Shown here: in pieces, positions 1 through 64,000 of the stretch
Position numbering within the stretch: position 1 is the stretch's first letter
Layout: each line of letters begins with the position of its first letter
From: a virus
Reading direction: 5' to 3' (one strand)
Virus record (IMG/VR): IMGVR_UViG_3300037418_002133
Coordinates: 1 to 64,000 of that record
Length of the DNA: 64,000 nt
The notes under the pieces: generated by a model
The model's input: only the letters and a program-made list of their open reading frames with translations
Database searches by the model: none
What the model was told of the DNA's origin: nothing
Position numbers and translations under genes: made by a program

Positions 1-219
1 TGACGGCTCAGGATCGGGTAGGGCGTAAGCGCAGTCCGCGCACATGATCGCCCGCTTGTCGCCGATGAAGACGCGCTCTGCTTCCGGCTTGCTGGCACAA
101 CCATCACCGTGACATCGAGACAGATAACTTCCTGGCGCCCAACCATAGCGCTGCGGTCGATCGTCTCGCTTGGTCGGGAATGAAAACAACGGCTTTGTTG
201 GCTTTTTCAATGGGCTCAT
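1..219 (-). CDS. Small Cys-rich phage hypothetical protein (partial, runs off window)
   Basis: Manual translation from ATG at 219: MSPLKKPTKPLFSFPTKRDDRPQRYGWAPGSYLSRCHGDGCASKPEAERVFIGDKRAIMCADCAYALPDPEPS; starts 8 bp after the vWA gene stop. Confidence 0.6.
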   Translation of the reverse strand, partial: MSPLKKPTKPLFSFPTKRDDRPQRYGWAPGSYLSRCHGDGCASKPEAERVFIGDKRAIMCADCAYALPDPEPS

Positions 220-226
220 TTTGACC

Positions 227-2368
227 TCACGATACAAGGATGCGTTGCAGTTCGCCCATCACCGCACCCGGAAGCGCGTTAAGGTCACGCAGCACGGAAT
301 ACTTCGGATAGAAGGTCTTGACCGACTGATCCAGGATGCCGAGACCGACGCACTCGATCTTCTTTTTGTCGAGTTCGGCGACTGCGGCGTGCAGATCGGA
401 TGCGAGCTTATGGTAATTGCCGTTCCAGCCGGCTGGCTGTCCGTCTGACAGCACGATCAGCACCTTGCGAACCTCTGTCCGCTTTACGAGCCGATTGCCG
501 GCATAGCGCACACATTCGCCGTCGATGTTGCCCGACAGATCGATTGTGCCGTTGTAGCCCATGACGAAGCGCCGCTTGATCAACGGATTGATCCGCTCGT
601 CGAAGCCTTTGTAGATCGGCATGTAGATCGGCTCCCAGCGTGTATAGGGCTTGCCGACAAGCGCCGTTTCACGATGAATAATTTCCTTTTGCTTGTGACT
701 GGCGTTGTAGCAGGTGAAGCCGAGAACCTCATGCTTGATACCGACCCGCTCAAGCGTCTGCGACAGCGCATAAGCCGCTTGCATCGCGATCCGAATTTTC
801 GGGCCATTCATCGAGCCGGAATTGTCGACCAGCAGCGAGACGGCTGTTGCCTTCGACAGATTGACCTGTAAACGACGGAACACCCGATCGTCGTTGACGT
901 GGAGACGATGCAGGGATCCACCGTGTAGCCTGCCAGATCGAAAACCCGGAATCTTCACGGTCTGGGTTCGCGACGCCATCATCCGCTCGATATGCTTCTG
1001 CATCGGGCCGACCATGTGCCGGGTCGCTTCTTCAAGACCCTCGACGCCACGACCAACATCGCAATCATCGGGCGGCTCGATGCGATCCCAGTCCTGTGTC
1101 AGAACCGTGTAATCAGCGCCGCGCGTCTGACGAATAGCCTCGTCGCCGATGATCTTTGAGACGGCGGCAGCAGCGTCGGAATCGGCCGGATCCGCTTCGA
1201 AATCATGAAACACGGTACGCGGCTTCTCGTCAGCCTTTTCCTCGTGTTCGTCGTCAGACTCACCCGGAGGATCCTCGTCTTCCTCTTCACCCTTGCCGCT
1301 GTCGTCAGTCTCGTCGGGTTCATCATCGCCAGTTTCGTCGGTCTCGGGCGTCTCGCCTTCACCGCCGTCTTTGTCTTCGGACGAAGGATCGGGTTCTGCG
1401 TCGCCTTCACCCTCGTCGGCGCCGTCCTCTTCTTCCTTCTCACCAGCATCATCTTCGCTGGTATCCTCTTCGCCGGCGTCATCGCTCGACTCGTCGGAGG
1501 CGTCGTCATGCGACGGCTTTGCTTTCGACGTGCTGTCGCTTTTCGATTTGGGCTTGGACTTTGATCCGGATTTGCCGGAACCACCCTCGGGCGGCGCGTC
1601 GCTCTCGCCACCACCACCTTCACCGTCGCCTTTGCCGGAACAATCCTTGTCGTCCTCAGACTCGGGCTCCGGATCCTTCTTCGGATAGAGGATATTATAA
1701 AGCTCCTCGGCGACCTCCAGACACTCCCAGGAATCTTTCATCTTGGGAATGCGATCGATGATCCGCGTCGGCGTCGCATCGAGGAGGGCCTTGATGTATT
1801 CGTTGTCCCAGTGCTTGCCGTCATCCAGGAAGCGCTTGAACTCGCTCTGTCCGGACCAAGCGCGAACGACCACGACCAACAGCACGTTGAAGCGCTGTTT
1901 CGGATCATCCTTCGTCTTTTCGACCGCGTCCTTAATGATCTTGTGCAGAAAGATCGTGTAGAGCTTGTCCAAGTTGTAGCCCGTGCCTTTGAACCGCTCG
2001 CACATCTTCCGCTCGATGAAGGTGTCTTCGAGCATGTTGGCGAGCATGTGCATTCGCTTCGCGCCAAGCTCCGGATTGTGATTGAATTCACGGGCCTTAT
2101 CGGCGCCTCGTGACGCGGCCATGCGCGGCACGTCCCAGTCGGTGAACAGAACGTGGGCAACCTCGTGATCGATGAAGCCCTGAATTGCGAGGCAGAAGTC
2201 CTCGCTCGCATCGTCGGCGATGTAGGGAATATTGATCAGAACAGGGCGACCCTTCGCGTCGCATTCGGCTCGCGCCTGAGTGCCGATCTGCGTCACGCGC
2301 AGACCTTTACCGGCCAACATCGGCGTCAACTTGCTGACGACCTCACGAAGAATCTGGACCCTGTTCAT
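227..2368 (-). CDS. CobT-like vWA-domain protein with N-terminal HExxH motif
   Basis: DHEVAH motif, long acidic linker, C-terminal vWA MIDAS (LLVDNSGSM...VLSDGQP). Confidence 0.85.
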   Translation of the reverse strand: MNRVQILREVVSKLTPMLAGKGLRVTQIGTQARAECDAKGRPVLINIPYIADDASEDFCLAIQGFIDHEVAHVLFTDWDVPRMAASRGADKAREFNHNPELGAKRMHMLANMLEDTFIERKMCERFKGTGYNLDKLYTIFLHKIIKDAVEKTKDDPKQRFNVLLVVVVRAWSGQSEFKRFLDDGKHWDNEYIKALLDATPTRIIDRIPKMKDSWECLEVAEELYNILYPKKDPEPESEDDKDCSGKGDGEGGGGESDAPPEGGSGKSGSKSKPKSKSDSTSKAKPSHDDASDESSDDAGEEDTSEDDAGEKEEEDGADEGEGDAEPDPSSEDKDGGEGETPETDETGDDEPDETDDSGKGEEEDEDPPGESDDEHEEKADEKPRTVFHDFEADPADSDAAAAVSKIIGDEAIRQTRGADYTVLTQDWDRIEPPDDCDVGRGVEGLEEATRHMVGPMQKHIERMMASRTQTVKIPGFRSGRLHGGSLHRLHVNDDRVFRRLQVNLSKATAVSLLVDNSGSMNGPKIRIAMQAAYALSQTLERVGIKHEVLGFTCYNASHKQKEIIHRETALVGKPYTRWEPIYMPIYKGFDERINPLIKRRFVMGYNGTIDLSGNIDGECVRYAGNRLVKRTEVRKVLIVLSDGQPAGWNGNYHKLASDLHAAVAELDKKKIECVGLGILDQSVKTFYPKYSVLRDLNALPGAVMGELQRILVS

Positions 2369-2406
2369 TTTTTCCCCTTTAAGTCAGTTCTGACTCTAAC
2401 GTGACA

Positions 2407-2619
2407 CTACAACTCGAAACTCTGGATTACTACCGGGAGAAGGGTGGCATCACCCAGGGGCGGGATGACCACATGAATGTGTCCGAAATTGTCGTGTTCG
2501 CCGGTAAACACTGTGATCGCCGAGGTGCTGTGCTCGGTTCGATTTTTCAATTCTTCGGCAATTTGATATGCGCGGTCGATAGTGACGTCGATGATGCTCG
2601 GGGAGGTCTTGCCAGCCAT
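2407..2619 (-). CDS. Hypothetical protein
   Basis: 70-aa ORF with AAGGA RBS, flanked by two palindrome copies. Confidence 0.55.
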   Translation of the reverse strand: MAGKTSPSIIDVTIDRAYQIAEELKNRTEHSTSAITVFTGEHDNFGHIHVVIPPLGDATLLPVVIQSFEL

Positions 2620-2685
2620 GATGGTCCTTCGTTCGAAAGGCAGTGGAGAATAGTCAGTTCTGACTTAACTTTCTAGGTAAAAACA

Positions 2686-2711
2686 AGGCGGTCACGCATG
2701 ACCGCCTAAAA
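2686..2711. terminator. Hairpin terminator downstream of repressor gene
   Basis: AGGCGGTCA-cgca-TGACCGCCT stem with A-tracts either side. Confidence 0.6.
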
Positions 2712-2717
2712 GCGGGA

Positions 2718-3185
2718 TTACTCCTCGCTGAGAACGGCCTTGATCTTCCGTTCCTGGGCCGCGGTGATAGCAGGAACCTCACCTCCGGTCATCGCGCGAA
2801 CCTTTCGAACAAGCGCGCGCTCGTTTTTGGTGTAGATGTCACCAAAAATATCCGCAATAGCCTTCTCGGCGCCAGGCCAGAACTGGGGCAGGGCCAGGCG
2901 AAAGAGATAAGCCGGGTCGCAATCGAGCGCCACAGCCAGTTGAGGAATCTTGTCAAGCGGCACCTTGACGGTGCCGGCCTTCCACATATTGACCATGCTC
3001 GGCTGATCGTATCCGACCATGTGTGCAATATCCCGCTGAGTGATGCCCAGCAGTTTTTGCTTGTCGATTTGATCGGAAATAAATTTGAACAGCGGCAGGT
3101 CTGGATTATGAGCGGAACCTCGACCAGTGCTATGCGCCGCCGTCTTCGCGGCCTTTTTTGCCATTCCACTAATCTCCTGAAACAT
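2718..3185 (-). CDS. XRE-family HTH regulator, probable phage repressor (start possibly 3164)
   Basis: TQRDIAHMVGYDQPSMVNMWKAG..KVPLDKIPQLAVALDCDP HTH; divergent from the replicon. Confidence 0.8.
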   Translation of the reverse strand: MFQEISGMAKKAAKTAAHSTGRGSAHNPDLPLFKFISDQIDKQKLLGITQRDIAHMVGYDQPSMVNMWKAGTVKVPLDKIPQLAVALDCDPAYLFRLALPQFWPGAEKAIADIFGDIYTKNERALVRKVRAMTGGEVPAITAAQERKIKAVLSEE

Positions 3186-3473
3186 TAAATCCTCACTCGT
3201 TACGCTACCGCTTTAATCGATCTGTTTTACGCTTCGATTATAGCAATCGATCAACGGATCGATGTTAACGTCACGCGGGTTGATTCAAAACTGACTGACA
3301 ACACCAATAAGTCACGATCAAATCTGAATTGTCAACGCGGACTTATATGACAGTTGAAGGATAGGAAAATATTCCGTAATCCATGTTATGCGAATCCGTG
3401 CAATGCGGACTCTTCACGACTCATTTCGAATCGGGCATTACTCGTTACGTTACGAGTCAGTCAGGGATGCCAG

Positions 3474-3677
3474 ATGACGGACATTAAAAGCCAACGGCGT
3501 GTCGAACGGTTGCGTCGCAATCGACGCGAGCGCGGTCTGAAGGAAACGAACGTCTGGCTCCCCGAATCAGTCCGGCTTGCGATCGAGGAAGCCGTGACGA
3601 GTGGTCAGTATCCGTCGCGTCGCGTAGCAATCACAACGGCTTTGGAGCAACAATTCCTAGCTAAATCAGAGGCTTAG
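3474..3677 (+). CDS. Small ribbon-helix-helix-like DNA-binding protein upstream of repC
   Basis: RRERGLKETNVWLPESVRLAIEEAV...YPSRRVAITTAL pattern; ATG at 3474 within the tracked ORF. Confidence 0.6.
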   Translation: MTDIKSQRRVERLRRNRRERGLKETNVWLPESVRLAIEEAVTSGQYPSRRVAITTALEQQFLAKSEA

Positions 3678-3682
3678 ACAAG

Positions 3683-3768
3683 CAAAAGCCCCACAAGGCG
3701 CCAACCTTGCAGGGCTTTCGGAGATCATCGCTGGAAGGCATAACCTACCGGGCAAATCGCTCTAAACA
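3683..3768 (-). ncRNA. Counter-transcribed antisense RNA (ctRNA/incA-like) controlling repC
   Basis: Directly upstream of repC on the opposite strand; minus-strand promoter at 3775-3803 and terminal hairpin plus U-tract (rc of AAAAGCCCCACAAGG...CCTTGCAGGGCTTT); layout typical of repABC replicons. Confidence 0.65.
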
Positions 3769-3774
3769 CAGCCC

Positions 3775-3803
3775 TTTATGCCTTCCCTCAGCATCAGTGT
3801 CAA
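3775..3803 (-). promoter_or_regulatory. Sigma70 promoter of ctRNA
   Basis: TTGACA-17 bp-CATAAA on the minus strand. Confidence 0.65.
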
Positions 3804-3853
3804 GAACACCGATTCGGTGATCGCTCCCGCTTGTCCAAAATTGGGAAAAGACC

Positions 3854-5008
3854 ATGCGATCGGCATCAGGGGGCCGGCGATTGACGGCTGCTGCCTTGGA
3901 GGGACGCCAATTCTCGCTCGTCGAGGACTTAGTCGTCTCTCGCAAAGAACTCGCGCAATGTGCGCGCAACGCCATGAAGGCGATCAAGATGCGCCCCTCC
4001 CTGCGGCTGGTACTTGCGGAGCTGGTGGGCTGCTGGGGCGAGACAACGCTCCAAAACAAAATCTACGTCTGGCCCTCCAACGAATACCTCATCGAGCGCA
4101 CCGGTCTTTCTGAACGGGCCGTGCGCTATGGGATCCGTGGTCTGGTTAAGCTGCAAATCATCGTGCCGAAGGATTCGGCGAACGGCAAACGCTTCGCGAT
4201 CAAGAACCGCGGCGGGAGCCTGGTCGACGTCTATGGCTTCGATCTGACGCCGATCTATGCGCGACGTGGCGAATGGATCGAAGGTATGGCTGCGATCGCG
4301 GCCGATCGAGAGGCTCGCGCCAGGCTGTTCGACGAAATTACGATCTGCCGACGTGTCATCGCAGACGTACTGGAATCGTTTGCGTCTCAATATCCGCTCG
4401 CTGACGCTGGGGCACTCACCGGTGCGTTCACCGATCTCACAGAGCAAACTCCCCGTCGCAATCTGTCGAGCGATCTGGGGCCGCTACAGACGCTCGTTGA
4501 TCGATATCGGAAGCTGCGCCATCGCTCCGAGCAGGAGTTTTATAAAGCCGCCTCTGGGGGCAAATCGTGCCAGCATATTGAAACAAACCCTCTGAATCTA
4601 AAATCTGAGGATTGGAACAAAAGCTCGCAGGATCGAGCTGGTCGCGTGGAAAGTCCTTCTCCGACGATCGACCTTGGATTGGTGACCGAAGTTTGTAGGG
4701 AAATTTTGGACTACGTCGAACCGATCCGCACCGAGGTCGACCTGGTTGCGGCCGCGCGATATGTCCGCGGCAGTCTTGGCGCCAGCCCATCAACCTGGGA
4801 TGAGGCTGTCGAGGTGTTGGGACCGATCAAAGCGGCCGTAACCGTGCTGCTGGTACTCCAACTCCACGCCAACGACGCCCGCGCCGGCACCAATCGGATC
4901 AAGAACCCCGGAGGTTATCTGCGCGCCATGATTCGCATGGTTGCAGACGGTCGGGTTGATCTGGTTGCGGAGCTGTTCGCACTGCGGAGAAAGAATGGTG
5001 CCGGCTGA
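3854..5008 (+). CDS. repC: Plasmid replication initiator RepC (repABC family)
   Basis: VWPSNEYL..RTGLSERAVRY, KDSANGKRFA, YGFDLTP and C-terminal IKNPGGYLRAM motifs. Confidence 0.92.
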   Translation: MRSASGGRRLTAAALEGRQFSLVEDLVVSRKELAQCARNAMKAIKMRPSLRLVLAELVGCWGETTLQNKIYVWPSNEYLIERTGLSERAVRYGIRGLVKLQIIVPKDSANGKRFAIKNRGGSLVDVYGFDLTPIYARRGEWIEGMAAIAADREARARLFDEITICRRVIADVLESFASQYPLADAGALTGAFTDLTEQTPRRNLSSDLGPLQTLVDRYRKLRHRSEQEFYKAASGGKSCQHIETNPLNLKSEDWNKSSQDRAGRVESPSPTIDLGLVTEVCREILDYVEPIRTEVDLVAAARYVRGSLGASPSTWDEAVEVLGPIKAAVTVLLVLQLHANDARAGTNRIKNPGGYLRAMIRMVADGRVDLVAELFALRRKNGAG

Positions 5009-5071
5009 GAGACTTGAACTCCCGACCTCCTGCTTACAAGGCAGATGCTCTACCAACTGAGCTAAACCGGC
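4996..5071 (-). tRNA. tRNA-Thr(UGU)
   Basis: Cloverleaf GCCGGTTTAGCTCAGTTGGTAGAGC...CT-TGT-AA...GTTCAAGTC...GGCACCA with encoded CCA. Confidence 0.92.
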
Positions 5072-5285
5072 TTGATCTTTCGCGTCGAATACCGCGACTG
5101 AAACTCGACTATAGCGACAATGTCGCGGCGTAATCGCTTGGTGAACTCGTTCGCCAGATCAATCATCGGCTGGCGACTGTGGATCTTGACGAAATCAGGA
5201 GGCGTGTAAGCCATCCAATCATCCTCGATCCGAACGATCCAAAGTCGCTTGTTGATCTTGCGGACCTCGAACGTGCCGGGACAAT

Positions 5286-5360
5286 TGGCTGGGAGAGTAG
5301 GATTCGAACCTACGGTAGGGACATTAACAGTGTCCGGCCTTACCACTTGGCTATCTCCCA
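5286..5360 (-). tRNA. tRNA-Asn(GUU) with tRNA-Gln-like body
   Basis: TGGGAGA-TA-GCCAAGTGGTAAGGC-C-GGACA-CT-GTT-AA-TGTCC...GTAGG-TTCGAAT-CCTAC-TCTCCCA-G-CCA. Confidence 0.9.
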
Positions 5361-5438
5361 AAACTTAAACGAGGTGTGGGCATACTTGCCCCATCCACAC
5401 GTTGCAGCCGCCTCGCCTCTCGGCGAAACCCCGTAGAA

Positions 5439-5466
5439 TGGAGCGGCGAGACGGGCTTGAACCGTC
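5439..5466 (-). pseudogene. tRNA 3' half remnant (T-arm, acceptor strand, CCA)
   Basis: GACGG-TTCAAGC-CCGTC-TCGCCGC-T-CCA with no well-pairing 5' half. Confidence 0.5.
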
Positions 5467-5765
5467 TACTTGGCGAGCGGTCCAGTCGGTCGATCAACTC
5501 CAACCGATTCCGTCGTTGCTGCCTTCAGCGCGCCGCGAAACTCTCTTTGATGCGTGAAACACCGACGACAATACGGTCGATCCGGTTCGCCAGTGTTTCG
5601 GTTAAACTGGGGCTTCCAATCGTGCTCGATGCGCGGCTTGTGACCGTCCGGATGCGTCGCGTAGGTCGTGCCGCATTCGTCGCAGCCTTCGCAATCCTGC
5701 GGATTCATGCCGGATGCGAAGTATTCAGATTTGCCGCATTTGCACCGATAGTAGATCATAACCAA
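5466..5765 (-). CDS. Small Cys-rich (putative Zn-binding) hypothetical protein
   Basis: CKCG, CEGCDECG, CRRC motifs; GAGG RBS; lies between tRNAs. Confidence 0.6.
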   Translation of the reverse strand: MVMIYYRCKCGKSEYFASGMNPQDCEGCDECGTTYATHPDGHKPRIEHDWKPQFNRNTGEPDRPYCRRCFTHQREFRGALKAATTESVGVDRPTGPLAK

Positions 5766-5775
5766 CCTCTAAACC

Positions 5776-5852
5776 TGGAAGCGGGGGTCGGACTCGAACC
5801 GACGACCTTCAGGGTATGGACCTGGCGAGCTGACCAACTGCTCTACCCCGCC
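5776..5852 (-). tRNA. tRNA-Met(CAU), initiator-like with atypical anticodon loop
   Basis: GGCGGGGTAGAGCAGTTGGTCAGCTCG-CCAGG-TC-CAT-AC-CCTGA-AGGTC-GTCGG-TTCGAGT-CCGAC-CCCCGCT-T-CCA. Confidence 0.85.
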
Positions 5853-5858
5853 TTAATT

Positions 5859-6065
5859 TCAGCCGATCGTAAACTTTACGATCCGGAATTCCTTATCGAG
5901 GATCACATTGAGCCGCTTGTGATCGACATCGATATTGCCGCCCATACCTTCGCAGGGCCGAATGACATTTACCGACAGACGCATCTTGTTGGCGTGTTCG
6001 GCGACCGCGTCGGCCGCGTAGAGCCACTGCATGTTCTTGAAGGTGTTCAAACTCGACAGATTCAT
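5859..6065 (-). CDS. Peptidase inhibitor I78/potato inhibitor-like small protein
   Basis: VIRP......D.DHKRLNVILDKEFRIVKFTIG matches the family C-terminal pattern. Confidence 0.55.
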   Translation of the reverse strand: MNLSSLNTFKNMQWLYAADAVAEHANKMRLSVNVIRPCEGMGGNIDVDHKRLNVILDKEFRIVKFTIG

Positions 6066-6139
6066 TTTCTCTTCCAGATAATCTAAAGGCGGTCCCGTAG
6101 GACCGCCCTCGACAAACACTTGAACCGAAGTGCTGTCGG

Positions 6140-6811
6140 TTATGCGAGAGTGCCTGTGTTGTTCAGAACGACCCAGGTGCCGCCGAGGAACTTGGCGCGG
6201 AAATACTTGCCGACGGTGTCGAGGGTGATCTTGGTGCCACCCGCGAAGGCGCCGTTGACCTGCGCGTTCGAGCCTGCGCCCTTCGTGGCGAGATAGACGG
6301 TCGTTTCCTGACCCTCCTCGCCCGCCGGCAGATCGAATTCCGATACGGCGCCAGCCGGGGTAATCAGCGCCTTGGTTTCGGCGTCCAGGTTCAGCTTGTC
6401 GCCGGTTGCGCCACCCACGAGCTTGGCGTCGGCCGTCGCGACCGAAGCGGCCAGCGTGAAGTCGTTGCCGGCGTCGTCATAGGCGTCATAGACAACGTGC
6501 AGCTTGGTGCCGCCGACGTTCGAATAGGTCGCAACGGCAACCTTCGGATCGGTCGAAGCGTTCAGGACCGCAGCCAGAGCGTCGAGCGAAAGGGTCAGGG
6601 TGGCATCGACATTGAACTGGTTGCCGGCCGCGCCGTTCGCCTTTGCGGTAAAAACCACGCCGTTGATGGTCACAGTGTCGTCGGCCACGATATTCGTGGC
6701 GAAAGTGATGTCGCCGGCTGCTCGGCGCTTGCCGCCGAACGAGTCCCACTGGCGCTTGCCAGCCGCAAGTTCAACGACCTTGCCGTCGTGAGTAAAATTT
6801 ACATTGGTCAT
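6140..6811 (-). CDS. Putative virion accessory/decoration protein sharing a domain with the major tail protein
   Basis: DTVTINGVVFT...LNASTDPKV...GNDFTLAAS aligns by eye with the internal domain of 40236..41114; has its own promoter and palindrome. Confidence 0.6.
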   Translation of the reverse strand: MTNVNFTHDGKVVELAAGKRQWDSFGGKRRAAGDITFATNIVADDTVTINGVVFTAKANGAAGNQFNVDATLTLSLDALAAVLNASTDPKVAVATYSNVGGTKLHVVYDAYDDAGNDFTLAASVATADAKLVGGATGDKLNLDAETKALITPAGAVSEFDLPAGEEGQETTVYLATKGAGSNAQVNGAFAGGTKITLDTVGKYFRAKFLGGTWVVLNNTGTLA

Positions 6812-6843
6812 CGTCGATCTCCAGGTGGCTCTCAGCCGGGATA

Positions 6844-6867
6844 TAAGTCAGTTCTGACTTATTATAG
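6844..6867 (-). promoter_or_regulatory. -10 box TATAAT immediately followed by the 18-bp palindrome
   Basis: Minus strand reads TATAAT-AAGTCAGAACTGACTTA upstream of 6140..6811. Confidence 0.7.
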
Positions 6868-6882
6868 CACGTTCGAAATCAG

Positions 6883-6913
6883 AAAAAAGGGGCGGATGAT
6901 TAAATCCGCCCCT
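6883..6913 (-). terminator. Rho-independent terminator of the ligase operon
   Basis: 10-bp stem AGGGGCGGAT/ATCCGCCCCT plus U-tract on the minus strand. Confidence 0.8.
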
Positions 6914-6971
6914 CAGAACAACGCAAGGAACCCTTTCGGGATACCTAAGATAGGATGCGCTCCGCTATAAG

Positions 6972-7265
6972 TCAATTCTGACTTGGTTCGGAAATTCGCA
7001 GCAGATCGTCGGCGGTTGTACTCAGCGGCCCATAAGCGATAAGATCCGGCTGATCCCACTCGCCGTTAACTCGGGCACGGACGGCTCGCAATTTACCCTC
7101 GGCGAGACGGGCACGCGCCAGAAGCTCGTTATTGTGCTCCAGAAGATCCTGATTGCGCCGCTCCAGCTCCGCAATCCGTTCTTCCAGCAGTTCGATCGCA
7201 GCGGATCGGGCGACGTGTTTGATGACCTCTTCCGTAGGTCCGGATTGCCACATTGCCCCGCTCAT
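6972..7265 (-). CDS. Hypothetical coiled-coil protein
   Basis: 4-bp overlap with the upstream gene; heptad pattern. Confidence 0.6.
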   Translation of the reverse strand: MSGAMWQSGPTEEVIKHVARSAAIELLEERIAELERRNQDLLEHNNELLARARLAEGKLRAVRARVNGEWDQPDLIAYGPLSTTADDLLRISEPSQN

Positions 7266-7486
7266 ATCTCAATTCCCTTCTGTTCGAGAATCCAGGTCGA
7301 GGCGTAGAGCTGCCCGTCTTCGTTTCGTAATTGCGAAAACGGTATCCAGTGATCCTCGCCCTTCCAGTCGAACAGGGCCGCTGCCGCAGTCGTCGCTTTG
7401 AGATCGTCAGGATCGAATTCGACAAATCTACGCCGATCCGCATCGGTGAGATCGTTCAGTTTCTTGAGCAATTCCCGCAGCATCAA
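7262..7486 (-). CDS. Hypothetical protein
   Basis: Translationally coupled to ligase. Confidence 0.6.
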   Translation of the reverse strand: MMLRELLKKLNDLTDADRRRFVEFDPDDLKATTAAAALFDWKGEDHWIPFSQLRNEDGQLYASTWILEQKGIEI

Positions 7487-8586
7487 TCGATCCTTCCGTT
7501 CTCGTGAAAATCGATGGCGACCGGGAATCGCAGCGAGCCGTCCGGCGTGCGTCCGAAGTGTCGAATTGTCGCCTGATGATAGCGAGAGGCGTTTTCGAGC
7601 AGCTCCTTCGCGAATTCCTGGCTACCGCGCATACCGGCGCCTACTTCGTTACCCTCAACATCGAGGACGACACGCTTGGCGTAGCCAGCCCAGTTGCCGA
7701 GCCCCTCCTCGATCCGCTTGATCGGAAATTCCTCGGTAATGAATTCCTTGCGCTTGAGCAGGGACGCCGATCGAGCGTCGAAGTCGTATGGCGCATTGAG
7801 TCGCACCATCTGCCCTTCATAGCCGTTCGCGACATATTCGCCGTTCAGTTGATCGAGCAAATCCTGTGTTCCGACGTGGGCAGTCGAAACAAAGCGAATG
7901 AAGTTCCCACCAAACTTGTCGAATTCCTCGAAAATGTCGGCAAGCGTGGAAGTGCGTTCTCCAAAAGGTGCTCCACATGCCATGTCGTAAACATGGTACT
8001 GGATGAGCTTCGCGGCCTCGGCGCGCTGCTCGTCGGTTGGCTTCTGCTTCCGAACCACGCTGACGATCTTGTTGAAATCGTCCTTGAGATCGTGGTTGTA
8101 GAATTCGCCATCGAGCACCAAGTCCGGATACTTGACGAACACCGGCGCCAGTGCTTCGAGAATGTGATCGCAGTTGTAGTGCCGCTGCAATTCACGGCTG
8201 AAGGCGCCGTGCCGATTGATCATGGCGCGAATGCCATCGAGCTTCGGCTGAGAATAGACCGGGAATTTCAAAGGCTTCTTGAGCTTGTCATAGGACTTCG
8301 CCAGCATCGGCCCTTGCGGGACGGCGCTCAACTCGATCTCGGTCCAGCGATACTCCCGCTTGAGCTTCTTCTTCATTTCAGCTTCGGCCTCAGCGAACGC
8401 CTGCTGTTCCGCGGTTGTCGCATTCGCCCGGCCCTCGTTCTTCGGCTCGCACTTGGTCCAGCCGGACGTGACAAGCGCACCACCCTTGATGCCGGCAATC
8501 GTGCGATAGCTATCGCCCTCGACCTCGTATTGCCAGGTGCGAACCTTGCCAGTGGTGTCGAGCTTGTAGATCGGTGTCGAAATCAT
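7483..8586 (-). CDS. ATP-dependent DNA ligase
   Basis: QPKLDGIR motif I, LDGEFY, YHVYD, EGQMVR, LLKRK motifs. Confidence 0.93.
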   Translation of the reverse strand: MISTPIYKLDTTGKVRTWQYEVEGDSYRTIAGIKGGALVTSGWTKCEPKNEGRANATTAEQQAFAEAEAEMKKKLKREYRWTEIELSAVPQGPMLAKSYDKLKKPLKFPVYSQPKLDGIRAMINRHGAFSRELQRHYNCDHILEALAPVFVKYPDLVLDGEFYNHDLKDDFNKIVSVVRKQKPTDEQRAEAAKLIQYHVYDMACGAPFGERTSTLADIFEEFDKFGGNFIRFVSTAHVGTQDLLDQLNGEYVANGYEGQMVRLNAPYDFDARSASLLKRKEFITEEFPIKRIEEGLGNWAGYAKRVVLDVEGNEVGAGMRGSQEFAKELLENASRYHQATIRHFGRTPDGSLRFPVAIDFHENGRID

Positions 8587-8831
8587 GGATTGTCCTCTTG
8601 CGGTTTGGAGATTGTCGCCGGTGACAGAATGTTCAAAAGATCCATTCGCCGATCACAGGCGTAACTGGCGAACGCAAAGGCGGTGTCGGTGTAGGCAAGG
8701 CGATGAGCCTCGTAGAAAAACTGTTCCAGTTTCTTCAGGCGCCACTCTCGCGTTTCGTCCTCGACAGCCTCGGCTTCGGTCTTGAAGATTTTGCCGGTAT
8801 CGCTCAGGTAGCCGTCGACACGCCTAGCCAT
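8583..8831 (-). CDS. Hypothetical protein
   Basis: ATG at 8831 with GGAG RBS; overlaps both neighbours. Confidence 0.55.
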   Translation of the reverse strand: MARRVDGYLSDTGKIFKTEAEAVEDETREWRLKKLEQFFYEAHRLAYTDTAFAFASYACDRRMDLLNILSPATISKPQEDNP

Positions 8832-9339
8832 GTGTCGTCTCCGCGTTGATGGCCGCGGAAAGATCGCCGGTTGTTGCCGCTTCGATCGTCTTGTCTTTCT
8901 TGACGGCGTGAGACGATTTGGTGTGATGCGGCTTCGAAGTGGCGTGTCCAGCCCGATGCCGGGCAAGATCGTTCGCCTGAAGCAACGCCTGCTGCTCTTT
9001 TGAGTTGAGCGCGAAACGATCCATTTCGCTTTTCAGGACCAGCACCGGCGCGACCTTGTCGAGATCCACGTCGCGCAACTTGCGAAGTGTCGCATCTGTC
9101 GCGTGGTAGTCGTCGCTGCCTTCGCGCACCATCCGCTTAAGAATGAACGGGATCGGGCACTTGCTCGAATGCATGGCGACCTGACAGCCCTGCCGGACAT
9201 CGACTCGATCGCCCCGCGCAACAGCGTCGCGCAAGGCAAAGCATGAGGCGATCTTCGTCTCGGCGTTGAAAACCGGGCATTTGAACCGGAACTGATTTTC
9301 CGGCGACAGTGTCTTCGAATGCATTACCATGCTCCCCAA
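8824..9339 (-). CDS. Hypothetical Cys-containing protein
   Basis: In-operon ORF; CPVF..C..C..C pattern. Confidence 0.65.
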   Translation of the reverse strand: MGSMVMHSKTLSPENQFRFKCPVFNAETKIASCFALRDAVARGDRVDVRQGCQVAMHSSKCPIPFILKRMVREGSDDYHATDATLRKLRDVDLDKVAPVLVLKSEMDRFALNSKEQQALLQANDLARHRAGHATSKPHHTKSSHAVKKDKTIEAATTGDLSAAINAETTHG

Positions 9340-9533
9340 TTCGTCTGTGCAATGTCATCGGCGAACTCTTCGAGTTCGTCGGAATCTTCCAGATCCTCGC
9401 TGCGCGCTCGCAACAAGCCGATCAGTTTGATTTGCGGCGCCCGCAGCGCGACCAGAAGCTCGCCCCGCGCCAGCGTGTTCGCCAGCGCGAGCGCGTCTTC
9501 CAGCATCGGGCGTGAATTCACCAACTTCCCCAC
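9324..9533 (-). CDS. Hypothetical protein ending in WGAW
   Basis: In-operon ORF, acidic C-terminus. Confidence 0.55.
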   Translation of the reverse strand: MGKLVNSRPMLEDALALANTLARGELLVALRAPQIKLIGLLRARSEDLEDSDELEEFADDIAQTNWGAW

Positions 9534-9955
9534 GACGAATTCTCCTTGATGCGTTCTTCGAGCGTTGGCGCAGCGGGTGTGGGATCCGCGATAGTGGGTG
9601 CCGCGACTTCATCGTCGCTCAGCCAATCGACGTTCTTGACGACAGATGCCCAATACAGTCCAAGCGCGCTCTTGAGTTCCTCGATCGTGTCGACCGTCGT
9701 GATCGACTTACCCAACTCCTCCCGGTATTCGCGATGGAATTTACTTCTGACGTAGCTGTTGAAATGTCCTTCAAGCTCCCTCTCGCTCGTGGTGGTTCGA
9801 ACCTTGAGACCGTTGCCCCACTGTCCGGCTTTCGCCCAGCGTGTGATTAGGAAACCCTGGTTCGTGATCGAATCGCGAACAGCGACAAGGTGATAGTCTT
9901 TGCCGCCAGACGAGGAAGGTGCGCGTCCGGATCGACGCTTGATCACATAGGACAT
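9518..9955 (-). CDS. WGR-like domain protein ending in WGSW
   Basis: KDYHL...LITRWAKAGQWG pattern. Confidence 0.55.
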   Translation of the reverse strand: MSYVIKRRSGRAPSSSGGKDYHLVAVRDSITNQGFLITRWAKAGQWGNGLKVRTTTSERELEGHFNSYVRSKFHREYREELGKSITTVDTIEELKSALGLYWASVVKNVDWLSDDEVAAPTIADPTPAAPTLEERIKENSSWGSW

Positions 9956-10035
9956 TTCAGATTGTTCTCTGCGTTGTTAGTGAGACTATAGCGATTTCAT
10001 CGCGGAAAGCGGTCGGCAAAAGTCAGAACTGACAT

Positions 10036-11151
10036 TTATTTTGCGACCGTATACGGATTGCGCAGGCGCCATTTCACCGATAGCCCCTTACTATAGCGCT
10101 TGGCCGACCAGAACGCCTGACGCACAACCTCGGGCAGAACCTCGTTGGGATCCCGATCGGCCGGCAACAGTGCGATGCGCGCCTTAAGACCGATCTTTTC
10201 GAGAAGTTCGGCGGCGTCCAGCGCCGAAACCAAGGCCCGCCATTCGCCGTCCCACATGATCGTGACCTCTTGAGTGCCAAGATTGCGAAGCTGACGGAAA
10301 CGACCCAACTGATCATTGCCGTCTACCGATCCGTAGCTCAGGTGCTTGCCGAATGATCCCACGGCGATCACGTCCCGTAGCTCGGCGTTTTCGTCGAAGG
10401 CTTTCTTGATCGCCATAACGTCAAAGGCGCCCTCGCCCATGCAAACGCGGCGATGCCGTTGGGCTGATTGACCATTCAAAAGATATCGACCGGTTCCAGG
10501 CAAGCCTTTCGGAAAGAGATATTTCCGATCACCGGCAGTTCCTGTGACGTCACGTCCCTGAAATGTCTTGCATTCGCCGTCGAGGTCGAACACCGGGATG
10601 ATGACTCGACCGTCGAACCGCTGACCTCCGGTTGTGCCATCTTCGCGCGGGAAATTGTGCCAGCCTTTTTCGCAGTAGCGCAGGTGAAAATATTTGGCGA
10701 GATCGTTGGTGATGCCGCGTTCTTCGAGGTAAATCAGGTTGCGACCGTCCTTGGTCGGCAAGGCCATTGACGACGGCAGTTTGACCGTTCCAATGTCGAC
10801 CGCGACCGTCGTGGTGGTCCGTGGACGCCAACCGCGCTCACCCATGACCTCTTCCATATGACGATAGGTCGCGCGCCAATCGGCTTTGCTCTCCATGTCA
10901 TGACCGAGGGTCAGATGGACGAATTTTTGCTTGCTGAAGGTCTCATTGCAGACGAAGCAGTTGCCGCGCCCGGTTTCGGCGTTGAGATAGGTTCGCCAGC
11001 GACGATCGCCACACGCCGGACAGGTCTGCGCGTTAATCTGCATTCCTGACGAGCCGCGGCCGAGCTTGTAGGCCACGCTCTCGCGTTCGAACCAATACTC
11101 CAGATCGAACGACTCCAGGAATTCTCTGGTTTCGCTAGAGCTTGACACCAA
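10036..11151 (-). CDS. DNA primase (Zn-binding plus TOPRIM)
   Basis: CPACG..CFVC, YLEERGI, GRVIIPV, EGAFD, WDGE, DPNE. Confidence 0.9.
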   Translation of the reverse strand: MVSSSSETREFLESFDLEYWFERESVAYKLGRGSSGMQINAQTCPACGDRRWRTYLNAETGRGNCFVCNETFSKQKFVHLTLGHDMESKADWRATYRHMEEVMGERGWRPRTTTTVAVDIGTVKLPSSMALPTKDGRNLIYLEERGITNDLAKYFHLRYCEKGWHNFPREDGTTGGQRFDGRVIIPVFDLDGECKTFQGRDVTGTAGDRKYLFPKGLPGTGRYLLNGQSAQRHRRVCMGEGAFDVMAIKKAFDENAELRDVIAVGSFGKHLSYGSVDGNDQLGRFRQLRNLGTQEVTIMWDGEWRALVSALDAAELLEKIGLKARIALLPADRDPNEVLPEVVRQAFWSAKRYSKGLSVKWRLRNPYTVAK

Positions 11152-12481
11152 GAACCTTCTTGAGGAAGCGCATCGTTGCGCGGTCCTGTTCGATATCGAG
11201 GGTGATTTCCTTTTGATTTCGACTGGCCGCGAAATAAAGCCTAGCCTTGCCGGCCGCGATTTCAGCCTCAGTTGCGTTGCCCGAGATCACCAGATCGGCC
11301 GTGCGGATCTTGTTGTAGTCTTCCGCAACGTCCGTTGCGGAGGCCACAGAGGCTTTCGCGCCGTCGCGGTTGGTCTGCGTCGCGGTCAACAAGGCCGCGT
11401 TTTCCATCTGAGCCAGCGCGCGCAGATCGACCCAGATTTGCCGCGAATCTTCACGCGGAATGCCGGTCGTCTTTTCCGGCATCATGATATCCGCGTAGTC
11501 GACCACGATCATGTCGAACACAACGCCCTTGTGACGATAGCGTTCGACCAGGCGCCGCAACTGCGACACCTTGAGCGTTCCACTGGGGAAGTCGTGAATC
11601 ATGATCGGCTTGGCGTGAGCCTCGGCCTCACGGACAGCCTTCTCGACGATTGACGGTTTGTGTTTCAACAGATCCATCACCGTCTCGGAAAAATTCGCAT
11701 CGAGACGATCGGCGTAAATCTTGGCCGAGACTTCACAGGTGACAATCAGAACGTTGTAGCCGGCGAGTGATGCATTCTTGCCAAAGTCGCCAAGCGACAT
11801 CGACTTGCCGAACTTTGCGCGCGCCATGATTGCGGTCAGTTCGCCGCGACCCCATCCGCCGTTGTAGAGGTGTTTGTCGAGGTCGGGGAAGCCAGTTGTA
11901 ATGCCGTCCGCCTTGATTTCACCGGTCAGCAGCTTCTTGCGGTGTTCGGTGCGGGCGCCGATCTCCTTGAAATAGTCGTAGGCGTTCATATCGTCGTTGG
12001 CGCCGACATCAAGAGCCTGACGAACAAGTCGATCGATGCCGACGTAGTCCTTGCGCTTGAGCAGATCGACCGACTTGATGATCGCATCTTCCATCGCGCG
12101 TTCTTTGGCGAAGTCCGCAACAACGTCGATGACAAAGTCGCGATCACCGATCTTGAACTTCATCGCCTCAGCGACAGCCTTGCAGACGTCTCTCCACTCG
12201 TCGTCCTTGATACGACGAGCGATGCGCTCGGCCTTCAATAAGGTTGCGATTGACGCAAGATCGGGCGGCTTCCGGTACTTGGCGTAGAATTTACCGAAGA
12301 TATCAATCAGGACAGCATCCGCCGGATTCTCGAAATATTCCGGCTTGATCAGTCCGTCCGTGCGCTGATTGAAGGTCAGATCGCGCATGGTCAGAGCGAC
12401 GATCTTCGTTTGGAACGAAGCGTCGTAAGTAAAGCCCGGCGCTGTCGTCGGGCTTTCTGCTGTGGCGATCTCGTCGGTCAT
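11135..12481 (-). CDS. dnaB: DnaB-like replicative helicase
   Basis: GITTGFPDLD, Walker A ARAKFGKS, Walker B IVVDYAD, TATQTNR. Confidence 0.92.
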   Translation of the reverse strand: MTDEIATAESPTTAPGFTYDASFQTKIVALTMRDLTFNQRTDGLIKPEYFENPADAVLIDIFGKFYAKYRKPPDLASIATLLKAERIARRIKDDEWRDVCKAVAEAMKFKIGDRDFVIDVVADFAKERAMEDAIIKSVDLLKRKDYVGIDRLVRQALDVGANDDMNAYDYFKEIGARTEHRKKLLTGEIKADGITTGFPDLDKHLYNGGWGRGELTAIMARAKFGKSMSLGDFGKNASLAGYNVLIVTCEVSAKIYADRLDANFSETVMDLLKHKPSIVEKAVREAEAHAKPIMIHDFPSGTLKVSQLRRLVERYRHKGVVFDMIVVDYADIMMPEKTTGIPREDSRQIWVDLRALAQMENAALLTATQTNRDGAKASVASATDVAEDYNKIRTADLVISGNATEAEIAAGKARLYFAASRNQKEITLDIEQDRATMRFLKKVLGVKL

Positions 12482-12744
12482 TACGCTGCTGAATATCCCA
12501 TGAGAGCAGCCTTAAATAAAGTCAGAACTGACTTTTCCCCGTCGACCGAAACTTCGACCTTGAGAGTGTACTGATCGGCCTCGACGAGGATAGCTTCCTT
12601 CGGCTGAAGCGTGGCAATTGGCGTAAAGATGATCGCCTTGCCCCTGAGCGCCGTCAGTTCATCTTGATGCGACCAGCGCTTTTGCGTCGTTGGTTTCGGC
12701 TTGACGCTGAGAACAGGACGTCGCGGCGGATTAAGTACTCTCAT
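12481..12744 (-). CDS. Small Sm/Hfq-like protein
   Basis: ILVEADQYTLKV...LTLFKAALMGY resembles Sm1/Sm2 motifs. Confidence 0.5.
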   Translation of the reverse strand: MRVLNPPRRPVLSVKPKPTTQKRWSHQDELTALRGKAIIFTPIATLQPKEAILVEADQYTLKVEVSVDGEKSVLTLFKAALMGYSAA

Positions 12745-12763
12745 AGCAAGTCTTTCTGTTTGC

Positions 12764-13555
12764 TCAATTATAGTGAGATTGCATCGGGTAGCGGCCGGCG
12801 TGTGTCAGAACGCGCGCATAGACCTCGTCGCCGAGGCGCGACTTTACCTTCTCAGGCGGCAACACCCCCTGCTCCCAGATCAGCCGCGCAATCAGCTCGG
12901 GATTGTCGTGCCGGCGATCGATTTGACGAAACAGCCATTCGTGATGGTCGTTCTGGTGATGCGTCTGACCCTCGAAGCCGGAACCCGCCAATGTCTGACG
13001 CAACTTCTCGTAGGCTGTGTTCTGATATTGCGGCAGACGCGAAAAGAACAGATTGGCGTTTTGGCGCTCATCCCAGGAGATCGCCGCGCGATCGGTCACC
13101 AGGTCCGAATAGAGCTGCTGCGGGCGCGGCGGGTTGCGCTGCTTCCAGTATCGCATGGTCCAGTGAAAGGCGAATTCGAGGTATTCGGGATATGGCATTC
13201 CCATCGCATCTGCGAACATGCGACCGCGCCAGATGCCCGACACCAATTGCTTCTTCGCCCGAATCTGCTCGGAGGTAGCGCCTTCTGGAATTTCGAACAA
13301 GGTTTCAAGTTTAAGCGGGGTGACATACGGCCCCCGTTCCGAACTGAAATTCTTGCTGTAGGTCAGCCGGTAAAACCTCACGAATTCGTGGGCGTAGAGA
13401 TAGGTCGCCTGGACCGGATTAAGGTATCGGTAATCGAACCACTTACCGCGATAAAGCTGTGGTTCCATTGCAATCCAGTCCTTGCGAATGAACTTGTTCA
13501 TCAGACGCGCGGCGTCGTCGGGACCGGTATCCAGGCCAAAAATCTCTTCGGACAT
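12764..13555 (-). CDS. Hypothetical protein of the replication operon (possible lytic initiator or helicase loader)
   Basis: 263-aa ORF heading the helicase-primase operon; function inferred from position only. Confidence 0.6.
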   Translation of the reverse strand: MSEEIFGLDTGPDDAARLMNKFIRKDWIAMEPQLYRGKWFDYRYLNPVQATYLYAHEFVRFYRLTYSKNFSSERGPYVTPLKLETLFEIPEGATSEQIRAKKQLVSGIWRGRMFADAMGMPYPEYLEFAFHWTMRYWKQRNPPRPQQLYSDLVTDRAAISWDERQNANLFFSRLPQYQNTAYEKLRQTLAGSGFEGQTHHQNDHHEWLFRQIDRRHDNPELIARLIWEQGVLPPEKVKSRLGDEVYARVLTHAGRYPMQSHYN

Positions 13556-13609
13556 TACACTCTCGAATTAGACGCATCGTGCGCTTTGATGATGTGAATA
13601 TAGCGTCAT

Positions 13610-14368
13610 TCACTCGGTCGTGTGATTCTGTTCATATCGCAAGGCAATTGCGTTGCACATGGGATCCCGAACAATATCGGCCGCGGTAAACTCGATGAAG
13701 GCAACATTGCCGAGGCCGCGCAGCCGCCTGACGGCATCCGCAAGACCCGACTGACCCGGAATGTCCTTCTGGCGCGGATCACCATTGATGATGAATTTGG
13801 CGTTCTCGCCGATACGGGTCAGGAACATCTTCATCTGGGCCGGCGTGGTGTTCTGGGCTTCGTCCAGCAGTACCCAGCAATTCTTTAACGTGGAGCCGCG
13901 CAGGAGCCCCAGCGGACGCGCCTCAATCGTTCCCGCTTTCAGATGATACTCGACTGCCCCGGAGCCCAAACGCTCCTCCAGCGCGTCGCGAACGGGCCGG
14001 AAATACGGTTCGTATTTCTCGTCTAGCTCGCCCGGCAGAAAGCCGAGGCTCTCGCCGGCCTCGATCGCCGGGCGGGTCACGATGATTCGTTCGATCTTGC
14101 GCGTCTCAAGCTGTTCGGCGGCGCGGGCCGCAGCCCACCAGGTCTTACCCGTGCCAGCGGGACCGGTGCCGAAGACGACCCGGTTGTTCAATATGGCGAC
14201 GTCGTAACGCCGCTGATTTTCGGTGAGAGGTTTAAGAACAGCCTTGGCTGCTTTGACCGGCCGGCGCTGCGTTTCTGTTCGCACCAGCCTAAGCAACGGT
14301 CCGTGATCAGGCGTTTTTGCCATCCTCCGCTTCTGACGAGCGGTTGCGCGGTCCATCGAGCGGGCCAT
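13610..14368 (-). CDS. phoH: PhoH-family ATPase
   Basis: GPAGTGKT, LGFLPG, LRGSTL, LDEAQN, TRIGEN, GDPRQ. Confidence 0.95.
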   Translation of the reverse strand: MARSMDRATARQKRRMAKTPDHGPLLRLVRTETQRRPVKAAKAVLKPLTENQRRYDVAILNNRVVFGTGPAGTGKTWWAAARAAEQLETRKIERIIVTRPAIEAGESLGFLPGELDEKYEPYFRPVRDALEERLGSGAVEYHLKAGTIEARPLGLLRGSTLKNCWVLLDEAQNTTPAQMKMFLTRIGENAKFIINGDPRQKDIPGQSGLADAVRRLRGLGNVAFIEFTAADIVRDPMCNAIALRYEQNHTTE

Positions 14369-14834
14369 TCTTTACTCCGTTGGCAGGTTTGTTTTTGGTG
14401 GTTTTGAGCGACTTGATTCGAAGGGTCTGGATACGACCGCTCGTGACTGAGTTGTGCGCACGGGCGGCTCGAATCGCATCGACGGAGCTGGCGCCAGCCC
14501 ACATCGCACCCAAAGCGATGTCCGAGCCTGCACCAATTGAACAATAAGGACCGATCACAGGGATTGGATCGGGACTGAAGTTTTCGAACGCATTGACCTT
14601 GCCGTCGTCAGTGATGACCAACGCAGCCAGATCAGCCATTTTAGGATATTCAGATTCGTCGGCGCCGTTGCGGATCCAACGAATGAACGCCTGGATTTCA
14701 GAGAGACGCCCGGCGCATCCAACAATCACGCCGCGAACACGAAAGACCTTCCGAACGCCGTGAACATTGGTTTCACCTTCCCAACAAGAACTGTCGGCTG
14801 CGAGAACGCCAGCTCGGTACGCAACGGTCGTCAT
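14307..14834 (-). CDS. Ntn-hydrolase/proteasome-subunit (HslV-like) protein
   Basis: N-terminal MTTVAY...LAADS, SIGAGS..ALGAM. Confidence 0.75.
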   Translation of the reverse strand: MTTVAYRAGVLAADSSCWEGETNVHGVRKVFRVRGVIVGCAGRLSEIQAFIRWIRNGADESEYPKMADLAALVITDDGKVNAFENFSPDPIPVIGPYCSIGAGSDIALGAMWAGASSVDAIRAARAHNSVTSGRIQTLRIKSLKTTKNKPANGVKNGPLDGPRNRSSEAEDGKNA

Positions 14835-14845
14835 CGACCTACTCC

Positions 14846-15073
14846 TTAGACCGGAGTGGTCGCTCCAACCGGTCGAGCGCCGGAACCTGGCGCATTGGAA
14901 GTCGCGCCGTTCATATCGGCCCAGGTGATGACACCACCTCGATTGACGCGAACGAAATAGGCGTTGGTGTCATCGGTCCACAGGGTTTCGCTGATGGTCG
15001 ACAGGACGTCGGGAGCACCATCAAGAACGCGATTTTCCTCGTTTTGGGTCTGCGAAACGTCTGGCATCATCAA
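14846..15073 (-). CDS. Hypothetical protein
   Basis: GGAG RBS, just downstream of a palindrome copy. Confidence 0.55.
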   Translation of the reverse strand: MMMPDVSQTQNEENRVLDGAPDVLSTISETLWTDDTNAYFVRVNRGGVITWADMNGATSNAPGSGARPVGATTPV

Positions 15074-15117
15074 TCTCCGATCTGTGCAGATAGTATAGTC
15101 AGAACTGACTTACATTT

Positions 15118-16965
15118 CTAGCGGCGAAATTTGCCGTTCTGGAGCGTCAGGAGCGCGCGCTTGCCGTCCGGGTACTGCACGATCAGGGTTACGGCCCAGC
15201 CTGACGGCCCTTTATTGTAGCCGTGTTGCAGCTCCATCACGCCGGCGACGTAGACGCCGTCCTCGATCTGGGGCGAGTGCTTGTCGCCGATCGACATTTT
15301 GCGACCCATGCGCGCAAAGCCGGCAACAGTTCCCTTCGCGCCATTGGCGCCACGGAAGCCGTGATGACCGTGCTCGATGCCGTCGATGATGAAGGATTTG
15401 CCGTCATAGGCCCAGGACACGCCATGATCGAGCGCAGGACGAACGCGACGCACGGCGCATTCGAGCAGACTGAAATCGGGTGCGGATGAATAGGTGTCGC
15501 GAGCGCGAGCGATCTTCTTGCGCTGCTCGATCAGATCCCGTTCGAGCAGATTGCCGATATCGAAGTTTTTGCCGTCGCCGCGAAATCGGCCTTCGGTGAT
15601 ATAGCGGTCCAGCGCGATGTCGTGGTTCGCCTCGATGACCTTGATTTCGGTGCCGGATCGACGAATGGCGAGAAGATAGTCGGCCACCTCCTCGATCTCG
15701 GTCAGGACGTTGTCGCGACCGCGCCATGCCTGCTCGAAGTTGTGCAGGACGTCATCGGCGTGGTGATGATTGCGGGTCTCGTTGTCGAAGATGTCGTGCG
15801 CGGTGATAAATTCCGGATTGAGCACATCGACTAGGCAGTCCTTGGTCACCTTCTTGCCGGTTGTGATATCGATGCCGTAGATCGCCTTTGCGTTAGTTGG
15901 CGCCATCTTGGCGCGATGACTGTCCGGTGTCGTCAGCGCCTTGATGCGATGCTTGCCGCGAATGACCTTGCCGTCTGTAACATAGGCGTCGAGATCGTAG
16001 AAGTTGCCGTCCTTGTCCGCGGAAATGTGCCGGCAGAATATATTCCCATCCTTGTCGAATTCGACGATCACGGCGCCGAGAACGTGATGAAACACCGACT
16101 TGATGCCGGCCTTGCGGGGAATAACCTTCGGACGGGTGACAACGCCGGTTGTCATGACCTGGCGTGCCTGTTGGGTCGGATCGGTCGATGGCACGCTCTT
16201 GAGCTGGCGCTTGGCGTGGGGAAATACCGCCCACCTGCCCCGGCTATATGTCACCAAGTCTGTAATGGGACTCGACGCTGTTGGAATAATGTTCATTTCG
16301 CCGCAGAACACAAAGTCGTTGCCGATCTGCATCTGGCCGAAACACAGGTAGTCGACCAGCTCCTTGGCGTAGGATCGCGAGGTCGGATTGTTTTCGCTCC
16401 ACCATTGGGTCTCGTAGGTGCCAGGGCCGATCGCAATGGTGCCGCCGAGATCAGCCGCGTAAGCCTTGAGATTGCGCCAGAAACCCTCGTGAACCTCGGT
16501 GTCGTTCTGGGCGCAGGAGAAGATCATCGTCCTGTTGCGGGCACTCTTGATCGGGGCGACGCGCAGGGTGTCGGATAGCCAGGTCCGCGGCGTGCCCTCG
16601 ACCATTTCATAGGCGCCGCTGGAACGATTGTATCGGCGCGACAGAAAGCTCTCGACGACGATGGCTTCCGGATTGATCAGAGGGTAGTTGGTGTTCATCA
16701 CCAAGCCGGTGACCTCTTCCGCAAGAGATCGAGCGCGGGCGCGGGCATGATCCTGTGGAAGCGGCTTCTCAGCTTTCTCTTTGATGTGAACCTTATTGCG
16801 ATCAATCAGAGCCGGTTCCATCTTATGCGCCCGGTACATCGCCGCGCGTTCGCGAATTGTGCGCGGTGCGATCTTGAGTTTGATCGCTAATTCCGCCATA
16901 GACGGATATTTTTTGATGTTGTTGTAGGCTTTGGCGAAAGAAAGATAATCAGCCGAGGTCGTCAT
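15118..16965 (-). CDS. Large protein with N-terminal HTH-like region and C-terminal metallophosphoesterase-like domain
   Basis: DSH, HDIFD, ANHD, HGHHG, GDKHS motifs. Confidence 0.65.
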   Translation of the reverse strand: MTTSADYLSFAKAYNNIKKYPSMAELAIKLKIAPRTIRERAAMYRAHKMEPALIDRNKVHIKEKAEKPLPQDHARARARSLAEEVTGLVMNTNYPLINPEAIVVESFLSRRYNRSSGAYEMVEGTPRTWLSDTLRVAPIKSARNRTMIFSCAQNDTEVHEGFWRNLKAYAADLGGTIAIGPGTYETQWWSENNPTSRSYAKELVDYLCFGQMQIGNDFVFCGEMNIIPTASSPITDLVTYSRGRWAVFPHAKRQLKSVPSTDPTQQARQVMTTGVVTRPKVIPRKAGIKSVFHHVLGAVIVEFDKDGNIFCRHISADKDGNFYDLDAYVTDGKVIRGKHRIKALTTPDSHRAKMAPTNAKAIYGIDITTGKKVTKDCLVDVLNPEFITAHDIFDNETRNHHHADDVLHNFEQAWRGRDNVLTEIEEVADYLLAIRRSGTEIKVIEANHDIALDRYITEGRFRGDGKNFDIGNLLERDLIEQRKKIARARDTYSSAPDFSLLECAVRRVRPALDHGVSWAYDGKSFIIDGIEHGHHGFRGANGAKGTVAGFARMGRKMSIGDKHSPQIEDGVYVAGVMELQHGYNKGPSGWAVTLIVQYPDGKRALLTLQNGKFRR

Positions 16966-17077
16966 GTAGATCTTATCCGGTTGGATCGTTCAAAAGCAGC
17001 AAGTGATCCGGAACCCTTCGATAAAAAGCCGTCTCTTCACTCTTACTACTTACTTTTAAGAATCTAAGAGTCAGTAG

Positions 17078-17407
17078 TTATTGCGAAGAAGCGGCTCCGG
17101 AAACACAAACGTCTTTTCCTTCGCGGACTTCGTAGTAACAAAACAAAGCGTTGGCCTGGAGCATCCAGTTATAGATCTCGACCTTGTTCTCGATGCTGCG
17201 TTTCGCCTCTGAGGGTGTCAGACAGATCATCTTGCCGCAGCGCTTGTACGGTTCATCGTACAGCTTGAGCGGGGCCGGTCGGGCTGGCTTTGCTGTCGCT
17301 ACTGGGTCCGGGACGAACTTGGTCTCCCGCGGCATGTTCGAGCAGCCGGTTAAGCTCCCGATTGCGAGCATTGAGAGTAGCAACGGCGTGGTCAGCCTTT
17401 TCATCAT
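17078..17407 (-). CDS. o-spanin (Rz1-like lipoprotein)
   Basis: Signal peptide with lipobox LTGC, Pro-rich, overlaps the 3' end of the i-spanin. Confidence 0.75.
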   Translation of the reverse strand: MMKRLTTPLLLSMLAIGSLTGCSNMPRETKFVPDPVATAKPARPAPLKLYDEPYKRCGKMICLTPSEAKRSIENKVEIYNWMLQANALFCYYEVREGKDVCVSGAASSQ

Positions 17408-17720
17408 TGTCACCTGCAATGTCATCCTCAATATCCATGTTGCGAATGGTGTCCCGAAGCTGCACGACCTCATGGGCGATCGAGGTACGTTGCGCTTCCA
17501 GAGCGTCGATCCGGACGGTCTGCATTGACGCCTGGAGCTGGATCTGATCCGCTCTCGCCTCGGCCTCGGATCGCAGCGACTGTTCCCGCGTCAACGCGGT
17601 CTTGGCGCCGATCAGGTCGTTCTGAATCTTGGAGACGTAAAGATAGCCGCCGGCGACCAGCGCGAGCACCAGGAGCGCCGACAGACCGATCAGGACCAGT
17701 TTCCACGGGATCGGGATCAT
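17253..17720 (-). CDS. i-spanin (Rz-like)
   Basis: N-terminal TM helix plus coiled coil. Confidence 0.75.
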   Translation of the reverse strand: MIPIPWKLVLIGLSALLVLALVAGGYLYVSKIQNDLIGAKTALTREQSLRSEAEARADQIQLQASMQTVRIDALEAQRTSIAHEVVQLRDTIRNMDIEDDIAGDNDEKADHAVATLNARNRELNRLLEHAAGDQVRPGPSSDSKASPTGPAQAVR

Positions 17721-18079
17721 CGCGGCGTCTCGCAACTCTGCGGCGTGCCGTTGCCCTCGGGAAGCTCGGGAGCCGCCGGGCTGTCTTCCTGATTGTCGTC
17801 TGGAGATTCAGCCGGCAAGTTGAAGCGGCGCTTCGAATGATCATCGAAGACGGCGCCGAAGATGTAGAACATCAGGATGGCGATCATCGCGCCCACAACC
17901 GTCAGAAACATCTGAACGATCATGGCGTTACCGCCGGCATAAATGGTCCAACAGATCATTGCCTCGGCGTTGCCGCCAAGCCAGAAGATGAACCACTTCA
18001 TCCAGCGTCGGCGGATCTTCCAGTTGTCCGGAACGATCGCCCGTCGCGCCTTCTCTGTGAGGATTTTGGTGATCGACAT
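17717..18079 (-). CDS. Putative holin
   Basis: Two TM segments, charged termini, adjacent to spanins. Confidence 0.65.
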   Translation of the reverse strand: MSITKILTEKARRAIVPDNWKIRRRWMKWFIFWLGGNAEAMICWTIYAGGNAMIVQMFLTVVGAMIAILMFYIFGAVFDDHSKRRFNLPAESPDDNQEDSPAAPELPEGNGTPQSCETPR

Positions 18080-18456
18080 TACTGGACCTCGTTCTTGAGC
18101 CGATCGGCCACAGCGGTATCGCGACGATCGATCTTGGCGATCTCGTCGGCGATCTGGTTCATTCGAATGGTAAGTGTCGCCTTTGTTGACGGCTCTGCAT
18201 CCTTAAGCGCGCGCTCCAGAGCAAACTTCTCATTGCGCAGGGTTGCGCGCTGAAGGGTGCTCAGATCGCTCAGAATGACGTGCTGGGTGACGCGCAGATC
18301 GCGCAGGGTAGTCACGATAGGGTTGATGCGCGCGGTCACAGCGGCTTCGGACATTGGAATGGGCAAGCCCAGTGCGACATAGGCCGTACAAACGGCCGTG
18401 ATCGCACCGAGAAGAACTCCAAGCTGTTTGGCTCGCACGACGACTCGGGAAAACAT
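18079..18456 (-). CDS. Membrane-anchored protein of the lysis cassette (possible antiholin)
   Basis: N-terminal TM plus coiled coil; first gene after TATAAT and palindrome at 18469-18494. Confidence 0.5.
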   Translation of the reverse strand: MFSRVVVRAKQLGVLLGAITAVCTAYVALGLPIPMSEAAVTARINPIVTTLRDLRVTQHVILSDLSTLQRATLRNEKFALERALKDAEPSTKATLTIRMNQIADEIAKIDRRDTAVADRLKNEVQ

Positions 18457-18522
18457 GGCCGCACCTTATAAGTCAGTTCTGACTTACATTATAGTGGGCA
18501 AAGGTCAGCGAGGATACCCCTA

Positions 18523-18819
18523 TTATGGGTTCCAGACCTTCTCAACCTGGTCTTTCGTGATGAACGCCATGGTGATGTCGCCGTTGTTTTTCTGGATGGC
18601 AACCTGACCTAGAGCGGTGCCCTTGGATGAACCAAGCACGATCGCCGGCATACCCTCGATACCCTGGACGCCTTGAAGAAATATTTCCTTGATGACAATC
18701 AGGGTTCCGCGCGGATACGGGAACTGTTCGTTGTCCATCTTGGAGGCGAACTGGCGGAGGAGATCGATGACCAGCTCCGGAGTGGCCTCGACTTCCTGTT
18801 TGACGATCATTGTAGCCAT
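18523..18819 (-). CDS. Hypothetical protein
   Basis: Follows tail fibre gene by 2 bp. Confidence 0.55.
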   Translation of the reverse strand: MATMIVKQEVEATPELVIDLLRQFASKMDNEQFPYPRGTLIVIKEIFLQGVQGIEGMPAIVLGSSKGTALGQVAIQKNNGDITMAFITKDQVEKVWNP

Positions 18820-18821
18820 AA

Positions 18822-20186
18822 TTAGTCCTGTGTTGTGAGAGCCTTCAACGCTGCGATCTCTGCTGCCTGTGCTTCAACCTTTGCTGAAAGTTTCTGAACA
18901 GCCTCGATTAGCGGAAACAGCAGCTTGTGGGGTGATGCTTCCAGTCGATCTGGATTTGTCTTATCGACAAGTCCGAAATCGACACCAAAATCGGTCTGAA
19001 TTGTATCCAGTTCCTGCGCGAAAACACCTGCCTCCGGAGCGTCGCCGCGGTCAGTACCGTCACGCATGTTCCATTTAAACCAGCGAACGGTCACGTTGTT
19101 GATGAAATCCAGCGCGTCGATCGGTAGACGACCATCACCCTCCTCGATCTTATCGCGTTGATCCGAAATCGCCGTAATGGATGTCTGAGCGCATCGAAGC
19201 GATGTAATGGCGGTGTCGCCCAGGACGACAACATTGCTCGCGTTAGCGAGAGCGTTGTTGCCTATACAAGAGGTGTTGGTGAAATCACCATTCGGACCGG
19301 AGCCAAAACCTAACGCGGTGTTACGATTGCCCGTGATCAAGCTCGCGCCGGTCAGATATCCAAGGAAGACATTGTATTGCCCCGTGGAAATATTCTTGCC
19401 GGCCGTGTCGCCGATCATAACGTTGCCAATGCCTGACGACAGGTTCGTCAGAACGTCATTTCCGAGGCCAATATTATGACCTCCCGTTACATCGACCGTT
19501 TGGGCAACACGCGAACCGATGAAGATATTCTTGTCGGCCTTGTTGAGTGTTCCGGCCTGGTTTCCGATGAGAATGCAGTCACTGTAGGAATAGACAGTGG
19601 TGGGAGCTGCGATATTGCCCGCGCCGGCTGTGTAGCCGATGACAATGCTGTTTGCGATAGTACCCGCACTAAAGCCCGCGAACGAACCCGCAATAAAGCT
19701 CAGATTGACGGTGTCTTTGTAAGTGCAACAGTGCGCACCAACCGCCGTCGAAGCATCGAGCGATGTTGTGAACGAAAAGCAATCAATTCCGTAACCAGTA
19801 CCATAGGTCGCGCCGACGAGCTTCGAACCTGTTCGAAAGCCCATCATCGTCATGCCATAAACATCAACCGCATCGCCGAGCACGGCATTGCCAATGCCGA
19901 TGCTAATCGTTGCCCGATCGTTGGCGGTTGTGAGAATATCCTGCCCTACCAGAATATTGCCCTTACCGGTAAGAAGTGAGTCGGTGTCGTAAACCGGCGT
20001 CGGGCGGATATTCTTGCCGAGGTGAAACTCATTGATGGTCGGATTATAGAGAGACGGCGACCACGCATCCATATTAACGGCGCCAGTCAATGAGGCTGAC
20101 AGAGCCGCGGTATCCGAAGCCTCAAATACCGCTCGACCTGATGTGCCAGCAGGTTTAGCAACGGCCTTATCGAGTGCGCGAGTCAT
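18822..20186 (-). CDS. Tail fibre/spike with C-terminal intramolecular chaperone (peptidase S74-like)
   Basis: Repeated N..IG..AG units; ISDQRDK...GVFAQEL...LIEAVQKLSAKVE. Confidence 0.8.
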   Translation of the reverse strand: MTRALDKAVAKPAGTSGRAVFEASDTAALSASLTGAVNMDAWSPSLYNPTINEFHLGKNIRPTPVYDTDSLLTGKGNILVGQDILTTANDRATISIGIGNAVLGDAVDVYGMTMMGFRTGSKLVGATYGTGYGIDCFSFTTSLDASTAVGAHCCTYKDTVNLSFIAGSFAGFSAGTIANSIVIGYTAGAGNIAAPTTVYSYSDCILIGNQAGTLNKADKNIFIGSRVAQTVDVTGGHNIGLGNDVLTNLSSGIGNVMIGDTAGKNISTGQYNVFLGYLTGASLITGNRNTALGFGSGPNGDFTNTSCIGNNALANASNVVVLGDTAITSLRCAQTSITAISDQRDKIEEGDGRLPIDALDFINNVTVRWFKWNMRDGTDRGDAPEAGVFAQELDTIQTDFGVDFGLVDKTNPDRLEASPHKLLFPLIEAVQKLSAKVEAQAAEIAALKALTTQD

Positions 20187-20211
20187 TCTGATTATTCCTT
20201 AGCCATCATTA

Positions 20212-21588
20212 CTAGGCGCCTCGATAAACGCCATTCAAGTGAATATGAGCGCCGCTTGAAAGACCACTGATACTAACTGAGACGTAATTTGCCGCATCCC
20301 AATTGACCGCCGCGGCGGTTGTTGCAAAACCCGGCTCGTAGATGGCCTGAAGGGCTGGAAAACCGACAAGATTAGCGGCTTGATTGATCGGCAATGCAAA
20401 CTTGACGCGGCCTGACGCTGTACCAATATCGGTAATGGAAACGATGCCTTCAATGAAGACGTATTTGCCGAGCCGTTTATAGACGCCGGTAAATTCAGCG
20501 TCGCCGATCGTCCCCGATACCGCGGTGACGGGTACTGCGTAATCCGTCGTCGGTCCGCCGACCCATTTCAAATCGGCATTAAACTCCGCATCACCATCAT
20601 TGTAAAATGTTCCAGCAGCACCATAGAATGAGTAGTTCGACACAGTGCCATTAATTGCAAGGGCATAAACAGCGTAGTTATTTTGTACAACGCCGGTAGC
20701 TGCCTGCGAGACGAAGGCGCCAGCACGGGCATTCTGGATCGTAGATCCGACGCTGTCATTATAGACTTCACCGCGCACACCCACTGCATCTTGGATGATC
20801 GCAGACGTCCCAGAACCGGCGCTCTGAAATCCAGCGGTCCCCTGCACGCCGATTTGCGAATTCAATGTTCCTTCATGCTTGTAGCCAGCCGAAACAAAGG
20901 ATACAGCCCAGCCGATAACCCCGACGCGCGTTCCGCTGTCGGTGACACCAGCCGGGATGCTGTTGAAACCATTGCAGAACGAGCCAGCCCAGCTTCGATT
21001 CAAGCTATCTGATTCAATCTTATTGAATGCTTCCGACAGAATCGTATCGTTGTTCTGGTAAGGCGACGCGGTCGTCCCGGTCCAATACCCGCGCGCGTTG
21101 AGCGTATTTCCACCCGGTCCGCTTCCGGTGTAATGCACACTAAGCAGCGCTGGAGGCGCTGCTATGATATTCGCGTCGTTCGTAATGCCGACCCGGCTAC
21201 CATTTGTCGTTACGTTGAAAGCATCATGAAATACGCTGTTGCTCCACAGTCCGAGGTTGTTCCGCGCAGCAGTTTTATCGGGAAGATCCGCGAGATTCTG
21301 ATCCTTTGCAGCGGCTCCGTCACCAATTAGAACACCGTTTGCCACAACATCAATGACGTCGCCGGCATTCAGCGCCGGCAGACCAGTGATCGACGAGCCA
21401 TTGGTCGCGACATAGTCGGCGCGTGTGATGAGCGTACCGTTGAGGTAAACACACTCATAGCCGGGAACGTAGTTGAGCGTCAGACCGTTAGAATCGGCGC
21501 CCGTAAAACTCGTCGCACCAGCGCTAGCAATAAACGTGAAGCGCTGACCGCGACCGAATTGGGGACCGTTACCGACAAAACCAGACAT
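20212..21588 (-). CDS. Tail fibre/receptor-binding protein
   Basis: N-terminal adaptor-like VYLNG..DYVATNGSSI, QNLADLPDKTAARNNLGL repeat, beta-rich body. Confidence 0.75.
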   Translation of the reverse strand: MSGFVGNGPQFGRGQRFTFIASAGATSFTGADSNGLTLNYVPGYECVYLNGTLITRADYVATNGSSITGLPALNAGDVIDVVANGVLIGDGAAAKDQNLADLPDKTAARNNLGLWSNSVFHDAFNVTTNGSRVGITNDANIIAAPPALLSVHYTGSGPGGNTLNARGYWTGTTASPYQNNDTILSEAFNKIESDSLNRSWAGSFCNGFNSIPAGVTDSGTRVGVIGWAVSFVSAGYKHEGTLNSQIGVQGTAGFQSAGSGTSAIIQDAVGVRGEVYNDSVGSTIQNARAGAFVSQAATGVVQNNYAVYALAINGTVSNYSFYGAAGTFYNDGDAEFNADLKWVGGPTTDYAVPVTAVSGTIGDAEFTGVYKRLGKYVFIEGIVSITDIGTASGRVKFALPINQAANLVGFPALQAIYEPGFATTAAAVNWDAANYVSVSISGLSSGAHIHLNGVYRGA

Positions 21589-21596
21589 TTATTCTA

Positions 21597-22829
21597 TCAC
21601 CACGGATCGAGTGTTTCGTACATGAAGGAGGAGAGGAGCGTGAATTCTTGACCAGATGTGACGCTCGGCGCCCCAACCGTCTCCCAGTTCAAATTAAAAC
21701 CAGACGCGGACAGGTTCGCGTATTTCGAGTTTGCTATTGGATAAAGTCCGACCTGTCCGTTTGCGTTCAATGCGCCATAACCCGACAAAATCGCGCTACA
21801 GGGCCAGCCGGCATCGGTGACAGTAAACGGCAATCCATTGATTCGTAGCGTTCCAGCAGAGGTTGTAAATGTTGGGGTGACGCGAAGCACCAATTTCCCA
21901 AACACCATGCTGCCAATGCGCGTCCATGTACCGCCGGCAATCGATGCGGAAGCGGTCAGATCTCCGTTCGTATCGAAACTTAGCGATGGAACGAGTGTGC
22001 CGCGTTTTGTGTATCGAACGAACGGACTTTTCGCGACGTTACCGATCGTCGCTTCGTAAAGCATGGCCCCGGCAGCGTCGTAGCCTTCCGCCGACATGTG
22101 CGGCGTGGGCGTCCACATCGCCACACTAAGAGTTGAGGTATCAACAAAGGTGCGTGTCTGGAATTCAGATTCGCACCACTCCTGCATCCATCGAGTATAT
22201 TTTGGAAACGCAGCGTCGTATGGGTTGTAGCCCATACAGTAAATCGGCAAGTAGTAAGGAAACCAAGTCTGGGCTCGCATTTGTGCGTGAAATTGATCCC
22301 AAAGACCTTTGAAGTACGCTTCGCTGTCGGCGTTATAGGCGTTCGATTCGCCGACCCAAGCATACATGCCATCAATTGTCGATTTGCCCAAAACAGCCAA
22401 AGCCGCGGCGACATTCAGACGCAAAGATGTCGCCATGTCATAGAGGCCGGTGCCGGTTTTCTGAAAGCCGGCAACCCACTGATCAACGGGATTAGCTCCG
22501 ACCGCATTAATGACGATGTAGTAGTTCACAAATGGATTGGCGCGCGCCATGCGCGCGGCAGCGCTGTAGGCCCACGAATGACGAGGTGCATTACTGGCCG
22601 GAACAAACACCGAGCCGACATCGCCGGCGCCAAAACTGTTCCAGATCCACAAATTCGGCGGCATGGGAAGGGAAGCGTCATCGAAATACCCAGCGGCATT
22701 CGACTGACCAAAACAAACGCCAAGAACAGTCGAAGTGCCTTTTCGGATGTACCGAGCATCCCCCGCCCCGGCGATTCCAGCTTCGGTCAAAGGCGCCGCA
22801 GAGCCACCTGCACCAGCAAAGGCGCTCAT
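21597..22829 (-). CDS. Tail spike with SGNH/SASA carbohydrate acetylesterase domain
   Basis: FGQSNA block I, WVGESN block III, PH..AEGY block V. Confidence 0.75.
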   Translation of the reverse strand: MSAFAGAGGSAAPLTEAGIAGAGDARYIRKGTSTVLGVCFGQSNAAGYFDDASLPMPPNLWIWNSFGAGDVGSVFVPASNAPRHSWAYSAAARMARANPFVNYYIVINAVGANPVDQWVAGFQKTGTGLYDMATSLRLNVAAALAVLGKSTIDGMYAWVGESNAYNADSEAYFKGLWDQFHAQMRAQTWFPYYLPIYCMGYNPYDAAFPKYTRWMQEWCESEFQTRTFVDTSTLSVAMWTPTPHMSAEGYDAAGAMLYEATIGNVAKSPFVRYTKRGTLVPSLSFDTNGDLTASASIAGGTWTRIGSMVFGKLVLRVTPTFTTSAGTLRINGLPFTVTDAGWPCSAILSGYGALNANGQVGLYPIANSKYANLSASGFNLNWETVGAPSVTSGQEFTLLSSFMYETLDPW

Positions 22830-23158
22830 TACGCAGCCTCGGTGTAATACGGCATCACAACGTCGAGCGAAGCGGCGACACTGGATTTGACGTAGACGAT
22901 ATCACCTGACAGCAGCACGGCCTTACCGAGAGTGCCCCACGGAAACAACGTCTCGCCGGCTGGGATGGCGAAGGTCTTCAAAACGTAGGTATCGAGCGGG
23001 CCGGTTTCGCGAATGAGCAGATCGATGGAGATTGCGGCTCCGCTCGTATTGCAGAGCGACATGCCGATGACAGTCCAGCTCTTACCTGCCGGCACCGCGG
23101 CGTTAACCGCTGTCAACGCAGTGCCGATACCGCGGGCTGTTACTCGTGAAAGGGCCAT
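22829..23158 (-). CDS. Small virion adaptor protein
   Basis: Beta-rich 109 aa in the fibre cluster. Confidence 0.6.
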   Translation of the reverse strand: MALSRVTARGIGTALTAVNAAVPAGKSWTVIGMSLCNTSGAAISIDLLIRETGPLDTYVLKTFAIPAGETLFPWGTLGKAVLLSGDIVYVKSSVAASLDVVMPYYTEAA

Positions 23159-23223
23159 CTAAATCTCCGTGATGTCGTTAATATAAGTCAGAACTGACTT
23201 AAATCCAAGCCGAATTTTATAGA

Positions 23224-24186
23224 TCATCCAAGGGCGATTGCCAGACCCGCCGCGCGTCCTGTCGCGGTTGTCAAGACATTGGCGAGCGTATCCGATACAC
23301 CCGGCGCCGAGCCCGCTGTGACAGCCGCAATGGCCTGAGCGATCGCGGCAATACCCGAGGAATACCCACTGGCAAACCAACGCCCAAGAGCGGCGTTATA
23401 GCGAAGGTTGACCGCCTCGTATTGCTGAAGAACCAGATCGTTTGTCAGCAGGAACCGATTGCCGGCTGCGGACGCGGCCGAGTTGTTCTTAAGCGTTAGC
23501 GGGGACGCTGCGCTGTTGAAGATCATGATTTCGCGGCCTTCGCGCCCGCCTGCAAGACCGGTCAAATTCACCGCGGCAGACGGCGCCGCCATGATCGAGT
23601 AGCAATTAACCAGACCAGCGGGGTTCCAGTCGTTGGTGTCGGCCGCAAGGGTCGGCGCAATGGTGCCTGTGAAGGCAACCTGGGACGGCAGATCAGTGAC
23701 GCCAGTGAACAGCGAGACCCAGCGACCCAGCGTGCCGTCGTAACGGAACGGAACGACTTGATTGGGAATAACGATCAGGTCGGTGCCGACGCCGATCAGG
23801 AAGCGATTGCCGGCCGTCGAAGAGGCGCTCTGATGACGGATCATCAAGTTGCCGGCACTGCCGTTTTTCACCGAGATCCAGATCTCACGACCATCTTCGC
23901 CGCCTGCAAGACCTGTCAGGTCGTGAGCTGCGTCCAGGTCGAGGATCAAAAGACCGGCCTCTTCCATACCGGTCGGGTTGAAATCATTGGTGTTCGCCGT
24001 GAGCTGCGCCGGCGACAAGGAAACACGAATGTTTTCGCGCTGGACGCGATAGCCGCCCGTCTTGAGGCCGTCGCCGTAGCGGAGCTTCTTCGAGGTGATG
24101 TCGTACCAGATCTCAGCCTCGGCCGGAACCCGCGGATCGAGGATATCCTTGGTGTTACGGGCGTGCTTCTTGATAAAATAGCTCAT
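23224..24186 (-). CDS. Tail fibre-associated protein with two tandem repeat domains
   Basis: Repeat NDxNPxG...LTGLAGGxxGREI...AGNRFL occurs twice. Confidence 0.7.
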   Translation of the reverse strand: MSYFIKKHARNTKDILDPRVPAEAEIWYDITSKKLRYGDGLKTGGYRVQRENIRVSLSPAQLTANTNDFNPTGMEEAGLLILDLDAAHDLTGLAGGEDGREIWISVKNGSAGNLMIRHQSASSTAGNRFLIGVGTDLIVIPNQVVPFRYDGTLGRWVSLFTGVTDLPSQVAFTGTIAPTLAADTNDWNPAGLVNCYSIMAAPSAAVNLTGLAGGREGREIMIFNSAASPLTLKNNSAASAAGNRFLLTNDLVLQQYEAVNLRYNAALGRWFASGYSSGIAAIAQAIAAVTAGSAPGVSDTLANVLTTATGRAAGLAIALG

Positions 24187-26384
24187 GTAACCAATCCGTC
24201 ATCAAGGGTGTCATCGATCGTGTCGCCGACATAGCCGAAATCGGCGTTTGCGAGTTGATTGGCGTATGTCTCGACCAAGGTAAGCATCGACGATGTCTGG
24301 TCGCGCGCCGTCTCCGCAGCGGCTTGCGCCGCCGTCGCGGAGGTCGACGAAGCTGCGGCGTCCGAAGCACTTGCTGACGCTTCAGTGGCTTTTGTCGTCG
24401 AGGTTGCCGCTTCGTCGGTCGCGATGCCGGCTTGTGTCGTGGCGATGCCAGCCTGTGTTGTGGCGACGGTCGCCTTGTCCGTCGCGATGCCCGCCTGGGT
24501 GGTGGCAATATCGGCTTTAGCTATCGCGGTATTTGCGTAATCGGCCGCATTGTTCTCGTGGGCGCCCGCGCTGGCGTCAGAGGCAGCAGCACTTGTGGCG
24601 CTGTTCGCGGCAGCAGTTGCCTGTGCGGTCGCAGCAGTCAGGGTGGCGTTAATAGCATCGACGAAGGCTTGATCGACACCACGCGCCAGAAGCGCCCACT
24701 TCGAATTGCTGCCGTTATGGGTGATCCCATTGCCGACATTGGCGTTGACGAGCGAGATATAGGACGAGCCGTCATCGACAACGACGTTGCCGGCTGAATA
24801 GGTGGTTCCTGCGCTGTAAGGTCCGAGCGGTTTGACGCCTCGATCGCCCGTCCGCATAAAATGCACGGAGATCGGTTTGCCACTCGCGAAGATGACGCCG
24901 TTGAGCGGCGCAACAGGCACTTTGAAGTAGCCGCCCGAGCTGTCGATGTCGCCATTGACGTTGAAGATGGCGAATTTCGAGCGATCGCCGGTATCGATCA
25001 GCGTCAGGATGCCGCGATGTTCCAGACTGTCGCTGTCGTCGAAAAGGTTGACGAAGGCGGATGCGTCGTTCCCGCCACGCTCCTTGGAGGAAATCTGAAG
25101 CGACGTGATATTGGCAAACGAGGCGCTGTTGAACGCAATCTTGGTGTCGCCGGGATCTGTCACGGCGATCGACGTCGAAAAGATCCATTCGATCGTCGCC
25201 GGCGGACCGGAAATGTCGTCATACGGGAGTAGATCGGCCCAGGCGATGCTACCCTCATAGCTCCATTGGATCATGCGTGCGGCATGATTGCCCTGAAGAA
25301 TGACTCGCTTACCCTCCGGACCATTGACGCGAATGGCATCGGATGCGTTCGTAACAAGACCTGTCGCACCGATAAAGGCGCCAGTCGCAGGCTTGTCGCC
25401 CTGCCCGCCTGTCCAGTCCGCGATCTGAGCGACGAGCTTGTTCTCGCCGGCGTCAACATAGGCCAGGATGGGCGACCAACCCTTATCGCCGTCGCCACCA
25501 CTCGAAGATCCGCTCGAACCGCCGGATCCAGCCAGCAGACGCCAGCGATTGACGACGCCGTCGTAAATGAACATGCAGGCCGCGTCGGGCGCAAGGCTGA
25601 GGTTCTGACCCAGCGCAAAGCGGTTCGCAGCGCTCGACGTACCACCCTCGTCTTCAAGATCGATCACGTAGTCGCCGACGTTGAAAACGACGAGCGCGCG
25701 ACCCGGTGCGCCGGTCGTGATGCCTGTCAGGGTGCGATTGGCGCTGCTGGAAAGGCGAAGGATGCTGGCCTGTTCGATGCCGGCCGGCGCCAGATCGTTC
25801 GCGGTGACGTTGATGGTCGGCGCTGTGACGACGTTGCCGAACAGGAGCTGTGAATACAGCGAGACGCCGCCCGTGGTCGGGTTGACGCCAAGCGCCTTGA
25901 TCCAAGTCGAGGCCAGAAGATAGCGGATCGAGAATTCGTCATCCTCGAAAGCGCCAGCCTGAAGCAGATCCAAGCCGCCGTTTTGCAGAATCATGCCGGC
26001 GCGATCGGCCGAGGTCTTCTTGTTCAGCCGGATCGTTTGGTCGTCGTTCGTCGCATTGACGATCTTGCGATAAAGGTTCGAGATATCGGTGAGCTGGCGG
26101 GTCGCGGTGCGGACGGAATCGCGATCCTTGGAGGACTTGAAAATCCACCAGTCGACGCCACCAACCGCGTCAGCGGCCGTAGAGCCGAGATAGTTTGAGG
26201 TCAGCGTCGCCGCGGTATCGGTCGTAATCGCGTCGATTTCGTACCATTTACCGTCGGGGCCAACAACGATGTCTCCCGCGATTAACCCAAGGAACGTCGT
26301 TCCAACGCCACTCAAGACGTTGGAATTATTGGTAAAAGTGATCGTTCCGGTCGTAAGCAGGGTGATGTTAAGCATTGGATCCAA
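24183..26384 (-). CDS. Side tail fibre protein
   Basis: N-terminal GTITFTNNS..VGT.F anchor, CBM-like TYSAGNVV, Ala/Thr-rich coiled C-terminus. Confidence 0.8.
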   Translation of the reverse strand: MDPMLNITLLTTGTITFTNNSNVLSGVGTTFLGLIAGDIVVGPDGKWYEIDAITTDTAATLTSNYLGSTAADAVGGVDWWIFKSSKDRDSVRTATRQLTDISNLYRKIVNATNDDQTIRLNKKTSADRAGMILQNGGLDLLQAGAFEDDEFSIRYLLASTWIKALGVNPTTGGVSLYSQLLFGNVVTAPTINVTANDLAPAGIEQASILRLSSSANRTLTGITTGAPGRALVVFNVGDYVIDLEDEGGTSSAANRFALGQNLSLAPDAACMFIYDGVVNRWRLLAGSGGSSGSSSGGDGDKGWSPILAYVDAGENKLVAQIADWTGGQGDKPATGAFIGATGLVTNASDAIRVNGPEGKRVILQGNHAARMIQWSYEGSIAWADLLPYDDISGPPATIEWIFSTSIAVTDPGDTKIAFNSASFANITSLQISSKERGGNDASAFVNLFDDSDSLEHRGILTLIDTGDRSKFAIFNVNGDIDSSGGYFKVPVAPLNGVIFASGKPISVHFMRTGDRGVKPLGPYSAGTTYSAGNVVVDDGSSYISLVNANVGNGITHNGSNSKWALLARGVDQAFVDAINATLTAATAQATAAANSATSAAASDASAGAHENNAADYANTAIAKADIATTQAGIATDKATVATTQAGIATTQAGIATDEAATSTTKATEASASASDAAASSTSATAAQAAAETARDQTSSMLTLVETYANQLANADFGYVGDTIDDTLDDGLVT

Positions 26385-26406
26385 AGTAAGTCAGAACTGA
26401 CTGATA

Positions 26407-26769
26407 TTATAGCCTAAGATTTTCCAATGTCGCCTCGATTTCATCCTTGGTCGAACATTTTTCGATCGCAAGGAGCATCTTCTGGCGACGCAACTCTCGC
26501 GCATCGGCCAGATAATTTGGATCCGGCTTTGACAGAATCAATTCCGCGAATTGCATGGCTGTTAGGCTTCTCATCCCAGCTTCTTCGGTAAACGCCTCGG
26601 TCGCATCCGAACCATCGACAACAGACTGTGCAACAATCTTCTTTCGTCGCCAGGCTTCCTCCTGATGGGCCATCGGCCCGCTCATTCGCGAGAAGATTTC
26701 ATTAACCTTCGTCGTCGCGGTTGCGCGCAAAGCCGGCATCGGATCTGCGTTAATTCGAACCCGAGTCAT
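26407..26769 (-). CDS. Tail-associated hypothetical protein
   Basis: In-operon ORF. Confidence 0.6.
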   Translation of the reverse strand: MTRVRINADPMPALRATATTKVNEIFSRMSGPMAHQEEAWRRKKIVAQSVVDGSDATEAFTEEAGMRSLTAMQFAELILSKPDPNYLADARELRRQKMLLAIEKCSTKDEIEATLENLRL

Positions 26770-27209
26770 GCGATCGCCTCAATCTTGAAATGACACTCTT
26801 GCCAAGGCCATTTCATAAACATCACGTCATAGGTAAGAACACAAGGAATGCTAATCTCAATCTCACCATCTGGAAGTGTGCCTGATGCGATGATGCTTCC
26901 GGCGCCTGTGATTGAGTAAGCCGTATCCTTGGGGGCGCCGATAATGACAGCCTTATCCGTGCCACCCGCTTTGATGATCGTTTTGTCGATTACAACCGGC
27001 ATAATCGGACGTTGACGCACACGCATCAAGGAATCACTGGTCTTCGTCGTCATCCATCGTTCGGGCGAAAGCAAACTGTGATGCTTCAGTTTGGTAAATG
27101 CGATGCCCTTATCGAGAAGCTGACGCTCGTAGTTCTCGACGTCCGTATAGACCTTGTTTGCTTGAACGATTCGATCGTCCTCGTTGGACATGATAAAAAG
27201 CATCGTCAA
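26766..27209 (-). CDS. Tail-associated hypothetical protein
   Basis: Coupled ORF. Confidence 0.6.
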   Translation of the reverse strand: MTMLFIMSNEDDRIVQANKVYTDVENYERQLLDKGIAFTKLKHHSLLSPERWMTTKTSDSLMRVRQRPIMPVVIDKTIIKAGGTDKAVIIGAPKDTAYSITGAGSIIASGTLPDGEIEISIPCVLTYDVMFMKWPWQECHFKIEAIA

Positions 27210-27700
27210 CCCATATTCTGCATAATAGCGTAGTAGATCGTGATAGGCGGCTGATTCACATAAATCTGACCACCTGGAGGATAGATGTAGAATTTCTCGT
27301 TTGCATTTAGTCCAATCAACGTGCCGTTTGTTTGAACAACGAGACCATAACCATCGCCTCTGTACGAACTGCCACCCTGAATATCCACGTATGGCGGCGA
27401 AATGTCTGTCGCGGCAACCGGTCCGCCGTTACCCTGATAGGCTTGCTTTCGACCGGCTACGAGGACCACTGGGTATTTCCCGCCAGGGAAGCCGCCAACA
27501 GACACAGACTTATCGTTAAGACCGTCACCTATCTCGGGCGGCGGGACATCGCTGATTAAGTTCCTTGAAAGCAATCGGAACGGCGATTGATCCGCATTGA
27601 AGATCTGACGCTGAAAATTCGAGCCAATCGCATCATAGCCACCCATCGACACGACGAAGGGCGACATTCCGCTCTGACCGATCGAGACACGACGAGCCAT
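27206..27700 (-). CDS. Small tail-tip protein (paralog 3)
   Basis: MARRVSIG...GGYDA N-terminus. Confidence 0.65.
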   Translation of the reverse strand: MARRVSIGQSGMSPFVVSMGGYDAIGSNFQRQIFNADQSPFRLLSRNLISDVPPPEIGDGLNDKSVSVGGFPGGKYPVVLVAGRKQAYQGNGGPVAATDISPPYVDIQGGSSYRGDGYGLVVQTNGTLIGLNANEKFYIYPPGGQIYVNQPPITIYYAIMQNMG

Positions 27701-28089
27701 TAGATGCCAGCCTCGTTGTAGACATCGTATCGGGTCAAAACTGGTGCGGAGACATACATGCTCGACCCGTCACTCGCGAGCGTTGCGGTTGAATAACCTG
27801 TTTGCGGAGCGCCCACCTGCGAGAAGAACAGAGGCGACGGGCGGCATAGACCTGTGAAAGCGTTCACATTTCGAATGCTGCTCAACATCACAACCGGTCG
27901 GACGCCGTAACCAAGAGCGACGCTCTGGCTGGAAGAAACATAGCCCATCAGCAAAAGCGAACTGACCTTCTCATAAATTGAAAGAAGGAGATCCGTATCC
28001 GCAGCGTAATAGCTGTCGTATCCAGGTGGCGCGACAAAGACGCCCGCCTCGCCATTGGAACGATTACCGATGGTAATTCGACGGCTCAC
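27700..28089 (-). CDS. Small tail-tip protein (paralog 2)
   Basis: MSRRITIG...PGYDS N-terminus. Confidence 0.65.
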   Translation of the reverse strand: MSRRITIGNRSNGEAGVFVAPPGYDSYYAADTDLLLSIYEKVSSLLLMGYVSSSQSVALGYGVRPVVMLSSIRNVNAFTGLCRPSPLFFSQVGAPQTGYSTATLASDGSSMYVSAPVLTRYDVYNEAGI

Positions 28090-28505
28090 TATTGCACCGG
28101 GACTTTATAGACGACGTAGGCAATCGACTGGCCGAAATAGTGTGTAGTGCTTCCATCCCAATAATTATATGGGAGGCCGGTGAAGCCCGTTCGGGTAATC
28201 GATTGTTTGTATCCAGCGATGGAACGATCAGATACCGATCCAACATAATCGTCATAGATCACGCCCCCGACATATTGTCGGACGTCCATAAAGGGAATGT
28301 ATCCAAGATCTGCAAACGAGACTGCGGGACCGTTCAGAAGATCAGCAACACCAACCTTGTGAATTCTCACAATGTTGGACCAATTACTGTCGAAGGAAAT
28401 ATATGCAGGGTCGTCTGGAGCCGTCAGAGCGTCGTAGCCCGGCCGCGCCGTCCGAAGTCGAACGGTGCCGTCACCCATCTGGCCGATAACAACACGCCGG
28501 CTCAT
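28089..28505 (-). CDS. Small tail-tip protein (paralog 1)
   Basis: MSRRVVIG...PGYDA N-terminus. Confidence 0.65.
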   Translation of the reverse strand: MSRRVVIGQMGDGTVRLRTARPGYDALTAPDDPAYISFDSNWSNIVRIHKVGVADLLNGPAVSFADLGYIPFMDVRQYVGGVIYDDYVGSVSDRSIAGYKQSITRTGFTGLPYNYWDGSTTHYFGQSIAYVVYKVPVQ

Positions 28506-31500
28506 GTGTTATCCCAAATCTCAATACGTCCTTCGTTAAGGTACTGACGAATGACGTTGTTCTGACTCAGGATTGTGCCGGCCGTGACCGTGCCCAAATT
28601 CGCCGTGATCGAACTAAGAGCCGAGACAATGAGCTTGCTGGCCGCGATCGTACCGTCGACGATCAGATCGCCGCGAAGCTGCAAGGTGTAGGAAACACTT
28701 CCATCCAGACGTCGAACGCCTGTGAAGACGAAGCCGCCCGTGGTGCCGTCGATCGTGCCTATGACGCCGTACTGAACCTTGACGCCATCGACACTCGTGG
28801 TGAGTGTTGAAATGTTCGAGGTATGACCGTTAACGGTTGTCGAGAGCGACGAATATTGACCGGACAGGGCGCTATCGGCGTTCGCGCGGGTCGTAGATTC
28901 GGTCGACAAACTGGCATTGGTCGACGAAATCTTGCTGTTGTAGTCCGAAACAGCATTGGTGATCTGCGTCGTGAGAGCCGTGTCGGCATCTGCACGAGTG
29001 GTCTGTTCGGTCGCAAGCGTGGCATTTGTCGAGACGATTGATGCATTCGCATCGGCGATTTTGCTGGTGTAGTCGGAGATCGCTGTGTTGAGTTGGGTCG
29101 TCAGCGCTCCGTCGGCGTTAGCGCGTGTCGTAGATTCGGACTGCAACGCGGCCTTGGTCGAGACAATTTCTGCGTTCGCCGCGTCAATATCGGTTGTAAA
29201 CTGCGAAATCGCGCTGTTGATCTGGACGGTCAGGGCTTCGTCAGCCGTCGAGCGCGCAAGCTGTTCGGCCGCAATCGCTGCGATAATTGTAGTGTTGACC
29301 GTGACTTCGAGGATCTGACGGCGAACGGCTTCTGCGTAGTCTCCTTCAATACGTGCAGACGTCTCCTCAGCCACGATCGCGCTGAGTTTATCGGTCTTTA
29401 CGGACAGCTTTTGCGTGGTTCGCTTGTGCAGTTCATCGTTGTCGTCGCGATCGGCAATGACCTGTGCCAGGACGCCGGCAATCTGGTCGCTGATATCCTC
29501 GGCCGTCTTCTCAAGAACAGGGATCGTCACCTGCCCCTTGGCTTCGATCAGAGCCGGAACAACTTCGGCGAGCGTCGAGGTCAGGTCGCTAATGTCGATC
29601 TGTTGCTGGTCAGAGACCAGAAGACCAATCTTGCCGAAGGCATCATAGAGGGCAACGCGCACGTACCATCGGCCGTTGTCGACCCAGACAACCGTGTTTG
29701 TGTCCGGCCCGTCATACTTCAGCGTCGAGGCGTCAGGCGTAAAGCCATTGACCTTCGAGGCCCAGACCAAGGCGCCGGCATAGTCATTGTCGGTATTGAT
29801 CCACGACACATCGATCGAGCCGATATCGGCACGCATGGTCGGAACGATCTTGGCTGGAACCGGGTTCGAAACAGTGATCGACGCGCGGTCGGACTCGCGC
29901 CCGGTCACGTTGAGGGCACTGACGTCGATACGGAGCGTGCGGCGCGGCCCGCCGTCGTTCAAATTGTCTTCGTAGGAATAGGTGTATTGGGGATCGGTGA
30001 CGCGCTCGGTGCGGAGCAGCGTCGATGTCACCGGGTCATAGACCCGAACAATGTTGGTGACGGGATACTGGACAAAGTCCGGCGGGAACACGTTGATCCA
30101 GGTGAGCGTCGGCGCCCTACCCGAGAACGTGTCGCCGCCTTCGAGAGTCTTGAGGTCACTCGGCAACGGTCCATCAACGGCCTGCCAGCCCTGCACCGAG
30201 ACCGTGTATTGCGTCGGCACCGAACTGGCGCCACTGTGCGAGCGCGCCGAAATATAGAACGTCCAATCGCCCGCGACCGGATCGTTGATGTCGATGCTGG
30301 GGTAGCGTGTGGTCGGGAACGCCTGGAAACCACGCGGCGAATCCGCGGTGATGTTATAGGCATCAACCATGAAGTCGTTGGGCGGCGTCCAGGAGATCGT
30401 CAGCCGCGAATGCGACACGCCATTCTGGAAATAGCGGCTTTCAACCGACGTGACGTTGATCGGCTGGCGGATGATATCGCGCGGCCGAGTGTACTGGATC
30501 GGCTCCAGCACCACGTTCTGCTCGACGCGAGCAAACTTGTTCGGATCGTGGAACAACGCCGTCACCTTGAACAGGTGCGTGTCGGTCTCCTCGACAGCCA
30601 TGACGCGGTAGCGGCGAGCGTTCAGGTCGACGGCTTCCAAAATAAAGTCAGAACTGACTTGCGGAAGCTGTGAAAACGGAGCTTCGAGGGTCAGCGTCTT
30701 GTTGCCGTTCGAGAAACCGCTGATGTTGCGCTTCTCCATCGTGCCGTCGGGCATCATACAGGTCAGCGAATAGCTCTGGGCGCCGGGTGCGAACGGCGCA
30801 TCCATGACCACCTGAGAGGTCGAAGTGACCTGTGCGAGGCGCCCGCCGGTACGGAAATTGCCAGTCTTGGCGGGATCCGACACCAGGATGATATCGCCGG
30901 GCTTCAGCGCCTGATTGTTCTTCAGGACATAGCCATCCCAGGACATCGTGAATTGGACTGTCTCAGTCTCATTCTGCTCGGTATCGAGGATCCATTTGCC
31001 GAAGCGATGCGCCTGCCCGCGCGAGGTGCAGCCGGTCAGTGGCACATCGACTTGGCGCCAGCCGAATTTCGTCAGCATGGCGTCGTTCTGAACAACCTCC
31101 ATCGCCGGCTGATACAGCGCCTGTGGGTCGTTCCAGGTGATCATGGCGACCGAATGCCGTGCCTTCAGCGCGGTGCCGGAATAGTTGAAATTGCCGTCAA
31201 TGACGTTCGCCGGCGTGATGACCGAGACCGGGTCTGCCGGCATATCGGCAGAGGCAAAGACCTGCCCCAGCGACCAGTAGGCCATGCCGCGGAAGGCCGT
31301 CGTAATGTTTTGCAGCACCTTATAGGCTTCATCCCGATTGTTGATGACGCCGTTGAAGGTAAAGCGCGGCTCGTAGGTCGGATTGCCGAACTGGTCCCGA
31401 AAGCCGGATGGGATGGTCTGGTCGCAATACTGCGCGATCTGATAGAGCGACCACTTGTCGACCAGCGACGGATCGACAAACTCGCCGAGACCATAGCGGT

Positions 31501-32377
31501 TATTGGTGATCAGATCCCAGAACACCCAGGCAGGGTTGTTATGCCACTTCTTGACGAAGGTGCCGTCCCAGATGCCGGTATAGGTTCGTGCGATCGGATC
31601 GTAATTCGACGGCACGTCGGTCTTCAGCCCCTTGACGTGATAGCTGCGCGTTCCGAGGCTATTGCCGAACTTCTCGCCGTCGACCTGCAATGCCACCAAG
31701 GCGGTGTAGGGATACTGGTAATGCCCTTTGACCTGAGCGATATAGCTCTCCCAGAACAGGTCGTTCTGGAGCGTCACTTCGGTCGAATCCGCGGTGTTGC
31801 GGACGATGCGAATATCGAATGATTCCGTCCCCGTGCCGAACGGGCGCGTGACCAGCGTGACACGATTGTAAGGGCTTGTGCATTTCTGACCACGAATGTC
31901 GACCGTCTCAACGGTAACCCACGCGCCGCCGGTTGCGCGCACTTGAACGGTCCACGACAGATCCGTGCCGGTCAGGTCGCCATTGTCCTTGTTCTGGTAC
32001 GCCAGAGCCGGAATGCGCGCGACGACCAAGACCTGATCGGCCTGTTCGGCAACAGTTCGCACGATTGGAATGCCGTATTTAACCTGTTGCTCGACGTTGA
32101 CGGGCGTGCCTGTCTTGGTGTTGCCAAGGAGCGGCTCCTGAGTTGGCAAACCGACGCGCGTGTCAAAGACGACGCCTTCGCGGTTCATCGAGCCGTCGAA
32201 GTTCTGAACCGGCATATTGTCGAAATAGATCGACTTCAAACCGTCGACCAAGCCGACGATCTCGCCCTCGCCCAGCGCCTCGACGATCGACACGACTGTC
32301 TTGGATTGCAGAGTGTTGGGAGATTCTGTGCCTCCGCCCCCGCCGCCCTTGCTGCTCTTTTGGCCGGTGACGATCAT
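28502..32377 (-). CDS. Central tail tip/host specificity protein (lambda gpJ-like)
   Basis: EGEIVGL, YPYTAL, NNPAWVFWDLITNNRYGLG, EPRFTFN, GCTSRGQAHR; ATG at 32377. Confidence 0.93.
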   Translation of the reverse strand: MIVTGQKSSKGGGGGGTESPNTLQSKTVVSIVEALGEGEIVGLVDGLKSIYFDNMPVQNFDGSMNREGVVFDTRVGLPTQEPLLGNTKTGTPVNVEQQVKYGIPIVRTVAEQADQVLVVARIPALAYQNKDNGDLTGTDLSWTVQVRATGGAWVTVETVDIRGQKCTSPYNRVTLVTRPFGTGTESFDIRIVRNTADSTEVTLQNDLFWESYIAQVKGHYQYPYTALVALQVDGEKFGNSLGTRSYHVKGLKTDVPSNYDPIARTYTGIWDGTFVKKWHNNPAWVFWDLITNNRYGLGEFVDPSLVDKWSLYQIAQYCDQTIPSGFRDQFGNPTYEPRFTFNGVINNRDEAYKVLQNITTAFRGMAYWSLGQVFASADMPADPVSVITPANVIDGNFNYSGTALKARHSVAMITWNDPQALYQPAMEVVQNDAMLTKFGWRQVDVPLTGCTSRGQAHRFGKWILDTEQNETETVQFTMSWDGYVLKNNQALKPGDIILVSDPAKTGNFRTGGRLAQVTSTSQVVMDAPFAPGAQSYSLTCMMPDGTMEKRNISGFSNGNKTLTLEAPFSQLPQVSSDFILEAVDLNARRYRVMAVEETDTHLFKVTALFHDPNKFARVEQNVVLEPIQYTRPRDIIRQPINVTSVESRYFQNGVSHSRLTISWTPPNDFMVDAYNITADSPRGFQAFPTTRYPSIDINDPVAGDWTFYISARSHSGASSVPTQYTVSVQGWQAVDGPLPSDLKTLEGGDTFSGRAPTLTWINVFPPDFVQYPVTNIVRVYDPVTSTLLRTERVTDPQYTYSYEDNLNDGGPRRTLRIDVSALNVTGRESDRASITVSNPVPAKIVPTMRADIGSIDVSWINTDNDYAGALVWASKVNGFTPDASTLKYDGPDTNTVVWVDNGRWYVRVALYDAFGKIGLLVSDQQQIDISDLTSTLAEVVPALIEAKGQVTIPVLEKTAEDISDQIAGVLAQVIADRDDNDELHKRTTQKLSVKTDKLSAIVAEETSARIEGDYAEAVRRQILEVTVNTTIIAAIAAEQLARSTADEALTVQINSAISQFTTDIDAANAEIVSTKAALQSESTTRANADGALTTQLNTAISDYTSKIADANASIVSTNATLATEQTTRADADTALTTQITNAVSDYNSKISSTNASLSTESTTRANADSALSGQYSSLSTTVNGHTSNISTLTTSVDGVKVQYGVIGTIDGTTGGFVFTGVRRLDGSVSYTLQLRGDLIVDGTIAASKLIVSALSSITANLGTVTAGTILSQNNVIRQYLNEGRIEIWDNT

Positions 32378-33054
32378 GAGAGCGGGATCCCGAATTCGCC
32401 GCCGATCCAGCCAACGATCGGATTGGTGACCCCCTTGTAGGCCCCGATATCCTCGATGTTGGCGTCGAACGACACACCGGTCGAGCCGACCAGGCACTCG
32501 CCATAGATCAACTGAATCGCTTCGCCCTGTTTACCGGTATTGGTCGGGCCGCTGATGTTGTAGGAGGTATCCTTCTGGGTCGACGCGGGCTTGGACAGCA
32601 ATGTAGCGGCGCCAGCGAGTGTCAGGCCCAGACCGACGACGGCGATCTGACCCCAGGTGATACCCATGGTGTTGCCGAAGACGGCCGTTCCCAAGCCGCT
32701 GAGAGGCGATGCCAGCGTGCCACCCGACATGAAGATTGCGCCGCCAATCAGAGCAACGCCAAGGATCGTCTTGACGACCCCCTTGCTGTTGCCGGCGCCC
32801 TTGGCGACCGGGATCAGGTGAAGATCAGCCAGGCCAAGATTGAGCGTGTTGACGAGATCGAGGTCGAGCGACATGCCGCTACGCTTGTCGCCGCGAATGA
32901 GCTTGTAGGAGCCCGTCTGCAACGCCCCGACAAAGTCACCAGGGAATGCGCAATTCAACGCACGTAGCGCCTCGCCAGCCGTCTTGACGTCGAATTTGAA
33001 CGAGGGGCCGAACTGTTTCTTGAGCCGGCCGTGAAGATGAACGGTACGCATCAT
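32374..33054 (-). CDS. Tail assembly protein I-like
   Basis: HLHGRL..FG, IPVAKGAG, YGECLVGS. Confidence 0.88.
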   Translation of the reverse strand: MMRTVHLHGRLKKQFGPSFKFDVKTAGEALRALNCAFPGDFVGALQTGSYKLIRGDKRSGMSLDLDLVNTLNLGLADLHLIPVAKGAGNSKGVVKTILGVALIGGAIFMSGGTLASPLSGLGTAVFGNTMGITWGQIAVVGLGLTLAGAATLLSKPASTQKDTSYNISGPTNTGKQGEAIQLIYGECLVGSTGVSFDANIEDIGAYKGVTNPIVGWIGGEFGIPLS

Positions 33055-33851
33055 TGTTTCGGCCCCTCGTAGCGGAGCCAGATGTCAGCGGCGCGCGCCC
33101 ACAGGCCGGCGGGGTTTCGCGCGCTGATCGTGGTCGGCAGATGATGCAGGATCTGGTCGTGTTCGAGCAGAACCCCGCCATGATTGACGCGCTGTTGCGG
33201 ATTGGCCTGGCGATCGCCGAGCTTCATCAGGAAGACGTCGCCGGCGCGGGCTTCGGGCCGGGTAATCTCGCGAAAGCCAAACTTGGCGAAATTCGCCATA
33301 TAGAGATCGTCGTCGGTCTTCCACCAACCATCGCCGCGCGGCACCTCGGGCAGCTTGATCGGGTCAAACGGCCAGTAGACCGTTTCGGGCAACAGGTTTT
33401 CGCGCCCAAGACGGTAGACGTCACGGATCATCGCATAGCAGTCGAACACGCCATGCAGGAACGGGCGCGAGATCACAGGTGCGATCGGCAAACCGTCGCC
33501 CCAGGCAATGAGTTGGCCGAAATCATCCTCGTTGAGCGGGATGATAATCCACGGCACGTCGGTCTCGATCTGCTGCACCATGTCGAGGTGCGAGGGGTAG
33601 ATCGGGCCATTCGGGTGGGAATGAACGATCGCCTTGACGGTGCCGGCGCGGATCGCCTCGTCAAATCGTTCGTCGTTGATCTCGAAGTGGGTTTCGGGTT
33701 TGGGATGGCAATTACGACAGGCGACGTATTTGCCGTCCGCAATGAAACCGCAGCTCTCCTGCGGAAAGACCTCGCGCGCGTGAGCTTTCGCCGCCTCGAC
33801 AGCGGCGTAACCCATCAGACCGACAATTTTGGCGCGATAGGCGTCAATCAT
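33051..33851 (-). CDS. Tail assembly protein K-like (JAB plus NlpC/P60)
   Basis: ESCG, HSHP..PS..D, FDCY, NHGGV, ILHH. Confidence 0.9.
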   Translation of the reverse strand: MIDAYRAKIVGLMGYAAVEAAKAHAREVFPQESCGFIADGKYVACRNCHPKPETHFEINDERFDEAIRAGTVKAIVHSHPNGPIYPSHLDMVQQIETDVPWIIIPLNEDDFGQLIAWGDGLPIAPVISRPFLHGVFDCYAMIRDVYRLGRENLLPETVYWPFDPIKLPEVPRGDGWWKTDDDLYMANFAKFGFREITRPEARAGDVFLMKLGDRQANPQQRVNHGGVLLEHDQILHHLPTTISARNPAGLWARAADIWLRYEGPKQ

Positions 33852-34573
33852 GATCCAAGCCGCTCGATGCCGGGAAAGCCCGCGAACGGCAGGGCGGCGT
33901 CTTCGCCGAAGCGAAGTTTGCAATCTGCGACGCGACGACCGCAGCTATCGAACGGCGCCGTGGTTGGCTGACCTGTCGACGTCCACGCGGAGGAGCCGGT
34001 GTAGGGACACGGCATAGTCTCGGAATAGAGGTAGCCGTCCGGGTTGGCCTTTGGATTGGTTGGATCCCAGATTCGATAGCGCTGGGTGCAAATGTCGCGA
34101 ATGTATTGCCGACCAGGCAGCATCTTGCCTTCCTGGTCGATCGCCGCCGACAACTCCCACTCGATGAAGTTCTTGTTCTCGTCGGACTTTCGCTCGATAC
34201 GGAAGACGTCGGGTCCGACAAAGGCCGTACCGTCGGCTTCGGGCGCTCCATCGAGAAAGCGCGCAAAAGTGCGAATTCTACGCACTTCGCAACCGCACAG
34301 ATCGCCGTAGTTGTTGACGAGGCCCTGAATGACAGTGTCGGAGTTGGCAATCTGCATCTTCGGCGTCGGCAACACGCCGCCGGCATTGGTCTTGAAATCA
34401 CTGACCACGATATCGATCGGCGCGTAAACCTGACCGCCGAAACTGACGCCTGCTCCGTTCTTGGAGGCTTGCGTGAAATAGTAGACGCTCGCCTTGGCTT
34501 TCGTCGCATCAAGACGGAACAGAAGAATTTCCTCGCCCGGATCGAGCGACTGTGAAGTGGACGTTAGTGACAT
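33848..34573 (-). CDS. Minor tail protein L-like
   Basis: RTFARFLDG, C..Y, CGRRVADCKLRFG..LPFAGFP. Confidence 0.9.
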   Translation of the reverse strand: MSLTSTSQSLDPGEEILLFRLDATKAKASVYYFTQASKNGAGVSFGGQVYAPIDIVVSDFKTNAGGVLPTPKMQIANSDTVIQGLVNNYGDLCGCEVRRIRTFARFLDGAPEADGTAFVGPDVFRIERKSDENKNFIEWELSAAIDQEGKMLPGRQYIRDICTQRYRIWDPTNPKANPDGYLYSETMPCPYTGSSAWTSTGQPTTAPFDSCGRRVADCKLRFGEDAALPFAGFPGIERLGS

Positions 34574-34615
34574 GAACACCCATCTGGTACTGACCTAATA
34601 TAAGTCAGAACTGAC

Positions 34616-34963
34616 TTATGTTTCAAGGCTAAAGTCTTCCACGAATGTTGCGGTTACCTGATTGGGCGTCTGCCAGGTTCGCGACCATGTCTCGCATGTC
34701 CACTTCCGGGTGACGCCATCGCGCAGCGCGTAATAGAACGGCGTTGTTCCGCCGTGTGCCTCGAAGAACGCAACAATGGTATCCGCATCAGCTTCGAGCA
34801 GAGAATCCCAGGTCAGCGTCGTGCTCTGCCGGATATGGTTGAGACCATCCGGCATTCGCTGAGTGTAGCCGTCGCCGAATTCAGCCTTCTTGATCTTGAC
34901 GATCGGCGTCGACTTCGTGCCGGGGCTTTGCTTAATCGGCGGATTGAAGGTGTCCAGTGCCAT
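34616..34963 (-). CDS. Minor tail protein M-like (distal tail)
   Basis: FGDGYTQR.PDGLN. Confidence 0.9.
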   Translation of the reverse strand: MALDTFNPPIKQSPGTKSTPIVKIKKAEFGDGYTQRMPDGLNHIRQSTTLTWDSLLEADADTIVAFFEAHGGTTPFYYALRDGVTRKWTCETWSRTWQTPNQVTATFVEDFSLET

Positions 34964-34965
34964 CG

Positions 34966-37900
34966 TTACCTCGCCAGAATCCCGCCGGGTCGGGTCTGCA
35001 TCCGAATTTCGTCGCCCATCATGCGGCGGATATGATCCATCGCGGCGCGACCGACCGCCTCGCCCATTTTCTGATGATCAGCGTCGGTCATGCCGGCGCT
35101 GCCCTGCACAGTCACGGCGACGGTCGGCGAAAACACGGTCCCGCCCCCGCCGTATTGCTTGGCGAGATTTGCCGGCCAGTCGACCTGTTCGCCGCGCTTG
35201 GCGATGATCGGGATTTCGTCGCCGCTCAGGGTCAGGCCACCGGTGCCGCCGTGGAAACGACTGGCGCCGGCGAACAATGCGGGACTGACCGATCGATACG
35301 GCATCATGGCGCCGGCAAGACCGCCTGTGTGGTGCATTGCCGGCAGAATGTTCATCGGGGCGCTACCGCCCTTACCGAGCGACTTGCCGCCCGTCGGGAT
35401 ACCGAGCATGTTGCTGATCAACTGGCCGAAAGCACCCTTGATGGCGATGCTGGCGAGGCTCTTGGAGATCGACGCGGCAAGATCTGCGAAGTTCGCCTTG
35501 CCGGTCGTGACGAAGTCGGCGAGTTTGTCCGCGGTCTGGTCGAGCCAGTTGGCGCCGGCCTGGTAGATGTTCTTGCCGAAATCGCTCCAGTCTTTCATCA
35601 GCTTACCCATCGGATTGAGGGTAAACTGCTGGGCGCGCAGGGCGCGAATGTTGCGCTCGACCATCTGTTCGACGCGAACGCGATCTTCGCCCGTGCCCTG
35701 ATAGAGCGCGAGGTATTGCTGGTTACGGCGGATATCGTCCTGATAGGTCTTCTCTCGTTCGCCGTCGACCGTCATCAGGCTGCGTTCAATAGCAATCGTC
35801 TTCTGTTGCTCGGTCTTGAGCGCTTCCTTGATCTCGTTGTCGCGGAGCATCGCGATCTGAGCCTTGCGACCCTCAAGGAACTTGTCCGATGTCGCCTGAT
35901 CGGTGACACCGGTGCTGACGGCCTTCTGCTGATCGGCTGTCTCACGCGCCAAACGACGCAATTCGGCATAATACTTCGAGCTGAAATGGAGCTTTTGCTC
36001 GTCGCGCAATTGCTGATCGAGGTCGTTCTGCTTTTCGAGCAGGCTTATATCCTCTGCGGCCTTGCGATCGGCTGCGGATTGCAACGCCGTGCGCAGCTTC
36101 TTACGCTCGGCATATTTAGCATCTGATTCATCAAGTGCCTGGGCCGCGGCCAACAGATCCTTGAAGATCGGATCATCTGGGTTCTTATTGGCGACGCCGG
36201 ACGGCCCCTTGCCGTTCATGATGTCGGCACGCACCTGGGCGAGATTGCTCAGTTTGCCGGCGTCTGCTGTAGCGTTCTCGATCACGCCGTTGAGGTATTT
36301 CCGGGTACGCTCGTCGAGCGCCTGTGCGGCGTCGAATGCCTTCTTGGCCAGTTCCTTTTGAGCGGTATCGTCGAGCGCGGCCTGCTGTTCAGGTGTCAGC
36401 GCCGGACCAGATGTACGCGGCCCGCCAATGGGAGTTGTGCCGCTGCCGACCTGACGAAGCGCCCAGGCTTTCAGATCGCCGACGGTCGTGATGTTCTTGA
36501 ACACCTCGTAGTTCTTGCGAATAGCCTCGGTCAGGATCGGGATCGACCGAACCAGCGTCTCGTCAGACTGCGACAGTGCGGCCGAAGCGCCCGCCGGGCC
36601 AAGGAAATGCCCGAGGCGCAGGTTGGCGTCAGTCGGCTCAATGCCGTTCTTCCGGAATTCGGCCGCACTTTTTCCCATCAGCCATTGCGTCGCCTGTCGG
36701 GCCAATTCGCTGTCGGAGCGCAGCGCGAGCGCAGCTTCACGCCCGCCGGCGAGCAGATCCTTGTGCGTCTCGGTCAGGAAGGCGAGCCAGGTCTTTTCGA
36801 TGAATTGACCAGGACCGGACGCGGTCGAATTGGGGTTCTTGATGTCGCGCCCGCCGCTCTCACGGTTGATGATGCGATCGGTCAGGGAGTTGCCGCTTGA
36901 AAACGACGGCAGCGAAAATGCGCCGCCAGACGCACCGGCGCCGCCCTTGATATTGGACAGGTTCTGAAAGCCGGTTGCCGCACGCTGAAGCAGATTGACG
37001 ACGGCGCCGCCCGGCTCCATCAGACTGTCGAAGACGCGCTTCATTTCGGAGCCGGCTTCGGCCGCACCGCGACCGATATCGCCCCACTTGTCCTTGATCT
37101 GCTGAAGCTGGGTCTTGCCGTTGAAGACGCCCTCGCGCAACTGGATCATGAACCGTTGCGTGCCGCTCAGTTTGTCGCCACCCGCAGCCTTGATCTTGGC
37201 TTCGGCCATGTCTTCCGTTGCCTTCTGATTGAGGCGCTGGATCTCGGCGTTGATCTTGTTCTGAGCGTTGATCTTCTGGGACAGTTCGTCGTGAACTGCC
37301 ATTTCCTTCTTCAGGTTTTCGATCTGCTCCTTAATGTCGGCGTTCGACAGTGGACCGACGTAGTTCTTCTTGGCGACCGCCTCCTCGATCATGAACAGTA
37401 ATTTGGCCATGTCGCTGGAAGCGCCAGCCAATTCGGCGCGCATCCCGGCGTTCGACCCCTTCAGATCGTCAGTCTTGGCCTTTGCGCGCTCCAACAGCTT
37501 GTCGAGGTTGATACTCTTGTCGATCTCGACCGGTTTCGCCGCCAATTCGCGGATGCGGATCATCTGCTCGCGAAGCGCGCCCTGCTTCTTGATCAGGTCG
37601 AAAACGTATTTGTCCTGTAGGCTGATGGCCCGCGCATCGCCGTCCTCTGCAAGCGCATTAATCGCGTTGATGCGATCCTCGTAAATGTCGTACTGGGCTT
37701 GCAGTTGATCGACGAGAGCCTTTTTGTGCTCCTCGCTGTATTTGGCCTGAATTGCGGAAATATCGCCGCGATTCTTGTTGGCCTCCTTAAGCTCGTCATC
37801 ATAGGCTTTGGAGCGGATCTTCGCCTGAGCGTCATACGATTTCTGAATTTGTCGGATTTCACCGTCGAGCTTATCCTGCTCCTCGCGCGCGATATTCTCG

Positions 37901-39465
37901 GCCTCGCGTTGATCAGCTTGCGCGCCGGCCTTAGCCAGAACAGCACGCGCTTCGTCACGCTCGCGGGTCAGCCGGGCGATTTCCTGGGCATTCGGCCCGT
38001 CGATCGTCGCTTGACCCGTCACCGGGTTGATCGTGACCTGAGACTGTTTCGCCAGTTCAAGCCGACGCTCAAGCGACTTCAGGTAAGGCTCCGCCTCCAT
38101 CACCTGTTTGCGCGATTCGGCGCCGAACTTGACGAGGTTCTGGTAGGCGTCGGCCGATTTATCCGAGAACAGCCCGAACGAAACGGCAAGCACGCCGATC
38201 AGGCCGGCGAGCGGGATGATCACGCTGGATACCGTGCTGATGGCGACGCCAGCCATGGTCCAGACCGCGGACATATTGCGCACCGCGAGCGTTGTACGGG
38301 AGATCGCTGCTGTCGCCGGCGCCGTCGCTGCATCCAGATTGTTGAACCGGATCTTTTCGACCATGCCGTTCCAGGCCAGACCCAGTTGCTGAACCTTCGG
38401 AATAACGCCAAACAACGCGCCGCTCAGGTTCATCAAGCCGGAAAGCAAAACCTTGATGCTGATACCGCCGCCCAAAATCATGGCGAGCTGAACAATCTCG
38501 TCGCGGAAACGGACAATGCCGTCGAGCGCCTGACGAAGACCGCCGACGATCGACGCCAGACCAGAGCCGAGGCTCTTGGCAAAGCGTTCAGCGGTCGGAC
38601 CGGCAAGGAACGTGTTGAGGTCGGCAAGCTGCTTTTTGACAGCCTCGAAGAAGCCCGCATCGCCGGCGGTTGTCGCCAGCAACTGCCACAACGTCGTCAT
38701 CTGGGCCAGGCGACCGTTGAAGGTCTGCATCTGCTCCAGAGCGGCGCCGCCGAAGGTTGCTTCAGTCTCGATAAAGAACGCCTCAAGGGCGGATTTGGCT
38801 TCGAGCGTGCCCTTGCTGATGATCTGGATGAGCTGACTCATGCTCACGCCCATCGATCGCGCCATGATCTCCACGGCGCGCGGCATCGCTTCACCGAGTT
38901 GCTGCCGCAACTCTTCCATCTGGATCACGCCCTTGCCCGACATCTGGCTGATCGCGATGGTCGCGCGCTTCATGACGTCGTCGGTGCCGCCGAATGCAGC
39001 CACACCGTCAAGCAACGCGTTGAAGCCGCCCTTCATCGGGTCGAGACCGGTCGCCTTCATCTTGACGAAGGTGTCGGTCATCGCCTTGAGCGAGAACGGG
39101 GCGGATTTGGCAGATTCACGCAGGAAGGCAACCTGGGAGGCTGCTTCCTTGATCGGGTCGGCCGCGTTGGACATGCCGCGCAGGAGGAAGCCGAGCTTCT
39201 CCATTTCGGCATTGACCTTGATGATGTCGGTCGCCCAGCCGGTCGTCACCATCCGCAGGTTTTCGATCGCCTGCCGCGCCATACCGAAGGTGATCGACAG
39301 ATCCCGGATCGTGCCGAGGAAGGAACGGTTGGTCTCATCGAGCAGCCGGACCGAGTGAATGGTCTGGCCGACGTTCCTCTGGAATTGACGAACGGACTCT
39401 CCCGCATGGATCATGCGGGAGGTAAAGGTGCCGTCCTCTAATTCCAGTTCAACGCGAACCGACAC
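34966..39465 (-). CDS. Tape measure protein with lytic transglycosylase-like domain
   Basis: QMSGKGVIQMEELRQQLGE tape-measure motif; internal RESGG..NPNSTASGPGQFIEKTW. Confidence 0.93.
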   Translation of the reverse strand: MSVRVELELEDGTFTSRMIHAGESVRQFQRNVGQTIHSVRLLDETNRSFLGTIRDLSITFGMARQAIENLRMVTTGWATDIIKVNAEMEKLGFLLRGMSNAADPIKEAASQVAFLRESAKSAPFSLKAMTDTFVKMKATGLDPMKGGFNALLDGVAAFGGTDDVMKRATIAISQMSGKGVIQMEELRQQLGEAMPRAVEIMARSMGVSMSQLIQIISKGTLEAKSALEAFFIETEATFGGAALEQMQTFNGRLAQMTTLWQLLATTAGDAGFFEAVKKQLADLNTFLAGPTAERFAKSLGSGLASIVGGLRQALDGIVRFRDEIVQLAMILGGGISIKVLLSGLMNLSGALFGVIPKVQQLGLAWNGMVEKIRFNNLDAATAPATAAISRTTLAVRNMSAVWTMAGVAISTVSSVIIPLAGLIGVLAVSFGLFSDKSADAYQNLVKFGAESRKQVMEAEPYLKSLERRLELAKQSQVTINPVTGQATIDGPNAQEIARLTRERDEARAVLAKAGAQADQREAENIAREEQDKLDGEIRQIQKSYDAQAKIRSKAYDDELKEANKNRGDISAIQAKYSEEHKKALVDQLQAQYDIYEDRINAINALAEDGDARAISLQDKYVFDLIKKQGALREQMIRIRELAAKPVEIDKSINLDKLLERAKAKTDDLKGSNAGMRAELAGASSDMAKLLFMIEEAVAKKNYVGPLSNADIKEQIENLKKEMAVHDELSQKINAQNKINAEIQRLNQKATEDMAEAKIKAAGGDKLSGTQRFMIQLREGVFNGKTQLQQIKDKWGDIGRGAAEAGSEMKRVFDSLMEPGGAVVNLLQRAATGFQNLSNIKGGAGASGGAFSLPSFSSGNSLTDRIINRESGGRDIKNPNSTASGPGQFIEKTWLAFLTETHKDLLAGGREAALALRSDSELARQATQWLMGKSAAEFRKNGIEPTDANLRLGHFLGPAGASAALSQSDETLVRSIPILTEAIRKNYEVFKNITTVGDLKAWALRQVGSGTTPIGGPRTSGPALTPEQQAALDDTAQKELAKKAFDAAQALDERTRKYLNGVIENATADAGKLSNLAQVRADIMNGKGPSGVANKNPDDPIFKDLLAAAQALDESDAKYAERKKLRTALQSAADRKAAEDISLLEKQNDLDQQLRDEQKLHFSSKYYAELRRLARETADQQKAVSTGVTDQATSDKFLEGRKAQIAMLRDNEIKEALKTEQQKTIAIERSLMTVDGEREKTYQDDIRRNQQYLALYQGTGEDRVRVEQMVERNIRALRAQQFTLNPMGKLMKDWSDFGKNIYQAGANWLDQTADKLADFVTTGKANFADLAASISKSLASIAIKGAFGQLISNMLGIPTGGKSLGKGGSAPMNILPAMHHTGGLAGAMMPYRSVSPALFAGASRFHGGTGGLTLSGDEIPIIAKRGEQVDWPANLAKQYGGGGTVFSPTVAVTVQGSAGMTDADHQKMGEAVGRAAMDHIRRMMGDEIRMQTRPGGILAR

Positions 39466-39802
39466 TGCTCATGTCTCCAACGGAGTTAATCCACGCCTTG
39501 TCGTCGGCCGACAAAACGTCACGCTTGGCATTCGCTGCTTTCTTAGCCATGTCGATTTCGACGACGTGGCCGATCTGCTCCTGCAACTTTTCAAGGTAGG
39601 TTGTGAGACCTTCCTTGTCCGAATTGGTCCGTAGAATGAGTTCGGCAGAACGAATATCGTTCTCCGCATTCATCCGATCGATGTTCTTACTCAGCATCCA
39701 GAAGGTGACGAGCGGCAGGCTCAGCACCTTCTTGACGTCCGAGAAACCGTAGTGCGCAAGCACCCGCGAGAAGAGAAAGCCGAAATCGATGGCTTTGATC
39801 AT
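39449..39802 (-). CDS. Tail assembly chaperone (gpT-like)
   Basis: Position before the tape measure gene; -1 frame relative to upstream chaperone. Confidence 0.7.
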   Translation of the reverse strand: MIKAIDFGFLFSRVLAHYGFSDVKKVLSLPLVTFWMLSKNIDRMNAENDIRSAELILRTNSDKEGLTTYLEKLQEQIGHVVEIDMAKKAANAKRDVLSADDKAWINSVGDMSSVGSR

Positions 39803-40149
39803 CCCGCCGTCGGAGGGTTTTCAGTCGCCTCCGCAGCCGCTTCCGTCTCAACCTTCTTCTGGCCGTTGTGCTCCTGGGCGAACTCGACCAGCTTGTTGAG
39901 CTGTGGCAGCGTGAACCTGCCGAGCATTTCCTTGGTCATCGTCGGAAACGCGCGCATCAACATGCCGGTGATCATGTCGATCTCGGCTTCGGCGGTCACA
40001 ACGCCGGCGGTGAACTTCTCGATGGCGCGCGTGTTGGCGATGAAGTCGTCGACGGTCAGCGGCGCCAGCTTGTGCTCCACACCGCCAAACTTGACGACAA
40101 CTTCCTGATCGGGAATGACTGCATCCAGGTCGATAAAATTAGTGGCCAT
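39799..40149 (-). CDS. Tail assembly chaperone (gpG-like)
   Basis: Position between tube and tape measure genes. Confidence 0.7.
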   Translation of the reverse strand: MATNFIDLDAVIPDQEVVVKFGGVEHKLAPLTVDDFIANTRAIEKFTAGVVTAEAEIDMITGMLMRAFPTMTKEMLGRFTLPQLNKLVEFAQEHNGQKKVETEAAAEATENPPTAG

Positions 40150-40235
40150 GTATCCTGCTCTGTAAAAAGAAAAGACTGACATCCGTGTCCGGATATCAGT
40201 CAGTTCTGACTTATATTTTCGGAAGAAGCAAGGGA

Positions 40236-41114
40236 TTATGCGTCCGCATCTTCGTTGCCGAAGTAGAACATCTTGCCCGACACGCCGAGGGACGAATCCG
40301 GATAGGCGTTGAACTCGACGTTGAACACGCGCTCGGCGTCGAGCTTGTAGTTGAACGTCGCGGCACCCGGCGTGTTAGCCAGCGGCATGATGAAGTCTTC
40401 GCTCTTGTCCGCCGCAGGCAGGCCCTGCGGGTGGAACACGAGCTTCTTGGCCGTCTTGAGAAGCGAGATACCCACGCCAGTCGGGACCGACACACCCTCG
40501 ATGCTCGGGTTGGCGCCGCCGGTGAGCTTGGCGCCCGAGAGCGTCAGGTTCGCCGTGGTTGTGATGTCGGAGGCCAGCGTGAAATCATTGGCTTCGACAC
40601 CGTATTCGTCGGCGGTCAGGGTCACGACGCCGAGATTGGCCGACGCGGTGATACGCGACACCAGAGGATCGGTCGACGCATTGATCTTCGCAGCCAAACC
40701 AGCCGCAGCCTCGCTGAAGGTGCCGGCAATCGGCATGTCGTTGGTGTTCGGCAGCGGGTTCGTGGCCCACGAAAATACAACGCCATTCAGGGTCACGCTG
40801 TCACCATCGACCGGCGCTGCTGTCGAGAACGTCAGAGTGCCGGTTGCCTTGGTGCCGCCGCTCTGTTTGAGCACGGCACCCGGCATGATACGCGCCATGT
40901 TGGCGATTGTGGTCTCGACCAGCGGAACCTTGGCCTTGCAGGTACGACCGGTGATGTAGTCGTCGACCGGCGTGTCGCCGTACTGGTCGACCTTGACCTC
41001 GTGCGAAGTGGTGCTGATGGCAATTTCAACACCACCCTGCGTCAGGCCCAGATCGACGCCGTCCCAGGTGACCTGGCAGACGCCCAGCTTAATATTGCGG
41101 GTATTCGAAGACAT
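40236..41114 (-). CDS. Major tail (tube) protein with inserted domain
   Basis: DLGLTQGGVE..DQYG.TP..PLVETT and ERVFNVEF.AYPD. Confidence 0.85.
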   Translation of the reverse strand: MSSNTRNIKLGVCQVTWDGVDLGLTQGGVEIAISTTSHEVKVDQYGDTPVDDYITGRTCKAKVPLVETTIANMARIMPGAVLKQSGGTKATGTLTFSTAAPVDGDSVTLNGVVFSWATNPLPNTNDMPIAGTFSEAAAGLAAKINASTDPLVSRITASANLGVVTLTADEYGVEANDFTLASDITTTANLTLSGAKLTGGANPSIEGVSVPTGVGISLLKTAKKLVFHPQGLPAADKSEDFIMPLANTPGAATFNYKLDAERVFNVEFNAYPDSSLGVSGKMFYFGNEDADA

Positions 41115-41200
41115 TTGCTCAGATCCTTCTTAGCAACGGATGAAATCTACCCAATATTTTAGCCGATAGAGGCGAAAAGACAAGTCAGAACTGACTTATA

Positions 41201-41725
41201 TCACGCCTCATTTTTTGACAGCGCGCCGTTGCCCTGAAGATAGACCACGCGGATATTCGCCGGCTGAATCGTCATTGGCGATCGACGAGCAGCGTACAGC
41301 CGATTCTTGGCAATCCGGGTGATGTTGACCTGATCCGACTGGTTGCACCCCAGACAGTGATAGGCGTTGGAATCTTCGCCGATATAGAGGGTGACGTGGC
41401 CTCCCCCATTACGCTTGAACGTGAGGACGTCACCGAGCATCGGGCGCGGAACCTTGGTGCCGAACTTGGCCCATGACAGCGCCCACAGCGGCGAGTTCGG
41501 GATCTCTTTGCCGGCACGCTTGGCCGCAACAGCCATGCCTAGCCCGCACCACGGAATCGAGTCCGCGGTATAGACGTTGCGCAGACCAACCTCCTCGGCC
41601 CACTTCATGATGACCGGGTTGTTGCCGGCGCCGGGCGTTTCGCGCGTGCCGTACATCTTGAGCATTTCGACCAGGATCCGCGGACCAGGTTCGTTGGCAA
41701 GCCAGGCGTATTGGGTCGGGAGCAT
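41201..41725 (-). CDS. CHAP/NlpC-type peptidoglycan hydrolase (TIGR02594-like), probable endolysin
   Basis: D.IPWCG, ALSW..FG, GGGHV, LGCNQSDQV. Confidence 0.85.
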   Translation of the reverse strand: MLPTQYAWLANEPGPRILVEMLKMYGTRETPGAGNNPVIMKWAEEVGLRNVYTADSIPWCGLGMAVAAKRAGKEIPNSPLWALSWAKFGTKVPRPMLGDVLTFKRNGGGHVTLYIGEDSNAYHCLGCNQSDQVNITRIAKNRLYAARRSPMTIQPANIRVVYLQGNGALSKNEA

Positions 41726-41728
41726 GAT

Positions 41729-42139
41729 TTATCCTTCCATGGGTAGAACATAGGTCACGTTGAAATTGAGCGACCATTCGGTGACACGCCCATCCGACCG
41801 CGGATAGACGATGGGGAGCTTCTCGGGGTACATCTGATTGATCTGCATCAGGAATGCGCCGCCGTTCGGATCGCTGAAGACGACCCGGTACATGGTGAAC
41901 AGCTTCATGATCGCGGCCGACGTGGTGTCGCCACGCACCTGATCGGTGTCGCGCACAATCACCTGTGTCGTCGTCTTGAGGTAGCCCGGCATGTTGTAGT
42001 CGGTCTCGATGCCGTTGATCGGATTGCGCAGCATGATGCCGCGTGTGGCATCAGCGTCCATGCGATGCACGAAGATATCGGTGCCACGCTGGCCAAAGCC
42101 GTTGATTTCAAGCATTTCGGCGAGGAGATCCAGCCTCAT
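41729..42139 (-). CDS. Tail terminator/neck protein
   Basis: Position and size. Confidence 0.65.
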   Translation of the reverse strand: MRLDLLAEMLEINGFGQRGTDIFVHRMDADATRGIMLRNPINGIETDYNMPGYLKTTTQVIVRDTDQVRGDTTSAAIMKLFTMYRVVFSDPNGGAFLMQINQMYPEKLPIVYPRSDGRVTEWSLNFNVTYVLPMEG

Positions 42140-42585
42140 CCTTCCAGCTCCTTCATGTCACTCATGACCGATTTGATCAGCGCGCTCTCCAGTCGCTTCT
42201 TCGACTCGGCCGCGGCGCGTTCAAGGAATTTGCGGCCGATGTCGACGCCTGGATTGGCGTCGCGTTTGGCAATCGTCTCGGCGCCAGGCTTCATACTTTC
42301 GTAGTTCTCGTGGATCAACGCTGCGTACTGGTCGACATTGACGCCGTCGACGACGCCACCCACGACGATGCTGATCGACAGGCGCCCGCGCGTGCCGTAG
42401 CTCTTTTCGATATGGATGGCCTTTTCCAGATTGTGCTTGTCGACCGGCGCATAGAGCTGCGCCTTTTTGACCACCTTGGCGGCTTCGCGATGCATCACCT
42501 TGCGAGCGTTGTCGGGGACTTTCTGCGCCGCGTGTTCGAACTTAACCAGCAGTTCGTCGAGCCCCGTAACCTTCATATTGATCAT
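42136..42585 (-). CDS. HK97 gp10-like neck protein
   Basis: APVDKHNL, YAALIHE, KFLERA. Confidence 0.8.
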   Translation of the reverse strand: MINMKVTGLDELLVKFEHAAQKVPDNARKVMHREAAKVVKKAQLYAPVDKHNLEKAIHIEKSYGTRGRLSISIVVGGVVDGVNVDQYAALIHENYESMKPGAETIAKRDANPGVDIGRKFLERAAAESKKRLESALIKSVMSDMKELEG

Positions 42586-42935
42586 GACGGGTATCGCTCC
42601 AGCGTGACCTCGTAATGGTCGAGCCGGCCGATCACGTCGAACCGCTGCTCAATGCCGACGACCCGCAATACCTCGCCGGCGATCTCAAACTTATCGTCAG
42701 TCTTGATATTGACCCCGACCGGAAACAGGATGACGGCCTTATCGGTCTGTTCCTCGGCGCTGCCGCGTGATCCGCTCTGGTCGGTACGCACCGAACTCTT
42801 GGCGATCTGCCCGATCAGGTGAACGACCGCGCACATGACGCTGACCGGCGCCGCATAGGTGAACTGGCTGTAGAGGTCGCGACGGGTATGCGACGACAGC
42901 TTGCCGGTGTTGTTCGACATGAAAAACACCATCAC
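42582..42935 (-). CDS. Head closure protein
   Basis: Position, size and beta-rich sequence. Confidence 0.65.
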   Translation of the reverse strand: MMVFFMSNNTGKLSSHTRRDLYSQFTYAAPVSVMCAVVHLIGQIAKSSVRTDQSGSRGSAEEQTDKAVILFPVGVNIKTDDKFEIAGEVLRVVGIEQRFDVIGRLDHYEVTLERYPS

Positions 42936-43693
42936 GCGACCCTCGTTAGAACAGCTTCAGAATTAGGGTGAAAGATCACGTCCTTGATCTCGGCGTAGGT
43001 CGGCAGCGTCGAATTCGAGGCGACCGAAATAATCATGCCGTGATTGTCGGACTTGGGATCGCTGTGGTCGATCTGGGCAACGTCGACGCCGTGATCGCTC
43101 AGGGTCAAAAGGACCGCTTCATTGTAGGTCGCAAGCAAATGCTGGCGCCAAACCGAGCGAATAAATTTCCGTGACGGCCAGCGCTGATTGCGGCGATCAT
43201 GAAAGAAGAAGGCCAGTTCGCTCGCGTTGCCGATGCGGTACTGCATCAGAGCGGTTCGCAGCGGAATCCGATTGGCGCGAGCAGCAATCGCCACATGCAG
43301 ATAGGTCGATCGGACCGATTTTTGCAGGAATGCAATGTCGCGCTCGATCTGTACTGAGATTTCGCGCAGCAAATATTCGTTGTTCGCGTTGACGTGCTCG
43401 CTGACTGCGTCCGCAAGTTCTAAGACGTGTTTGTTGCTCAACTGCTGCAACGTCACCCCTTGAGCTTCTAATGCGACGGCGTTCGAGACCTCTTCGATTC
43501 GAGCCGTCTCGTCGTCGAGATAGGTGTGGGCGAGGCGATAGGCTTGAGCAACGATCGAGCGGAGCTGCTTCTCGGAGCCGAAATGGGACTGGTCGAGTGC
43601 GGCGCTGTAGATCGAACGCCAGCCTTCGACCAGAAGACCGTAACGCTGCGACGCGGCATCGGCGTCATTGCTGATAAGTTGCGTGATCCTCAT
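42932..43693 (-). CDS. Head morphogenesis/minor capsid-like protein
   Basis: ATG at 43693; C-terminal IFHPN motif. Confidence 0.6.
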   Translation of the reverse strand: MRITQLISNDADAASQRYGLLVEGWRSIYSAALDQSHFGSEKQLRSIVAQAYRLAHTYLDDETARIEEVSNAVALEAQGVTLQQLSNKHVLELADAVSEHVNANNEYLLREISVQIERDIAFLQKSVRSTYLHVAIAARANRIPLRTALMQYRIGNASELAFFFHDRRNQRWPSRKFIRSVWRQHLLATYNEAVLLTLSDHGVDVAQIDHSDPKSDNHGMIISVASNSTLPTYAEIKDVIFHPNSEAVLTRVA

Positions 43694-44478
43694 AGGCGGG
43701 TCAGGGTCACGCGATTGTTGAGCCAGCCGGTTAACCGGTTCATGGTGTCGCGCGACAGCCGGCCCTGAAGCGGCCCGACGCCCGAGCGGAACATCATCTT
43801 GCTTTCGCCGACGGTCCAGGCGAGCAGTCCAGAACGCATCTTGTCGCCGATCACGTCGCCGGCGAGGACTTGATTGGCCTCGATGATCTGCGCGTCCATC
43901 ATCGCGTCGCGGAACTGGACCGGATAGCGCTCGTAGAGATCCGGGGTCATCATCGGCCACATGCGCGGCGACAGACCGGAGGTGTATTCCGGAAACAACA
44001 CGCTTTGCATGTCGGGAAATTCCGGCCACGAAATCACGTAGTTCATCTGGATCAGGCGCTGGAACGCAGCAATCAAAGCCAGTTCCTGGTCGGACCTGGC
44101 GCCGGCGTCGAACGCCGTCAGATTGGGTAGATCGCGCGCCCGATACATCGCCTGCTGATAGGTTTGCAGGGTGTTCTTGAGATAGATCAGGCGCTGCACG
44201 GCGAAGACGCCGTAGACCACTTCCTTGATATAGACGCGCCCGCCGACATTGATAAAGAGTTCGAGCGAATAGCCTCCTGGCTCGTCATGCACGCTGGCCG
44301 GAATAACGATCTCGGTCGACGTACCCGACAAATCGGCAATCGGGGTCAACTGGACGATCCGCACGCCGTCTCCATCAGACACGGCGTAATTCAGCGCGGT
44401 TGGGACGAGGGCATTGCCGGCGTCGTCCTGGAACGGCACCGTCAGAGCAACGTCAGATCCAGCCGGGAAGCCGATCAT
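43690..44478 (-). CDS. Head-tail adaptor
   Basis: AQIIEAN...TVGES motif; position. Confidence 0.65.
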   Translation of the reverse strand: MIGFPAGSDVALTVPFQDDAGNALVPTALNYAVSDGDGVRIVQLTPIADLSGTSTEIVIPASVHDEPGGYSLELFINVGGRVYIKEVVYGVFAVQRLIYLKNTLQTYQQAMYRARDLPNLTAFDAGARSDQELALIAAFQRLIQMNYVISWPEFPDMQSVLFPEYTSGLSPRMWPMMTPDLYERYPVQFRDAMMDAQIIEANQVLAGDVIGDKMRSGLLAWTVGESKMMFRSGVGPLQGRLSRDTMNRLTGWLNNRVTLTRL

Positions 44479-45248
44479 TAGGTTGCTCCGTCAATCTTGG
44501 TGTAGTCGATCGAGGTCACGCCATTGGTCAGATCGATCGTCACCGCGCCGTCGGGCGATGTCAGAAGCTCCGGATTGATCACAGGCTTGGTGTTCGGGTC
44601 GGTGTGAACCGGCTTACCGTCGGGGCCGATGGCATTCGGCGTGGTCTCGGCATCGCGCAATAGATTGCCGACCAGGCGGGCTTGCTTGTCGATCTCCGCC
44701 TCGTGCTCCTTCTGAAGTCGCAGCGTTTCGGCAACCGCAGCCTCGCGGCGCCGCTTGGCGATCGCCTCGCGTTCGTCGACCCGCGCCATGTATTCGCTTT
44801 GGGCCTTCAGAATCTCGAAGATCAGGTTGTTGATGGCACGATCACGCACGCCCCACAGGTCGCCAATGGCGCGAAGACCCTTGATGCCTTCGAGTTCGGC
44901 GATCGCCTCCAGCTCCTGCTTGGTATAGATGCGCTGGGCCGGATTGCGCAGCGCCCGCGCGAGAGCGTCGCGACGTTCCTGGCGCAGCTCAGCCGGCGTC
45001 ATCCGATCGAGCGGCTCGGGAATTTCGATCTCGACATGCTTCATGTTGAGATAGCGGGCGATCGGACCGGCCTCTCCTTCCGGCACGCCGTTTTCATCGA
45101 CGATCTCGGCCGGAAGCATCGAGGCGATGCGATCCATCACGTTGCGCGGCAACGGTTCGACCGAGACGCCGTCGACGAACTGCACCATGCAGAATTCGCC
45201 GGTGTATTTCTTCCATCCCTTCGCCGTAAAACGCAGGTGATTGGCCAT
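44478..45248 (-). CDS. Head-associated hypothetical protein
   Basis: YTKQELEAIA..GIKGLRAIG helix-extension-helix-like segment. Confidence 0.6.
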   Translation of the reverse strand: MANHLRFTAKGWKKYTGEFCMVQFVDGVSVEPLPRNVMDRIASMLPAEIVDENGVPEGEAGPIARYLNMKHVEIEIPEPLDRMTPAELRQERRDALARALRNPAQRIYTKQELEAIAELEGIKGLRAIGDLWGVRDRAINNLIFEILKAQSEYMARVDEREAIAKRRREAAVAETLRLQKEHEAEIDKQARLVGNLLRDAETTPNAIGPDGKPVHTDPNTKPVINPELLTSPDGAVTIDLTNGVTSIDYTKIDGAT

Positions 45249-45508
45249 TATTGTGCTCCAAGGAGTTTGCGAACAACGGCGTCGGCATCCCGGAATTCGG
45301 TGAAGCCGCCGACGTGGTGTTCTGCGATGAAAATCTGGGGGACTGTTTCGGGCTGTTCGCCGAGGCGTTCGACCAGCTCCTGCATGATCAGAGGATCACG
45401 GCCGACATCGTGGTAGACGTAGGGATAGTGATTGCGTTCACAGTGCGCGACCGCTGCCGCGCAGAAACGGCAGTCGTCCCTGCCGTAGATCTCGACCTTA
45501 TGGGTCAT
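45248..45508 (-). CDS. Glutaredoxin
   Basis: CRFC active site, TVPQIFI, VGGF. Confidence 0.9.
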   Translation of the reverse strand: MTHKVEIYGRDDCRFCAAAVAHCERNHYPYVYHDVGRDPLIMQELVERLGEQPETVPQIFIAEHHVGGFTEFRDADAVVRKLLGAQ

Positions 45509-45525
45509 GGAATTCCCTAGTCAGC

Positions 45526-45553
45526 AAAATGGGGCGAGGTTTCCCTCGCCCCA
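45526..45553 (-). terminator. Terminator after the major capsid gene
   Basis: TGGGGCGAGG/CCTCGCCCCA stem plus U-tract on the minus strand. Confidence 0.75.
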
Positions 45554-45586
45554 CAACTATAAGTCAGAACTGACTTATATTCAAGA

Positions 45587-46495
45587 TTAAGCGGACAGAA
45601 CGCCCTTCAGACGAGCCAGAGCCAGCGTGGACTTCAGCGCGGTCGAGACGTACCACTTGACACGGTAGCGGACAGCATCCTTGTTCTGGATGGTGCCGAT
45701 CTCCTCGACCTTGAGGCCCGCCGCCTCGCCGCCCACGATGCCGTGGAAGCCGTTCGCGGTGTTGAGCTTCATCGCGTAGATGGAGGTCGTGTCGTTGTTG
45801 GTGCCCTGGACTTCGTCATCACCGATGAAATCGTTGATGATGATCGGGGTGCCGTCGTAGGCCGGAATCGGGAAACCGAAGTTCTCCCGCATCACAGTCT
45901 CGGACGTGTTGCCGCCCATGGCGCGGATCAGCATCTTGACCGAACGCCAGGTCGACTGCCGCATCATGAAGCAGTCGGCGCCGATGGTGACGGCATCCTT
46001 CAGCTCATCGAGGGCATGGAGGGTGATTGCGCCGCCGTTCGCGCCGGCCACCAGGGTCTGTGACGCCGGGGTCAGCACCTTGACGCCGTTGAACTCCTTG
46101 TTCACGTCGTTGGTGCCACCAACGCCGTTGATCAGCGAGTTCTTGAACTGGCGAGTCACAGCCTTCGACTTCGCTGAAAGCTGTTCGGCGAGCTGCTGGT
46201 TGTGGTCGGACTGGGTGGAGAGCAGGAACTTGTCCATGTCGACGTCGCCAGCGATGATGCGCAGACGGGTCGTGACAGGGGTGAACGTCGCGGCGCCTTC
46301 CGGCACGACGTCGTAGGGATCCAGGAACGCGCCCTCGGAAATGGTGTTCTCACGATTGTAGTCGTAAGACTTTCCGTTGACGGTCATGAACGGGAAGATC
46401 GCAAACAGCTCCTCGCGGTCGATGATCTCCTCGATCACACCACGCTCAAGCTGGCTCTGCGAGAGCTTGGCGGCTTCTTCAACAAGCAACGGCAT
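45587..46495 (-). CDS. Major capsid protein
   Basis: 302 aa after scaffold, strong GAGGAG RBS, terminator downstream, HK97-like pattern. Confidence 0.88.
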   Translation of the reverse strand: MPLLVEEAAKLSQSQLERGVIEEIIDREELFAIFPFMTVNGKSYDYNRENTISEGAFLDPYDVVPEGAATFTPVTTRLRIIAGDVDMDKFLLSTQSDHNQQLAEQLSAKSKAVTRQFKNSLINGVGGTNDVNKEFNGVKVLTPASQTLVAGANGGAITLHALDELKDAVTIGADCFMMRQSTWRSVKMLIRAMGGNTSETVMRENFGFPIPAYDGTPIIINDFIGDDEVQGTNNDTTSIYAMKLNTANGFHGIVGGEAAGLKVEEIGTIQNKDAVRYRVKWYVSTALKSTLALARLKGVLSA

Positions 46496-46652
46496 TTTTG
46501 TAACTCCTCAAGGAAAAGATCGCCGTGAAAACTGAGATCAGGTGTGACCTACGAATGTAAGTCAGTTCTGACTTACATAAGTGTATCGCGGCGATCGCGT
46601 TTCTCCAAGGACAAAATGCCTATACTGGCCAAAAAATCCTAGAAAGAGGTTT

Positions 46653-47609
46653 TTATGCCTTTTTCTTGATCGCGCCGGCTTCCAGAGCTGCCTGAATGCG
46701 GGCCATGCCGGTCGGGCCGGTTGCCTTGCGTTCGGCCTCGCGCTGGCGCGCGCTGACGTCGAGCGTCTTGGTGCTGGATCCCGGCATCAGCTTCGAACGC
46801 AGCAACTGATCCTTGTCCGGACTTGCCTCGATGATCTTCTTGATCGCATCCTCGAACGGCATCGGTTCGCCCGAACCATTAACCAGCTTGGTGCGATTGG
46901 CGGCGCCGCGCGGCTTGTCGTAACCGACCGGCTTGCGGTCCTCGACGTCGAAGTATTCGCCGAAGATCTTTCGCGCGTAGGTCGGCGTAAGGATCAGTTC
47001 GTCCTTGATGTAGGACGAATTGCTGAACGAAGCGCCGACGGTCAGATCGTTGATGGCGTTCTGAGCCTGCTCCAGCGCTGTCTTGGTCGTGGTCACCTCG
47101 GTCGCCAGACTTTCGGTTTCCTTCTTATGCTCCTCGACCATCATCGCCTTGAGGCGATCGAACTCGCCGGCCTTGCGCAGGTTCTCTTCCTCCGCGGCCT
47201 TCTTCGCAGCCTCGGCGGCATTCGATGCCGCGACCAGCTCCTTGACCTTCTCGGGATCGAGACCCTCGAACGCCTTCAGCTTTGCAGCCGCCTCTTCGGC
47301 CTTCTTGGTCGCCTCTTCGAGCTTGGCCTTGGTCGCCATCTGCTCCTTGAGCAGCTTGGCTTCGTTGTCGGTCAGGTTGCTCCGGCGCGCCGCATCTTCG
47401 GCCGCGGCCTTGTCAGCGGCTTCCTTCGCAGTCTTGTCAGCCGCTTCCTTTGCAGTGCGATCAGCAGCTTCCTTTGCTGCGGCCGCAGCAGCCGCGGCAG
47501 CGGCGTCACCGTCGGTATTCTCCGGATCCATCAGGAAGCGCGGGCCGAAGGAGCGCTGCATCATCGAAATGTGGCCAGCGTGAACGGGGGTATTGGGTGT
47601 CTTGATCAT
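46653..47609 (-). CDS. Capsid scaffolding protein
   Basis: Ala/Glu/Lys coiled coil between portal and capsid genes. Confidence 0.8.
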   Translation of the reverse strand: MIKTPNTPVHAGHISMMQRSFGPRFLMDPENTDGDAAAAAAAAAAKEAADRTAKEAADKTAKEAADKAAAEDAARRSNLTDNEAKLLKEQMATKAKLEEATKKAEEAAAKLKAFEGLDPEKVKELVAASNAAEAAKKAAEEENLRKAGEFDRLKAMMVEEHKKETESLATEVTTTKTALEQAQNAINDLTVGASFSNSSYIKDELILTPTYARKIFGEYFDVEDRKPVGYDKPRGAANRTKLVNGSGEPMPFEDAIKKIIEASPDKDQLLRSKLMPGSSTKTLDVSARQREAERKATGPTGMARIQAALEAGAIKKKA

Positions 47610-47687
47610 AAGAACCAGTCTCTCGGTCTTGTGTGAATGGAAGCGCAGTCTCTCGGCTTCCGGGGAACGGATCGGAATCGATCCGAA

Positions 47688-49286
47688 TTACTTGGTCTGG
47701 GAAGTAACCTGACCTTGACGATTTGCCGTCTGCGGGTTTTTTGCGCTCGGCTTGTTCATCTTGACGCCCTTAGTGGGGAAGCGCGCCGTCTGCGACGTGC
47801 CGCCCAGCGTCGAGGAAACCATCGCGTCAAGACTCGGAGGCCAGGACTTGAGATCCTGCTCCATCTTGGCGCGAATGTCGGACGCCAGCCGCGGAAACAG
47901 CTTGTCGATCACCTGTTTCATCTGCTCCTGACGAACACTATCCGGAGCACTGACCAGCGCCAGGCGCTCGGCGACGGTGAATTCGTCGAACAGGGAGCGA
48001 ACGTCGAATGTGTCCGGATACTTCACCAGCTCGTTTTCAGGCTCGATCGCGGACTTCGAATTCCACAATAGAACCATGTCGACCAGCTTGTTCTCGACGT
48101 TCTCCAAAGCGTCGGCCTTGGAGGTCAACAGACTGTTCATCCGCTCGAAATCATATGCCTTGGCGACGCCGGAAGAGTTGTCGATGCCCATGGCATTGTC
48201 TTCCTTGGTGCGCTCGCCGGCCATGCCGATGGTGTGGTAAATCTCGCTGATGATCTTGTTGATCACGGTGAGAATAACGTTCGCCTGCTTTGGATCGGGC
48301 GACAGGAAGAACGGCTTTGCATTGCCTTCGCCATCGTAGACGAAGGCGCGCTTGGTGCTCATTTCGAGCAACTGATCGTATTCCGCCGTTCCCGGTGTGA
48401 TCGCTTGTGCCGGCATCGCCAGTTGCGAAAATGTCTGATCCTGAATGATCGCGTCGAGGTTCGACAGATAGTTGGCGACGGCGCGGTCGAGATAGGCGAT
48501 ATCGTTGATCAGCGCCGGCGAACTGTATCGATTGTCGTTGACGACATGCGGTGTCTTGAAGCCCGGCACGACCCCGAGATTGTGCTCGATGGTGCCGAGG
48601 TCGACCACCTGCGGCACGCGCAGTTTACCGCCGCGCGGTCCCTCGTATTGGATTTTGAAGGTGCGGCTGTAGGTCTGGGTCCACAGCACGTAATGCGGCT
48701 CGATCTCGCCAGTCGACTTGATTGGATCCTTGTCGTCACGGATCCAGGTGCGAACCAGCACCCAGAGCAGTTCGCCCTCGTCGGAATATCCCATGTCGAG
48801 AACGTCTTGCGGCTTGACGATATAGGCGTAAACCCGTGCCTTGGCTTTCTTCTGGTCGGCAACCGAGAGAATTTCACCGGTGCGATTGGTATCGGTGAAC
48901 ACCCACGGGCAACCCAGAATCGATGCCGAGGTCGAGACCAGCTTCATGAACTGGCTGATGTCAAGGCCCGACAAGGTCGACTGATGCCAGAAATCCTTCA
49001 CCACCTGCTCGGCGTCTTCGCCGCGTGCGATGGTCGACTTGAAGATGTATTTCTGCACCAGATCGGTGCATTCGCGCGTGTGATTGAAGCGATAGCAGCG
49101 CTCCACGCGCTCCTTGAATTCCTTTTTGCCTTCCTTGAGATAGCGGAAGATATTGCCGTCGGTGAACCACTCGCGCCCACCCCGGTAGGTCGATTCCAGG
49201 AAATTCCATTGCGGCAGCATTTCCTCGTATTCGGGATGCCGTCGCTCCAGAAATTCCAGCAACTCTTTGTTTTCGTCGGGGGTCAT
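47688..49286 (-). CDS. Portal protein
   Basis: ATG at 49286; follows terminase; SGVAKAYDF motif. Confidence 0.85.
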   Translation of the reverse strand: MTPDENKELLEFLERRHPEYEEMLPQWNFLESTYRGGREWFTDGNIFRYLKEGKKEFKERVERCYRFNHTRECTDLVQKYIFKSTIARGEDAEQVVKDFWHQSTLSGLDISQFMKLVSTSASILGCPWVFTDTNRTGEILSVADQKKAKARVYAYIVKPQDVLDMGYSDEGELLWVLVRTWIRDDKDPIKSTGEIEPHYVLWTQTYSRTFKIQYEGPRGGKLRVPQVVDLGTIEHNLGVVPGFKTPHVVNDNRYSSPALINDIAYLDRAVANYLSNLDAIIQDQTFSQLAMPAQAITPGTAEYDQLLEMSTKRAFVYDGEGNAKPFFLSPDPKQANVILTVINKIISEIYHTIGMAGERTKEDNAMGIDNSSGVAKAYDFERMNSLLTSKADALENVENKLVDMVLLWNSKSAIEPENELVKYPDTFDVRSLFDEFTVAERLALVSAPDSVRQEQMKQVIDKLFPRLASDIRAKMEQDLKSWPPSLDAMVSSTLGGTSQTARFPTKGVKMNKPSAKNPQTANRQGQVTSQTK

Positions 49287-49347
49287 GTGCTCAAAGGGTG
49301 AGAGACAATGGAGATAAATATAAGTCAGTTCTGACTTAATCTCAAGG

Positions 49348-50619
49348 TTAAATGGACAAGCCCAGGATTTTGACCTTGCGGACCGGGAAATTGTACTCGA
49401 TGCAGTAGCCGACGGCGTCCGCCGGATGCTCGAAGCCCTGGCTCTTGTCGACCTGGTCTGTGCCTGGCTTGTAAATCGTCTGTTCAAACGCCGCGATGGT
49501 GTGCTTGCAGTTCTGGTCGACCTTCAGCCGCACAGTGCCGTCACCGTCCTTAAACATGCGATTAACGGCGTTGACGCGATCGGCGACGCGCGGGTGTTTA
49601 CGGTGATGCAGGATTCGCTCAAAACCCGCCTCACGCAGAATGTCGAGGTCCGACTTGCCGCGACCTTTGGTCGTGCCGGCGGCGCCAGCCGGGTCCGGGA
49701 AGATTGTCGAGGTCTTCATCCAGCGGAAATAGCGCCGGGCCAGCTCGTCGGATGCCTCCTGGGTGTTCGACGACGCCAGCACCGCCTCGTCGACGATCCA
49801 CACCTCGCCGTTCTTCTGCGGCTGCATGATGACGCAGGACATCGGGTCGATGTTGAAGTCCATGCCGATCCAGATCGGCAACTTCGGATTGAACTTGTAT
49901 TTGCCGACGTGAATCTGGCGATCGAAGGCGTAATAGACCCGCCCCGACATGGTCTCGAAGCTCGCCTCGAACTCCTGGCGGAACGACTTTTCGTCCATGT
50001 CGTGCCGCGCGGCCGCAATTTCCGATCGCGGAATGAACGGCGAGGTAATGGTCGGAAACTGCCAGCTTTTCCAGTCGTTTAGCTTCGCCCTGCCCTTCTT
50101 TGTGCGATAGACCTCGCCGCGCTGGCCCATGACGTAAACGTCGTGCAGCCAGTTGAACGCCTTTGGCGTGCCGATGATAATGGTCTCACCGGATTTATCC
50201 GCCAGCGCCGGGCGCAGAATCTTGAAATAGGTGTCGCGATCGATGTCCTGAGCCTCGTCGATGATCAGAAGGTTGAGGCCCATACCGCGCAGGCTGTCCG
50301 GATTGTCGGCGCCTTTCAGTTCGATCCTGGTGCCGTTGTGCAGCCGGATCTCCATGCGGGTCTGATTGTAGGATTCGACCCACGCGCGCGGGATCGCCTC
50401 CTTCAGATCGTCCCAGAGAATGCCGCGCGCCATCGCGTAGGTCGGCGCCACGTACCAGATGATCTGCTTCGGGATGCAGGCGCGCTTGCAGATGATCAGC
50501 TTGCTCAGGGCGGTCTTGCCCCAGCGTCGGCCGGCAACGACAACGCGGTTGCGGTGCGTGTCGGAGAAGACCGTGCGCTGGCCTTTGTGCATCTTGAGAA
50601 GGACGGCGGGGGCGCTCAT
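49348..50619 (-). CDS. terL: Terminase large subunit
   Basis: AGRRWGKT, YVAPT, LRG..IIDEAQ, GTPK, GMDFN. Confidence 0.95.
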   Translation of the reverse strand: MSAPAVLLKMHKGQRTVFSDTHRNRVVVAGRRWGKTALSKLIICKRACIPKQIIWYVAPTYAMARGILWDDLKEAIPRAWVESYNQTRMEIRLHNGTRIELKGADNPDSLRGMGLNLLIIDEAQDIDRDTYFKILRPALADKSGETIIIGTPKAFNWLHDVYVMGQRGEVYRTKKGRAKLNDWKSWQFPTITSPFIPRSEIAAARHDMDEKSFRQEFEASFETMSGRVYYAFDRQIHVGKYKFNPKLPIWIGMDFNIDPMSCVIMQPQKNGEVWIVDEAVLASSNTQEASDELARRYFRWMKTSTIFPDPAGAAGTTKGRGKSDLDILREAGFERILHHRKHPRVADRVNAVNRMFKDGDGTVRLKVDQNCKHTIAAFEQTIYKPGTDQVDKSQGFEHPADAVGYCIEYNFPVRKVKILGLSI

Positions 50620-51311
50620 GACGTTGGCGTATCCAACTCCATGTCGCCAAAGTCCTCGGCATCATCGCCATCATCGTCGTCGCTCTCGCGCGACGCCATT
50701 TCGTCAAGTTCGTCCTGATTGAGATCCTGGAATTGCAGGCGCGGCAGCGCCTTTTCGTCGACGTCCTTCTCGATGTCGAGCAGACGCCAGCGATTGTTCG
50801 TCATGATTTCGATCAGTTTTTCGATGCGTTGCAGTGCCTTGATGTCTGCGTCGGCGTTCGCCGGAGTTATGGCGCCGTCGGCGATCGCCTTCTGAATCTT
50901 CATCAGCGACGCCTGGTTGTTTCGCGAATGCAGGTACAGCGTCTCACGGCTCTGTTCGATCCGGCCGCGGCGCTTGCTCTCAAAAGTGGTGACCGTCACC
51001 GCGCCGTCTTCGACCTTGGTTGCGACAGCCGCAGCCATTTTCGCCGCGAGCAGGTGTCGCTTCGAGCCCTTCTTGATCAGCCGTCCCTTCATCGCGGCTC
51101 GCCGGATATGCTTGGACAGCGCCGGCATAGTGATCTTGTATTTCTCCAGGATCTCGCCGGTCTTCAGCGTTCCGTATTCGTAATGATCCTCGATCTCGCG
51201 CCACTCTTCCGCGGTCAGCCGTCGGCGCGCAGCACCTTCATCGGTCGCCGCAGCGTCCAATTCCGATGTCACGTCGGTCGTTTCGTCCGTGATGTCTGCT
51301 TCATCCATCAT
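50616..51311 (-). CDS. Terminase small subunit (putative)
   Basis: N-terminal HTH-like region, coupled to terL. Confidence 0.75.
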   Translation of the reverse strand: MMDEADITDETTDVTSELDAAATDEGAARRRLTAEEWREIEDHYEYGTLKTGEILEKYKITMPALSKHIRRAAMKGRLIKKGSKRHLLAAKMAAAVATKVEDGAVTVTTFESKRRGRIEQSRETLYLHSRNNQASLMKIQKAIADGAITPANADADIKALQRIEKLIEIMTNNRWRLLDIEKDVDEKALPRLQFQDLNQDELDEMASRESDDDDGDDAEDFGDMELDTPTS

Positions 51312-51412
51312 GTAAGTCAGTTCTGACTTGTAATTGAGCCGAGTCCCATGCGTTTTCGAGCCGTCTCTTCACTATAGGTATAGATATATATCTCTACTAA
51401 GAATCTAGATTA

Positions 51413-51712
51413 TTAGTGGAGAGCTTCGCCATCTTCCGGAACTGGATCCGGCGTTGCCATGAAGACGGTAAATCCTTTTGTCGTTGGCGCGATCGTGGCG
51501 CTCCGGTTGCCGTGCCTGGTCGTGGCGATCATGCCGTGTCGCTCCAGCGCGCGCAGCGAACAGGTGATCGCCTGTTTACTGACCGGGCCGTATGACACGC
51601 CGGCACAAAGATCGTTGGTGGTGATCTCTACGCCGGTTGACGTTGCCTCGCAGATCAGCCGCATGATCTCGCGTTGTTTCCGGGAATTGGCAAATTCGTT
51701 TCGCGCCGGCAT
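51413..51712 (-). CDS. Winged-helix DNA-binding protein
   Basis: SKQAITCSLRALERHGMI...PTTKG. Confidence 0.75.
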   Translation of the reverse strand: MPARNEFANSRKQREIMRLICEATSTGVEITTNDLCAGVSYGPVSKQAITCSLRALERHGMIATTRHGNRSATIAPTTKGFTVFMATPDPVPEDGEALH

Positions 51713-52620
51713 TACTCGCCTCGGAACGGCGCGTTAGGCGCCTGTCGGTCGAATGCGGTAAGGGGAAGACGCTGGGGAATGGTGCCGTGACGATCCGGAT
51801 TGGTCCAGATGCCGTACATTGGCGAAGCCAGCACAATCTGCTGGAGCCCCTTAATGATAGTCCTTTCGGACATGGCGTCAACCCTGCCCTGTCCGCGGTC
51901 GCGATTGTTGCCAGTCTTCTCAAGCGCGGAATGGCGATAGTAGAAGTCCTTGCAGAGCTGCAACAAACGCTCGCGCTCGGCCGGCGGTTTGGCTTGCAGC
52001 TCGGCCAGGATTGCCTCGAAATCCTGCGGACTGCTCTCGAAATGGGTCCGGAAGAACTTCAGCCCGATCTCGTATTTGTTGGCGTTCAACGGGCGCACGA
52101 AGCGAAAGCCCGCCTTCTGGCCGAACAGATTGAACTTCGACATCGAGGACTGGATCTCCATGAAGGTGTTGCCCTCCATGCGCGAGACCAGGTTCATCAT
52201 CCGGTAGCCGCAGCCGATGCCGCGATACATGGTGTCCACGACGAACCGCGAGACCACACGGAAGTTCTTGTTGATGAACTTGTACCGATAGGTGTTGGTG
52301 ATCTTGGTGTCGCCGGCGCCAGGCTTGAGATTCTTGAACACCAGATGCCGCTCCTTGAGCAGCCCCTTCGGGTTGCCGGTGACCAGCACGCCAATGGTCT
52401 CGCCGAACAGCGTCAGTTTCCAGAAATGCGGCCCGATCGGCAGGTTTTCCGCCTTGTAGTGAAGATCGTGCAGCAGATTCCAGTCAGAAATGTCTCCCTT
52501 CTCGACAAACATGCTCTCAAGCAGCGGGAAACAGGGCGCCGGTGCGTCCACACGCTCTATCAGCGTATCATATGCGTCAGCACTCTCGGACGCACCGGTG
52601 AGCTTCTCTGCGAACGGCAT
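51712..52620 (-). CDS. GNAT-fold (Mom-like) acyltransferase
   Basis: LHY motif, SRFVVDTMYRGIGCG acyl-CoA binding motif, M.KFNLF..KAGF; ATG at 52620. Confidence 0.8.
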   Translation of the reverse strand: MPFAEKLTGASESADAYDTLIERVDAPAPCFPLLESMFVEKGDISDWNLLHDLHYKAENLPIGPHFWKLTLFGETIGVLVTGNPKGLLKERHLVFKNLKPGAGDTKITNTYRYKFINKNFRVVSRFVVDTMYRGIGCGYRMMNLVSRMEGNTFMEIQSSMSKFNLFGQKAGFRFVRPLNANKYEIGLKFFRTHFESSPQDFEAILAELQAKPPAERERLLQLCKDFYYRHSALEKTGNNRDRGQGRVDAMSERTIIKGLQQIVLASPMYGIWTNPDRHGTIPQRLPLTAFDRQAPNAPFRGE

Positions 52621-52622
52621 GG

Positions 52623-52928
52623 TCAGTCGACGATCTGCCAATCCTCGGCGAGAAGATCGGTCTGCGACGCGACCCACGGCACAACATCGCCTTGAGCGGT
52701 CTTCATGTCGATGTGACCGTGATACTGGATCTCGGTGCCTTCCGGGTAGATCCCCAGAAGCGGCGGGCGATTCACCTTGAAGGTCGAGCCACGCACCAGA
52801 AACAGGAACATGCCCTTGCCGTTCCAGCCGGCACGGGCGACGCGCGCTCCATCCTTGATCGCAACGAGGGCGCTGGAAAACGAAAAGCCACCCTGTCTGG
52901 TTCGCTGCGTCAAAACTTCTTCGGTCAT
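52623..52928 (-). CDS. DUF2829 / Tad2-family protein
   Basis: FSSAL.AIK.G.RVARAGWNGKGMF...PWVASQTDLLAEDW. Confidence 0.85.
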   Translation of the reverse strand: MTEEVLTQRTRQGGFSFSSALVAIKDGARVARAGWNGKGMFLFLVRGSTFKVNRPPLLGIYPEGTEIQYHGHIDMKTAQGDVVPWVASQTDLLAEDWQIVD

Positions 52929-53560
52929 TCTGTCTTCTCCAGTTCAACTTTCTCGCGGAAACGCTTTGTCACCTTCAATGAGGCGCCGATCTCATCCGCC
53001 AGATCGGTGTGGGTGGTCGCGACGATCAGGGTCTTGCCGAGACGCCGGGCGGTCTTCTGCATCGAATAGGCGACACACTTCGCGGTGACGCGGTCGAGCA
53101 CGGCGCCGAACTCGTCGGCAACCCAGACGTCGGCGCCCTTGTCCATCAGCATTGCCAGCTTCAGCCGGTAGCGCTGTCCGTCGGAGAGTTCATTCGGCTT
53201 GCGGATATAGATCCAGGCGTCGGAAATGCCGGCCTTCGCCAACAGATCGGCCGCTTCGGTCGTGGTGTCACCAACGCACTCGATCACCGGCTTGTCCGGC
53301 GCCTCTAGCGCGTTCAGATCGGCAACCTTGAGACCCTTCTCGATCATCTGGTCGCGCAATTCGCGCAGCAGCAGCGACTTGCCAGACCCGGATTGACCGG
53401 TGATGTAGACCACGTCGCCCTGCCTGACCTCGACTTCGAGATCGTCGTAGATCACGAAACGCTTGTCCGAGAGACCAAGTCCAAAGGCTTCGGCAACTTC
53501 CAGTACGCGCGGCGTGCGGTCGACCGACGAGCTGAAGGACTTGTTGACGAGGTATTTCAT
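52925..53560 (-). CDS. Soluble ABC-type ATPase
   Basis: GQSGSGKS, LSDGQ signature, VADEF, TTH; no permease nearby. Confidence 0.88.
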   Translation of the reverse strand: MKYLVNKSFSSSVDRTPRVLEVAEAFGLGLSDKRFVIYDDLEVEVRQGDVVYITGQSGSGKSLLLRELRDQMIEKGLKVADLNALEAPDKPVIECVGDTTTEAADLLAKAGISDAWIYIRKPNELSDGQRYRLKLAMLMDKGADVWVADEFGAVLDRVTAKCVAYSMQKTARRLGKTLIVATTHTDLADEIGASLKVTKRFREKVELEKTE

Positions 53561-53922
53561 GCGCCGGGATCCTCGGGATCGTCATCGACGCTTTCTTCTT
53601 CCTCAATCTCGGCCAGGCGATCGCGATAACCGTCGATTTCTTCGCGAATTTTCATCTTCACCGAGTCGACCGCAAGATTGACCATCGCCAGTTGCTCGAT
53701 GGAGGTATCCATGCGGCTGACCAGCGCGCAGATCGGATTGTTCTGGTGAAGACCGGCAATAACCAGATGCGTCAGATCACCGGTCTTGATGCGCTCAAGG
53801 ATGTCCTCGCACAGCGCCAGTGATGTCTTGTCGACTTTCGGCTTACTTGCTTCGGTCGGATCGGGCGCGACAAACGCCTTGCGGGTAAAGGCGTTGATGA
53901 CCTTTGGGCTGTCGTCGCTCAT
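53557..53922 (-). CDS. Hypothetical protein
   Basis: Coupled ORF with acidic tail. Confidence 0.6.
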   Translation of the reverse strand: MSDDSPKVINAFTRKAFVAPDPTEASKPKVDKTSLALCEDILERIKTGDLTHLVIAGLHQNNPICALVSRMDTSIEQLAMVNLAVDSVKMKIREEIDGYRDRLAEIEEEESVDDDPEDPGA

Positions 53923-54581
53923 GCTGCCTGCTCCAATACGAACAGCAGCGCGTCAACGCCGGTCTTGTCGACCTTTCCCTCGATAATGGTGAGCAATTCC
54001 CGGATCTTGCGGCTCTGCTCGACGGTAACGCGCTTGAAACCAAGCGCGTCGGAGACTGGCGCCGCGGAGTGATCGACTTCGGCTTCCTTCGCCGAATTCT
54101 CCTCTTTCTGCTTTTCAACCGCCGTGGTGATGTTATCGACGAACATGCCATCGTCGATATCGGCGAAATCCGAGGTCATTCGGGTGATCTCGCTCTCGTC
54201 GAAGCCGATCGTGTCCATGTCGAAGCCGTCCTCGGCCAGTTCGGTGAGGGCCTGCTGAAGCAATTCGGTGTCGTATTCGGTCGAGGCGACCTGATTGTCC
54301 GAGAGCCGCAAGGCGTCCGCCTCGGCTTCGGTGAGATCGTCGCGCACCACGACGGGAATCTGGGTCCAGCCCAGCGACAATGCGGCGAGCCGGCGCCCAT
54401 GACCGGTAATGATGGTGCCGTCGGGGCGAATGTTCAGAGGGTTGGCGACGCCGAATTTCTGGATCGACTTGGCGAGCTTGGCGACGTGAGCGTCCGGGTG
54501 CTTCTTGGCGTTCTTCGGATGCACGACCAACTTGTCGATCGGCCACAACACAACAGGTCGTTTGGAATCAATTGTCGTCAT
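53919..54581 (-). CDS. ParB/Srx N-terminal domain protein
   Basis: NAKKH..LAKSI..FG..IITGHGRRLAA, RLSDN. Confidence 0.88.
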   Translation of the reverse strand: MTTIDSKRPVVLWPIDKLVVHPKNAKKHPDAHVAKLAKSIQKFGVANPLNIRPDGTIITGHGRRLAALSLGWTQIPVVVRDDLTEAEADALRLSDNQVASTEYDTELLQQALTELAEDGFDMDTIGFDESEITRMTSDFADIDDGMFVDNITTAVEKQKEENSAKEAEVDHSAAPVSDALGFKRVTVEQSRKIRELLTIIEGKVDKTGVDALLFVLEQAA

Positions 54582-54753
54582 CGTCGTTCATTCCTGAATA
54601 AATCGCCATCAATTCGTCGTCGTTGAGTTCGCGATCCTTGAATTTCTGCTCGAAAAACTCGCCAGCGCCGCAGTTTAGGCATCGCCGGGTAATTCGCGTT
54701 TCGCTGAAAAACTTGCAGTCCCGGCATTCCGGATGGCGAGGCTTGACGTACAT
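54568..54753 (-). CDS. Small Zn-finger protein
   Basis: CRDC...CLNC. Confidence 0.6.
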   Translation of the reverse strand: MYVKPRHPECRDCKFFSETRITRRCLNCGAGEFFEQKFKDRELNDDELMAIYSGMNDDDDN

Positions 54754-55404
54754 TCAGTCCTCAACGGCTCCGAAAAGCTGATGCACGAGGGCATCGCCGG
54801 CGTTCGTGAGGTCATCCGATGCGTTGAAATTCTGGCGCTTTCGGATCTTGCTGATCAGTTCGGTGATCTTCTCGGCATCGCCGAGTGTCACCTTGAAGCG
54901 CATGATGGTGTGGGTCTTCGGTGCGCGCTCGGGTTTGGGTTCGTCCGGCGCGGGCGCCTCGTCATATCCCGTCAGATCGTCGAGTTCATCGAGCGCTATA
55001 CTAACGGAATTGAAGATATTGTTGATATCGGTCTCAGTGAACGGCAGGAATTCCTTAACATTCGCGCCCTCTTCCATACTCTCCAGCATTTCAGCGAGGC
55101 GAATGGTGTCGTCGGCGCCGTAACGGGCGTTATCAGCGAGCGAAATCTTCTTCGCCTTGTCGTCGTTGATGTCGCCGAGATTGAAGATTGGAACCTGTTT
55201 CAGTCCCGCCGCCTTCGCGGCTTGCCAGCGATGTTCGCCGCCGATGATCTCGTAGGGATGATCCTCATCGTTAGTTTCGCGCACCACGATCGGCTTGAAC
55301 AAGCCAAGCCGGCGGATCGATTCCGCCAGTTTCTCCTCGTTTTCCGGAGAGACGATGTTGATGTTGAAGCTGTTCGGCCGAAGCAGGTCGATATCGACCA
55401 TCAT
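54754..55404 (-). CDS. ParB/Srx domain protein (start approximate)
   Basis: PN.FN.N, PIVVR, IIGGEHRWQAA. Confidence 0.85.
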   Translation of the reverse strand: MMVDIDLLRPNSFNINIVSPENEEKLAESIRRLGLFKPIVVRETNDEDHPYEIIGGEHRWQAAKAAGLKQVPIFNLGDINDDKAKKISLADNARYGADDTIRLAEMLESMEEGANVKEFLPFTETDINNIFNSVSIALDELDDLTGYDEAPAPDEPKPERAPKTHTIMRFKVTLGDAEKITELISKIRKRQNFNASDDLTNAGDALVHQLFGAVED

Positions 55405-55486
55405 TTGAACTGGCACCGAAGCGAAAACCTTATATAAGTCAGAACTGACTTTTACATAACCACGAAGATTGGTCCTTTGCAAGCCC

Positions 55487-57079
55487 ATGCCTGAAACCAT
55501 TACCATTGCCAGCAATGCCGTCATCGCCAAGATCATCAACGCCACCAATCCGGTCAAGGATCTGGTGTCGCAATGTCTGAGCTATGTCGTTGAGGGCGCT
55601 GAATTTATGTCGGCGTTCGCAACGTCCGGCTGGGATGGGCGTTCGAGCTTCTTTGCACGGCGCACCTGTACGTTCCCGGCAGGCTTCGTGCATATGGTGC
55701 ATGGCGAACTCAAACGCGCCGGCTACGAGGTTCGCATCGTCAAGCGCCCCAATCCTTTGCCGCTCGGTCCGGAAAATCCGATCGTCGACGAGTTCGGCAA
55801 TGACGATCCCCGCTACGACTTTCAGCCTCGAACGCTGCGCCAGATCGAAAAACACGGGCGCGGCATCGTTCAGGTCGCAACGGGCGGCGGAAAAAGCAAG
55901 ATCGCCAAGCTGATCGCCATGCGTTACGGGCGCCCGACGCTGTTTCTGACCACGCGCGGCGTGCTGATGTACCAGATGAAGGACGCCTTCGAGCAGGATT
56001 GCAAGGTTCGCACCGGTGTCATTGGTGATGGTCACTGGGCGCCGACCAAAGGGTTCAACGTCGGCATGGTGCAGACCCTGGTGTCGCAGCTCGCCGAACC
56101 GGATCTCAACGCGGAGATTCGTGAAGTTCTGCGCCAGAACACCGAGAAGGGCGAGGGTCGAACCAAGGCGCAATGCACGGAACTGGGCAATCAGCGGTTC
56201 ACGCTCAAGACCAAGATTCGCGCCCGTGTCATCAAGTTCCTCGAAATGATGGAAGTGGTGATCGGCGAGGAAGCGCATGAAGCCGGCGGAAACTCCTATT
56301 ACGAGATCCTGAAATACTGCAAAAACGCCAATATCCGGGTTGCCCTGACCGCGACGCCGTTCATGCGCGAGAACATGCTCGACAATATGCGGCTGATGGC
56401 TGCATTCGGGCCGATTTTGATCAAGGTGTCGGAAAAGACGCTGATCGATCGCGGCATTCTGGCAAAGCCCTACTTCATGTATCGCTCGCCGGCGCCGCAT
56501 CCGAAGCTGCGCAAGACCTCGCCCTGGCAACGCGCCTACGAACTGGGTGTGGTCGAAGGGCCGCATCGCAATGCCGATATTGCCGCACTAGCCAAGACCG
56601 CGGCCAATCATGGTCTGTCGGTGCTTATTCTGGTTCAGCGCAAAAAGCACGGCCCCTTTCTGAAGAAGCTGCTGGAATCTCAAGGTTTGCGGGTCAAGCA
56701 AATTCAGGGCGAGAACGACCAGAACGAGCGCAAAAAGGCGCTGAACGATCTCGCGGCCGGACGCATCGACGTTCTGATCGGATCCACCATCGTCGATGTC
56801 GGCGTCGACGTGCCCTCGATCGGCATGGTCATTCTTGCTGGCGCCGGCAAGGCAGAGGTGGCGCTGCGTCAGCGCATCGGCCGCGGAATGCGCGCCAAGA
56901 AGGTTGGCCCGAACGTGGTGTTCATCGTCGATTTTACCGACGAATTGAACAAGCACCTGCGCGAGCACGCGAAACAACGCCGCGCCATCGTCGAAACAAC
57001 CGACGGCTTTGTGCAGGGCATTCTGCCAAAGGGCCAGGATTTTCCCTGGCACCTGTTCGCGAAAAAGAAAGCAGCGTGA
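55487..57079 (+). CDS. Superfamily 2 helicase
   Basis: ATGGGKS, EEAH, LTATP, GVDVP, QRIGRGMR. Confidence 0.92.
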   Translation: MPETITIASNAVIAKIINATNPVKDLVSQCLSYVVEGAEFMSAFATSGWDGRSSFFARRTCTFPAGFVHMVHGELKRAGYEVRIVKRPNPLPLGPENPIVDEFGNDDPRYDFQPRTLRQIEKHGRGIVQVATGGGKSKIAKLIAMRYGRPTLFLTTRGVLMYQMKDAFEQDCKVRTGVIGDGHWAPTKGFNVGMVQTLVSQLAEPDLNAEIREVLRQNTEKGEGRTKAQCTELGNQRFTLKTKIRARVIKFLEMMEVVIGEEAHEAGGNSYYEILKYCKNANIRVALTATPFMRENMLDNMRLMAAFGPILIKVSEKTLIDRGILAKPYFMYRSPAPHPKLRKTSPWQRAYELGVVEGPHRNADIAALAKTAANHGLSVLILVQRKKHGPFLKKLLESQGLRVKQIQGENDQNERKKALNDLAAGRIDVLIGSTIVDVGVDVPSIGMVILAGAGKAEVALRQRIGRGMRAKKVGPNVVFIVDFTDELNKHLREHAKQRRAIVETTDGFVQGILPKGQDFPWHLFAKKKAA

Positions 57080-57097
57080 GAGCGCTATATTCTGATC

Positions 57098-57283
57098 ATG
57101 CGCAGATTAGTCGACCCCATTCACCTGTTTGACGCCAAGGCGCGGCCACTCTCTTCCTACGATGCCATGGAAAAGCGGATAGCGATGCTGGAACGCCAGC
57201 TCGCGCGCGTGTTGCGGCTGCTTCGCGGTCAGCGACTGCGAGACGGACCCTCCCCGCCCGACGACAAACCGATCATTCATTAG
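57098..57283 (+). CDS. Hypothetical protein
   Basis: Fills the gap in the operon. Confidence 0.4.
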   Translation: MRRLVDPIHLFDAKARPLSSYDAMEKRIAMLERQLARVLRLLRGQRLRDGPSPPDDKPIIH

Positions 57284-57339
57284 CTCGCTCAACGACCTGA
57301 GCGGGCACAGTCACGCCTTATAAAGAAAGTCAGAACTGA

Positions 57340-57951
57340 ATGACAAACCCCGACAGTCTTCCCCGCTACATCGGCATTTGCGGCAATCCGAAGTCCGGTA
57401 AGTCGCTGGTTCAGCAGATTCTGATGGAACATTACAACGTCACGCCGGTCGATGACGGTTTCATCCTACGTTCGATCGCCATGCAGCATATGGGCGCCAG
57501 TCACAACGACGTTCACACCCAAGAAGGCAAGGCGCAGTTGGCCTATTGGCCCGACAAGACGCCGATCCTTGATGATCGCACCGGCGAGCATATGACCTGG
57601 CGTCTCGTGCTCGGTCGCGTTGGTGAACAGCTTGAACGTCTGATCGGCCCCTATGTAATGCCGATGACCGCGTGCGCGGCGTTGAGCGGCCCAGGCCCCT
57701 TCTCGTTCGGCTCGGTGCGCAAGGTGCAGGGCCGCTACTTCAAGGAGCGCGGCGGACTGATCATCGGCGTGCGCAACCCGATGGCGCAGCCGACCGGCAA
57801 TGCTTTCGACGTGTTCGACGAGAGCCTGGTCGACGTCTGGATCGAGAACGACGCGCTCTACCGCGGACTGAGCCATCGCGAGGCATTGGCGGATCTGGAA
57901 ACCAAGGTTGATCAGCTTGTTGCTGACTGCTCTTGGGCGCGAGCCGCCTGA
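57340..57951 (+). CDS. Deoxynucleoside monophosphate kinase-like protein
   Basis: IGICGNPKSGKS P-loop, T.R.VL..VG, I.ND. Confidence 0.75.
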   Translation: MTNPDSLPRYIGICGNPKSGKSLVQQILMEHYNVTPVDDGFILRSIAMQHMGASHNDVHTQEGKAQLAYWPDKTPILDDRTGEHMTWRLVLGRVGEQLERLIGPYVMPMTACAALSGPGPFSFGSVRKVQGRYFKERGGLIIGVRNPMAQPTGNAFDVFDESLVDVWIENDALYRGLSHREALADLETKVDQLVADCSWARAA

Positions 57952-58769
57952 TGGACAAGAAATCCGACCTTCTTCAGGTGATCTACGACAATCAGCATGT
58001 CGGCTGGTTGAGCGATCATTACGGCGCCGGCATCATGAAGCGGAATCCGCGATTCATTCGGGTCATCAGAGACACGCTGGAGAGCACTCTGGACGTTGAA
58101 TCGGTCAAGTCGGAGACTGTCGATCTTCCTCTGATCGTGCGCAAATTTCGGATCGACGAGGCTGAACTTGTCTCTCGGAAATTCGATCGGCCTCTGATCG
58201 ATGTGCCGCCTTATGCCGTCGAAAATCGCTCTCCTCTCGATTGTAGCGTCACCTATCACTGGATCGCCGCGCTGATCACTCTCGATCAGTACGAATGGCT
58301 GTTCGATCGGGAAACCTTCATTCCGACCGACACCATGCCGGCTCTCGAAGAGATCAAGTCTTTTTCGGGAATGAAGCCGACGCGCGTGTGGCTTGATGAA
58401 TATTTTGAATCGCCCGTGCCGATGTTCGACTCGGCAGAAGAAGCGCACGCCTACGACCCGCTTGATGCGATTTTGCCCAAGAAGATGCCGTCCTTCCACA
58501 TCAAGGCGGAAGACATCGTCGCCGGCACGGTCACATCAACCAAGCTCACGTCGGGGCCGAGGCTCGCCGACTATGTCGAGACGCCGCGCAAATACGGCAA
58601 ATCCATCATGTTGGAAAAGGCAAAATCGGAGATCATCGCGAAGCTGGAAGCTGATTTCGCCAAGTCAATGACAGTTGGTCTTTCTGAACCAGAATATTCT
58701 AGGTCGGGTGTTCTAACCGCTGAGAAGGTCCGCGAGGTCATGATGAAGCTGGAGTCGATGAAGCGATGA
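57951..58769 (+). CDS. Hypothetical protein
   Basis: ATG at 57951 overlaps the upstream stop. Confidence 0.65.
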   Translation: MDKKSDLLQVIYDNQHVGWLSDHYGAGIMKRNPRFIRVIRDTLESTLDVESVKSETVDLPLIVRKFRIDEAELVSRKFDRPLIDVPPYAVENRSPLDCSVTYHWIAALITLDQYEWLFDRETFIPTDTMPALEEIKSFSGMKPTRVWLDEYFESPVPMFDSAEEAHAYDPLDAILPKKMPSFHIKAEDIVAGTVTSTKLTSGPRLADYVETPRKYGKSIMLEKAKSEIIAKLEADFAKSMTVGLSEPEYSRSGVLTAEKVREVMMKLESMKR

Positions 58770-59218
58770 GCGTCGAAAAGGAATATTTCAAAACCTCGAC
58801 GATATCGAACGACTTCTTTCGTTTAATTGCTGGTACGCAGTTGGGCGCAGGCTGCTTTCGCGAAGTTTATCGGTGCAGCATCGATCCTACGATGGTTATC
58901 AAATTCGAGGTCGGCTCCGGCGACTTCAACAATGTTGCCGAGTGGGATATCTGGAGCAATCTGAAGGATCACCCCAAGCTCGGTAAATGGCTGGCGCCGT
59001 GTATTGCCATTTCGCCATGCGGGTCGATTCTGCTTCAGCGCTATGCCGGGCCTCTGCCGGACAACAAGCTGCCCAAGAAAGTTCCGGCATTCTTCACCGA
59101 CATCAAGTCCGACAACTGGGGCCTGATCAACGGTCGGCCGGTCTGTCGCGACTACGGCCATCATCGCCTTTATACCGTCGGACCCTCCGCCAGGCTGATC
59201 AAGGCCAATTGGCGCTAA
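58766..59218 (+). CDS. Minimal protein-kinase-fold protein
   Basis: LGAGCFREVY, VIK, N..EW, DIKSDNWG, DYG. Confidence 0.7.
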   Translation: MSVEKEYFKTSTISNDFFRLIAGTQLGAGCFREVYRCSIDPTMVIKFEVGSGDFNNVAEWDIWSNLKDHPKLGKWLAPCIAISPCGSILLQRYAGPLPDNKLPKKVPAFFTDIKSDNWGLINGRPVCRDYGHHRLYTVGPSARLIKANWR

Positions 59219-59295
59219 TTTAGGCTTTTCCGAATCAACACCGTGCTTTATGGAACTCTCTTTAGCGATTTAGCGAAATCGTTAAGGGGAAATTC

Positions 59296-59931
59296 GTGAT
59301 AGCAATCGCCTGTCTGTCGCAGAAAGGCGGGGTCGGTAAATCGACCCTCGCCCGGCTCATCGCCAAGACCTATGCCTCGGGGCAATGGCGGGTCAAAATC
59401 GGCGATTTTAACGTCAAACAGAAAACCTCGGTCGATTGGGCGGCAATCCGGCTCAGTCAGAACGTCGAGCCCGAGATCCAGGCCGAAGCCTTCAACGACG
59501 TCACCAAGGCCATGCGTGACGACTTCGACCTGATGGTGTTCGACGGCAAGCCCGATTCAGACACCCAGACCATCCGGCTTGCCCAGGAAAGCGTCCTTAC
59601 GGTCATTCCAACCGGGGTCTCCTCGGACGACCTGGTGCCACAGGTGCGGTTCGCTCAGGAGCTGAAGATCCGCGGCATCGACAGCCGCAAGATCATCTTC
59701 GTCCTCAACAAGACCACAGACTCGCTCGCAGCCATCATGGATGCGCGCAACTTCCTCAAGACGGCCGGCTTTACAGTGGCGAAAAGCTGGCTCCCGATGA
59801 AAACCGCCTACATCAACGCCCACAATTCCGGTCGAACGTTGTCGGAGACTGACTTTCCGACCCTCAACGATCGTGCCGAAGCTCTTGCACAGGAGATCAT
59901 CGACCATGTCACCAGCCTCGAACGGGCCTGA
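59296..59931 (+). CDS. parA: ParA partition ATPase (type Ib-like, no N-terminal HTH)
   Basis: QKGGVGKST, D.N.Q, FDGKP. Confidence 0.9.
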   Translation: MIAIACLSQKGGVGKSTLARLIAKTYASGQWRVKIGDFNVKQKTSVDWAAIRLSQNVEPEIQAEAFNDVTKAMRDDFDLMVFDGKPDSDTQTIRLAQESVLTVIPTGVSSDDLVPQVRFAQELKIRGIDSRKIIFVLNKTTDSLAAIMDARNFLKTAGFTVAKSWLPMKTAYINAHNSGRTLSETDFPTLNDRAEALAQEIIDHVTSLERA

Positions 59932-60205
59932 AACCAAGGGCGTCAAAGTCCCCTCGCCTCCCCAGCGTCGCGGCATCATCGCCCAAGTCCCAACACCCGT
60001 CGCGGCGCCGGACAACCTGTCCAAGCCCAACTCCGGACTACAGGATATGAATTTCAAGATGTCGCCTGAATTTCATCGCGCCTTCAAAATCACCGCCTCG
60101 ATCCGCGGCATGGCGATGAAGGATTTGCTTGAAGCCTCGTTCCGATGCTGGGTAGAACATTACGGCGACGATCAAGCCAAAGCTCTCCTTCCTCCGAAAG
60201 AATGA
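59906..60205 (+). CDS. ParG/RHH-like partition partner
   Basis: Disordered N-terminus plus MNFKMSPEFHRAFKITA..GM.MKDLL. Confidence 0.7.
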   Translation: MSPASNGPETKGVKVPSPPQRRGIIAQVPTPVAAPDNLSKPNSGLQDMNFKMSPEFHRAFKITASIRGMAMKDLLEASFRCWVEHYGDDQAKALLPPKE

Positions 60206-60206
60206 C

Positions 60207-60437
60207 ATGCGTTCACTGATTTTGCTGTCCACGCTTCTGCTCGCCGGCTGCGGAGGTGGCTGGAATAGACTCGACCCGCCCCTGATTGATATGTCCGGCG
60301 TCGATCGCGCCAAGTACGACCAGGATCTCGCCTATTGCACCAAGCTCAAGGCGGAATCGACCTTCGTGGGCAATGCGCAGTTGATTAGCCGCTGCATGAC
60401 TGAACGCGGCTACCGGGTCACCAGCGCCAGAACGTAA
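60207..60437 (+). CDS. Small lipoprotein
   Basis: Lipobox LLAGC; C...CM.ERGY. Confidence 0.75.
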   Translation: MRSLILLSTLLLAGCGGGWNRLDPPLIDMSGVDRAKYDQDLAYCTKLKAESTFVGNAQLISRCMTERGYRVTSART

Positions 60438-60455
60438 ATCGATTTGAGGTTCACG

Positions 60456-60671
60456 ATGTCACTTCACGACGATCTCTTGCGAATGGCGCGTCTGGTTCAA
60501 AAGGACGAAGCGCGCATCGGCGTCTACTCTACCGGTGAGGTCATTGCTGTCGCGCTCATTCTCAATCGACCGGATCTGCTTCCACCCAGATACAGCAAGA
60601 TCCTCGAAGCGGTTGATCGGCTTGGCGAAGAGTGGTTCCAGGTCGCCATCCAGGTGCAGCGCGAACTCTAG
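60456..60671 (+). CDS. Hypothetical protein
   Basis: GAGG RBS plus ATG at 60456. Confidence 0.6.
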   Translation: MSLHDDLLRMARLVQKDEARIGVYSTGEVIAVALILNRPDLLPPRYSKILEAVDRLGEEWFQVAIQVQREL

Positions 60672-61160
60672 CCTGCGACAAGGTTAGGGCAATATTCCTA
60701 TTGGTGCGGGGATCCGGATGATGTATCCGGGAGTTGGCATGGGTCAATTCTTGTGACAAGGTTAGGACGGAAAAGCTGTCGAGGGGCCAGAAGGCAATGC
60801 CTTCGCTGCATCGCACAAAAACCTAAGACATCGCATCTGTTGCAATTATGCAACACACGACGCGTCCCGCGAAACGCGTGACATTTCCGCAACACAGCGT
60901 TTCTTGCGATTCTGTGTTTGTGCAGCGCACAATAAAATAAACACGATTTCGCATTGCAACATGCTATGCGCAAAATGCATAACACGATTTAGTTAAGTAG
61001 TGATAATTATGTCACACGTGCTGCTGCAACAAATCTGTAGCATGATCAAGTCACGAATTGTTACACTCTGTAACATCATGTGATTTGTTCGCGTTGCTGT
61101 AACACGTTATAACTTAGTCACGTTAGCAATGACGCTAACACTACAGAGTGAGAAACGACG

Positions 61161-61778
61161 ATGACGAAAGTTAATGACAAGATCGCGAACTACGTTGCAG
61201 AACTCAACAGCGCGCTTGACGCTCGCGCTTCGTATGAACACGACAAGAGCGCTGCGAACGACTCGATTCAGACGTGCATCGCAGCGCTTCGTAAGAGCGT
61301 CACACACGTCGATATTGCGAGCGTGCTACTCTCATGCGACGTCGATTCAAACTTCATCAATCGCAGCGAGCGTTCGAATAATCGTTATAACGTCTACGCT
61401 GCACAGAAAGTCGACAACGTCGCGCGCGCTGTCAAAAGCGTTGCAGAACTGAATCACTATTCGCTTGCGATCTTGCGCGTTGCGCTCGCTGTCGAAAAGA
61501 TCGACTCTAAGCTGTCGCACAAAGACGCTGTAGCAGCGTGCAGCGCGTCTGTGAAGCACAGCGACGCGAAGCGCGAATCAATCATCAAGTCGCTACGCTA
61601 CGCAAAGCACGTCGCTGCAAATACAGCGTCAACGCAATCGTCGTCGTCGATTAACGCGCTTCAAACGTGTCACATTCTGAGCGAAGCGCGCGATGCTGCG
61701 AACAACATCGTCTACAGCGTCAATCGCGAGAGCGAAGCGTTCAAGACGCTCGCGAAGAGATACGAACTCGCGATCTGA
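61161..61778 (+). CDS. 205-aa protein lacking Gly, Pro and Trp; possible C-terminal winged helix
   Basis: Intact ORF with GAGAAACGACG-ATG leader and downstream hairpin; fold is a guess. Confidence 0.8.
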   Translation: MTKVNDKIANYVAELNSALDARASYEHDKSAANDSIQTCIAALRKSVTHVDIASVLLSCDVDSNFINRSERSNNRYNVYAAQKVDNVARAVKSVAELNHYSLAILRVALAVEKIDSKLSHKDAVAACSASVKHSDAKRESIIKSLRYAKHVAANTASTQSSSSINALQTCHILSEARDAANNIVYSVNRESEAFKTLAKRYELAI

Positions 61779-61788
61779 CAACGCAATG

Positions 61789-61816
61789 CAGAGTGACGCT
61801 TCACAGCGTCACTCTG
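61789..61816. terminator. 12-bp hairpin after the island gene (terminator or processing site)
   Basis: CAGAGTGACGCT-tcac-AGCGTCACTCTG. Confidence 0.55.
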
Positions 61817-61880
61817 TAACATCACTTAATCAAGTCACCGCAAACACAGAGCTAGAACAATGCAGCATGAGAAACGACTA

Positions 61881-62045
61881 ATGAAGCAACGCGAATCAGC
61901 GCGCGTCGAAAAGTACAAGCGCGCGTTTGACTGCGACTCTGTTGACGCTGATTATCTATTCGACGACGTCGCACGCGACTGTGACGCGACGTTAGCAGCG
62001 ATCGAACTGCGAGAATCGATCACGCGCTACGCGATAGCGCACTAG
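61881..62045 (+). CDS. 54-aa acidic protein lacking Gly, Pro and Trp
   Basis: Same TGAGAAACGAC leader as 61161; ATG at 61881. Confidence 0.6.
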   Translation: MKQRESARVEKYKRAFDCDSVDADYLFDDVARDCDATLAAIELRESITRYAIAH

Positions 62046-62056
62046 ACGCGTGACAT

Positions 62057-62097
62057 AGTCGAAAGTCTATAGACGAAAGTTTATTAGACTTTCGACT
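62057..62097. repeat. 13-bp inverted repeat closing the island
   Basis: AGTCGAAAGTCTA...TAGACTTTCGACT. Confidence 0.8.
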
Positions 62098-62127
62098 GTG
62101 ACATTTAAGCCTCACTGTTGCTCTGAA

Positions 62128-62161
62128 GCCACTGTGGTATGCCCGCCACAGTGGCATTTTT
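62128..62161 (+). terminator. Rho-independent terminator
   Basis: GCCACTGTGG/CCACAGTGGC stem plus ATTTTT. Confidence 0.65.
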
Positions 62162-62169
62162 GCCACAGG

Positions 62170-62360
62170 CGAACCCCATGGGGAGGGTAAGGCAGACCTG
62201 AAATCCCAAGGATTTCAAGCGGTCTGCCGATCCCATGGATCCCACCGGTTCCTAATCCCATACCTAGTGACCGGTTCCCATGCCCATCCATGGCGATCGG
62301 TTCCGGACGCCAAAACCCATGGCAGGCTTCCTTGCCGGACAGGGCACCCATAGCAGGCGC
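62170..62360. repeat. CCATGG/CCGGTTCC-rich block 1
   Basis: CCATGG at 62176, 62233, 62288, 62317. Confidence 0.8.
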
Positions 62361-62380
62361 CCTCTCCTTTTGGCTGCTGG

Positions 62381-62548
62381 CTACTCCTCGGCTGTGCCAG
62401 GCACCATCCACACCGACGAGGAAGCCCCGTAGACGTCAGTACGACGAGCGAACATCGACGACATGCGAGCGATTTCCATGAGCTTGTTTATGCATCCGAA
62501 GCGCATAAGCCCAAACGTATTCAACTTGGGCTGATAGAGGATGATCAT
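62381..62548 (-). CDS. Small hypothetical protein
   Basis: GAGGA RBS plus ATG at 62548. Confidence 0.45.
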   Translation of the reverse strand: MIILYQPKLNTFGLMRFGCINKLMEIARMSSMFARRTDVYGASSSVWMVPGTAEE

Positions 62549-62558
62549 GGTGTTTTCC

Positions 62559-62630
62559 TCAGATGAAGAAGGCGGCGATGATGAAGGCCCCAACGATCAT
62601 GATGGGGTAGCTGATGAACTCGTCGAGCAT
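62559..62630 (-). CDS. 23-aa hydrophobic micropeptide MLDEFISYPIMIVGAFIIAAFFI
   Basis: ATG overlaps the upstream stop (TGATG); fills the gap between two genes. Confidence 0.55.
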   Translation of the reverse strand: MLDEFISYPIMIVGAFIIAAFFI

Positions 62631-62866
62631 CACTGGAACTCCACCGGTACGAAGCCGAGGCTGCGGCTGGCGTTCTCCAGGTGCGACCGGGCGATGTCGA
62701 GGGAATATATTCCGCTCTCGTCCTTGGAGATTTGCTTCACCGCAGCGTTGAGCCAGGTCAGGGCGTAGCGCAGGTGTTCCTCAGCGTCGGTATCGGCGAA
62801 GCGACCGATAGCGTTCAGGACGCTCATACGGGCGCGATTGACGAGTGCGAGGCGCTTGCTTCTCAT
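62630..62866 (-). CDS. Small hypothetical protein
   Basis: GGAG RBS. Confidence 0.6.
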   Translation of the reverse strand: MRSKRLALVNRARMSVLNAIGRFADTDAEEHLRYALTWLNAAVKQISKDESGIYSLDIARSHLENASRSLGFVPVEFQ

Positions 62867-63076
62867 TTTCGATCTCCGTGTTTGCTCAACACAAAGATCG
62901 TCGCATATCGCCTTGTGGGATGCGGTCGGGCGTATAAGGCGAGTTTATACGGCCTGGCGTTTACGGACCGGCCTGGCGATGGAAGACGGCCTGGCCGAGG
63001 ATGACCGGACCGGCCTGAAGCCCATGGAGCGCCATGCCTGCCCATGGAGGACCGAGGGATCTCTAAGGGCGCGTAA

Positions 63077-63110
63077 AACCCTATAGATATATAAATATAT
63101 CTATAGGGTT
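63077..63110. repeat. AT-rich palindrome with 16-bp arms
   Basis: AACCCTATAGATATAT-aa-ATATATCTATAGGGTT. Confidence 0.9.
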
Positions 63111-63123
63111 GGGATGCGAACGG

Positions 63124-63390
63124 CTACGCGAGGCAAAGCTCGCTGGACTGACGGGCTGCTTCTTCGATGCACAGCGCGACGAGGTGCTGGGCGTTGAAGG
63201 CTTTCTCGTGGAGCATCGCTTCGTTGATCGCGGGATCGATCTTGCTGATGGTCATTTCGTTGGTGTCGTAGTTGTAGGACGACGTGAACAGCACGGTATC
63301 TTTGTAGATCGCGCTGAAGGCGCATTCGGGGTTCATCGGGTGCGCGTCGTTGGAAAGCTCGATCTTGATGGTCTTGAGGGTGCTTTGCAT
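63124..63390 (-). CDS. 88-aa protein, GG-free coding strand (no Gly or Trp)
   Basis: GAGAG RBS; no CC on the + strand across the gene. Confidence 0.7.
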   Translation of the reverse strand: MQSTLKTIKIELSNDAHPMNPECAFSAIYKDTVLFTSSYNYDTNEMTISKIDPAINEAMLHEKAFNAQHLVALCIEEAARQSSELCLA

Positions 63391-63453
63391 GTTAGCTCTC
63401 GTTTGTGTGAACGTGAGAACTATCTCACGTTCACTTTTGGGATGCGAACGGGC

Positions 63454-63744
63454 TCAGACGGTCATGTCGAAGGAGATCTTCATGGTCTCGTCGACGATCA
63501 GCTTGCGGAGGGTTTCACTGGAGTTGCAGCGGTAGTAGACGCTGTCTCCCGCAGCAGCTTGCGCGTCGTTGGGATCGAACTCGCTGTCATGGAGCTGCGT
63601 GACGCGCACAGCGAAGCATTTGGTGTCGTCTTTGGCGATCGCGCACGCTTCGATGACGGTCCTTTGGTTCATGACGGAGAAGAAGCGCTCGCCTAAGTCT
63701 TGCGACATGAGGGAATCGAAAGTGGTTTTGTCGATCTGGTGCAT
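63454..63744 (-). CDS. 96-aa protein, GG-depleted coding strand
   Basis: GAGAG RBS, ATG at 63744, downstream of TATACT and the palindrome. Confidence 0.7.
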   Translation of the reverse strand: MHQIDKTTFDSLMSQDLGERFFSVMNQRTVIEACAIAKDDTKCFAVRVTQLHDSEFDPNDAQAAAGDSVYYRCNSSETLRKLIVDETMKISFDMTV

Positions 63745-63869
63745 GTTTTGCTCTCGCTGTGAAAATAAGTCAGTTCTGACATACGACAGTATAGCTAGGA
63801 ATGCGAGCGGCGGCTCGTGGTGCGTCCGTTGGGGTATCGAGCTGGGTCTGTAGCTTAGGAGCGCTAAGG

Positions 63870-64000
63870 ACGCACCATGGGGCTTCCCTAGCGATTTCCC
63901 ATGGGAAGCCATGGTTCGCCTCGGGACACCACGGCCGCGCCCTCTCCAAAAATCCGCCTTGGTTCGCCAATCGGTCGGTCCCATGGACCCCACCGGTTCC
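63870..64000. repeat. CCATGG-rich block 3
   Basis: CCATGG at 63875, 63899, 63909, 63981; 63979-64000 matches 62231-62252 at 21/22. Confidence 0.8.

Follow-up and report, generated by a model that had tools for sequence, protein, structure and literature searches.

Why should a phage-plasmid write one of its transcription units almost entirely without the steps GG and CC? The question is raised by a window of 64,000 nt (positions 1 to 64,000 of IMG/VR record IMGVR_UViG_3300037418_002133) from a soil phage-plasmid of 116,086 bp. A first-pass annotation of this DNA had proposed that a GNAT/ABC/ParB gene module writes a GG/CC mark in packaged DNA as an anti-restriction device, that host RNA polymerase cannot copy the marked template, and that a mark-free cassette is read first, its 205-aa product then licensing, demodifying or activating the remainder.

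A transcription unit free of GG and CC

The purged stretch, called here the island or tier 1, lies at 60888-62109 on the plus strand (1223 nt, 49% GC) and comprises a single transcription unit and the control region that precedes it. It contains no GG and one CC (at 61838), while about 117 are predicted by its base composition together with the genome GG/CC observed/expected (o/e) ratios, which are ordinary (0.75/0.82). It is the sole such stretch in the 116-kb element, where the largest other gap free of GG and CC is 84 nt, and a comparable gap is absent for all other dinucleotide pairs except TA, which is rare in general. In the island CG (o/e 1.96) and GC (o/e 1.68) are enriched, which shows that G and C were retained but rearranged; AC and GT are also up, TC and GA are not the steps that rise, and TC is not depleted (o/e 1.21).

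The purge begins in a non-coding region (60888-61160, plus strand), presumed from its sequence to hold promoter and operators: it carries repeated GCAACA and TGTCAC words, an inverted repeat TGTTACA-N3-TGTAACA (61059-61075) and one sigma-70-like match (60979-61007). Two plus-strand genes follow, gene 1 (61161-61778, 205 aa) and gene 2 (61860-62045, 61 aa), and neither product contains Gly, Pro or Trp. The first genes had been described as fully purged, with starts at 61161 and 61881; the purge was confirmed, 61881 being an internal ATG of the 61860-62045 gene. In the purged units GAG-type words take the place of GGAG at the ribosome sites; these sites, like the hairpins, have been rebuilt so as to avoid GG and CC. 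The unit is closed by a terminator hairpin with a T-run (62128-62161, plus strand), and the first steps to reappear past the island are CC at 62110 and 62129, and GG at 62136. The stretch downstream of this terminator is C-rich and G-poor; a cluster of intergenic CCCATGG/GGTTCC repeats (62170-62350) is C-rich on the island sense strand, and 17 of the 27 CCATGG sites in the genome fall at 62176-65912. The gene for the ParA partition ATPase (59296-59931, plus strand) serves as a landmark, flanking the island in all relatives.

The purge is conserved and under continuing selection

Exactly one island each was found in at least 20 related phage-plasmids of Hyphomicrobiales (the pLM21S1/RHEph10/B1VFA family), from Rhizobium, Sinorhizobium, Shinella, Methylobacterium, Methylocystis, Faunimonas and metagenomes. 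These islands always contain a winged-helix protein of about 200 aa that is a recoded, short paralog of a normal neighbour; the small cargo genes downstream of it are not conserved, and neither is gene 2 of the present island, which occupies this variable cargo position. In some relatives the two-strand purge reaches up to about 440 nt 5' of the start codon. Islands of close relatives differ from one another at 77-411 sites, yet at most one GG/CC is present, while 26-27% of random substitutions would create one. Selection for the GG/CC-free state is therefore strong and ongoing.

In the present element, gene 1 is a shortened, recoded paralog of the neighbouring 280-aa gene (genome positions 64079-64921), and where the 280-aa product has Gly the island product has N, D or H, mostly N or D. 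Gly, Pro and Trp are all absent from 54 of the 70 members of the gene 1 family. The product is modelled with a confident fold (pLDDT 95.4), and its winged-helix structure matches have Z scores of 7-7.8. The model points to a winged-helix DNA-binding regulator, and would fit a regulatory or licensing role; the suggestion that this protein licenses or activates other genes agrees with such a fold (pLDDT 95), whereas the suggestion of a demodifying enzyme does not.

The island might have arisen by mutation, if rounds of hypermutation linked to transcription, such as a CC-specific deaminase would cause, had erased GG and CC with the step itself unselected. Island GC is 8-17 points under genome GC in the relatives compared, and the change of paralog Gly to mostly N/D can be reached by G-to-A mutation. 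However, G and C are kept as CG and GC, which does not fit decay, and the increase concerns CG, GC, AC and GT, not TC/GA. The ORFs are intact and the fold is kept across 70 members, and the rebuilding of ribosome sites and hairpins is equally against this origin, which we hold to be very improbable.

The ban is strand-asymmetric and ends at terminators

Sense-strand steps were counted in the island genes. Both GG and CC were absent from 15 genes; five leaky genes had 1-6 sense CC and 0-1 sense GG (five of five), and two relaxed genes had 17-18 GG vs 47-52 CC. No case of the reverse bias, with GG looser than CC, was found among the island genes compared. The ban is thus strand-asymmetric, GG of the message strand being always the stricter, and this is new in the present analysis.

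The neighbouring tier 2 is a two-gene operon on the minus strand (63080-63826) whose message strand is nearly GG-free with normal CC: the plus strand has 5 CC vs 28.5 expected, and 58 GG. As its genes lie on the minus strand, their messages are without GG, not without CC, and the earlier description of a second tier purged on one strand is borne out. The operon has a predicted promoter (-10 GCTATACT, 63788-63795), an operator (GTCAGTTCTGAC, 63769-63780) and a terminator hairpin (63078-63110), all on the minus strand; the promoter itself has both GG and CC. Its gene 1 (63454-63744, minus strand, 96 aa) is taken to start at the ATG behind GAGAGCAAAAC, the 179-aa ORF listed for it being over-extended; its gene 2 (63124-63390, minus strand, 88 aa) encodes no Gly or Trp and three Pro. 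Tier 2 of G001 likewise lacks sense GG only, and the Rhizobium group shows a weaker form of this pattern.

The purges of tiers 1 and 2 both track transcription-unit boundaries: they stop at terminators, and both units end where the terminator hairpins restore GG/CC. This, too, is new here. Since the pattern is conserved and bounded by transcription units, the strand-aware logic of the first-pass annotation, in which something reads GG/CC, was justified.

A message-strand bias bounded by the transcription unit could also reflect intrinsic tuning of expression, with no external agent: loss of GG would remove Shine-Dalgarno-like words and pauses, and loss of CC would weaken Rho loading, so that neither transcription nor translation of the unit is interrupted. 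The C-rich, G-poor stretch after the island terminator agrees with this idea. Nevertheless, structural genes, which are presumably highly expressed, are not purged and the island is unique in its genome; Rho binds TC as well, yet these steps are not lowered, and island RNA is no less structured than a GC-matched background. Loss of all Gly, Pro and Trp and of the unit's own GGAG ribosome site would in addition be a high price. We consider such tuning quite improbable.

The asymmetry bears likewise on CRISPR. GG and CC are known PAMs (CC for type I-F, NGG for type II-A), and a PAM-free stretch would be neither targeted nor sampled for spacers; genome-wide PAM depletion in phages is documented (PMC12174588). 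PAMs work on either strand, however, and leave the one-strand tier and the excess strictness of GG over CC unexplained; a phage is not rescued by shielding 1% of its genome, and the genome-wide GG/CC ratios are ordinary. Little credence can be given to PAM avoidance.

A third possibility is a frequently cutting or nicking DNase that prefers GG/CC and is active at entry, made by the host, or by the phage against host DNA, from which the island must survive. The ends of B1VFA are fixed and bear a direct terminal repeat, 3.6 kb long there and about 3.9 kb in V1VFA-S, so that the DNA has a defined leading end (PMC12509600). Island, tier 2 and repeats together cover about 3 kb, repeat clusters flank the purged units, and a double-strand cutter predicts the two-strand purge of tier 1. 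The island would then be comparable to T5 pre-early DNA: the first-step-transfer region in the terminal repeat of T5 holds the few genes that are expressed first, at a leading end that is defined, as the fixed ends and 3.6-3.9-kb repeats of this family would allow, but T5 avoids particular 6-bp sites and the island a dinucleotide. Against escape from a nuclease, the B1VFA record begins 42 kb away from the B1VFA island, within an array of co-directional genes, a reader of double strands accounts neither for the tier purged on one strand nor for the consistently stricter ban on GG than on CC, the tier-2 promoter has GG and CC, and the remaining genome would require separate protection. This explanation is unlikely.

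No evidence ties the GNAT/ABC/ParB module to the island

The module proposed as the writer of a mark lies on the minus strand. A GNAT-like protein of about 302 aa (51712-52620; phrog_886 at 2.6e-118) had no Pfam match; its ESM Atlas look-alikes are GNAT proteins (0.92-0.97), its RGIGAG motif is invariant and JGI names it 'ABC-type ATPase with predicted acetyltransferase domain'. Together with the ABC ATPase that comes next (52925-53560, 211 aa; ABC_tran, PF00005 at 1.6e-12; phrog_293) it forms a split version of the protein so named. Between them lies a Tad2-like (Thoeris anti-defence 2) ORF (52623-52928; PF11195 at 1.8e-25), present in some relatives only. Two ParB/Srx N-terminal domain (ParB_N) proteins follow, of 220 aa (53919-54581; PF02195 at 6.7e-07; phrog_930 at 4.8e-63) and 267 aa (54754-55557; PF02195 at 6.1e-17; phrog_723 at 1e-58).

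The module is real and highly conserved (65-85% identity among relatives; 734 relatives at E<=1e-10) and adjoins terminase. It is a core gene set, present in 14 of 14 compared relatives, so its co-occurrence with the island cannot discriminate. Among the relatives compared, none had an island but lacked the module, as a mark would have it; the two island-less elements (a M. oryzae plasmid and a Roseospira element) both have the module, which therefore does not enforce the island. Evidence linking module and island, a link drawn only by the first-pass annotation, was looked for and not found.

Mom of phage Mu is assigned the GNAT fold, and DpdB, the partner of DpdA in 7-deazaguanine modification, is a ParB-like ATPase serving in DNA modification, so that both components resemble those of the module. 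However, the module showed no signature of Mom, of TGT/DpdA or of a methyltransferase, and the Mom and DpdA/DpdB marks are not known to block host transcription. We know of no mark-free cassette described for these systems, and of no case in which a phage marks its own genome in a way that stops host RNA polymerase. No methyltransferase was found in pLM21S1 (PMC5537653).

The anti-restriction rationale was not supported either, as these genomes rely on site avoidance. GTAC has no site in 10 of 15 genomes of the family; GGGCCC, TGGCCA and CCCGGG are under-represented (o/e 0.39-0.53, GGGCCC 0.39), as other palindromes are, and the median palindrome o/e is 0.87 with GG/CC vs 0.80 for the others. 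The bulk genome thus does not act as if GG/CC were masked, which speaks against a protective mark. If the copied DNA strand were marked, the asymmetry (no CC on that strand) and the two tiers would be explained just as well as by the reading favoured below; a genome-wide mark written by this module is nonetheless the less likely of the two, and we regard it as doubtful.

A proposed target-free unit and its known counterparts

We tentatively favour, with a probability of about 0.4, that the island is a target-free regulatory or early unit escaping a putative agent whose most likely substrate is nucleic acid that is transcribed or single-stranded. In the infected cell, this agent would act at GG of the message-sense strand (in mRNA, or at the opposite CC on the copied strand) and more weakly at the GG/CC step of the other strand. 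Genes needed during its activity would have been rewritten without the step; the unit would supply the recoded winged-helix paralog of the 280-aa regulator, then variable small cargo genes, and tier 2 would be under the message-strand ban only. A target in RNA alone does not simply predict the two-strand purge of tier 1, for which one would have to assume in addition that the agent also acts, more weakly, on exposed template DNA, or that antisense transcription occurs. To our knowledge no GG-specific enzyme acts on RNA or single-stranded DNA, and PADLOC, Pfam and PHROGs gave no candidate GG-acting enzyme among the relevant phage ORFs.

The closest counterpart is CmdTAC. CmdT ADP-ribosylates the adenine of GA in single-stranded mRNA, which blocks translation, and modifies single-stranded DNA more weakly (PMC11618068); the agent might similarly target mRNA first and exposed DNA strands second. 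Such a dinucleotide-specific defence enzyme would select for message-strand, transcript-bounded avoidance, as in the island. CmdT reads GA, however, whereas the island lacks GG and tier 1 is purged on both strands, and GA-free phage genes are not reported in PMC11618068. Neither for these hosts nor for the phages was an enzyme resembling CmdT identified.

MazF provides a second likeness: ACA-less messages resist this endoribonuclease and alone are translated while it is active. It reads at least three bases, in contrast to the two-base step of the island, and we know of no GG-specific RNase and of no natural ACA-less genes that are recoded paralogs.

Finally, restriction-site avoidance and CRISPR PAM depletion reportedly occur in phages, where a short word read by an enzyme is selected out, as happens genome-wide with GTAC in this family. 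The island differs in that its word is of two bases and its purge concerns one transcription unit, about 1% of the genome, is strand-asymmetric and overrides protein composition, at the cost to the regulator of every Gly, Pro and Trp.

A transcription unit without GG or CC

Between positions 61001 and 62000, 500-nt windows contained no GG and a single CC at about 50% GC. The exact gap in GG extends from 60794 to 62135 and the gap in CC from 60888 to 62109, apart from one occurrence at 61838; about 117 GG plus CC were expected from the composition of this region, hereafter called the island. Elsewhere in the genome, the longest stretch lacking both is 84 nt; other dinucleotide pairs show nothing like the island. 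Its G and C are kept as CG (observed/expected, o/e, 1.96) and GC (o/e 1.68). The island (60888-62109, plus strand) carries two genes, 61161-61778 (205 aa) and 61860-62045 (61 aa), both products of which are devoid of Gly, Pro and Trp, and a terminator hairpin directly follows the end of the unit. The island proteins matched nothing in Pfam, PHROGs, PADLOC, NCBIfam or PDB sequences, and a tRNA and Rfam scan of 58-64 kb gave no match. The idea that the purge makes the RNA unstructured was rejected for the island, where the minimum free energy was -45.2, compared with -41.5 predicted from GC content.

Two features of the neighbouring DNA were observed. CCATGG sites are concentrated between 62.1 and 66 kb, where 17 of the 27 genome copies lie in intergenic clusters, with TTCGCC/GGCGAA repeats, flanking each small transcription unit (window 62170-62350, 63020-63050 and 63870-64020; genome 65029-65240 and 65912); these clusters could serve as protein-binding iterons or as boundary elements. 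The minus strand at 62381-62866, between the island and the operon described below, contains two or three small ORFs, one of them strongly hydrophobic, which have normal GG and CC frequencies and no family match.

Strand asymmetry of the ban

Each island gene retrieved from the family was oriented by its message strand before GG and CC were counted. Fifteen genes were strict (no GG, no CC); five were leaky, with one to six CC and zero or one GG (G003, Faunimonas, pRlX6, L019 and G001; G and L numbers designate related genomes or contigs); two were relaxed, with 17-18 GG compared with 47-52 CC. The reverse pattern, more GG than CC in the message, was never encountered, GG being the stricter ban in seven of seven non-strict relatives. 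This asymmetry is new in the present analysis. It indicates that GG in the message, or equivalently CC in the copied strand, is the primary target of the ban, with a secondary ban on the opposite strand. Purely duplex readers are thereby ruled out as the sole cause; among the explanations considered, a duplex nuclease acting on the DNA that enters first, tuning of expression, avoidance of CRISPR protospacer-adjacent motifs (PAMs) and hypermutation each fail at least one observation. PAM depletion (CC or NGG), for example, predicts a strand-independent loss throughout the genome, whereas the genome-wide o/e is 0.75-0.82 and the purge is local and strand-asymmetric.

A second operon, on the minus strand (63080-63826; genes 63454-63744 and 63124-63390), has 5 CC on the plus strand compared with 28.5 expected, and 58 GG, so that its messages are purged of GG only. 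A phage-type promoter with its GTCAGTTCTGAC operator lies at the start of this operon, and a hairpin whose stem restores GGG/CCC at its end. Across the family, the message-strand purge of GG only, downstream of the long paralog of the island gene (genome 64079-64921, 280 aa), is strong in this element and in G001, of moderate strength in the Rhizobium group and weak in the other members. The avoidance is message-stranded and bounded by the transcript, as the purge ends at terminators (boundaries being placed from the sequence). Message-strand bias and transcript-like boundaries together point to an agent that acts during or after transcription. The promoter class TGCC-N7-TTCCG-N11-GCTATA is only 2- to 3-fold poor in upstream sense GG, and promoters therefore do not decide between the DNA and the RNA level.

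The full consensus of these promoters, TGCC-N7-TT(T/C)CCG-N11-GCTATA(A/T)T, has at least 13 copies, including minus-strand copies at 9987-10016 and 63795 in the window and within 72755-109243 of the genome; annotations of relatives include sigma-factor genes. The palindrome GTCAGWWCTGAC occurs 28 times genome-wide, in most cases directly after a GCTATA-type -10 (window positions 2383, 6847, 10022, 15098, 18472, 26390, 45563, 51316, 55438 and 63769, for example). Sequence and position suggest a dispersed operator that would be bound by a single master repressor, of the kind known from P1; the promoter of the second operon carries a copy, the island none.

Conservation of the island in a phage-plasmid family

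The window covers the first 64 kb of a single 116,086-bp virus record from rhizosphere/soil metagenomes. Seven metagenomes contain the element, all as contigs, and comparison with four of them gave no useful variant, end or junction. DNA and protein matches, which in RHEph10, B1VFA and pLM21S1 include terminase, portal and ABC genes, group it with Rhizobium phages RHEph10, B1VFA, V1VFA-S and the RHph series, and also tie it to the plasmid-prophages pLM21S1 (Sinorhizobium), pRlX6 (Rhizobium) and pAMS5a (Methylobacterium) and to a Shinella plasmid. It encodes a RepC-type plasmid replication protein (3854-5008; PF03428, 2.9e-39; PF11800, 1.9e-19), a ParA partition protein and siphovirus structural and terminase proteins in the common gene order; its size is within the family's range of about 115-120 kb, and 69 core ORFs are common to it and all compared genomes. 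RepC, ParA, the structural and terminase genes and these matches place the element among the phage-plasmids of the pLM21S1 / RHEph10 / B1VFA type, from Hyphomicrobiales (SSU5 supergroup).

The survey drew on seven annotated records, on 12 contigs from IMG/VR or genome assemblies and on 12 complete genomes, which were scanned over their full length. Exactly one island, adjoining ParA, was present in every close or distant member retrieved, with the exception of two lineages. The islands of relatives measure 0.7-1.7 kb and have 46-54% GC within genomes of 56-67% GC; each encodes a Gly/Pro/Trp-free protein of 170-236 aa followed by small non-conserved ORFs. The first island-less lineage consists of the M. 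oryzae H33R-06 plasmid and a similar contig (L023), the second of a distant Roseospira element. The M. oryzae ortholog shares 60% identity with its pAMS5a counterpart and still contains only two Gly and one Pro, and in its DNA CC has returned fully and GG partly, which looks like a recent relaxation. A further state, intermediate between strict and relaxed, was observed in L024 / G001 (IMG/VR UViG_2918987250, 12800-15000): this leaky island spans 2.2 kb, carries three Gly/Pro/Trp-poor genes and has, in message orientation, about 5 GG compared with about 22 CC.

Among the B1VFA, V1VFA-S, pRlX6 and pLM21S1 islands, 77 to 411 aligned positions differ and at most one GG or CC is present, although about 26-27% of random substitutions in these islands would create one. 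The island is thus maintained by selection and is not a product of decay. The B1VFA and V1VFA-S islands are 16% divergent, while the two genomes are 95.65% identical (PMC12509600), which shows that the island evolves fast inside its constraint.

The island protein and its long paralog

The island protein shows homology to the last ~170 residues of a longer protein encoded nearby (280-325 aa; genome 64079-64921 in this element), whose composition is normal. Conserved Gly residues of the long copy are replaced by N, D or H in the island copy, which also lacks the acidic N-terminal extension. Of 70 relatives retrieved from databases for the 205-aa protein, 54 lack G, P and W, and the remainder have only a few. 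Both AlphaFold models are confident: the island protein has a pLDDT of 95.4, and in the long copy residues ~70-269 exceed 90. Winged-helix DNA-binding domains matched by the C-terminal half include those of MarR, ArsR/SmtB, TubR and histone H1/H5. With VIA-align (residues about 95-202), MarR, H1/H5 and ArsR-type chains gave Z scores of 7.0-7.8, which are middling values; Foldseek gave a winged-helix probability of up to 0.99 for the paralog, but with E>0.1, and no Pfam family supports the winged-helix assignment. From these models, we read both proteins as probable DNA-binding regulators.

The GNAT/ABC/ParB module and the proposed marking model

The first-pass annotation had proposed that this module writes a mark on GG or CC in packaged DNA, and that the mark-free island is read first, its product licensing, demodifying or activating the rest of the genome. 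The ORFs of the 51.4-56.6 kb region encode two ParB/Srx-domain proteins (53919-54581 and 54754-55557), an ABC ATPase (52925-53560), a GNAT-like protein (51712-52620), a Tad2-like insert and proteins of no assigned function. The GNAT fold is predicted from an invariant RGIGAG motif, ESM Atlas look-alikes and the JGI name 'ABC-type ATPase with predicted acetyltransferase domain'; the protein had no match in Pfam, NCBIfam or PDB, and a profile search gave no solved relative. The COG-type fused protein combines GNAT motif A and an ABC ATPase in one polypeptide, whereas here they are encoded by separate genes with the Tad2-like ORF between them; on present annotation the pair is a split form of this 'ABC-type ATPase fused to a predicted acetyltransferase domain'. 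The Tad2-like (Thoeris anti-defence) ORF, at 52623-52928 on the minus strand, is found in only a few relatives. Domain searches of the module revealed no methyltransferase, TGT/DpdA or Mom signature.

Each of the 14 compared genomes carries all core parts of the module, both island-less ones included. The module thus exists without an island, and its co-occurrence with the island, which had been suggested as a check, cannot inform on the link. From its restriction sites, the bulk of the genome does not look masked at GG/CC, as avoidance of sites that contain these dinucleotides is not relaxed: o/e is 0.39 for GGGCCC, 0.46 for TGGCCA and 0.53 for CCCGGG, with a median of 0.87 for GG/CC palindromes compared with 0.80 for others. 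GTAC is absent from ~117 kb in 10 of 15 family genomes (pAMS5a, the M. oryzae plasmid, pLM21S1, V1VFA-S, B1VFA, RHph_N1_10, the Shinella plasmid, G001, G003 and G005); pRlX6 has two sites, and three non-avoiding members have 138-170, the element studied here having 138. This loss is classical restriction-site avoidance taken to completion. CACGTG and GTGCAC are depleted 5- to 10-fold in the family. In conclusion, the family defends itself by site avoidance, from which GG/CC-containing sites are not exempt. The observations on which the marking model was built are confirmed and extended, but the mechanism it proposes is supported only in part and the link from module to mark, which is central to it, is unsupported. 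A self-written mark would account for the strand asymmetry as well as an agent directed at RNA or single-stranded DNA does; it gains nothing from the comparative tests, loses by the restriction-site result, and we consider it improbable.

In a gene-content screen, the island was tracked best by two minus-strand genes (genome 81157-82350 and 82344-84887; L111:3157-4350 and 4344-6887). The former is rIIB-like (ESM Atlas 0.93) and the latter encodes a GHKL ATPase, which is probably rIIA-like, after the rIIA protein of T4. Both are missing from the two island-less elements, the M. oryzae plasmid and the Roseospira element, which we read as having shed lytic-cycle genes. Two island-bearing elements show losses as well: pRlX6 lacks the pair and V1VFA-S lacks the GHKL ATPase gene. 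The pair was set aside as writer or mechanism.

Discussion

The phenomenon is unusual, conserved and experimentally tractable: a two-base step is avoided totally within one transcription unit, strand-asymmetrically and across genera, which forces a well-folded, probable regulator to do without Gly, Pro and Trp. Literature searches found no earlier description of such a cassette. The avoidance would imply that a dinucleotide-reading activity, outside the catalogues of defence and phage-takeover systems, operates in infected soil bacteria, and the recoded paralog pairs show how far a protein fold tolerates the loss of three amino acids. Natural relaxed lineages (the M. oryzae plasmid, L023 and the leaky G001) and cultured phages (B1VFA, V1VFA-S and the RHEph10 group) provide ready experimental material.

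All observations are consistent with a target-free unit, in which a regulator and its few cargo genes would have to function while some agent acts at GG/CC. This agent may target mRNA or the strands that transcription exposes; alternatively, the copied strand may carry a lesion or mark. In the boldest version of this reading, to which we give a probability of about one in four, a phage- or host-borne enzyme would disable GG-bearing strands, messages first and then exposed DNA, so that only the recoded regulator and its few cargo genes would still work; the self-marked genome with its mark-free bootstrap cassette would be a variant of this switch. If the agent were a self-written DNA mark, the island would represent a new way to order phage gene expression; if it modifies mRNA or single-stranded DNA, the island would be the trace left in evolution by a CmdT-like mechanism of other specificity.

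Among known systems, a T5-like first-step-transfer region has fixed ends and a long terminal repeat, which in the relatives are known by literature only: direct terminal repeats of 3,605 bp in B1VFA and 3,939 bp in V1VFA-S (PMC12509600). The 67-190 bp repeats at contig ends stem from overlaps in assembly and the start of the B1VFA record is arbitrary, so neither places the terminal repeat. DarT1 was rejected as a GG reader, no consensus motif being reported for it (PMC11543638), and no enzyme with GG specificity acting on messages was recognized among the phage ORFs scanned. CmdT ADP-ribosylates GA dinucleotides of single-stranded RNA and, to a lesser extent, of single-stranded DNA (PMC11618068). 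By analogy, a GG-reading counterpart would explain the strict ban on the message strand together with the weaker ban on the other strand, an explanation that we hold at somewhat under even odds. CmdT is the one documented dinucleotide-specific agent of such a kind; it reads GA, whereas the island bans GG.

Follow-up and report, generated by a model that had tools for sequence, protein, structure and literature searches.

An operon without GG and CC in a soil phage-plasmid points to nucleic-acid selection that follows the direction of transcription

What could empty a stretch of phage DNA of the dinucleotides GG and CC so thoroughly that the proteins encoded there lack glycine, proline, and tryptophan? 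The question is raised by an island near the end of the window analyzed here, i.e., the 64,000 nucleotides at positions 1 to 64,000 of IMG/VR record IMGVR_UViG_3300037418_002133. The source is a soil phage-plasmid, a siphovirus related to SSU5, RHEph10, and nickie that carries plasmid partition genes; its genome assembly is circularly closed at 116,086 bp, with an end overlap of ~150 bp. Compared with phages, the island DNA gave no match, and its sole match among plasmids was 97 bp of a Methylobacterium sp. AMS5 plasmid. A previous sequence-only reading had described the island and proposed that selection on DNA had overridden protein composition. On recount, its GG and CC coordinates were reproduced exactly, and both open reading frames (205 and 54 amino acids) were confirmed to lack Gly, Pro, and Trp. 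The extent of the purge is as follows.

60794-62135, plus strand: 1342-bp zone without GG on the sense strand (GG at 60793, the next at 62136)
60888-62109, no strand assigned: core island without GG or CC, except for a single CC at 61838 (dinucleotide positions)

The core is bounded by CC at 60887 and 62110, and the exception at 61838 is intergenic, lying between the two genes. The two longest GG/CC-free gaps of the whole genome, 951 and 272 bp, both fall within the island, and the third-longest, outside it, measures 84 bp. For GG alone, the second-longest gap genome-wide is 151 bp, against 1342 bp for the zone. In 20 first-order Markov simulations of the genome, the largest GG/CC-free gap did not exceed 113 bp, and from base composition 39 to 60 GG/CC would be expected per 400-bp window. 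Genome-wide, the GG/CC odds ratio is 0.77, and the depletion is not a genome-wide one. The GC content is 49.5% in the GG-free stretch versus 56.8% in the genome. The earlier reading had maintained that this is not a matter of low GC: GG/CC is the only step absent, and CG and GC occur at 1.5 to 2.0 times expectation.

The codon-shuffled control that this reading had suggested was run with the amino-acid sequence fixed and codons drawn from genome usage. In 5000 such recodings, the 205-aa frame carried a mean of 53.9 and a minimum of 31 GG/CC, where the real gene has none; the 54-aa frame, also at zero, had a mean of 12.5 under synonymous recoding. The chance that 259 residues would lack Gly, Pro, and Trp at the amino-acid usage of this genome is 2e-16. 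The purge had also been said to cover non-coding DNA and the ribosome-binding site, and it does: the three non-coding parts hold 0, 1, and 0 GG/CC where 22.5, 11.1, and 4.6 are expected, and a GG-free GAGAAAC precedes both genes.

An artefact or a mutational process acting in the absence of selection, namely an assembly error or a CC-preferring cytosine deaminase (C to T on both strands), would fit the GC content of the island, which is ~7 points lower, roughly as full conversion of GG/CC would give. However, contigs from four other, independent studies are identical to the stretch with zero differences. The reading frames are intact and conserved, the predicted structure reaches pLDDT 95, the CG and GC steps are raised, unlike the outcome of deamination, the trait survives divergence to ~40% protein identity, and the island boundaries coincide with promoter and terminator. 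We give this explanation almost no credence. A purely physical cause (guanine oxidation at GG or A-form DNA) and a cause at the level of tRNAs or codons were also considered and rejected, since the purge is independent of reading frame, spans non-coding DNA, and shows a context-specific exception in one lineage.

The island and its immediate surroundings contain the following elements.

60795-61160, plus strand: upstream regulatory region with candidate sigma-70-like promoters and operator-like inverted repeats (promoter scan, repeat search)
61059-61075, plus strand: operator-like inverted repeat TGTTACA-N3-TGTAACA (repeat search)
61122-61139, plus strand: operator-like inverted repeat GTTAGC-N6-GCTAAC (repeat search)
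61150-61156, plus strand: GAGAAAC, which lacks GG and takes the place of a Shine-Dalgarno site before gene 1 (sequence)
61161-61778, plus strand: gene 1, 205 aa, without Gly, Pro, or Trp (open reading frame)
61787-61818, plus strand: hairpin 3′ of gene 1, 14-bp stem without GG or CC (-23.8 kcal/mol, z -7.6)
61869-61875, plus strand: GAGAAAC preceding gene 2 (sequence)
61881-62045, plus strand: gene 2, 54 aa, without Gly, Pro, or Trp (open reading frame)
62050-62104, plus strand: long hairpin 3′ of gene 2, without GG or CC (-30.1 kcal/mol, z -7.0)
62128-62161, plus strand: intrinsic terminator with an 11-bp stem and a T run after it (terminator prediction, folding)
62170-62400, no strand assigned: cluster of CC/GG-rich repeats of the CCCATGG type just downstream of the island (repeats)

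Judged by these elements, the island appears to be one complete transcription unit that begins with a sigma-70-type promoter region, and the intrinsic terminator at 62128-62161, where GG and CC resume, apparently marks its end. In the upstream region (60795-61160), GG is absent throughout and CC from 60888 on. The best promoter candidate of the window (60979-61007) is a 9/12 match in the scan, which falls short of a confident identification. The leader at 61137-61159, which holds the GAGAAAC of gene 1, recurs in front of gene 2, and GAGAGA or GAGAAAC occupies the equivalent position in all relatives. In five relatives, the last GG/CC lies in the -35 box or the spacer of a TTGAC(N)-N16/17-TAnnnT promoter; in the window and three related loci (L012, L013, and L002), the purge reaches 200 to 460 bp upstream of the start codon. 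The phage's own promoter class reads CC-N9-CC-N11/12-GCTATA, its two invariant CC being spaced 11 bp apart on the same strand, and the sigma-70-like promoters of the island differ from it. Because of this difference and of the terminator at the end, the earlier description of the island as a first-expressed cassette is plausible. Downstream, a second CC/GG-rich repeat cluster lies at ~63870-64000, and 10 of the 14 copies of CCCATGG in the window fall within 62175-63986; the island of phage nickie is likewise trailed by CC-rich repeats. Rfam gave no match in 60000-64000, and a tRNA search of 58000-70000 found none.

The product of gene 1 is predicted to be a conserved winged-helix DNA-binding protein. 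Its AlphaFold2 model (pLDDT 95.2) consists of an N-terminal helical part and a C-terminal domain with a three-helix bundle and, after it, a beta-hairpin wing. For residues ~85-202, a winged-helix-type domain is present in each of the 50 best VIA-align matches (Z 6.9 to 7.9, rmsd 2 to 3.5 Å), which are mostly MarR, ArsR, MecI, and Fur regulators and histone H1/H5. These Z values, modest at below 8, support the fold only, and the island proteins matched no Pfam family (E ≤ 0.01), no PHROG (E ≤ 0.001), and no named family such as MarR or ArsR. Foldseek of the gene 1 model against the PDB returned nothing at E ≤ 0.001 (best E ~0.1 or worse), and a BFVD structure search returned two uncharacterised phage proteins. 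Conserved motifs of this protein are FINRxER, LNHY, and NTASTQSSSSINALQ. The putative recognition helix of the gene 1 protein is invariant, and between subfamilies (the P0005, P0001, and P0002 types and nickie gp019) it is strongly divergent. A paralogue of normal composition lies just past the window end (~64094-64744, minus strand), and Rhizobium phages also carry one. The small protein is variable, the slot of gene 2 being filled by different small genes in related islands.

If the purge were an accident of one genome, it should not outlast the divergence of the genes. Among ~70 clusters of gene 1 homologs with 41 to 79% identity, nearly all lack Gly, Pro, and Trp, and the 70 clusters together contain 19 Gly, 17 Pro, and 2 Trp among ~15,000 residues. 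We examined 18 distinct related loci, namely 4 Rhizobium phages, 9 IMG/VR loci (a Methylobacterium plasmid and a Faunimonas contig among them), 4 metagenome contigs, and Pseudomonas phage nickie, and 15 of them had near-strict islands of 0.45 to 1.7 kb. The comparison with homologs, which could have exposed loci of normal GG/CC content, thus found the purge retained despite divergence, with one relaxed lineage (L009), and it is maintained by selection. In L009, GG/CC has been regained to 0.58 of background through synonymous sites and codon junctions, whereas the protein still holds just 1 Pro and 2 Gly. Therefore, the constraint acts on DNA or RNA and not on the protein, and the proposal that selection on nucleic acid overrides protein composition is borne out by the diverged clusters, by most of the related loci, and by this lineage.

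A leaky island, L010, suggests what kind of agent reads the word. It contains 22 ACCR and 3 TCCG, but no GCCN and no CCCN where ~238 are expected, and its protein has the same recognition helix as that of the window. Since ACCR and TCCG are tolerated here and GCCN and CCCN are not, the reader appears to be context-specific, i.e., a sequence-specific, evolving protein. Moreover, the ban on this word is shared by phages of Rhizobium, Methylobacterium, Faunimonas, and Pseudomonas, whose hosts belong to the Alpha- and Gammaproteobacteria; for this reason, a phage-borne reader is more likely than a host-borne one. In SSU5, the first 100 kb of the 103-kb record contained no strict GG/CC-free island, and a check for another banned word showed a weak, partial depletion of AGG at 95.3 to 97.0 kb.

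The ban also depends on the strand, as is seen in a further part of the window.

63081-63547, minus strand: second zone, with a one-strand ban (468 bp of the plus strand without CC, with ~37 GG)

The minus-strand genes of this zone (63124-63390 and the 3′ part of 63454-63993) yield mRNA without GG from a template strand without CC. The longest CC gap in Markov simulations averaged 167 bp and was 264 bp at most, compared with the 468 bp observed. Similarly, a gene neighboring the L010 island (4880-5368) bans only GG on the sense strand, and a gene of L024 has kept the ban on GG and not that on CC (5 sense GG versus 32 sense CC). Exceptions within the strict islands have no strand skew (11 GG versus 18 CC, or 8 versus 10 without L010), and therefore the ranking of the strands rests on L024, L010, and the second zone. 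Based on these loci, the strictest rule appears to be that the sense strand carries no GG (the template no CC), and a weaker second rule that the sense strand carries no CC. Both rules would follow from one agent located on the CC strand. Taken together, these patterns indicate selection on nucleic acid that is tied to the direction of transcription and conserved across a lineage with hosts in two bacterial classes, and some factor must read the two-letter GG/CC word, strand-dependently, during transcription.

The sequence-only reading had named three candidate readers: a phage DNA modification that blocks transcription, a nuclease or modifier directed at GG/CC, and CRISPR PAMs. The modification stays the best candidate, a possible source lying 5 kb away. 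The GG/CC nucleases and PAMs fare worse, because phages of unrelated hosts share the word, tolerance is confined to ACCR, and the ban is ranked by strand; the dependence on strand and context disfavors restriction enzymes in the same way. The candidate source consists of the following genes.

51712-55557, minus strand: ParB/ABC-type ATPase/GNAT-fold candidate marking module, adjoining the terminase, ~5 kb from the island (Pfam, PHROGs, fold)
54754-55557, minus strand: ParB-like protein (Pfam ParB_N)
53919-54581, minus strand: ParB-like protein (Pfam ParB_N)
52925-53560, minus strand: soluble ABC-type ATPase (Pfam ABC_tran, E 1.6e-12; phrog_293)
within 51712-52947, minus strand: GNAT-fold protein of the COG2401 type, true length ~300 aa (predicted structure)
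49348-50619: large terminase subunit

The genes thus show the ABC ATPase, the GNAT-fold partner, the ParB-like partners, and the site beside the packaging genes expected of a COG2401-type module predicted to acylate DNA, and homologs of the GNAT-fold protein are named "ABC-type ATPase with predicted acetyltransferase domain" by JGI. For the 411-aa reading frame of the GNAT candidate, neither Pfam nor a sequence search of the PDB gave anything, and ESM Atlas gave a weak lead towards GNAT. The predicted structure of an 85%-identical homolog (pLDDT 76.9) matched GNAT acetyltransferases (Foldseek probability 1.0, E 4e-4 to 4e-3) and nothing else, the cytidine acetyltransferases NAT10 and TmcA being among the matches. 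The module gene occurs in all five complete island-bearing relatives tested, it is annotated in nickie with the same gene order, and a module of this kind is also present in SSU5. Phage DNA-modifying enzymes that depend on ParB and have a specificity of two or three bases (NTC, NTG) are known (PMC13229309), and a pair of GNAT protein and ABC ATPase has been predicted to acylate a DNA base (PMC7824862). That this module marks CC/GG specifically is, at present, purely a predicted link.

We consider it possible, at somewhat less than an even chance, that the ParB/ABC-ATPase/GNAT module marks the cytosines of CC and that the early operon must stay free of the mark. DNA in the virion would then probably bear a covalent mark on cytosines in CC, for which the phage's own module beside the packaging genes is the likely source; the ATPase-coupled cytidine acetyltransferases suggest, by analogy, that an N-acyl group may be involved. 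On the template strand, such a mark would impede the unmodified RNA polymerase of the host, and on the non-template strand less so. Because of this hindrance, the genes read first from incoming DNA would be written without the marked word, even though this forfeits three amino acids and the canonical Shine-Dalgarno site. Transcription may then be steered by the early winged-helix protein to the phage promoters with their invariant CC-N9-CC; this step is speculation, and the protein's proposed role in opening transcription is a guess. The full version of this proposal, in which an ATP-dependent module acyl-marks the whole virion genome at CC, a naive host RNA polymerase cannot read it, and a mark-free operon starts infection so that its winged-helix product opens the genome, seems to us doubtful.

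Several observations count against the marking of CC. SSU5 has the module, and the first 100 kb of its record lack a strict island. If marks block the host RNA polymerase, the expression of the replication genes, which are rich in GG/CC, is not yet explained. To our knowledge, the known major-groove marks (glucosyl-hmC of T4 and the adenine mark made by Mom of Mu) do not stop RNA polymerase. Finally, the upstream purge of 200 to 460 bp in four loci perhaps extends beyond transcribed DNA.

Another explanation is that the word is read in RNA, by an early nuclease or RNA-binding factor that recognises GG in single-stranded mRNA and CC more weakly. Such a factor could be encoded by the phage, as part of host shut-off, or be common to the hosts, and messages meant to last would avoid the word. 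Analogues are T4 RegB, which cleaves early mRNAs at GGAG, and vertebrate ZAP, which reads CpG. The purged stretch matches what is transcribed, from about the -10 box to the terminator; the strictest ban, on GG in the sense strand, is a ban on GG in the mRNA; and the Shine-Dalgarno site is also free of GG, even though GG there would aid translation. Still, we regard a reader of RNA as unlikely. No candidate nuclease was identified, the ban on sense-strand CC in the strict islands needs a second reader or reason, and later phage genes full of GG would also be cut unless the factor acts briefly. The purged 200 to 460 bp upstream, with operator-like palindromes that are perhaps untranscribed, also weigh against it in the window, L012, L013, and L002.

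The reader might instead be a phage DNA-binding protein, from the winged-helix family of the island or the factor of the CC-N9-CC promoters, that binds sites containing CC in one orientation and acts as a one-directional roadblock to RNA polymerase; its own operon would avoid such sites to escape self-blocking. The invariant putative recognition helix of gene 1, its paralogue of normal composition in this genome and in Rhizobium phages, and the orientation that binding to two invariant CC on one strand could impart, giving strand dependence, speak for this. On the other hand, the helix varies greatly between subfamilies while the banned word stays GG/CC, L010 tolerates ACCR with the same helix as the window's protein, and the avoidance of one defined binding site needs no removal of every GG and CC; we rate a roadblock as quite improbable. 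Slightly more improbable still, in our estimate, is evasion of host defence at first entry in the manner of T5 or T7, whereby the island would enter or act ahead of the remaining genome and would lack the word of a host nuclease, a modifier, or a CRISPR PAM (CC for type I-F, NGG for Cas9). The phage does have T5-like genes, including an A1-like "DNA transfer protein" (phrog_1745) at 15121-16965 whose homologue in RHph_N1_10 is annotated "A1 protein," and the small genes of the island vary between relatives, as is typical of anti-defence genes. However, the A1 homolog lies outside the island, 44 kb away, and none is annotated in the examined parts of the nickie record. Host defences vary from strain to strain, whereas one dinucleotide is banned here across unrelated hosts; recognition of double strands or PAMs should ignore the direction of transcription, which the ban does not; and neither the CC nor the NGG PAM has an ACCR exception. 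Moreover, these elements (including L013 and L014) also persist as plasmids, with the entire genome inside the cell.

It is very unusual for a rule at the DNA level to deprive a conserved protein family of three amino acids and of the normal ribosome-binding site, and in the literature searched we found no description of a dinucleotide-free phage operon. If the marking of CC is true, it would represent both a novel modification of DNA and a novel form of temporal gene control, with natural proteins of 17 amino acids imposed by a DNA-level rule; it would also provide a sequence signature for immediate-early genes and for the modification motifs of uncultured phages. The island acts as a built-in negative control that points to the reading factor, and the differences between lineages (strict, ACCR-tolerant, GG-only, and relaxed) allow the specificity of the reader to be mapped. 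DNA acylation by GNAT and ABC ATPase, a long-standing prediction, thereby becomes open to direct tests, since phages of Rhizobium (RHph_N1_10, V1VFA-S, and B1VFA) and of Pseudomonas syringae (nickie) can be cultured.

Among known systems, the first-step-transfer (pre-early) DNA of T5 and the early region of T7, whose entry is driven by transcription, resemble the island in being small blocks of first-acting genes purged of words that would be attacked before their products are made. This phage group also shares some T5-like genes, such as the A1-like one, although the island itself has no homologs of A1, A2, or dmp, and its first entry or location at a genome end is a candidate likeness only. 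In T5 and T7, restriction sites are banned, whereas here it is a dinucleotide, the ban is strand-dependent, and the elements also live as plasmids. In the avoidance of restriction sites or PAMs, selection likewise removes a short word read by a protein. That avoidance is genome-wide, statistical, and strand-symmetric and concerns words of 4 to 8 bp (or PAMs anywhere), whereas the island shows complete removal of a 2-bp step over only ~1.2 kb, follows transcriptional polarity rather than strand symmetry (63081-63547, L010 4880-5368, and L024), and costs three amino acids and a Shine-Dalgarno site. Vertebrate RNA viruses suppress CpG and UpA, which are read by ZAP and RNase L; there, too, a defence factor reads a dinucleotide and the virus reshapes its codon usage. 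Nonetheless, this suppression is eukaryotic, acts at the RNA level, and is genome-wide and partial with no amino acids lost, and no bacterial or phage counterpart was described in the literature searched. As for the COG2401-type systems of GNAT protein and ABC ATPase, the window carries such a module beside its terminase, and its connection to the banned word is one that we infer. T4 Alc, which stops transcription on cytosine DNA and not on hmC DNA (PMC7824862), offers a precedent for elongation that depends on the modification of template cytosines. The logic would be reversed, however: in T4, the modified DNA is permitted, whereas here, if CC is marked, it would be the unmarkable unit that is permitted.

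The sequence-only reading had described an island purged of GG and CC dinucleotides, and its limits proved exact: on the plus strand, GG occurs at 60793 and next at 62136, and CC at 60887, 61838, and 62110. The two longest GG/CC-free stretches of the 116,086-bp genome (951 and 272 bp) both lie within this island, and the third spans 84 bp. In 20 Markov simulations of the genome, no such stretch exceeded 113 bp. The GG-free stretch has a GC content of 49.5% versus 56.8% for the genome, and only GG/CC is absent among the ten DNA steps, CG and GC being at 1.5 to 2.0 times expectation. As claimed earlier, both ORFs (205 and 54 aa) contain no Gly, Pro, or Trp (probability 2e-16 at genome amino-acid usage). 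When the amino-acid sequence was kept fixed and codons were sampled from genome usage, about 54 GG/CC were expected in the 205-aa ORF (minimum 31 in 5000 trials), where none is present; the non-coding parts hold 1 against about 38 expected. Contigs of four other metagenome studies are identical to this stretch, with zero differences, and the island is therefore not an assembly error. Furthermore, intact conserved frames, raised CG/GC steps, and independent assemblies exclude deaminase hypermutation or artefact, so that we give a mutational or assembly origin virtually no credence.

The features of the island and its surroundings are as follows.

Upstream region, 270 to 370 bp: sigma-70-like promoter candidates and operator-like inverted repeats
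Before both genes: common leader ending in GAGAAAC at the usual place of the GG-containing Shine-Dalgarno site
61161-61778, plus strand: gene 1 (205 aa)
61881-62045, plus strand: gene 2 (54 aa)
After each gene: strong hairpin with stems free of GG/CC (-23.8 and -30.1 kcal/mol, z about -7)
62128-62155, plus strand: canonical intrinsic terminator (hairpin, with T run to 62161), exactly where GG/CC resume
62915-62929, 63109-63123, 63437-63451, and 63796-63810: relaxed copies of the promoter-like sequence CC-N9-CC-N11/12-GCTATA

GAGAGA or GAGAAAC occupies the Shine-Dalgarno position in all relatives. Five of these have a clear TTGAC(N)-N16/17-TAnnnT promoter 50 to 70 bp 5' of the start codon, and their last GG/CC falls within its -35 box or spacer. 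Since the limits of GG/CC coincide with promoter and terminator, the purged stretch appears to correspond to a transcribed unit.

Elsewhere in the genome, CC-N9-CC-N11/12-GCTATA forms a phage-specific promoter-like class with 11 strict copies (about 0 in simulated genomes), 10 of them on the minus strand, as at 10016 in the window. The island promoter cannot be of this class. The class has a spacing unlike that of a sigma-70 -35 box, which suggests that its copies are served by an activator or the phage sigma factor. Ten of the window's 14 CCCATGG heptamers lie within 62175-63986, in two repeat groups flanking minus-strand small genes; possible roles are a site for partition or replication, or for binding by the winged-helix family described below. 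The corresponding place in Pseudomonas phage nickie carries CCCCTTACACAACC repeats. Besides, Rhizobium phage V1VFA-S (locus L001) has genes for tRNA-Met and tRNA-Asn (7149-7385) roughly 250 bp away from its island, and nickie has the same pair at 1267-1428, some 8.5 kb from the island when counted across the ends of the record; no tRNA was found within 58-70 kb of the present genome.

The expectation that GG/CC absence would be kept despite divergence held in 15 of 18 distinct related loci, where islands of 0.45 to 1.7 kb free or almost free of GG/CC surround the homolog: all four Rhizobium phages, seven of nine IMG/VR loci, three of four metagenome contigs, and nickie. The Methylobacterium plasmid has up to 1531 bp without GG/CC, and the longest strict stretch at locus L006 is 458 bp. 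The nickie island, of at least 1075 bp and ending at 105074, includes a gene whose 184-aa product lacks Gly, Pro, and Trp. The ~15,000 residues of the whole protein family include 19 Gly, 17 Pro, and 2 Trp. Divergence on this scale is far too great for passive inheritance of the trait and is evidence of selection. Salmonella phage SSU5 (NC_018843.1; 103 kb) has no strict island in its first 100 kb. Its AT-rich region at 95250-97000, with minus-strand genes, has 2 AGG on the plus strand versus 22 expected, which could represent either an attenuated version of the trait or a ban on another word.

The three exceptions (L009, L010, and L024) are informative. In L009 (67% GC), GG/CC has returned to the gene at synonymous sites and codon junctions and stands at 0.58 of background, and yet the encoded protein contains only 1 Pro and 2 Gly. 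Therefore, the rule acts on nucleic acid and not on protein, as had been proposed, and can be lost. The leaky 2.2-kb island of L010 has 27 CC/GG steps (CC counted on both strands), of which 22 are ACCR and 3 TCCG, while GCCN and CCCN together number 0 against ~238 expected. This pattern implies that the reader, the factor presumed to recognise GG/CC, responds to sequence context and differs in specificity between lineages, as expected of a sequence-specific protein. The L024 gene (70% protein identity to that of the window) has 5 GG versus 32 CC on its sense strand, mostly in NCC codons. In the window, the plus strand lacks CC for 468 bp at 63081-63547 (largest simulated value, 264 bp) and yet has ~37 GG; the genes there are encoded on the minus strand. 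A one-sided rule also holds beside the L010 island. These three cases indicate a ranking by strand: the ban is strictest for sense-strand GG (template-strand CC), and only the most strictly purged units also avoid sense-strand CC. At 63077-63110, on the edge of the one-strand zone, lies a perfect inverted repeat with 16-bp arms and 2 bp at its centre (AACCCTATAGATATAT / ATATATCTATAGGGTT).

About 70 clusters (41-79% identity) make up the family of the 205-aa protein, in which the motifs FINRxER, LNHY, and NTASTQSSSSINALQ are conserved; the protein matches no named family in Pfam, PHROG, or Foldseek against the PDB. Its predicted structure (pLDDT 95.2, pTM 0.90) has winged-helix-type domains in all 50 top structural matches (Z 6.9-7.9); residues ~85-202 are thus modelled as a winged-helix domain, with the invariant Ser-rich motif as putative recognition helix. 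Just past the window end, at about 64094-64744 (minus strand; 6095-6745 of locus L018), a convergent paralogue of normal composition, with Gly and Pro, shares 32% identity with the island protein and 40% with the normal paralogue of V1VFA-S. Rhizobium phages also carry such a paralogue (P0075). The small genes sharing the island vary among relatives.

The window takes up the initial 64 kb of one 116,086-bp contig whose ends (1-150 and 115937-116086) repeat about 150 bp, indicating either that the assembly is circular or that it has short terminal repeats. The window's large ORFs encode tape-measure, lambda-J-like tail, portal, terminase, and T5 A1-like proteins; ParA with a ribbon-helix-helix partner, two ParB-like proteins, and a helicase are also encoded. 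The portal shares 50-53% identity with its counterparts in Rhizobium phages RHEph10, RHph_N1_10, V1VFA-S, and B1VFA, and 45-51% with those in nickie and the phage-plasmid SSU5. Close relatives include a 117.7-kb non-mobilizable plasmid (Methylobacterium sp. AMS5) and a 109-kb contig (Faunimonas pinastri), and the runs containing the element are rhizosphere and soil metagenomes. Given its plasmid genes and these relatives, the element is a phage of soil Hyphomicrobiales and in all likelihood a phage-plasmid. The homolog of the T5 A1 DNA transfer protein (15121-16965, minus strand; phrog_1745, E 1e-154) occurs here in a phage otherwise carrying lambda-like tail genes and plasmid partition genes.

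What, then, reads the word? A codon- or tRNA-level reading cannot explain the purge, because it is independent of reading frame and covers non-coding DNA. Of the candidates of the sequence-only reading, CRISPR PAMs are disfavoured, as are restriction enzymes: such double-strand readers should be independent of transcription direction, which the ban follows, and should differ between hosts, where the same word is banned; nor should a PAM have the ACCR exception. Accordingly low is the chance we give to evasion of host defence on first entry. This leaves a factor that acts on the template strand as it is transcribed, or one that reads the mRNA; an RNA-level reader of the word is unlikely, with an appreciable chance nonetheless. 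On the DNA side, a phage DNA-binding protein acting as a roadblock seems improbable, if slightly less so than defence evasion, and a somewhat larger share is kept for something not yet thought of.

One agent on the CC-bearing strand explains both rules at different strength. Its candidate source is a module ~5 kb from the island, beside terminase, of two ParB-like proteins, an ABC-type ATPase, and a predicted GNAT-type protein. JGI names homologs of the latter 'ABC-type ATPase with predicted acetyltransferase domain'; its predicted structure matches GNAT acetyltransferases only, including the ATPase-coupled cytidine acetyltransferases NAT10 and TmcA, and the gene is found in all five complete relatives with islands and in nickie. 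That a GNAT protein paired with an ABC ATPase acylates a DNA base is a prediction repeated in comparative genomics of jumbo phages (PMC7824862), and ParB-dependent phage DNA-modifying enzymes with two- or three-base specificity have been demonstrated experimentally (PMC13229309). We propose a model in which virion DNA would carry a mark on cytosines in CC, template-strand marks would hinder the naive host RNA polymerase, and the immediate-early unit would therefore be written without GG/CC. We hold this marking model tentatively, at somewhat short of an even chance. SSU5 has the module yet no strict island in the 100 kb examined, and expression of GG/CC-rich replication genes is left unexplained. 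Moreover, no major-groove mark described so far is, to our knowledge, able to stop RNA polymerase, which counts against the model.

Our literature searches found no description of a phage gene unit free of a dinucleotide. Avoidance of a short word read by a factor is known from restriction-site avoidance, T5 first-step-transfer DNA, and CpG avoidance in vertebrate viruses, and the island shares this logic with each of them. The new features are a purge that is both complete and local, the sacrifice of some amino acids of the usual alphabet, a ranking by transcriptional strand, and the sign of an uncharacterised reader.

Follow-up and report, generated by a model that had tools for sequence, protein, structure and literature searches.

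The window analysed here (the first 64,000 nucleotides, 64 kb, of IMG/VR virus record IMGVR_UViG_3300037418_002133) carries near its right-hand end two small minus-strand genes, P96 and P88, whose message strand is purged of the dinucleotide GG, and to their left an island of plus-strand genes purged of GG and CC on both strands (Table 1). The island is referred to below as the first tier and the one-sided unit as the second tier. The phage record as a whole is 116,086 bp long, and its two ends share a 127-bp overlap (an assembly overlap). Genes in the window include those for a tape-measure protein, a GpJ-like tail tip, the large terminase and ParA. The terminase shares 58–64% identity with those of Rhizobium phages RHEph10, RHph_N1_10, B1VFA and V1VFA-S, with Pseudomonas phage nickie and the phage-plasmid SSU5 as more remote relatives, and the source is a 116-kb soil siphophage of the RHEph10/SSU5-like phage-plasmid group. 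Using codon statistics, 153 genes were called, 136 of them on the minus strand. Contigs with sequence identical to the window were present in several soil and rhizosphere metagenome runs, so the one-sided stretch is no assembly artefact; contigs from four runs were compared, and all were identical to the window, with no variants. No RNA run was among those listed with the sequence.

Table 1. Coordinates of the purged units, their neighbours and the candidate marking enzyme (window numbering, continued past position 64,000 for P280).
Feature	Position	Strand	Remarks
GNAT-fold protein (303 aa)	51712–52623	−	neighbours: an ABC-type ATPase, two ParB-N proteins
First-tier island	60793–62136	+	no GG over 60794–62135; single CC (61838) between 60889 and 62109
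Gene P205, winged-helix protein	61161–61778	+	in first-tier island
Second island gene	61860/61881–62045	+	in first-tier island
Interval of ordinary GG/CC content	62137–63076		~940 bp between the two purged units; holds P78
Gene P78	62630–62866	−	unpurged: GG 4.6, CC 8.9 per 100 nt; RBS GGAG; same promoter-like motif
Terminator-like perfect 16+16-nt hairpin, then TTTT	63077–63110	−	closes the one-sided unit
CC-free run	63082–63547	+	42 GG; equals no GG on the minus-strand message
Gene P88 (88 aa)	63124–63390	−	message strand 0 GG, 25 CC; GC3 0.84; RBS GAGAG
Intergenic hairpin without GG or CC	63408–63435	−	between P96 and P88
15-nt promoter-like motif (CGCATYCC element)	63437–63451	−	~47 nt ahead of P88 start; exact repeat at 63109–63123
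Gene P96 (96 aa)	63454–63744	−	message strand 4 GG, 20 CC; GC3 0.80; RBS GAGAG
5' leader and promoter-like region	63745–63826	−	CGCATTCC motif at 63796–63810; TATACT/GTATGT box
Gene P280 (280 aa)	64079–64921 (L001:4780–5622)	−	just past window end; paralogue of P205

Plus-strand CC was located at 63079/63080, next at 63548/63549 (as CCC), and then at 63661, 63692 and 63826. The first-pass annotation of this DNA had reported a run from 63082 to 63547 without CC on the plus strand and with dozens of GG, and only three CC sites through 63825 (63548, 63661, 63692), and both counts were reproduced. Outside this neighbourhood, no CC gap in the 116,086-bp genome is longer than 152 bp, and windows of 468 bp contained a mean of 30 CC, with a minimum of 7 elsewhere in the genome. 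Minus-strand P88 and P96 are real genes, with codon scores of 0.36 and 0.28 per codon, respectively, against a training mean (long genes) of 0.22, and a 195-aa plus-strand ORF running across both (GC3 0.51) was rejected as a shadow. Message-strand GG amounted to 0 per 100 nt in P88 and 1.4 in P96, compared with a genome median of 6.6 and 3.17 in the lowest ordinary gene (153 genes), and message-strand CC was normal to high (9.4 and 6.9 per 100 nt). An asymmetry within the codon-usage range of small genes, which the annotation had named as the outcome fatal to its idea, is not what these densities give.

P88 contains three Pro and, as annotated, no Gly or Trp, and the four GG sites of P96 fall in two Gly codons, one AGG and one codon junction. 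Neither protein gave a match in Pfam or PHROGs or a recognisable fold, and leads from the protein atlas were low-scoring. One homologue of P88 was found (92% identity, likewise without Gly or Trp), and none of P96; a metagenome scan for P88 relatives returned none, and the known RNA families gave no match.

The purge is drawn to the scale of transcription units. The stretch from 63077 to 63826 is predicted to be one minus-strand transcription unit, extending from the promoter-like region to the closing hairpin. The GG-free zone of the message strand begins 83 nt ahead of the P96 ATG, upstream of the promoter-like element; CC does occur in this leader. The first message-strand GGG sits in the 3' arm of the hairpin at 63077–63110. 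The 15-nt motif, which reads TTGGGATGCGAACGG on the plus strand, has sites at 63109–63123, 63437–63451, 62915–62929 and 63796–63810 (two copies are identical), stands 45–55 nt upstream of the P96, P88 and P78 starts, and looks like a phage-specific promoter of the form CGCATYCC-N13-TAT. As a mark of the purged class this motif was rejected, since unpurged genes carry it too, among them three near 74022, 76906 and 86000. A separate stretch of the phage genome, 73930–74184, is CC-poor on the plus strand (gaps of 115 and 138 bp) around one promoter-like motif, and lies upstream of a 90-aa gene (73698–73970) found only in island-bearing genomes.

The first-tier island stops at a terminator (62128–62155), and P205 and the second island gene each have their own repeated promoter/RBS module. 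The second gene probably starts at the ATG at 61881 rather than at 61860, and the 23 nt ahead of the former duplicate the P205 RBS region (GAGAAACGAC). The island is purged on both strands though all its genes point one way, and the 270–370 bp ahead of its first ATG are purged on both strands too. P205 has no Gly, Pro or Trp and is a paralogue of the ordinary-composition gene P280; the family is present in almost every relative, nearly all of which have both copies, and in the island-less relative L031 both copies are of ordinary composition. AF2 gave a confident model of P205 (pLDDT 94.7) that ends in a winged helix and has weak PDB matches; it suggests a DNA-binding regulator. Non-coding spacers saturated with GG and CC (62170–62420, 62940–63060 and 63830–64000) flank the purged units; those between the units carry CCATGG and GGCCTGGC repeats, and a 21-bp unit at 62233 is repeated at 63980. 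CCATGG-type repeats were also seen in relatives, for instance L011. The annotation's reading of the P96–P88 stretch as a strand-asymmetric second tier of one constraint is upheld, as it covers a whole transcription unit, adjoins the two-strand island and recurs in non-homologous small genes of relatives (below).

The rule acts on nucleotides and not on amino acids, because codon junctions and ribosome-binding sites are purged as well. At NNG|GNN junctions, the share among G-starting codons was 26.7% in ordinary genes, and the counts were 0/25 in P88, 1/33 in P96 and 0/74 in P205. When P88 was redrawn synonymously from the phage's own codon usage with the protein kept, the redraws carried a mean of 7.1 GG, and none of 20,000 was free of GG. 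Chance or codon usage as the cause was therefore rejected by the GG densities of the called genes, the junction counts and the P88 redraws together. As Shine-Dalgarno sequence both P88 and P96 have GAGAG, as the annotation had it, 6–7 nt upstream of the ATG. A GG-containing Shine-Dalgarno core was present in 80 of 147 ordinary genes, and every GG-free gene of the phage family has a GA-only ribosome-binding site.

The pattern is due to selection rather than mutation, since CG and GC are raised and deamination products are not in excess: the odds ratio of CG in purged genes was 1.75 (normal 1.21) and that of GC 1.86 (normal 1.12), while AG, GA, CT and TC were not raised. GCGC and CGCG were likewise enriched in purged DNA, and the raised CG and GC read as compensation under selection, not as deamination decay. 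A deaminase would be expected to leave excess deamination products and a loss of G+C; neither was found, with GC3 at 0.8–0.9. Mutational decay was accordingly rejected on the odds ratios. The related idea of a mutational footprint, in which a strand-specific, CC-directed deaminase repeatedly erased CC on an exposed strand and selection merely tolerated the result, would yield depletion that is local, strand-asymmetric and of either polarity. We regard it as scarcely credible, as it is largely refuted by the dinucleotide odds ratios (CT, TC, TT, AG, GA and AA not enriched, CG and GC strongly up, GC3 0.8–0.9) and is further opposed by intact reading frames without TGG-to-stop decay.

Relatives were collected with a ParA alignment, which gave 80 IMG/VR loci, and two cultured phages brought the set to 82 loci. 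The purge is conserved. Within a few kb of ParA, 26 of the 82 loci had a stretch of 450 bp or more with neither GG nor CC, and about 7 further loci had interrupted or one-sided islands, so that there are ~33 island loci in total, cultured Rhizobium phages among them; G+C ranges from 0.49 to 0.64. Four further complete genomes contained exactly one purged neighbourhood each. In the island-less relative L031, a 357-bp stretch (18796–19153; genome position 57362–57719) is without TG on one strand, where 22 are expected.

The second tier recurs among relatives, usually along the message strand. One-sided units adjoin the island in at least seven cases, including L011 (two genes), L025, L029, L039, L046 and L078. 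Their genes lie on the minus strand, code for 76–215 aa, contain 0–0.8 GG and 4–10 CC per 100 nt, have a GC3 of 0.64–0.92 (0.86–0.92 in L011, L046 and L078) and a GA-only RBS, and resemble neither P88 nor P96. The GG-free zone begins 78–160 nt ahead of the ATG and ends at the terminator hairpin, and CC turns up within 2–56 nt upstream. Where the main island gene itself is asymmetric, GG on the message strand is in every case the more strictly banned word, with GG/CC counts of 2/28 in L032, 0/10 in L042, 1/5 in L044, 0/2 in L008 and 1/5 in L011, and the same pattern in L009. Overall, the one-sided ban tracks the message strand in about 11 genes and the reverse in 3. The three reversed cases (L022, L030 and L010) are well-supported minus-strand genes that are free of CC from about −60 to the terminator, with normal GG, an AGGAG RBS and a GC3 of 0.62–0.81. 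The CC-free genes of L022 and L030 belong to one ~110-aa family, which also has GG-poor members (0.6 per 100 nt in L039, 1.7 in L003 and 1.8 in L040) and a normal one in L078. These reversed genes make both "GG in mRNA" and "CC on one physical strand" incomplete as rules. The annotation's statement that GG is avoided on the coding strand only therefore describes the usual polarity in relatives and is not universal.

Among the few sites that remain in purged genes, residual GG was enriched for GGT (38% vs 20%) and residual CC for ACC (55% vs 24%, P = 9e-6), both in a small sample dominated by few lineages. The residual words are mostly GGTG and CACC, which stand side by side within the same L011 and L025 genes. 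As GGT and ACC are reverse complements, a single reader is suggested, and the words would fit one factor that reads GG, though not GGTG, on either strand.

A search of the source genome for an enzyme that might act as this reader found no C5 or N4/N6 methyltransferase, TGT or PAPS reductase; RtcB was not found in it either, unlike in RHph_N1_10. The four proteins of the island and the second tier had no match in Pfam or PHROGs, nor did P205, the only protein compared with NCBIfam, have one there. The only candidate marking enzyme seen is the 303-aa protein of Table 1, which is highly conserved (50–80% identity across the family), has no Pfam match and is modelled with a GNAT fold (pLDDT 75.6); the 411-aa version given by the ORF caller begins too early. 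Foldseek returned weak matches to NAT10 and TmcA (cytidine acetyltransferases) and to Mu Mom at E values of 3e-5 to 4e-4, amid many generic GNATs, the Mu Mom match being at E = 4e-4. In GenBank, the RHph_N1_10 copy is labelled as an ABC transporter ATP-binding protein. The 303-aa protein is also encoded in two complete relatives without any island. A phyletic comparison revealed no enzyme specific to island-bearing genomes: present in four island genomes and missing from two island-less ones were five small unknown proteins only, and the island-less pair is too diverged for this to mean much. The reader may be host-encoded or not yet recognisable. Three mechanisms had been put forward in the annotation (a transcription-blocking base modification, a GG-specific RNase or RNA modifier, and single-strand exposure); sequence cannot tell them apart, and the known marking enzymes, methyltransferases and TGT included, are absent. 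Literature searches on GG-dinucleotide depletion in phages and on the named relatives returned no description of the phenomenon.

Our best guess, offered tentatively and ranked only a little above an RNA-level reader of GG, is a transcription-blocking, strand-specific obstacle on the DNA template. Selection keeps the DNA step GG·CC out of a few whole transcription units, with their promoter, leader, genes, internal hairpins and terminator. The unit at 60793–62136 is without the step in both orientations, and the unit at 63080–63826 lacks it in one, its template strand being without CC and its RNA consequently without GG. On this proposal, a single factor would read the GG·CC step on DNA and obstruct one strand, that of the CC, by way of a base mark, a nick or a bound protein, and RNA polymerase would be stalled where this obstacle sits on the template strand. 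Genes needed before the obstacle is removed would be written without the step, in the first tier altogether and in the second on just the template strand. We infer a target in DNA rather than RNA, a block to transcription and early expression of the purged genes. A DNA target is favoured because the island is purged on both strands with unidirectional genes, because the 270–370 bp upstream are purged too, and because the residual words hint at one factor reading either strand; the two-strand purge of the island is not what a rule acting on RNA alone predicts. Against the obstacle stand the reversed genes of L022, L030 and L010, which a template-strand CC obstacle does not explain, and the fact that no known marking enzyme is encoded and that the GNAT-fold candidate occurs in island-less relatives as well. 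Replication genes are unpurged, which would leave the lifting of the block to the purged genes. The broader proposition, to which we give an even chance, is that this large soil phage-plasmid family starts infection under a novel activity reading the GG·CC step on one nucleic-acid strand, be it a DNA mark or lesion or an RNA-targeting enzyme, and that the two immune tiers document which polarity it has and in what order it is overcome.

If RNA were the target instead, an endoribonuclease or RNA modifier, from host defence or phage shut-off, would read GG in single-stranded RNA at the start of infection, and only GG-less messages would survive. In favour of this, about 11 one-sided genes follow the message strand and 3 the reverse, the zone stops at the terminator, the terminators and internal hairpins of relatives are mostly GG-less, and the ribosome-binding sites bear the cost. 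Very short RNA words have precedents in T4 RegB, which cleaves GGAG, in MazF, which cleaves ACA, and in CmdT. CmdT modifies GA in mRNA by ADP-ribosylation (PMC11618068). A word missing from the sense strand only, as in motif-less mRNAs, is what was found at 63080–63826 and in about 10 genes of relatives, but not in the first-tier island, whose message-strand CC ban an RNA target leaves unexplained, together with the two-strand purge of the 270–370 bp upstream and the reverse-complement residual words. The CC-free messages of L022, L030 and L010 would moreover require a second enzyme, no RNase was found, and P88 and P96 have no recognisable fold; we rank an RNA target second, nearly as likely as the obstacle on DNA. 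An enzyme such as an ADP-ribosyltransferase or glycosylase that hits the G of GG in single-stranded DNA, and so damages the displaced non-template strand of heavily transcribed early genes, would predict the observed polarity and a zone that begins near the promoter. Guanine-specific ADP-ribosylation of ssDNA has a precedent in DarT1, which, however, has no GG consensus and was rejected as the GG reader for lack of a consensus motif (PMC11543638). As exposure of both strands would be required to account for the two-strand purge in the first tier, and the reverse-polarity genes are left unexplained, damage to the displaced strand is improbable.

Very improbable, in our judgement, is avoidance of double-strand cutting or targeting, whether of restriction sites, of an orientation-dependent Type III-like enzyme, or of a CC/GG PAM in first-entering DNA. 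Purging in either polarity or in both removes inversely oriented site pairs, which would bring the GG-free, CC-free and doubly purged units together, and T5 first-step-transfer DNA and T7 are classical precedents. A restriction site would be a word of 4–8 bp depleted equally on both strands, whereas here GG (one strand) or GG and CC (both) are missing in any context, the P88 message having 0 GG against 25 CC, and no known restriction enzyme matches a 2-bp word. CRISPR PAMs include CC for type I-F and GG for Cas9. PAM depletion would be expected in both orientations across all targetable DNA, and what was found is one-sided and covers ~2 kb of a 116-kb genome; one-sided depletion would merely halve the number of PAMs. 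Between the units lie 940 bp saturated with GG/CC, the remaining genome is unprotected, and the zones track transcription units, not arbitrary DNA segments. The annotation had argued against simple avoidance of dsDNA sites, and the asymmetry, being real and one-sided, bears it out: the one-sided tier rules out ordinary restriction-site or PAM avoidance.

Several known systems offer partial parallels. The T5 first-step-transfer region is without EcoRI sites, and the leading region of T7 has EcoP15I sites in one orientation. As in this first-entering DNA, a short word is purged here locally from genes presumed to act first, and as in T7 the bias concerns the strand or orientation of an asymmetric word. 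The words differ in length (5–6 bp in T5 and T7, 2 bp here), proteins are rewritten here (no Gly or Trp), and the purge follows single transcription units parted by GG/CC-rich spacers. ACA-less mRNAs escape MazF, and motif-less mRNAs in general (MazF, RegB, CmdT) share with the present case a sense-strand-only ban of a very short word over leader and coding region; what sets the present case apart is the two-strand purge of the adjoining first tier and, in some relatives, a ban on the complementary word. Phage CAjan carries 7-deazaguanine at GA/GGC, and Mom of phage Mu is a GNAT-fold adenine modifier. In such hypermodification a phage enzyme puts a short-motif mark on virion DNA, and a GNAT-fold protein is encoded here; against the parallel stand the absence of TGT, the generic nature of the GNAT match and the presence of this protein in island-less relatives too. 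Chlorella virus NYs-1 has a frequent-cutting nickase/methylase pair, of which Nt.CviPII nicks before CCD (PMC3017599). The parallel is with a viral enzyme whose word is CC plus one base and which acts on one strand only; its host, however, is an alga, and the present phage has no methyltransferase.

A single site would be costly, because the ban removes Gly and Trp from proteins and GGAG from ribosome-binding sites. That the ban is kept in dozens of diverged phages implies that something with two-letter specificity is at work, probably at the start of infection. Most is learnt from the one-sided tier, which shows a strand-specific reader at the scale of transcription units. Once identified, the reader could prove to be a new phage DNA mark, a shut-off nuclease or a host defence, and the purge could serve as a sequence signature for the first-expressed genes of uncultured phages. 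Cultured Rhizobium phages with the same island, RHph_N1_10 and V1VFA-S, make the question directly testable. Among the relatives, the RHph_N1_10 record (L085/L086) is annotated with a T5-like A1 protein, two ATP-dependent DNA ligases, a WGR-domain protein and RtcB, and also with rIIA/rIIB, a sigma-70-family factor and RepC.
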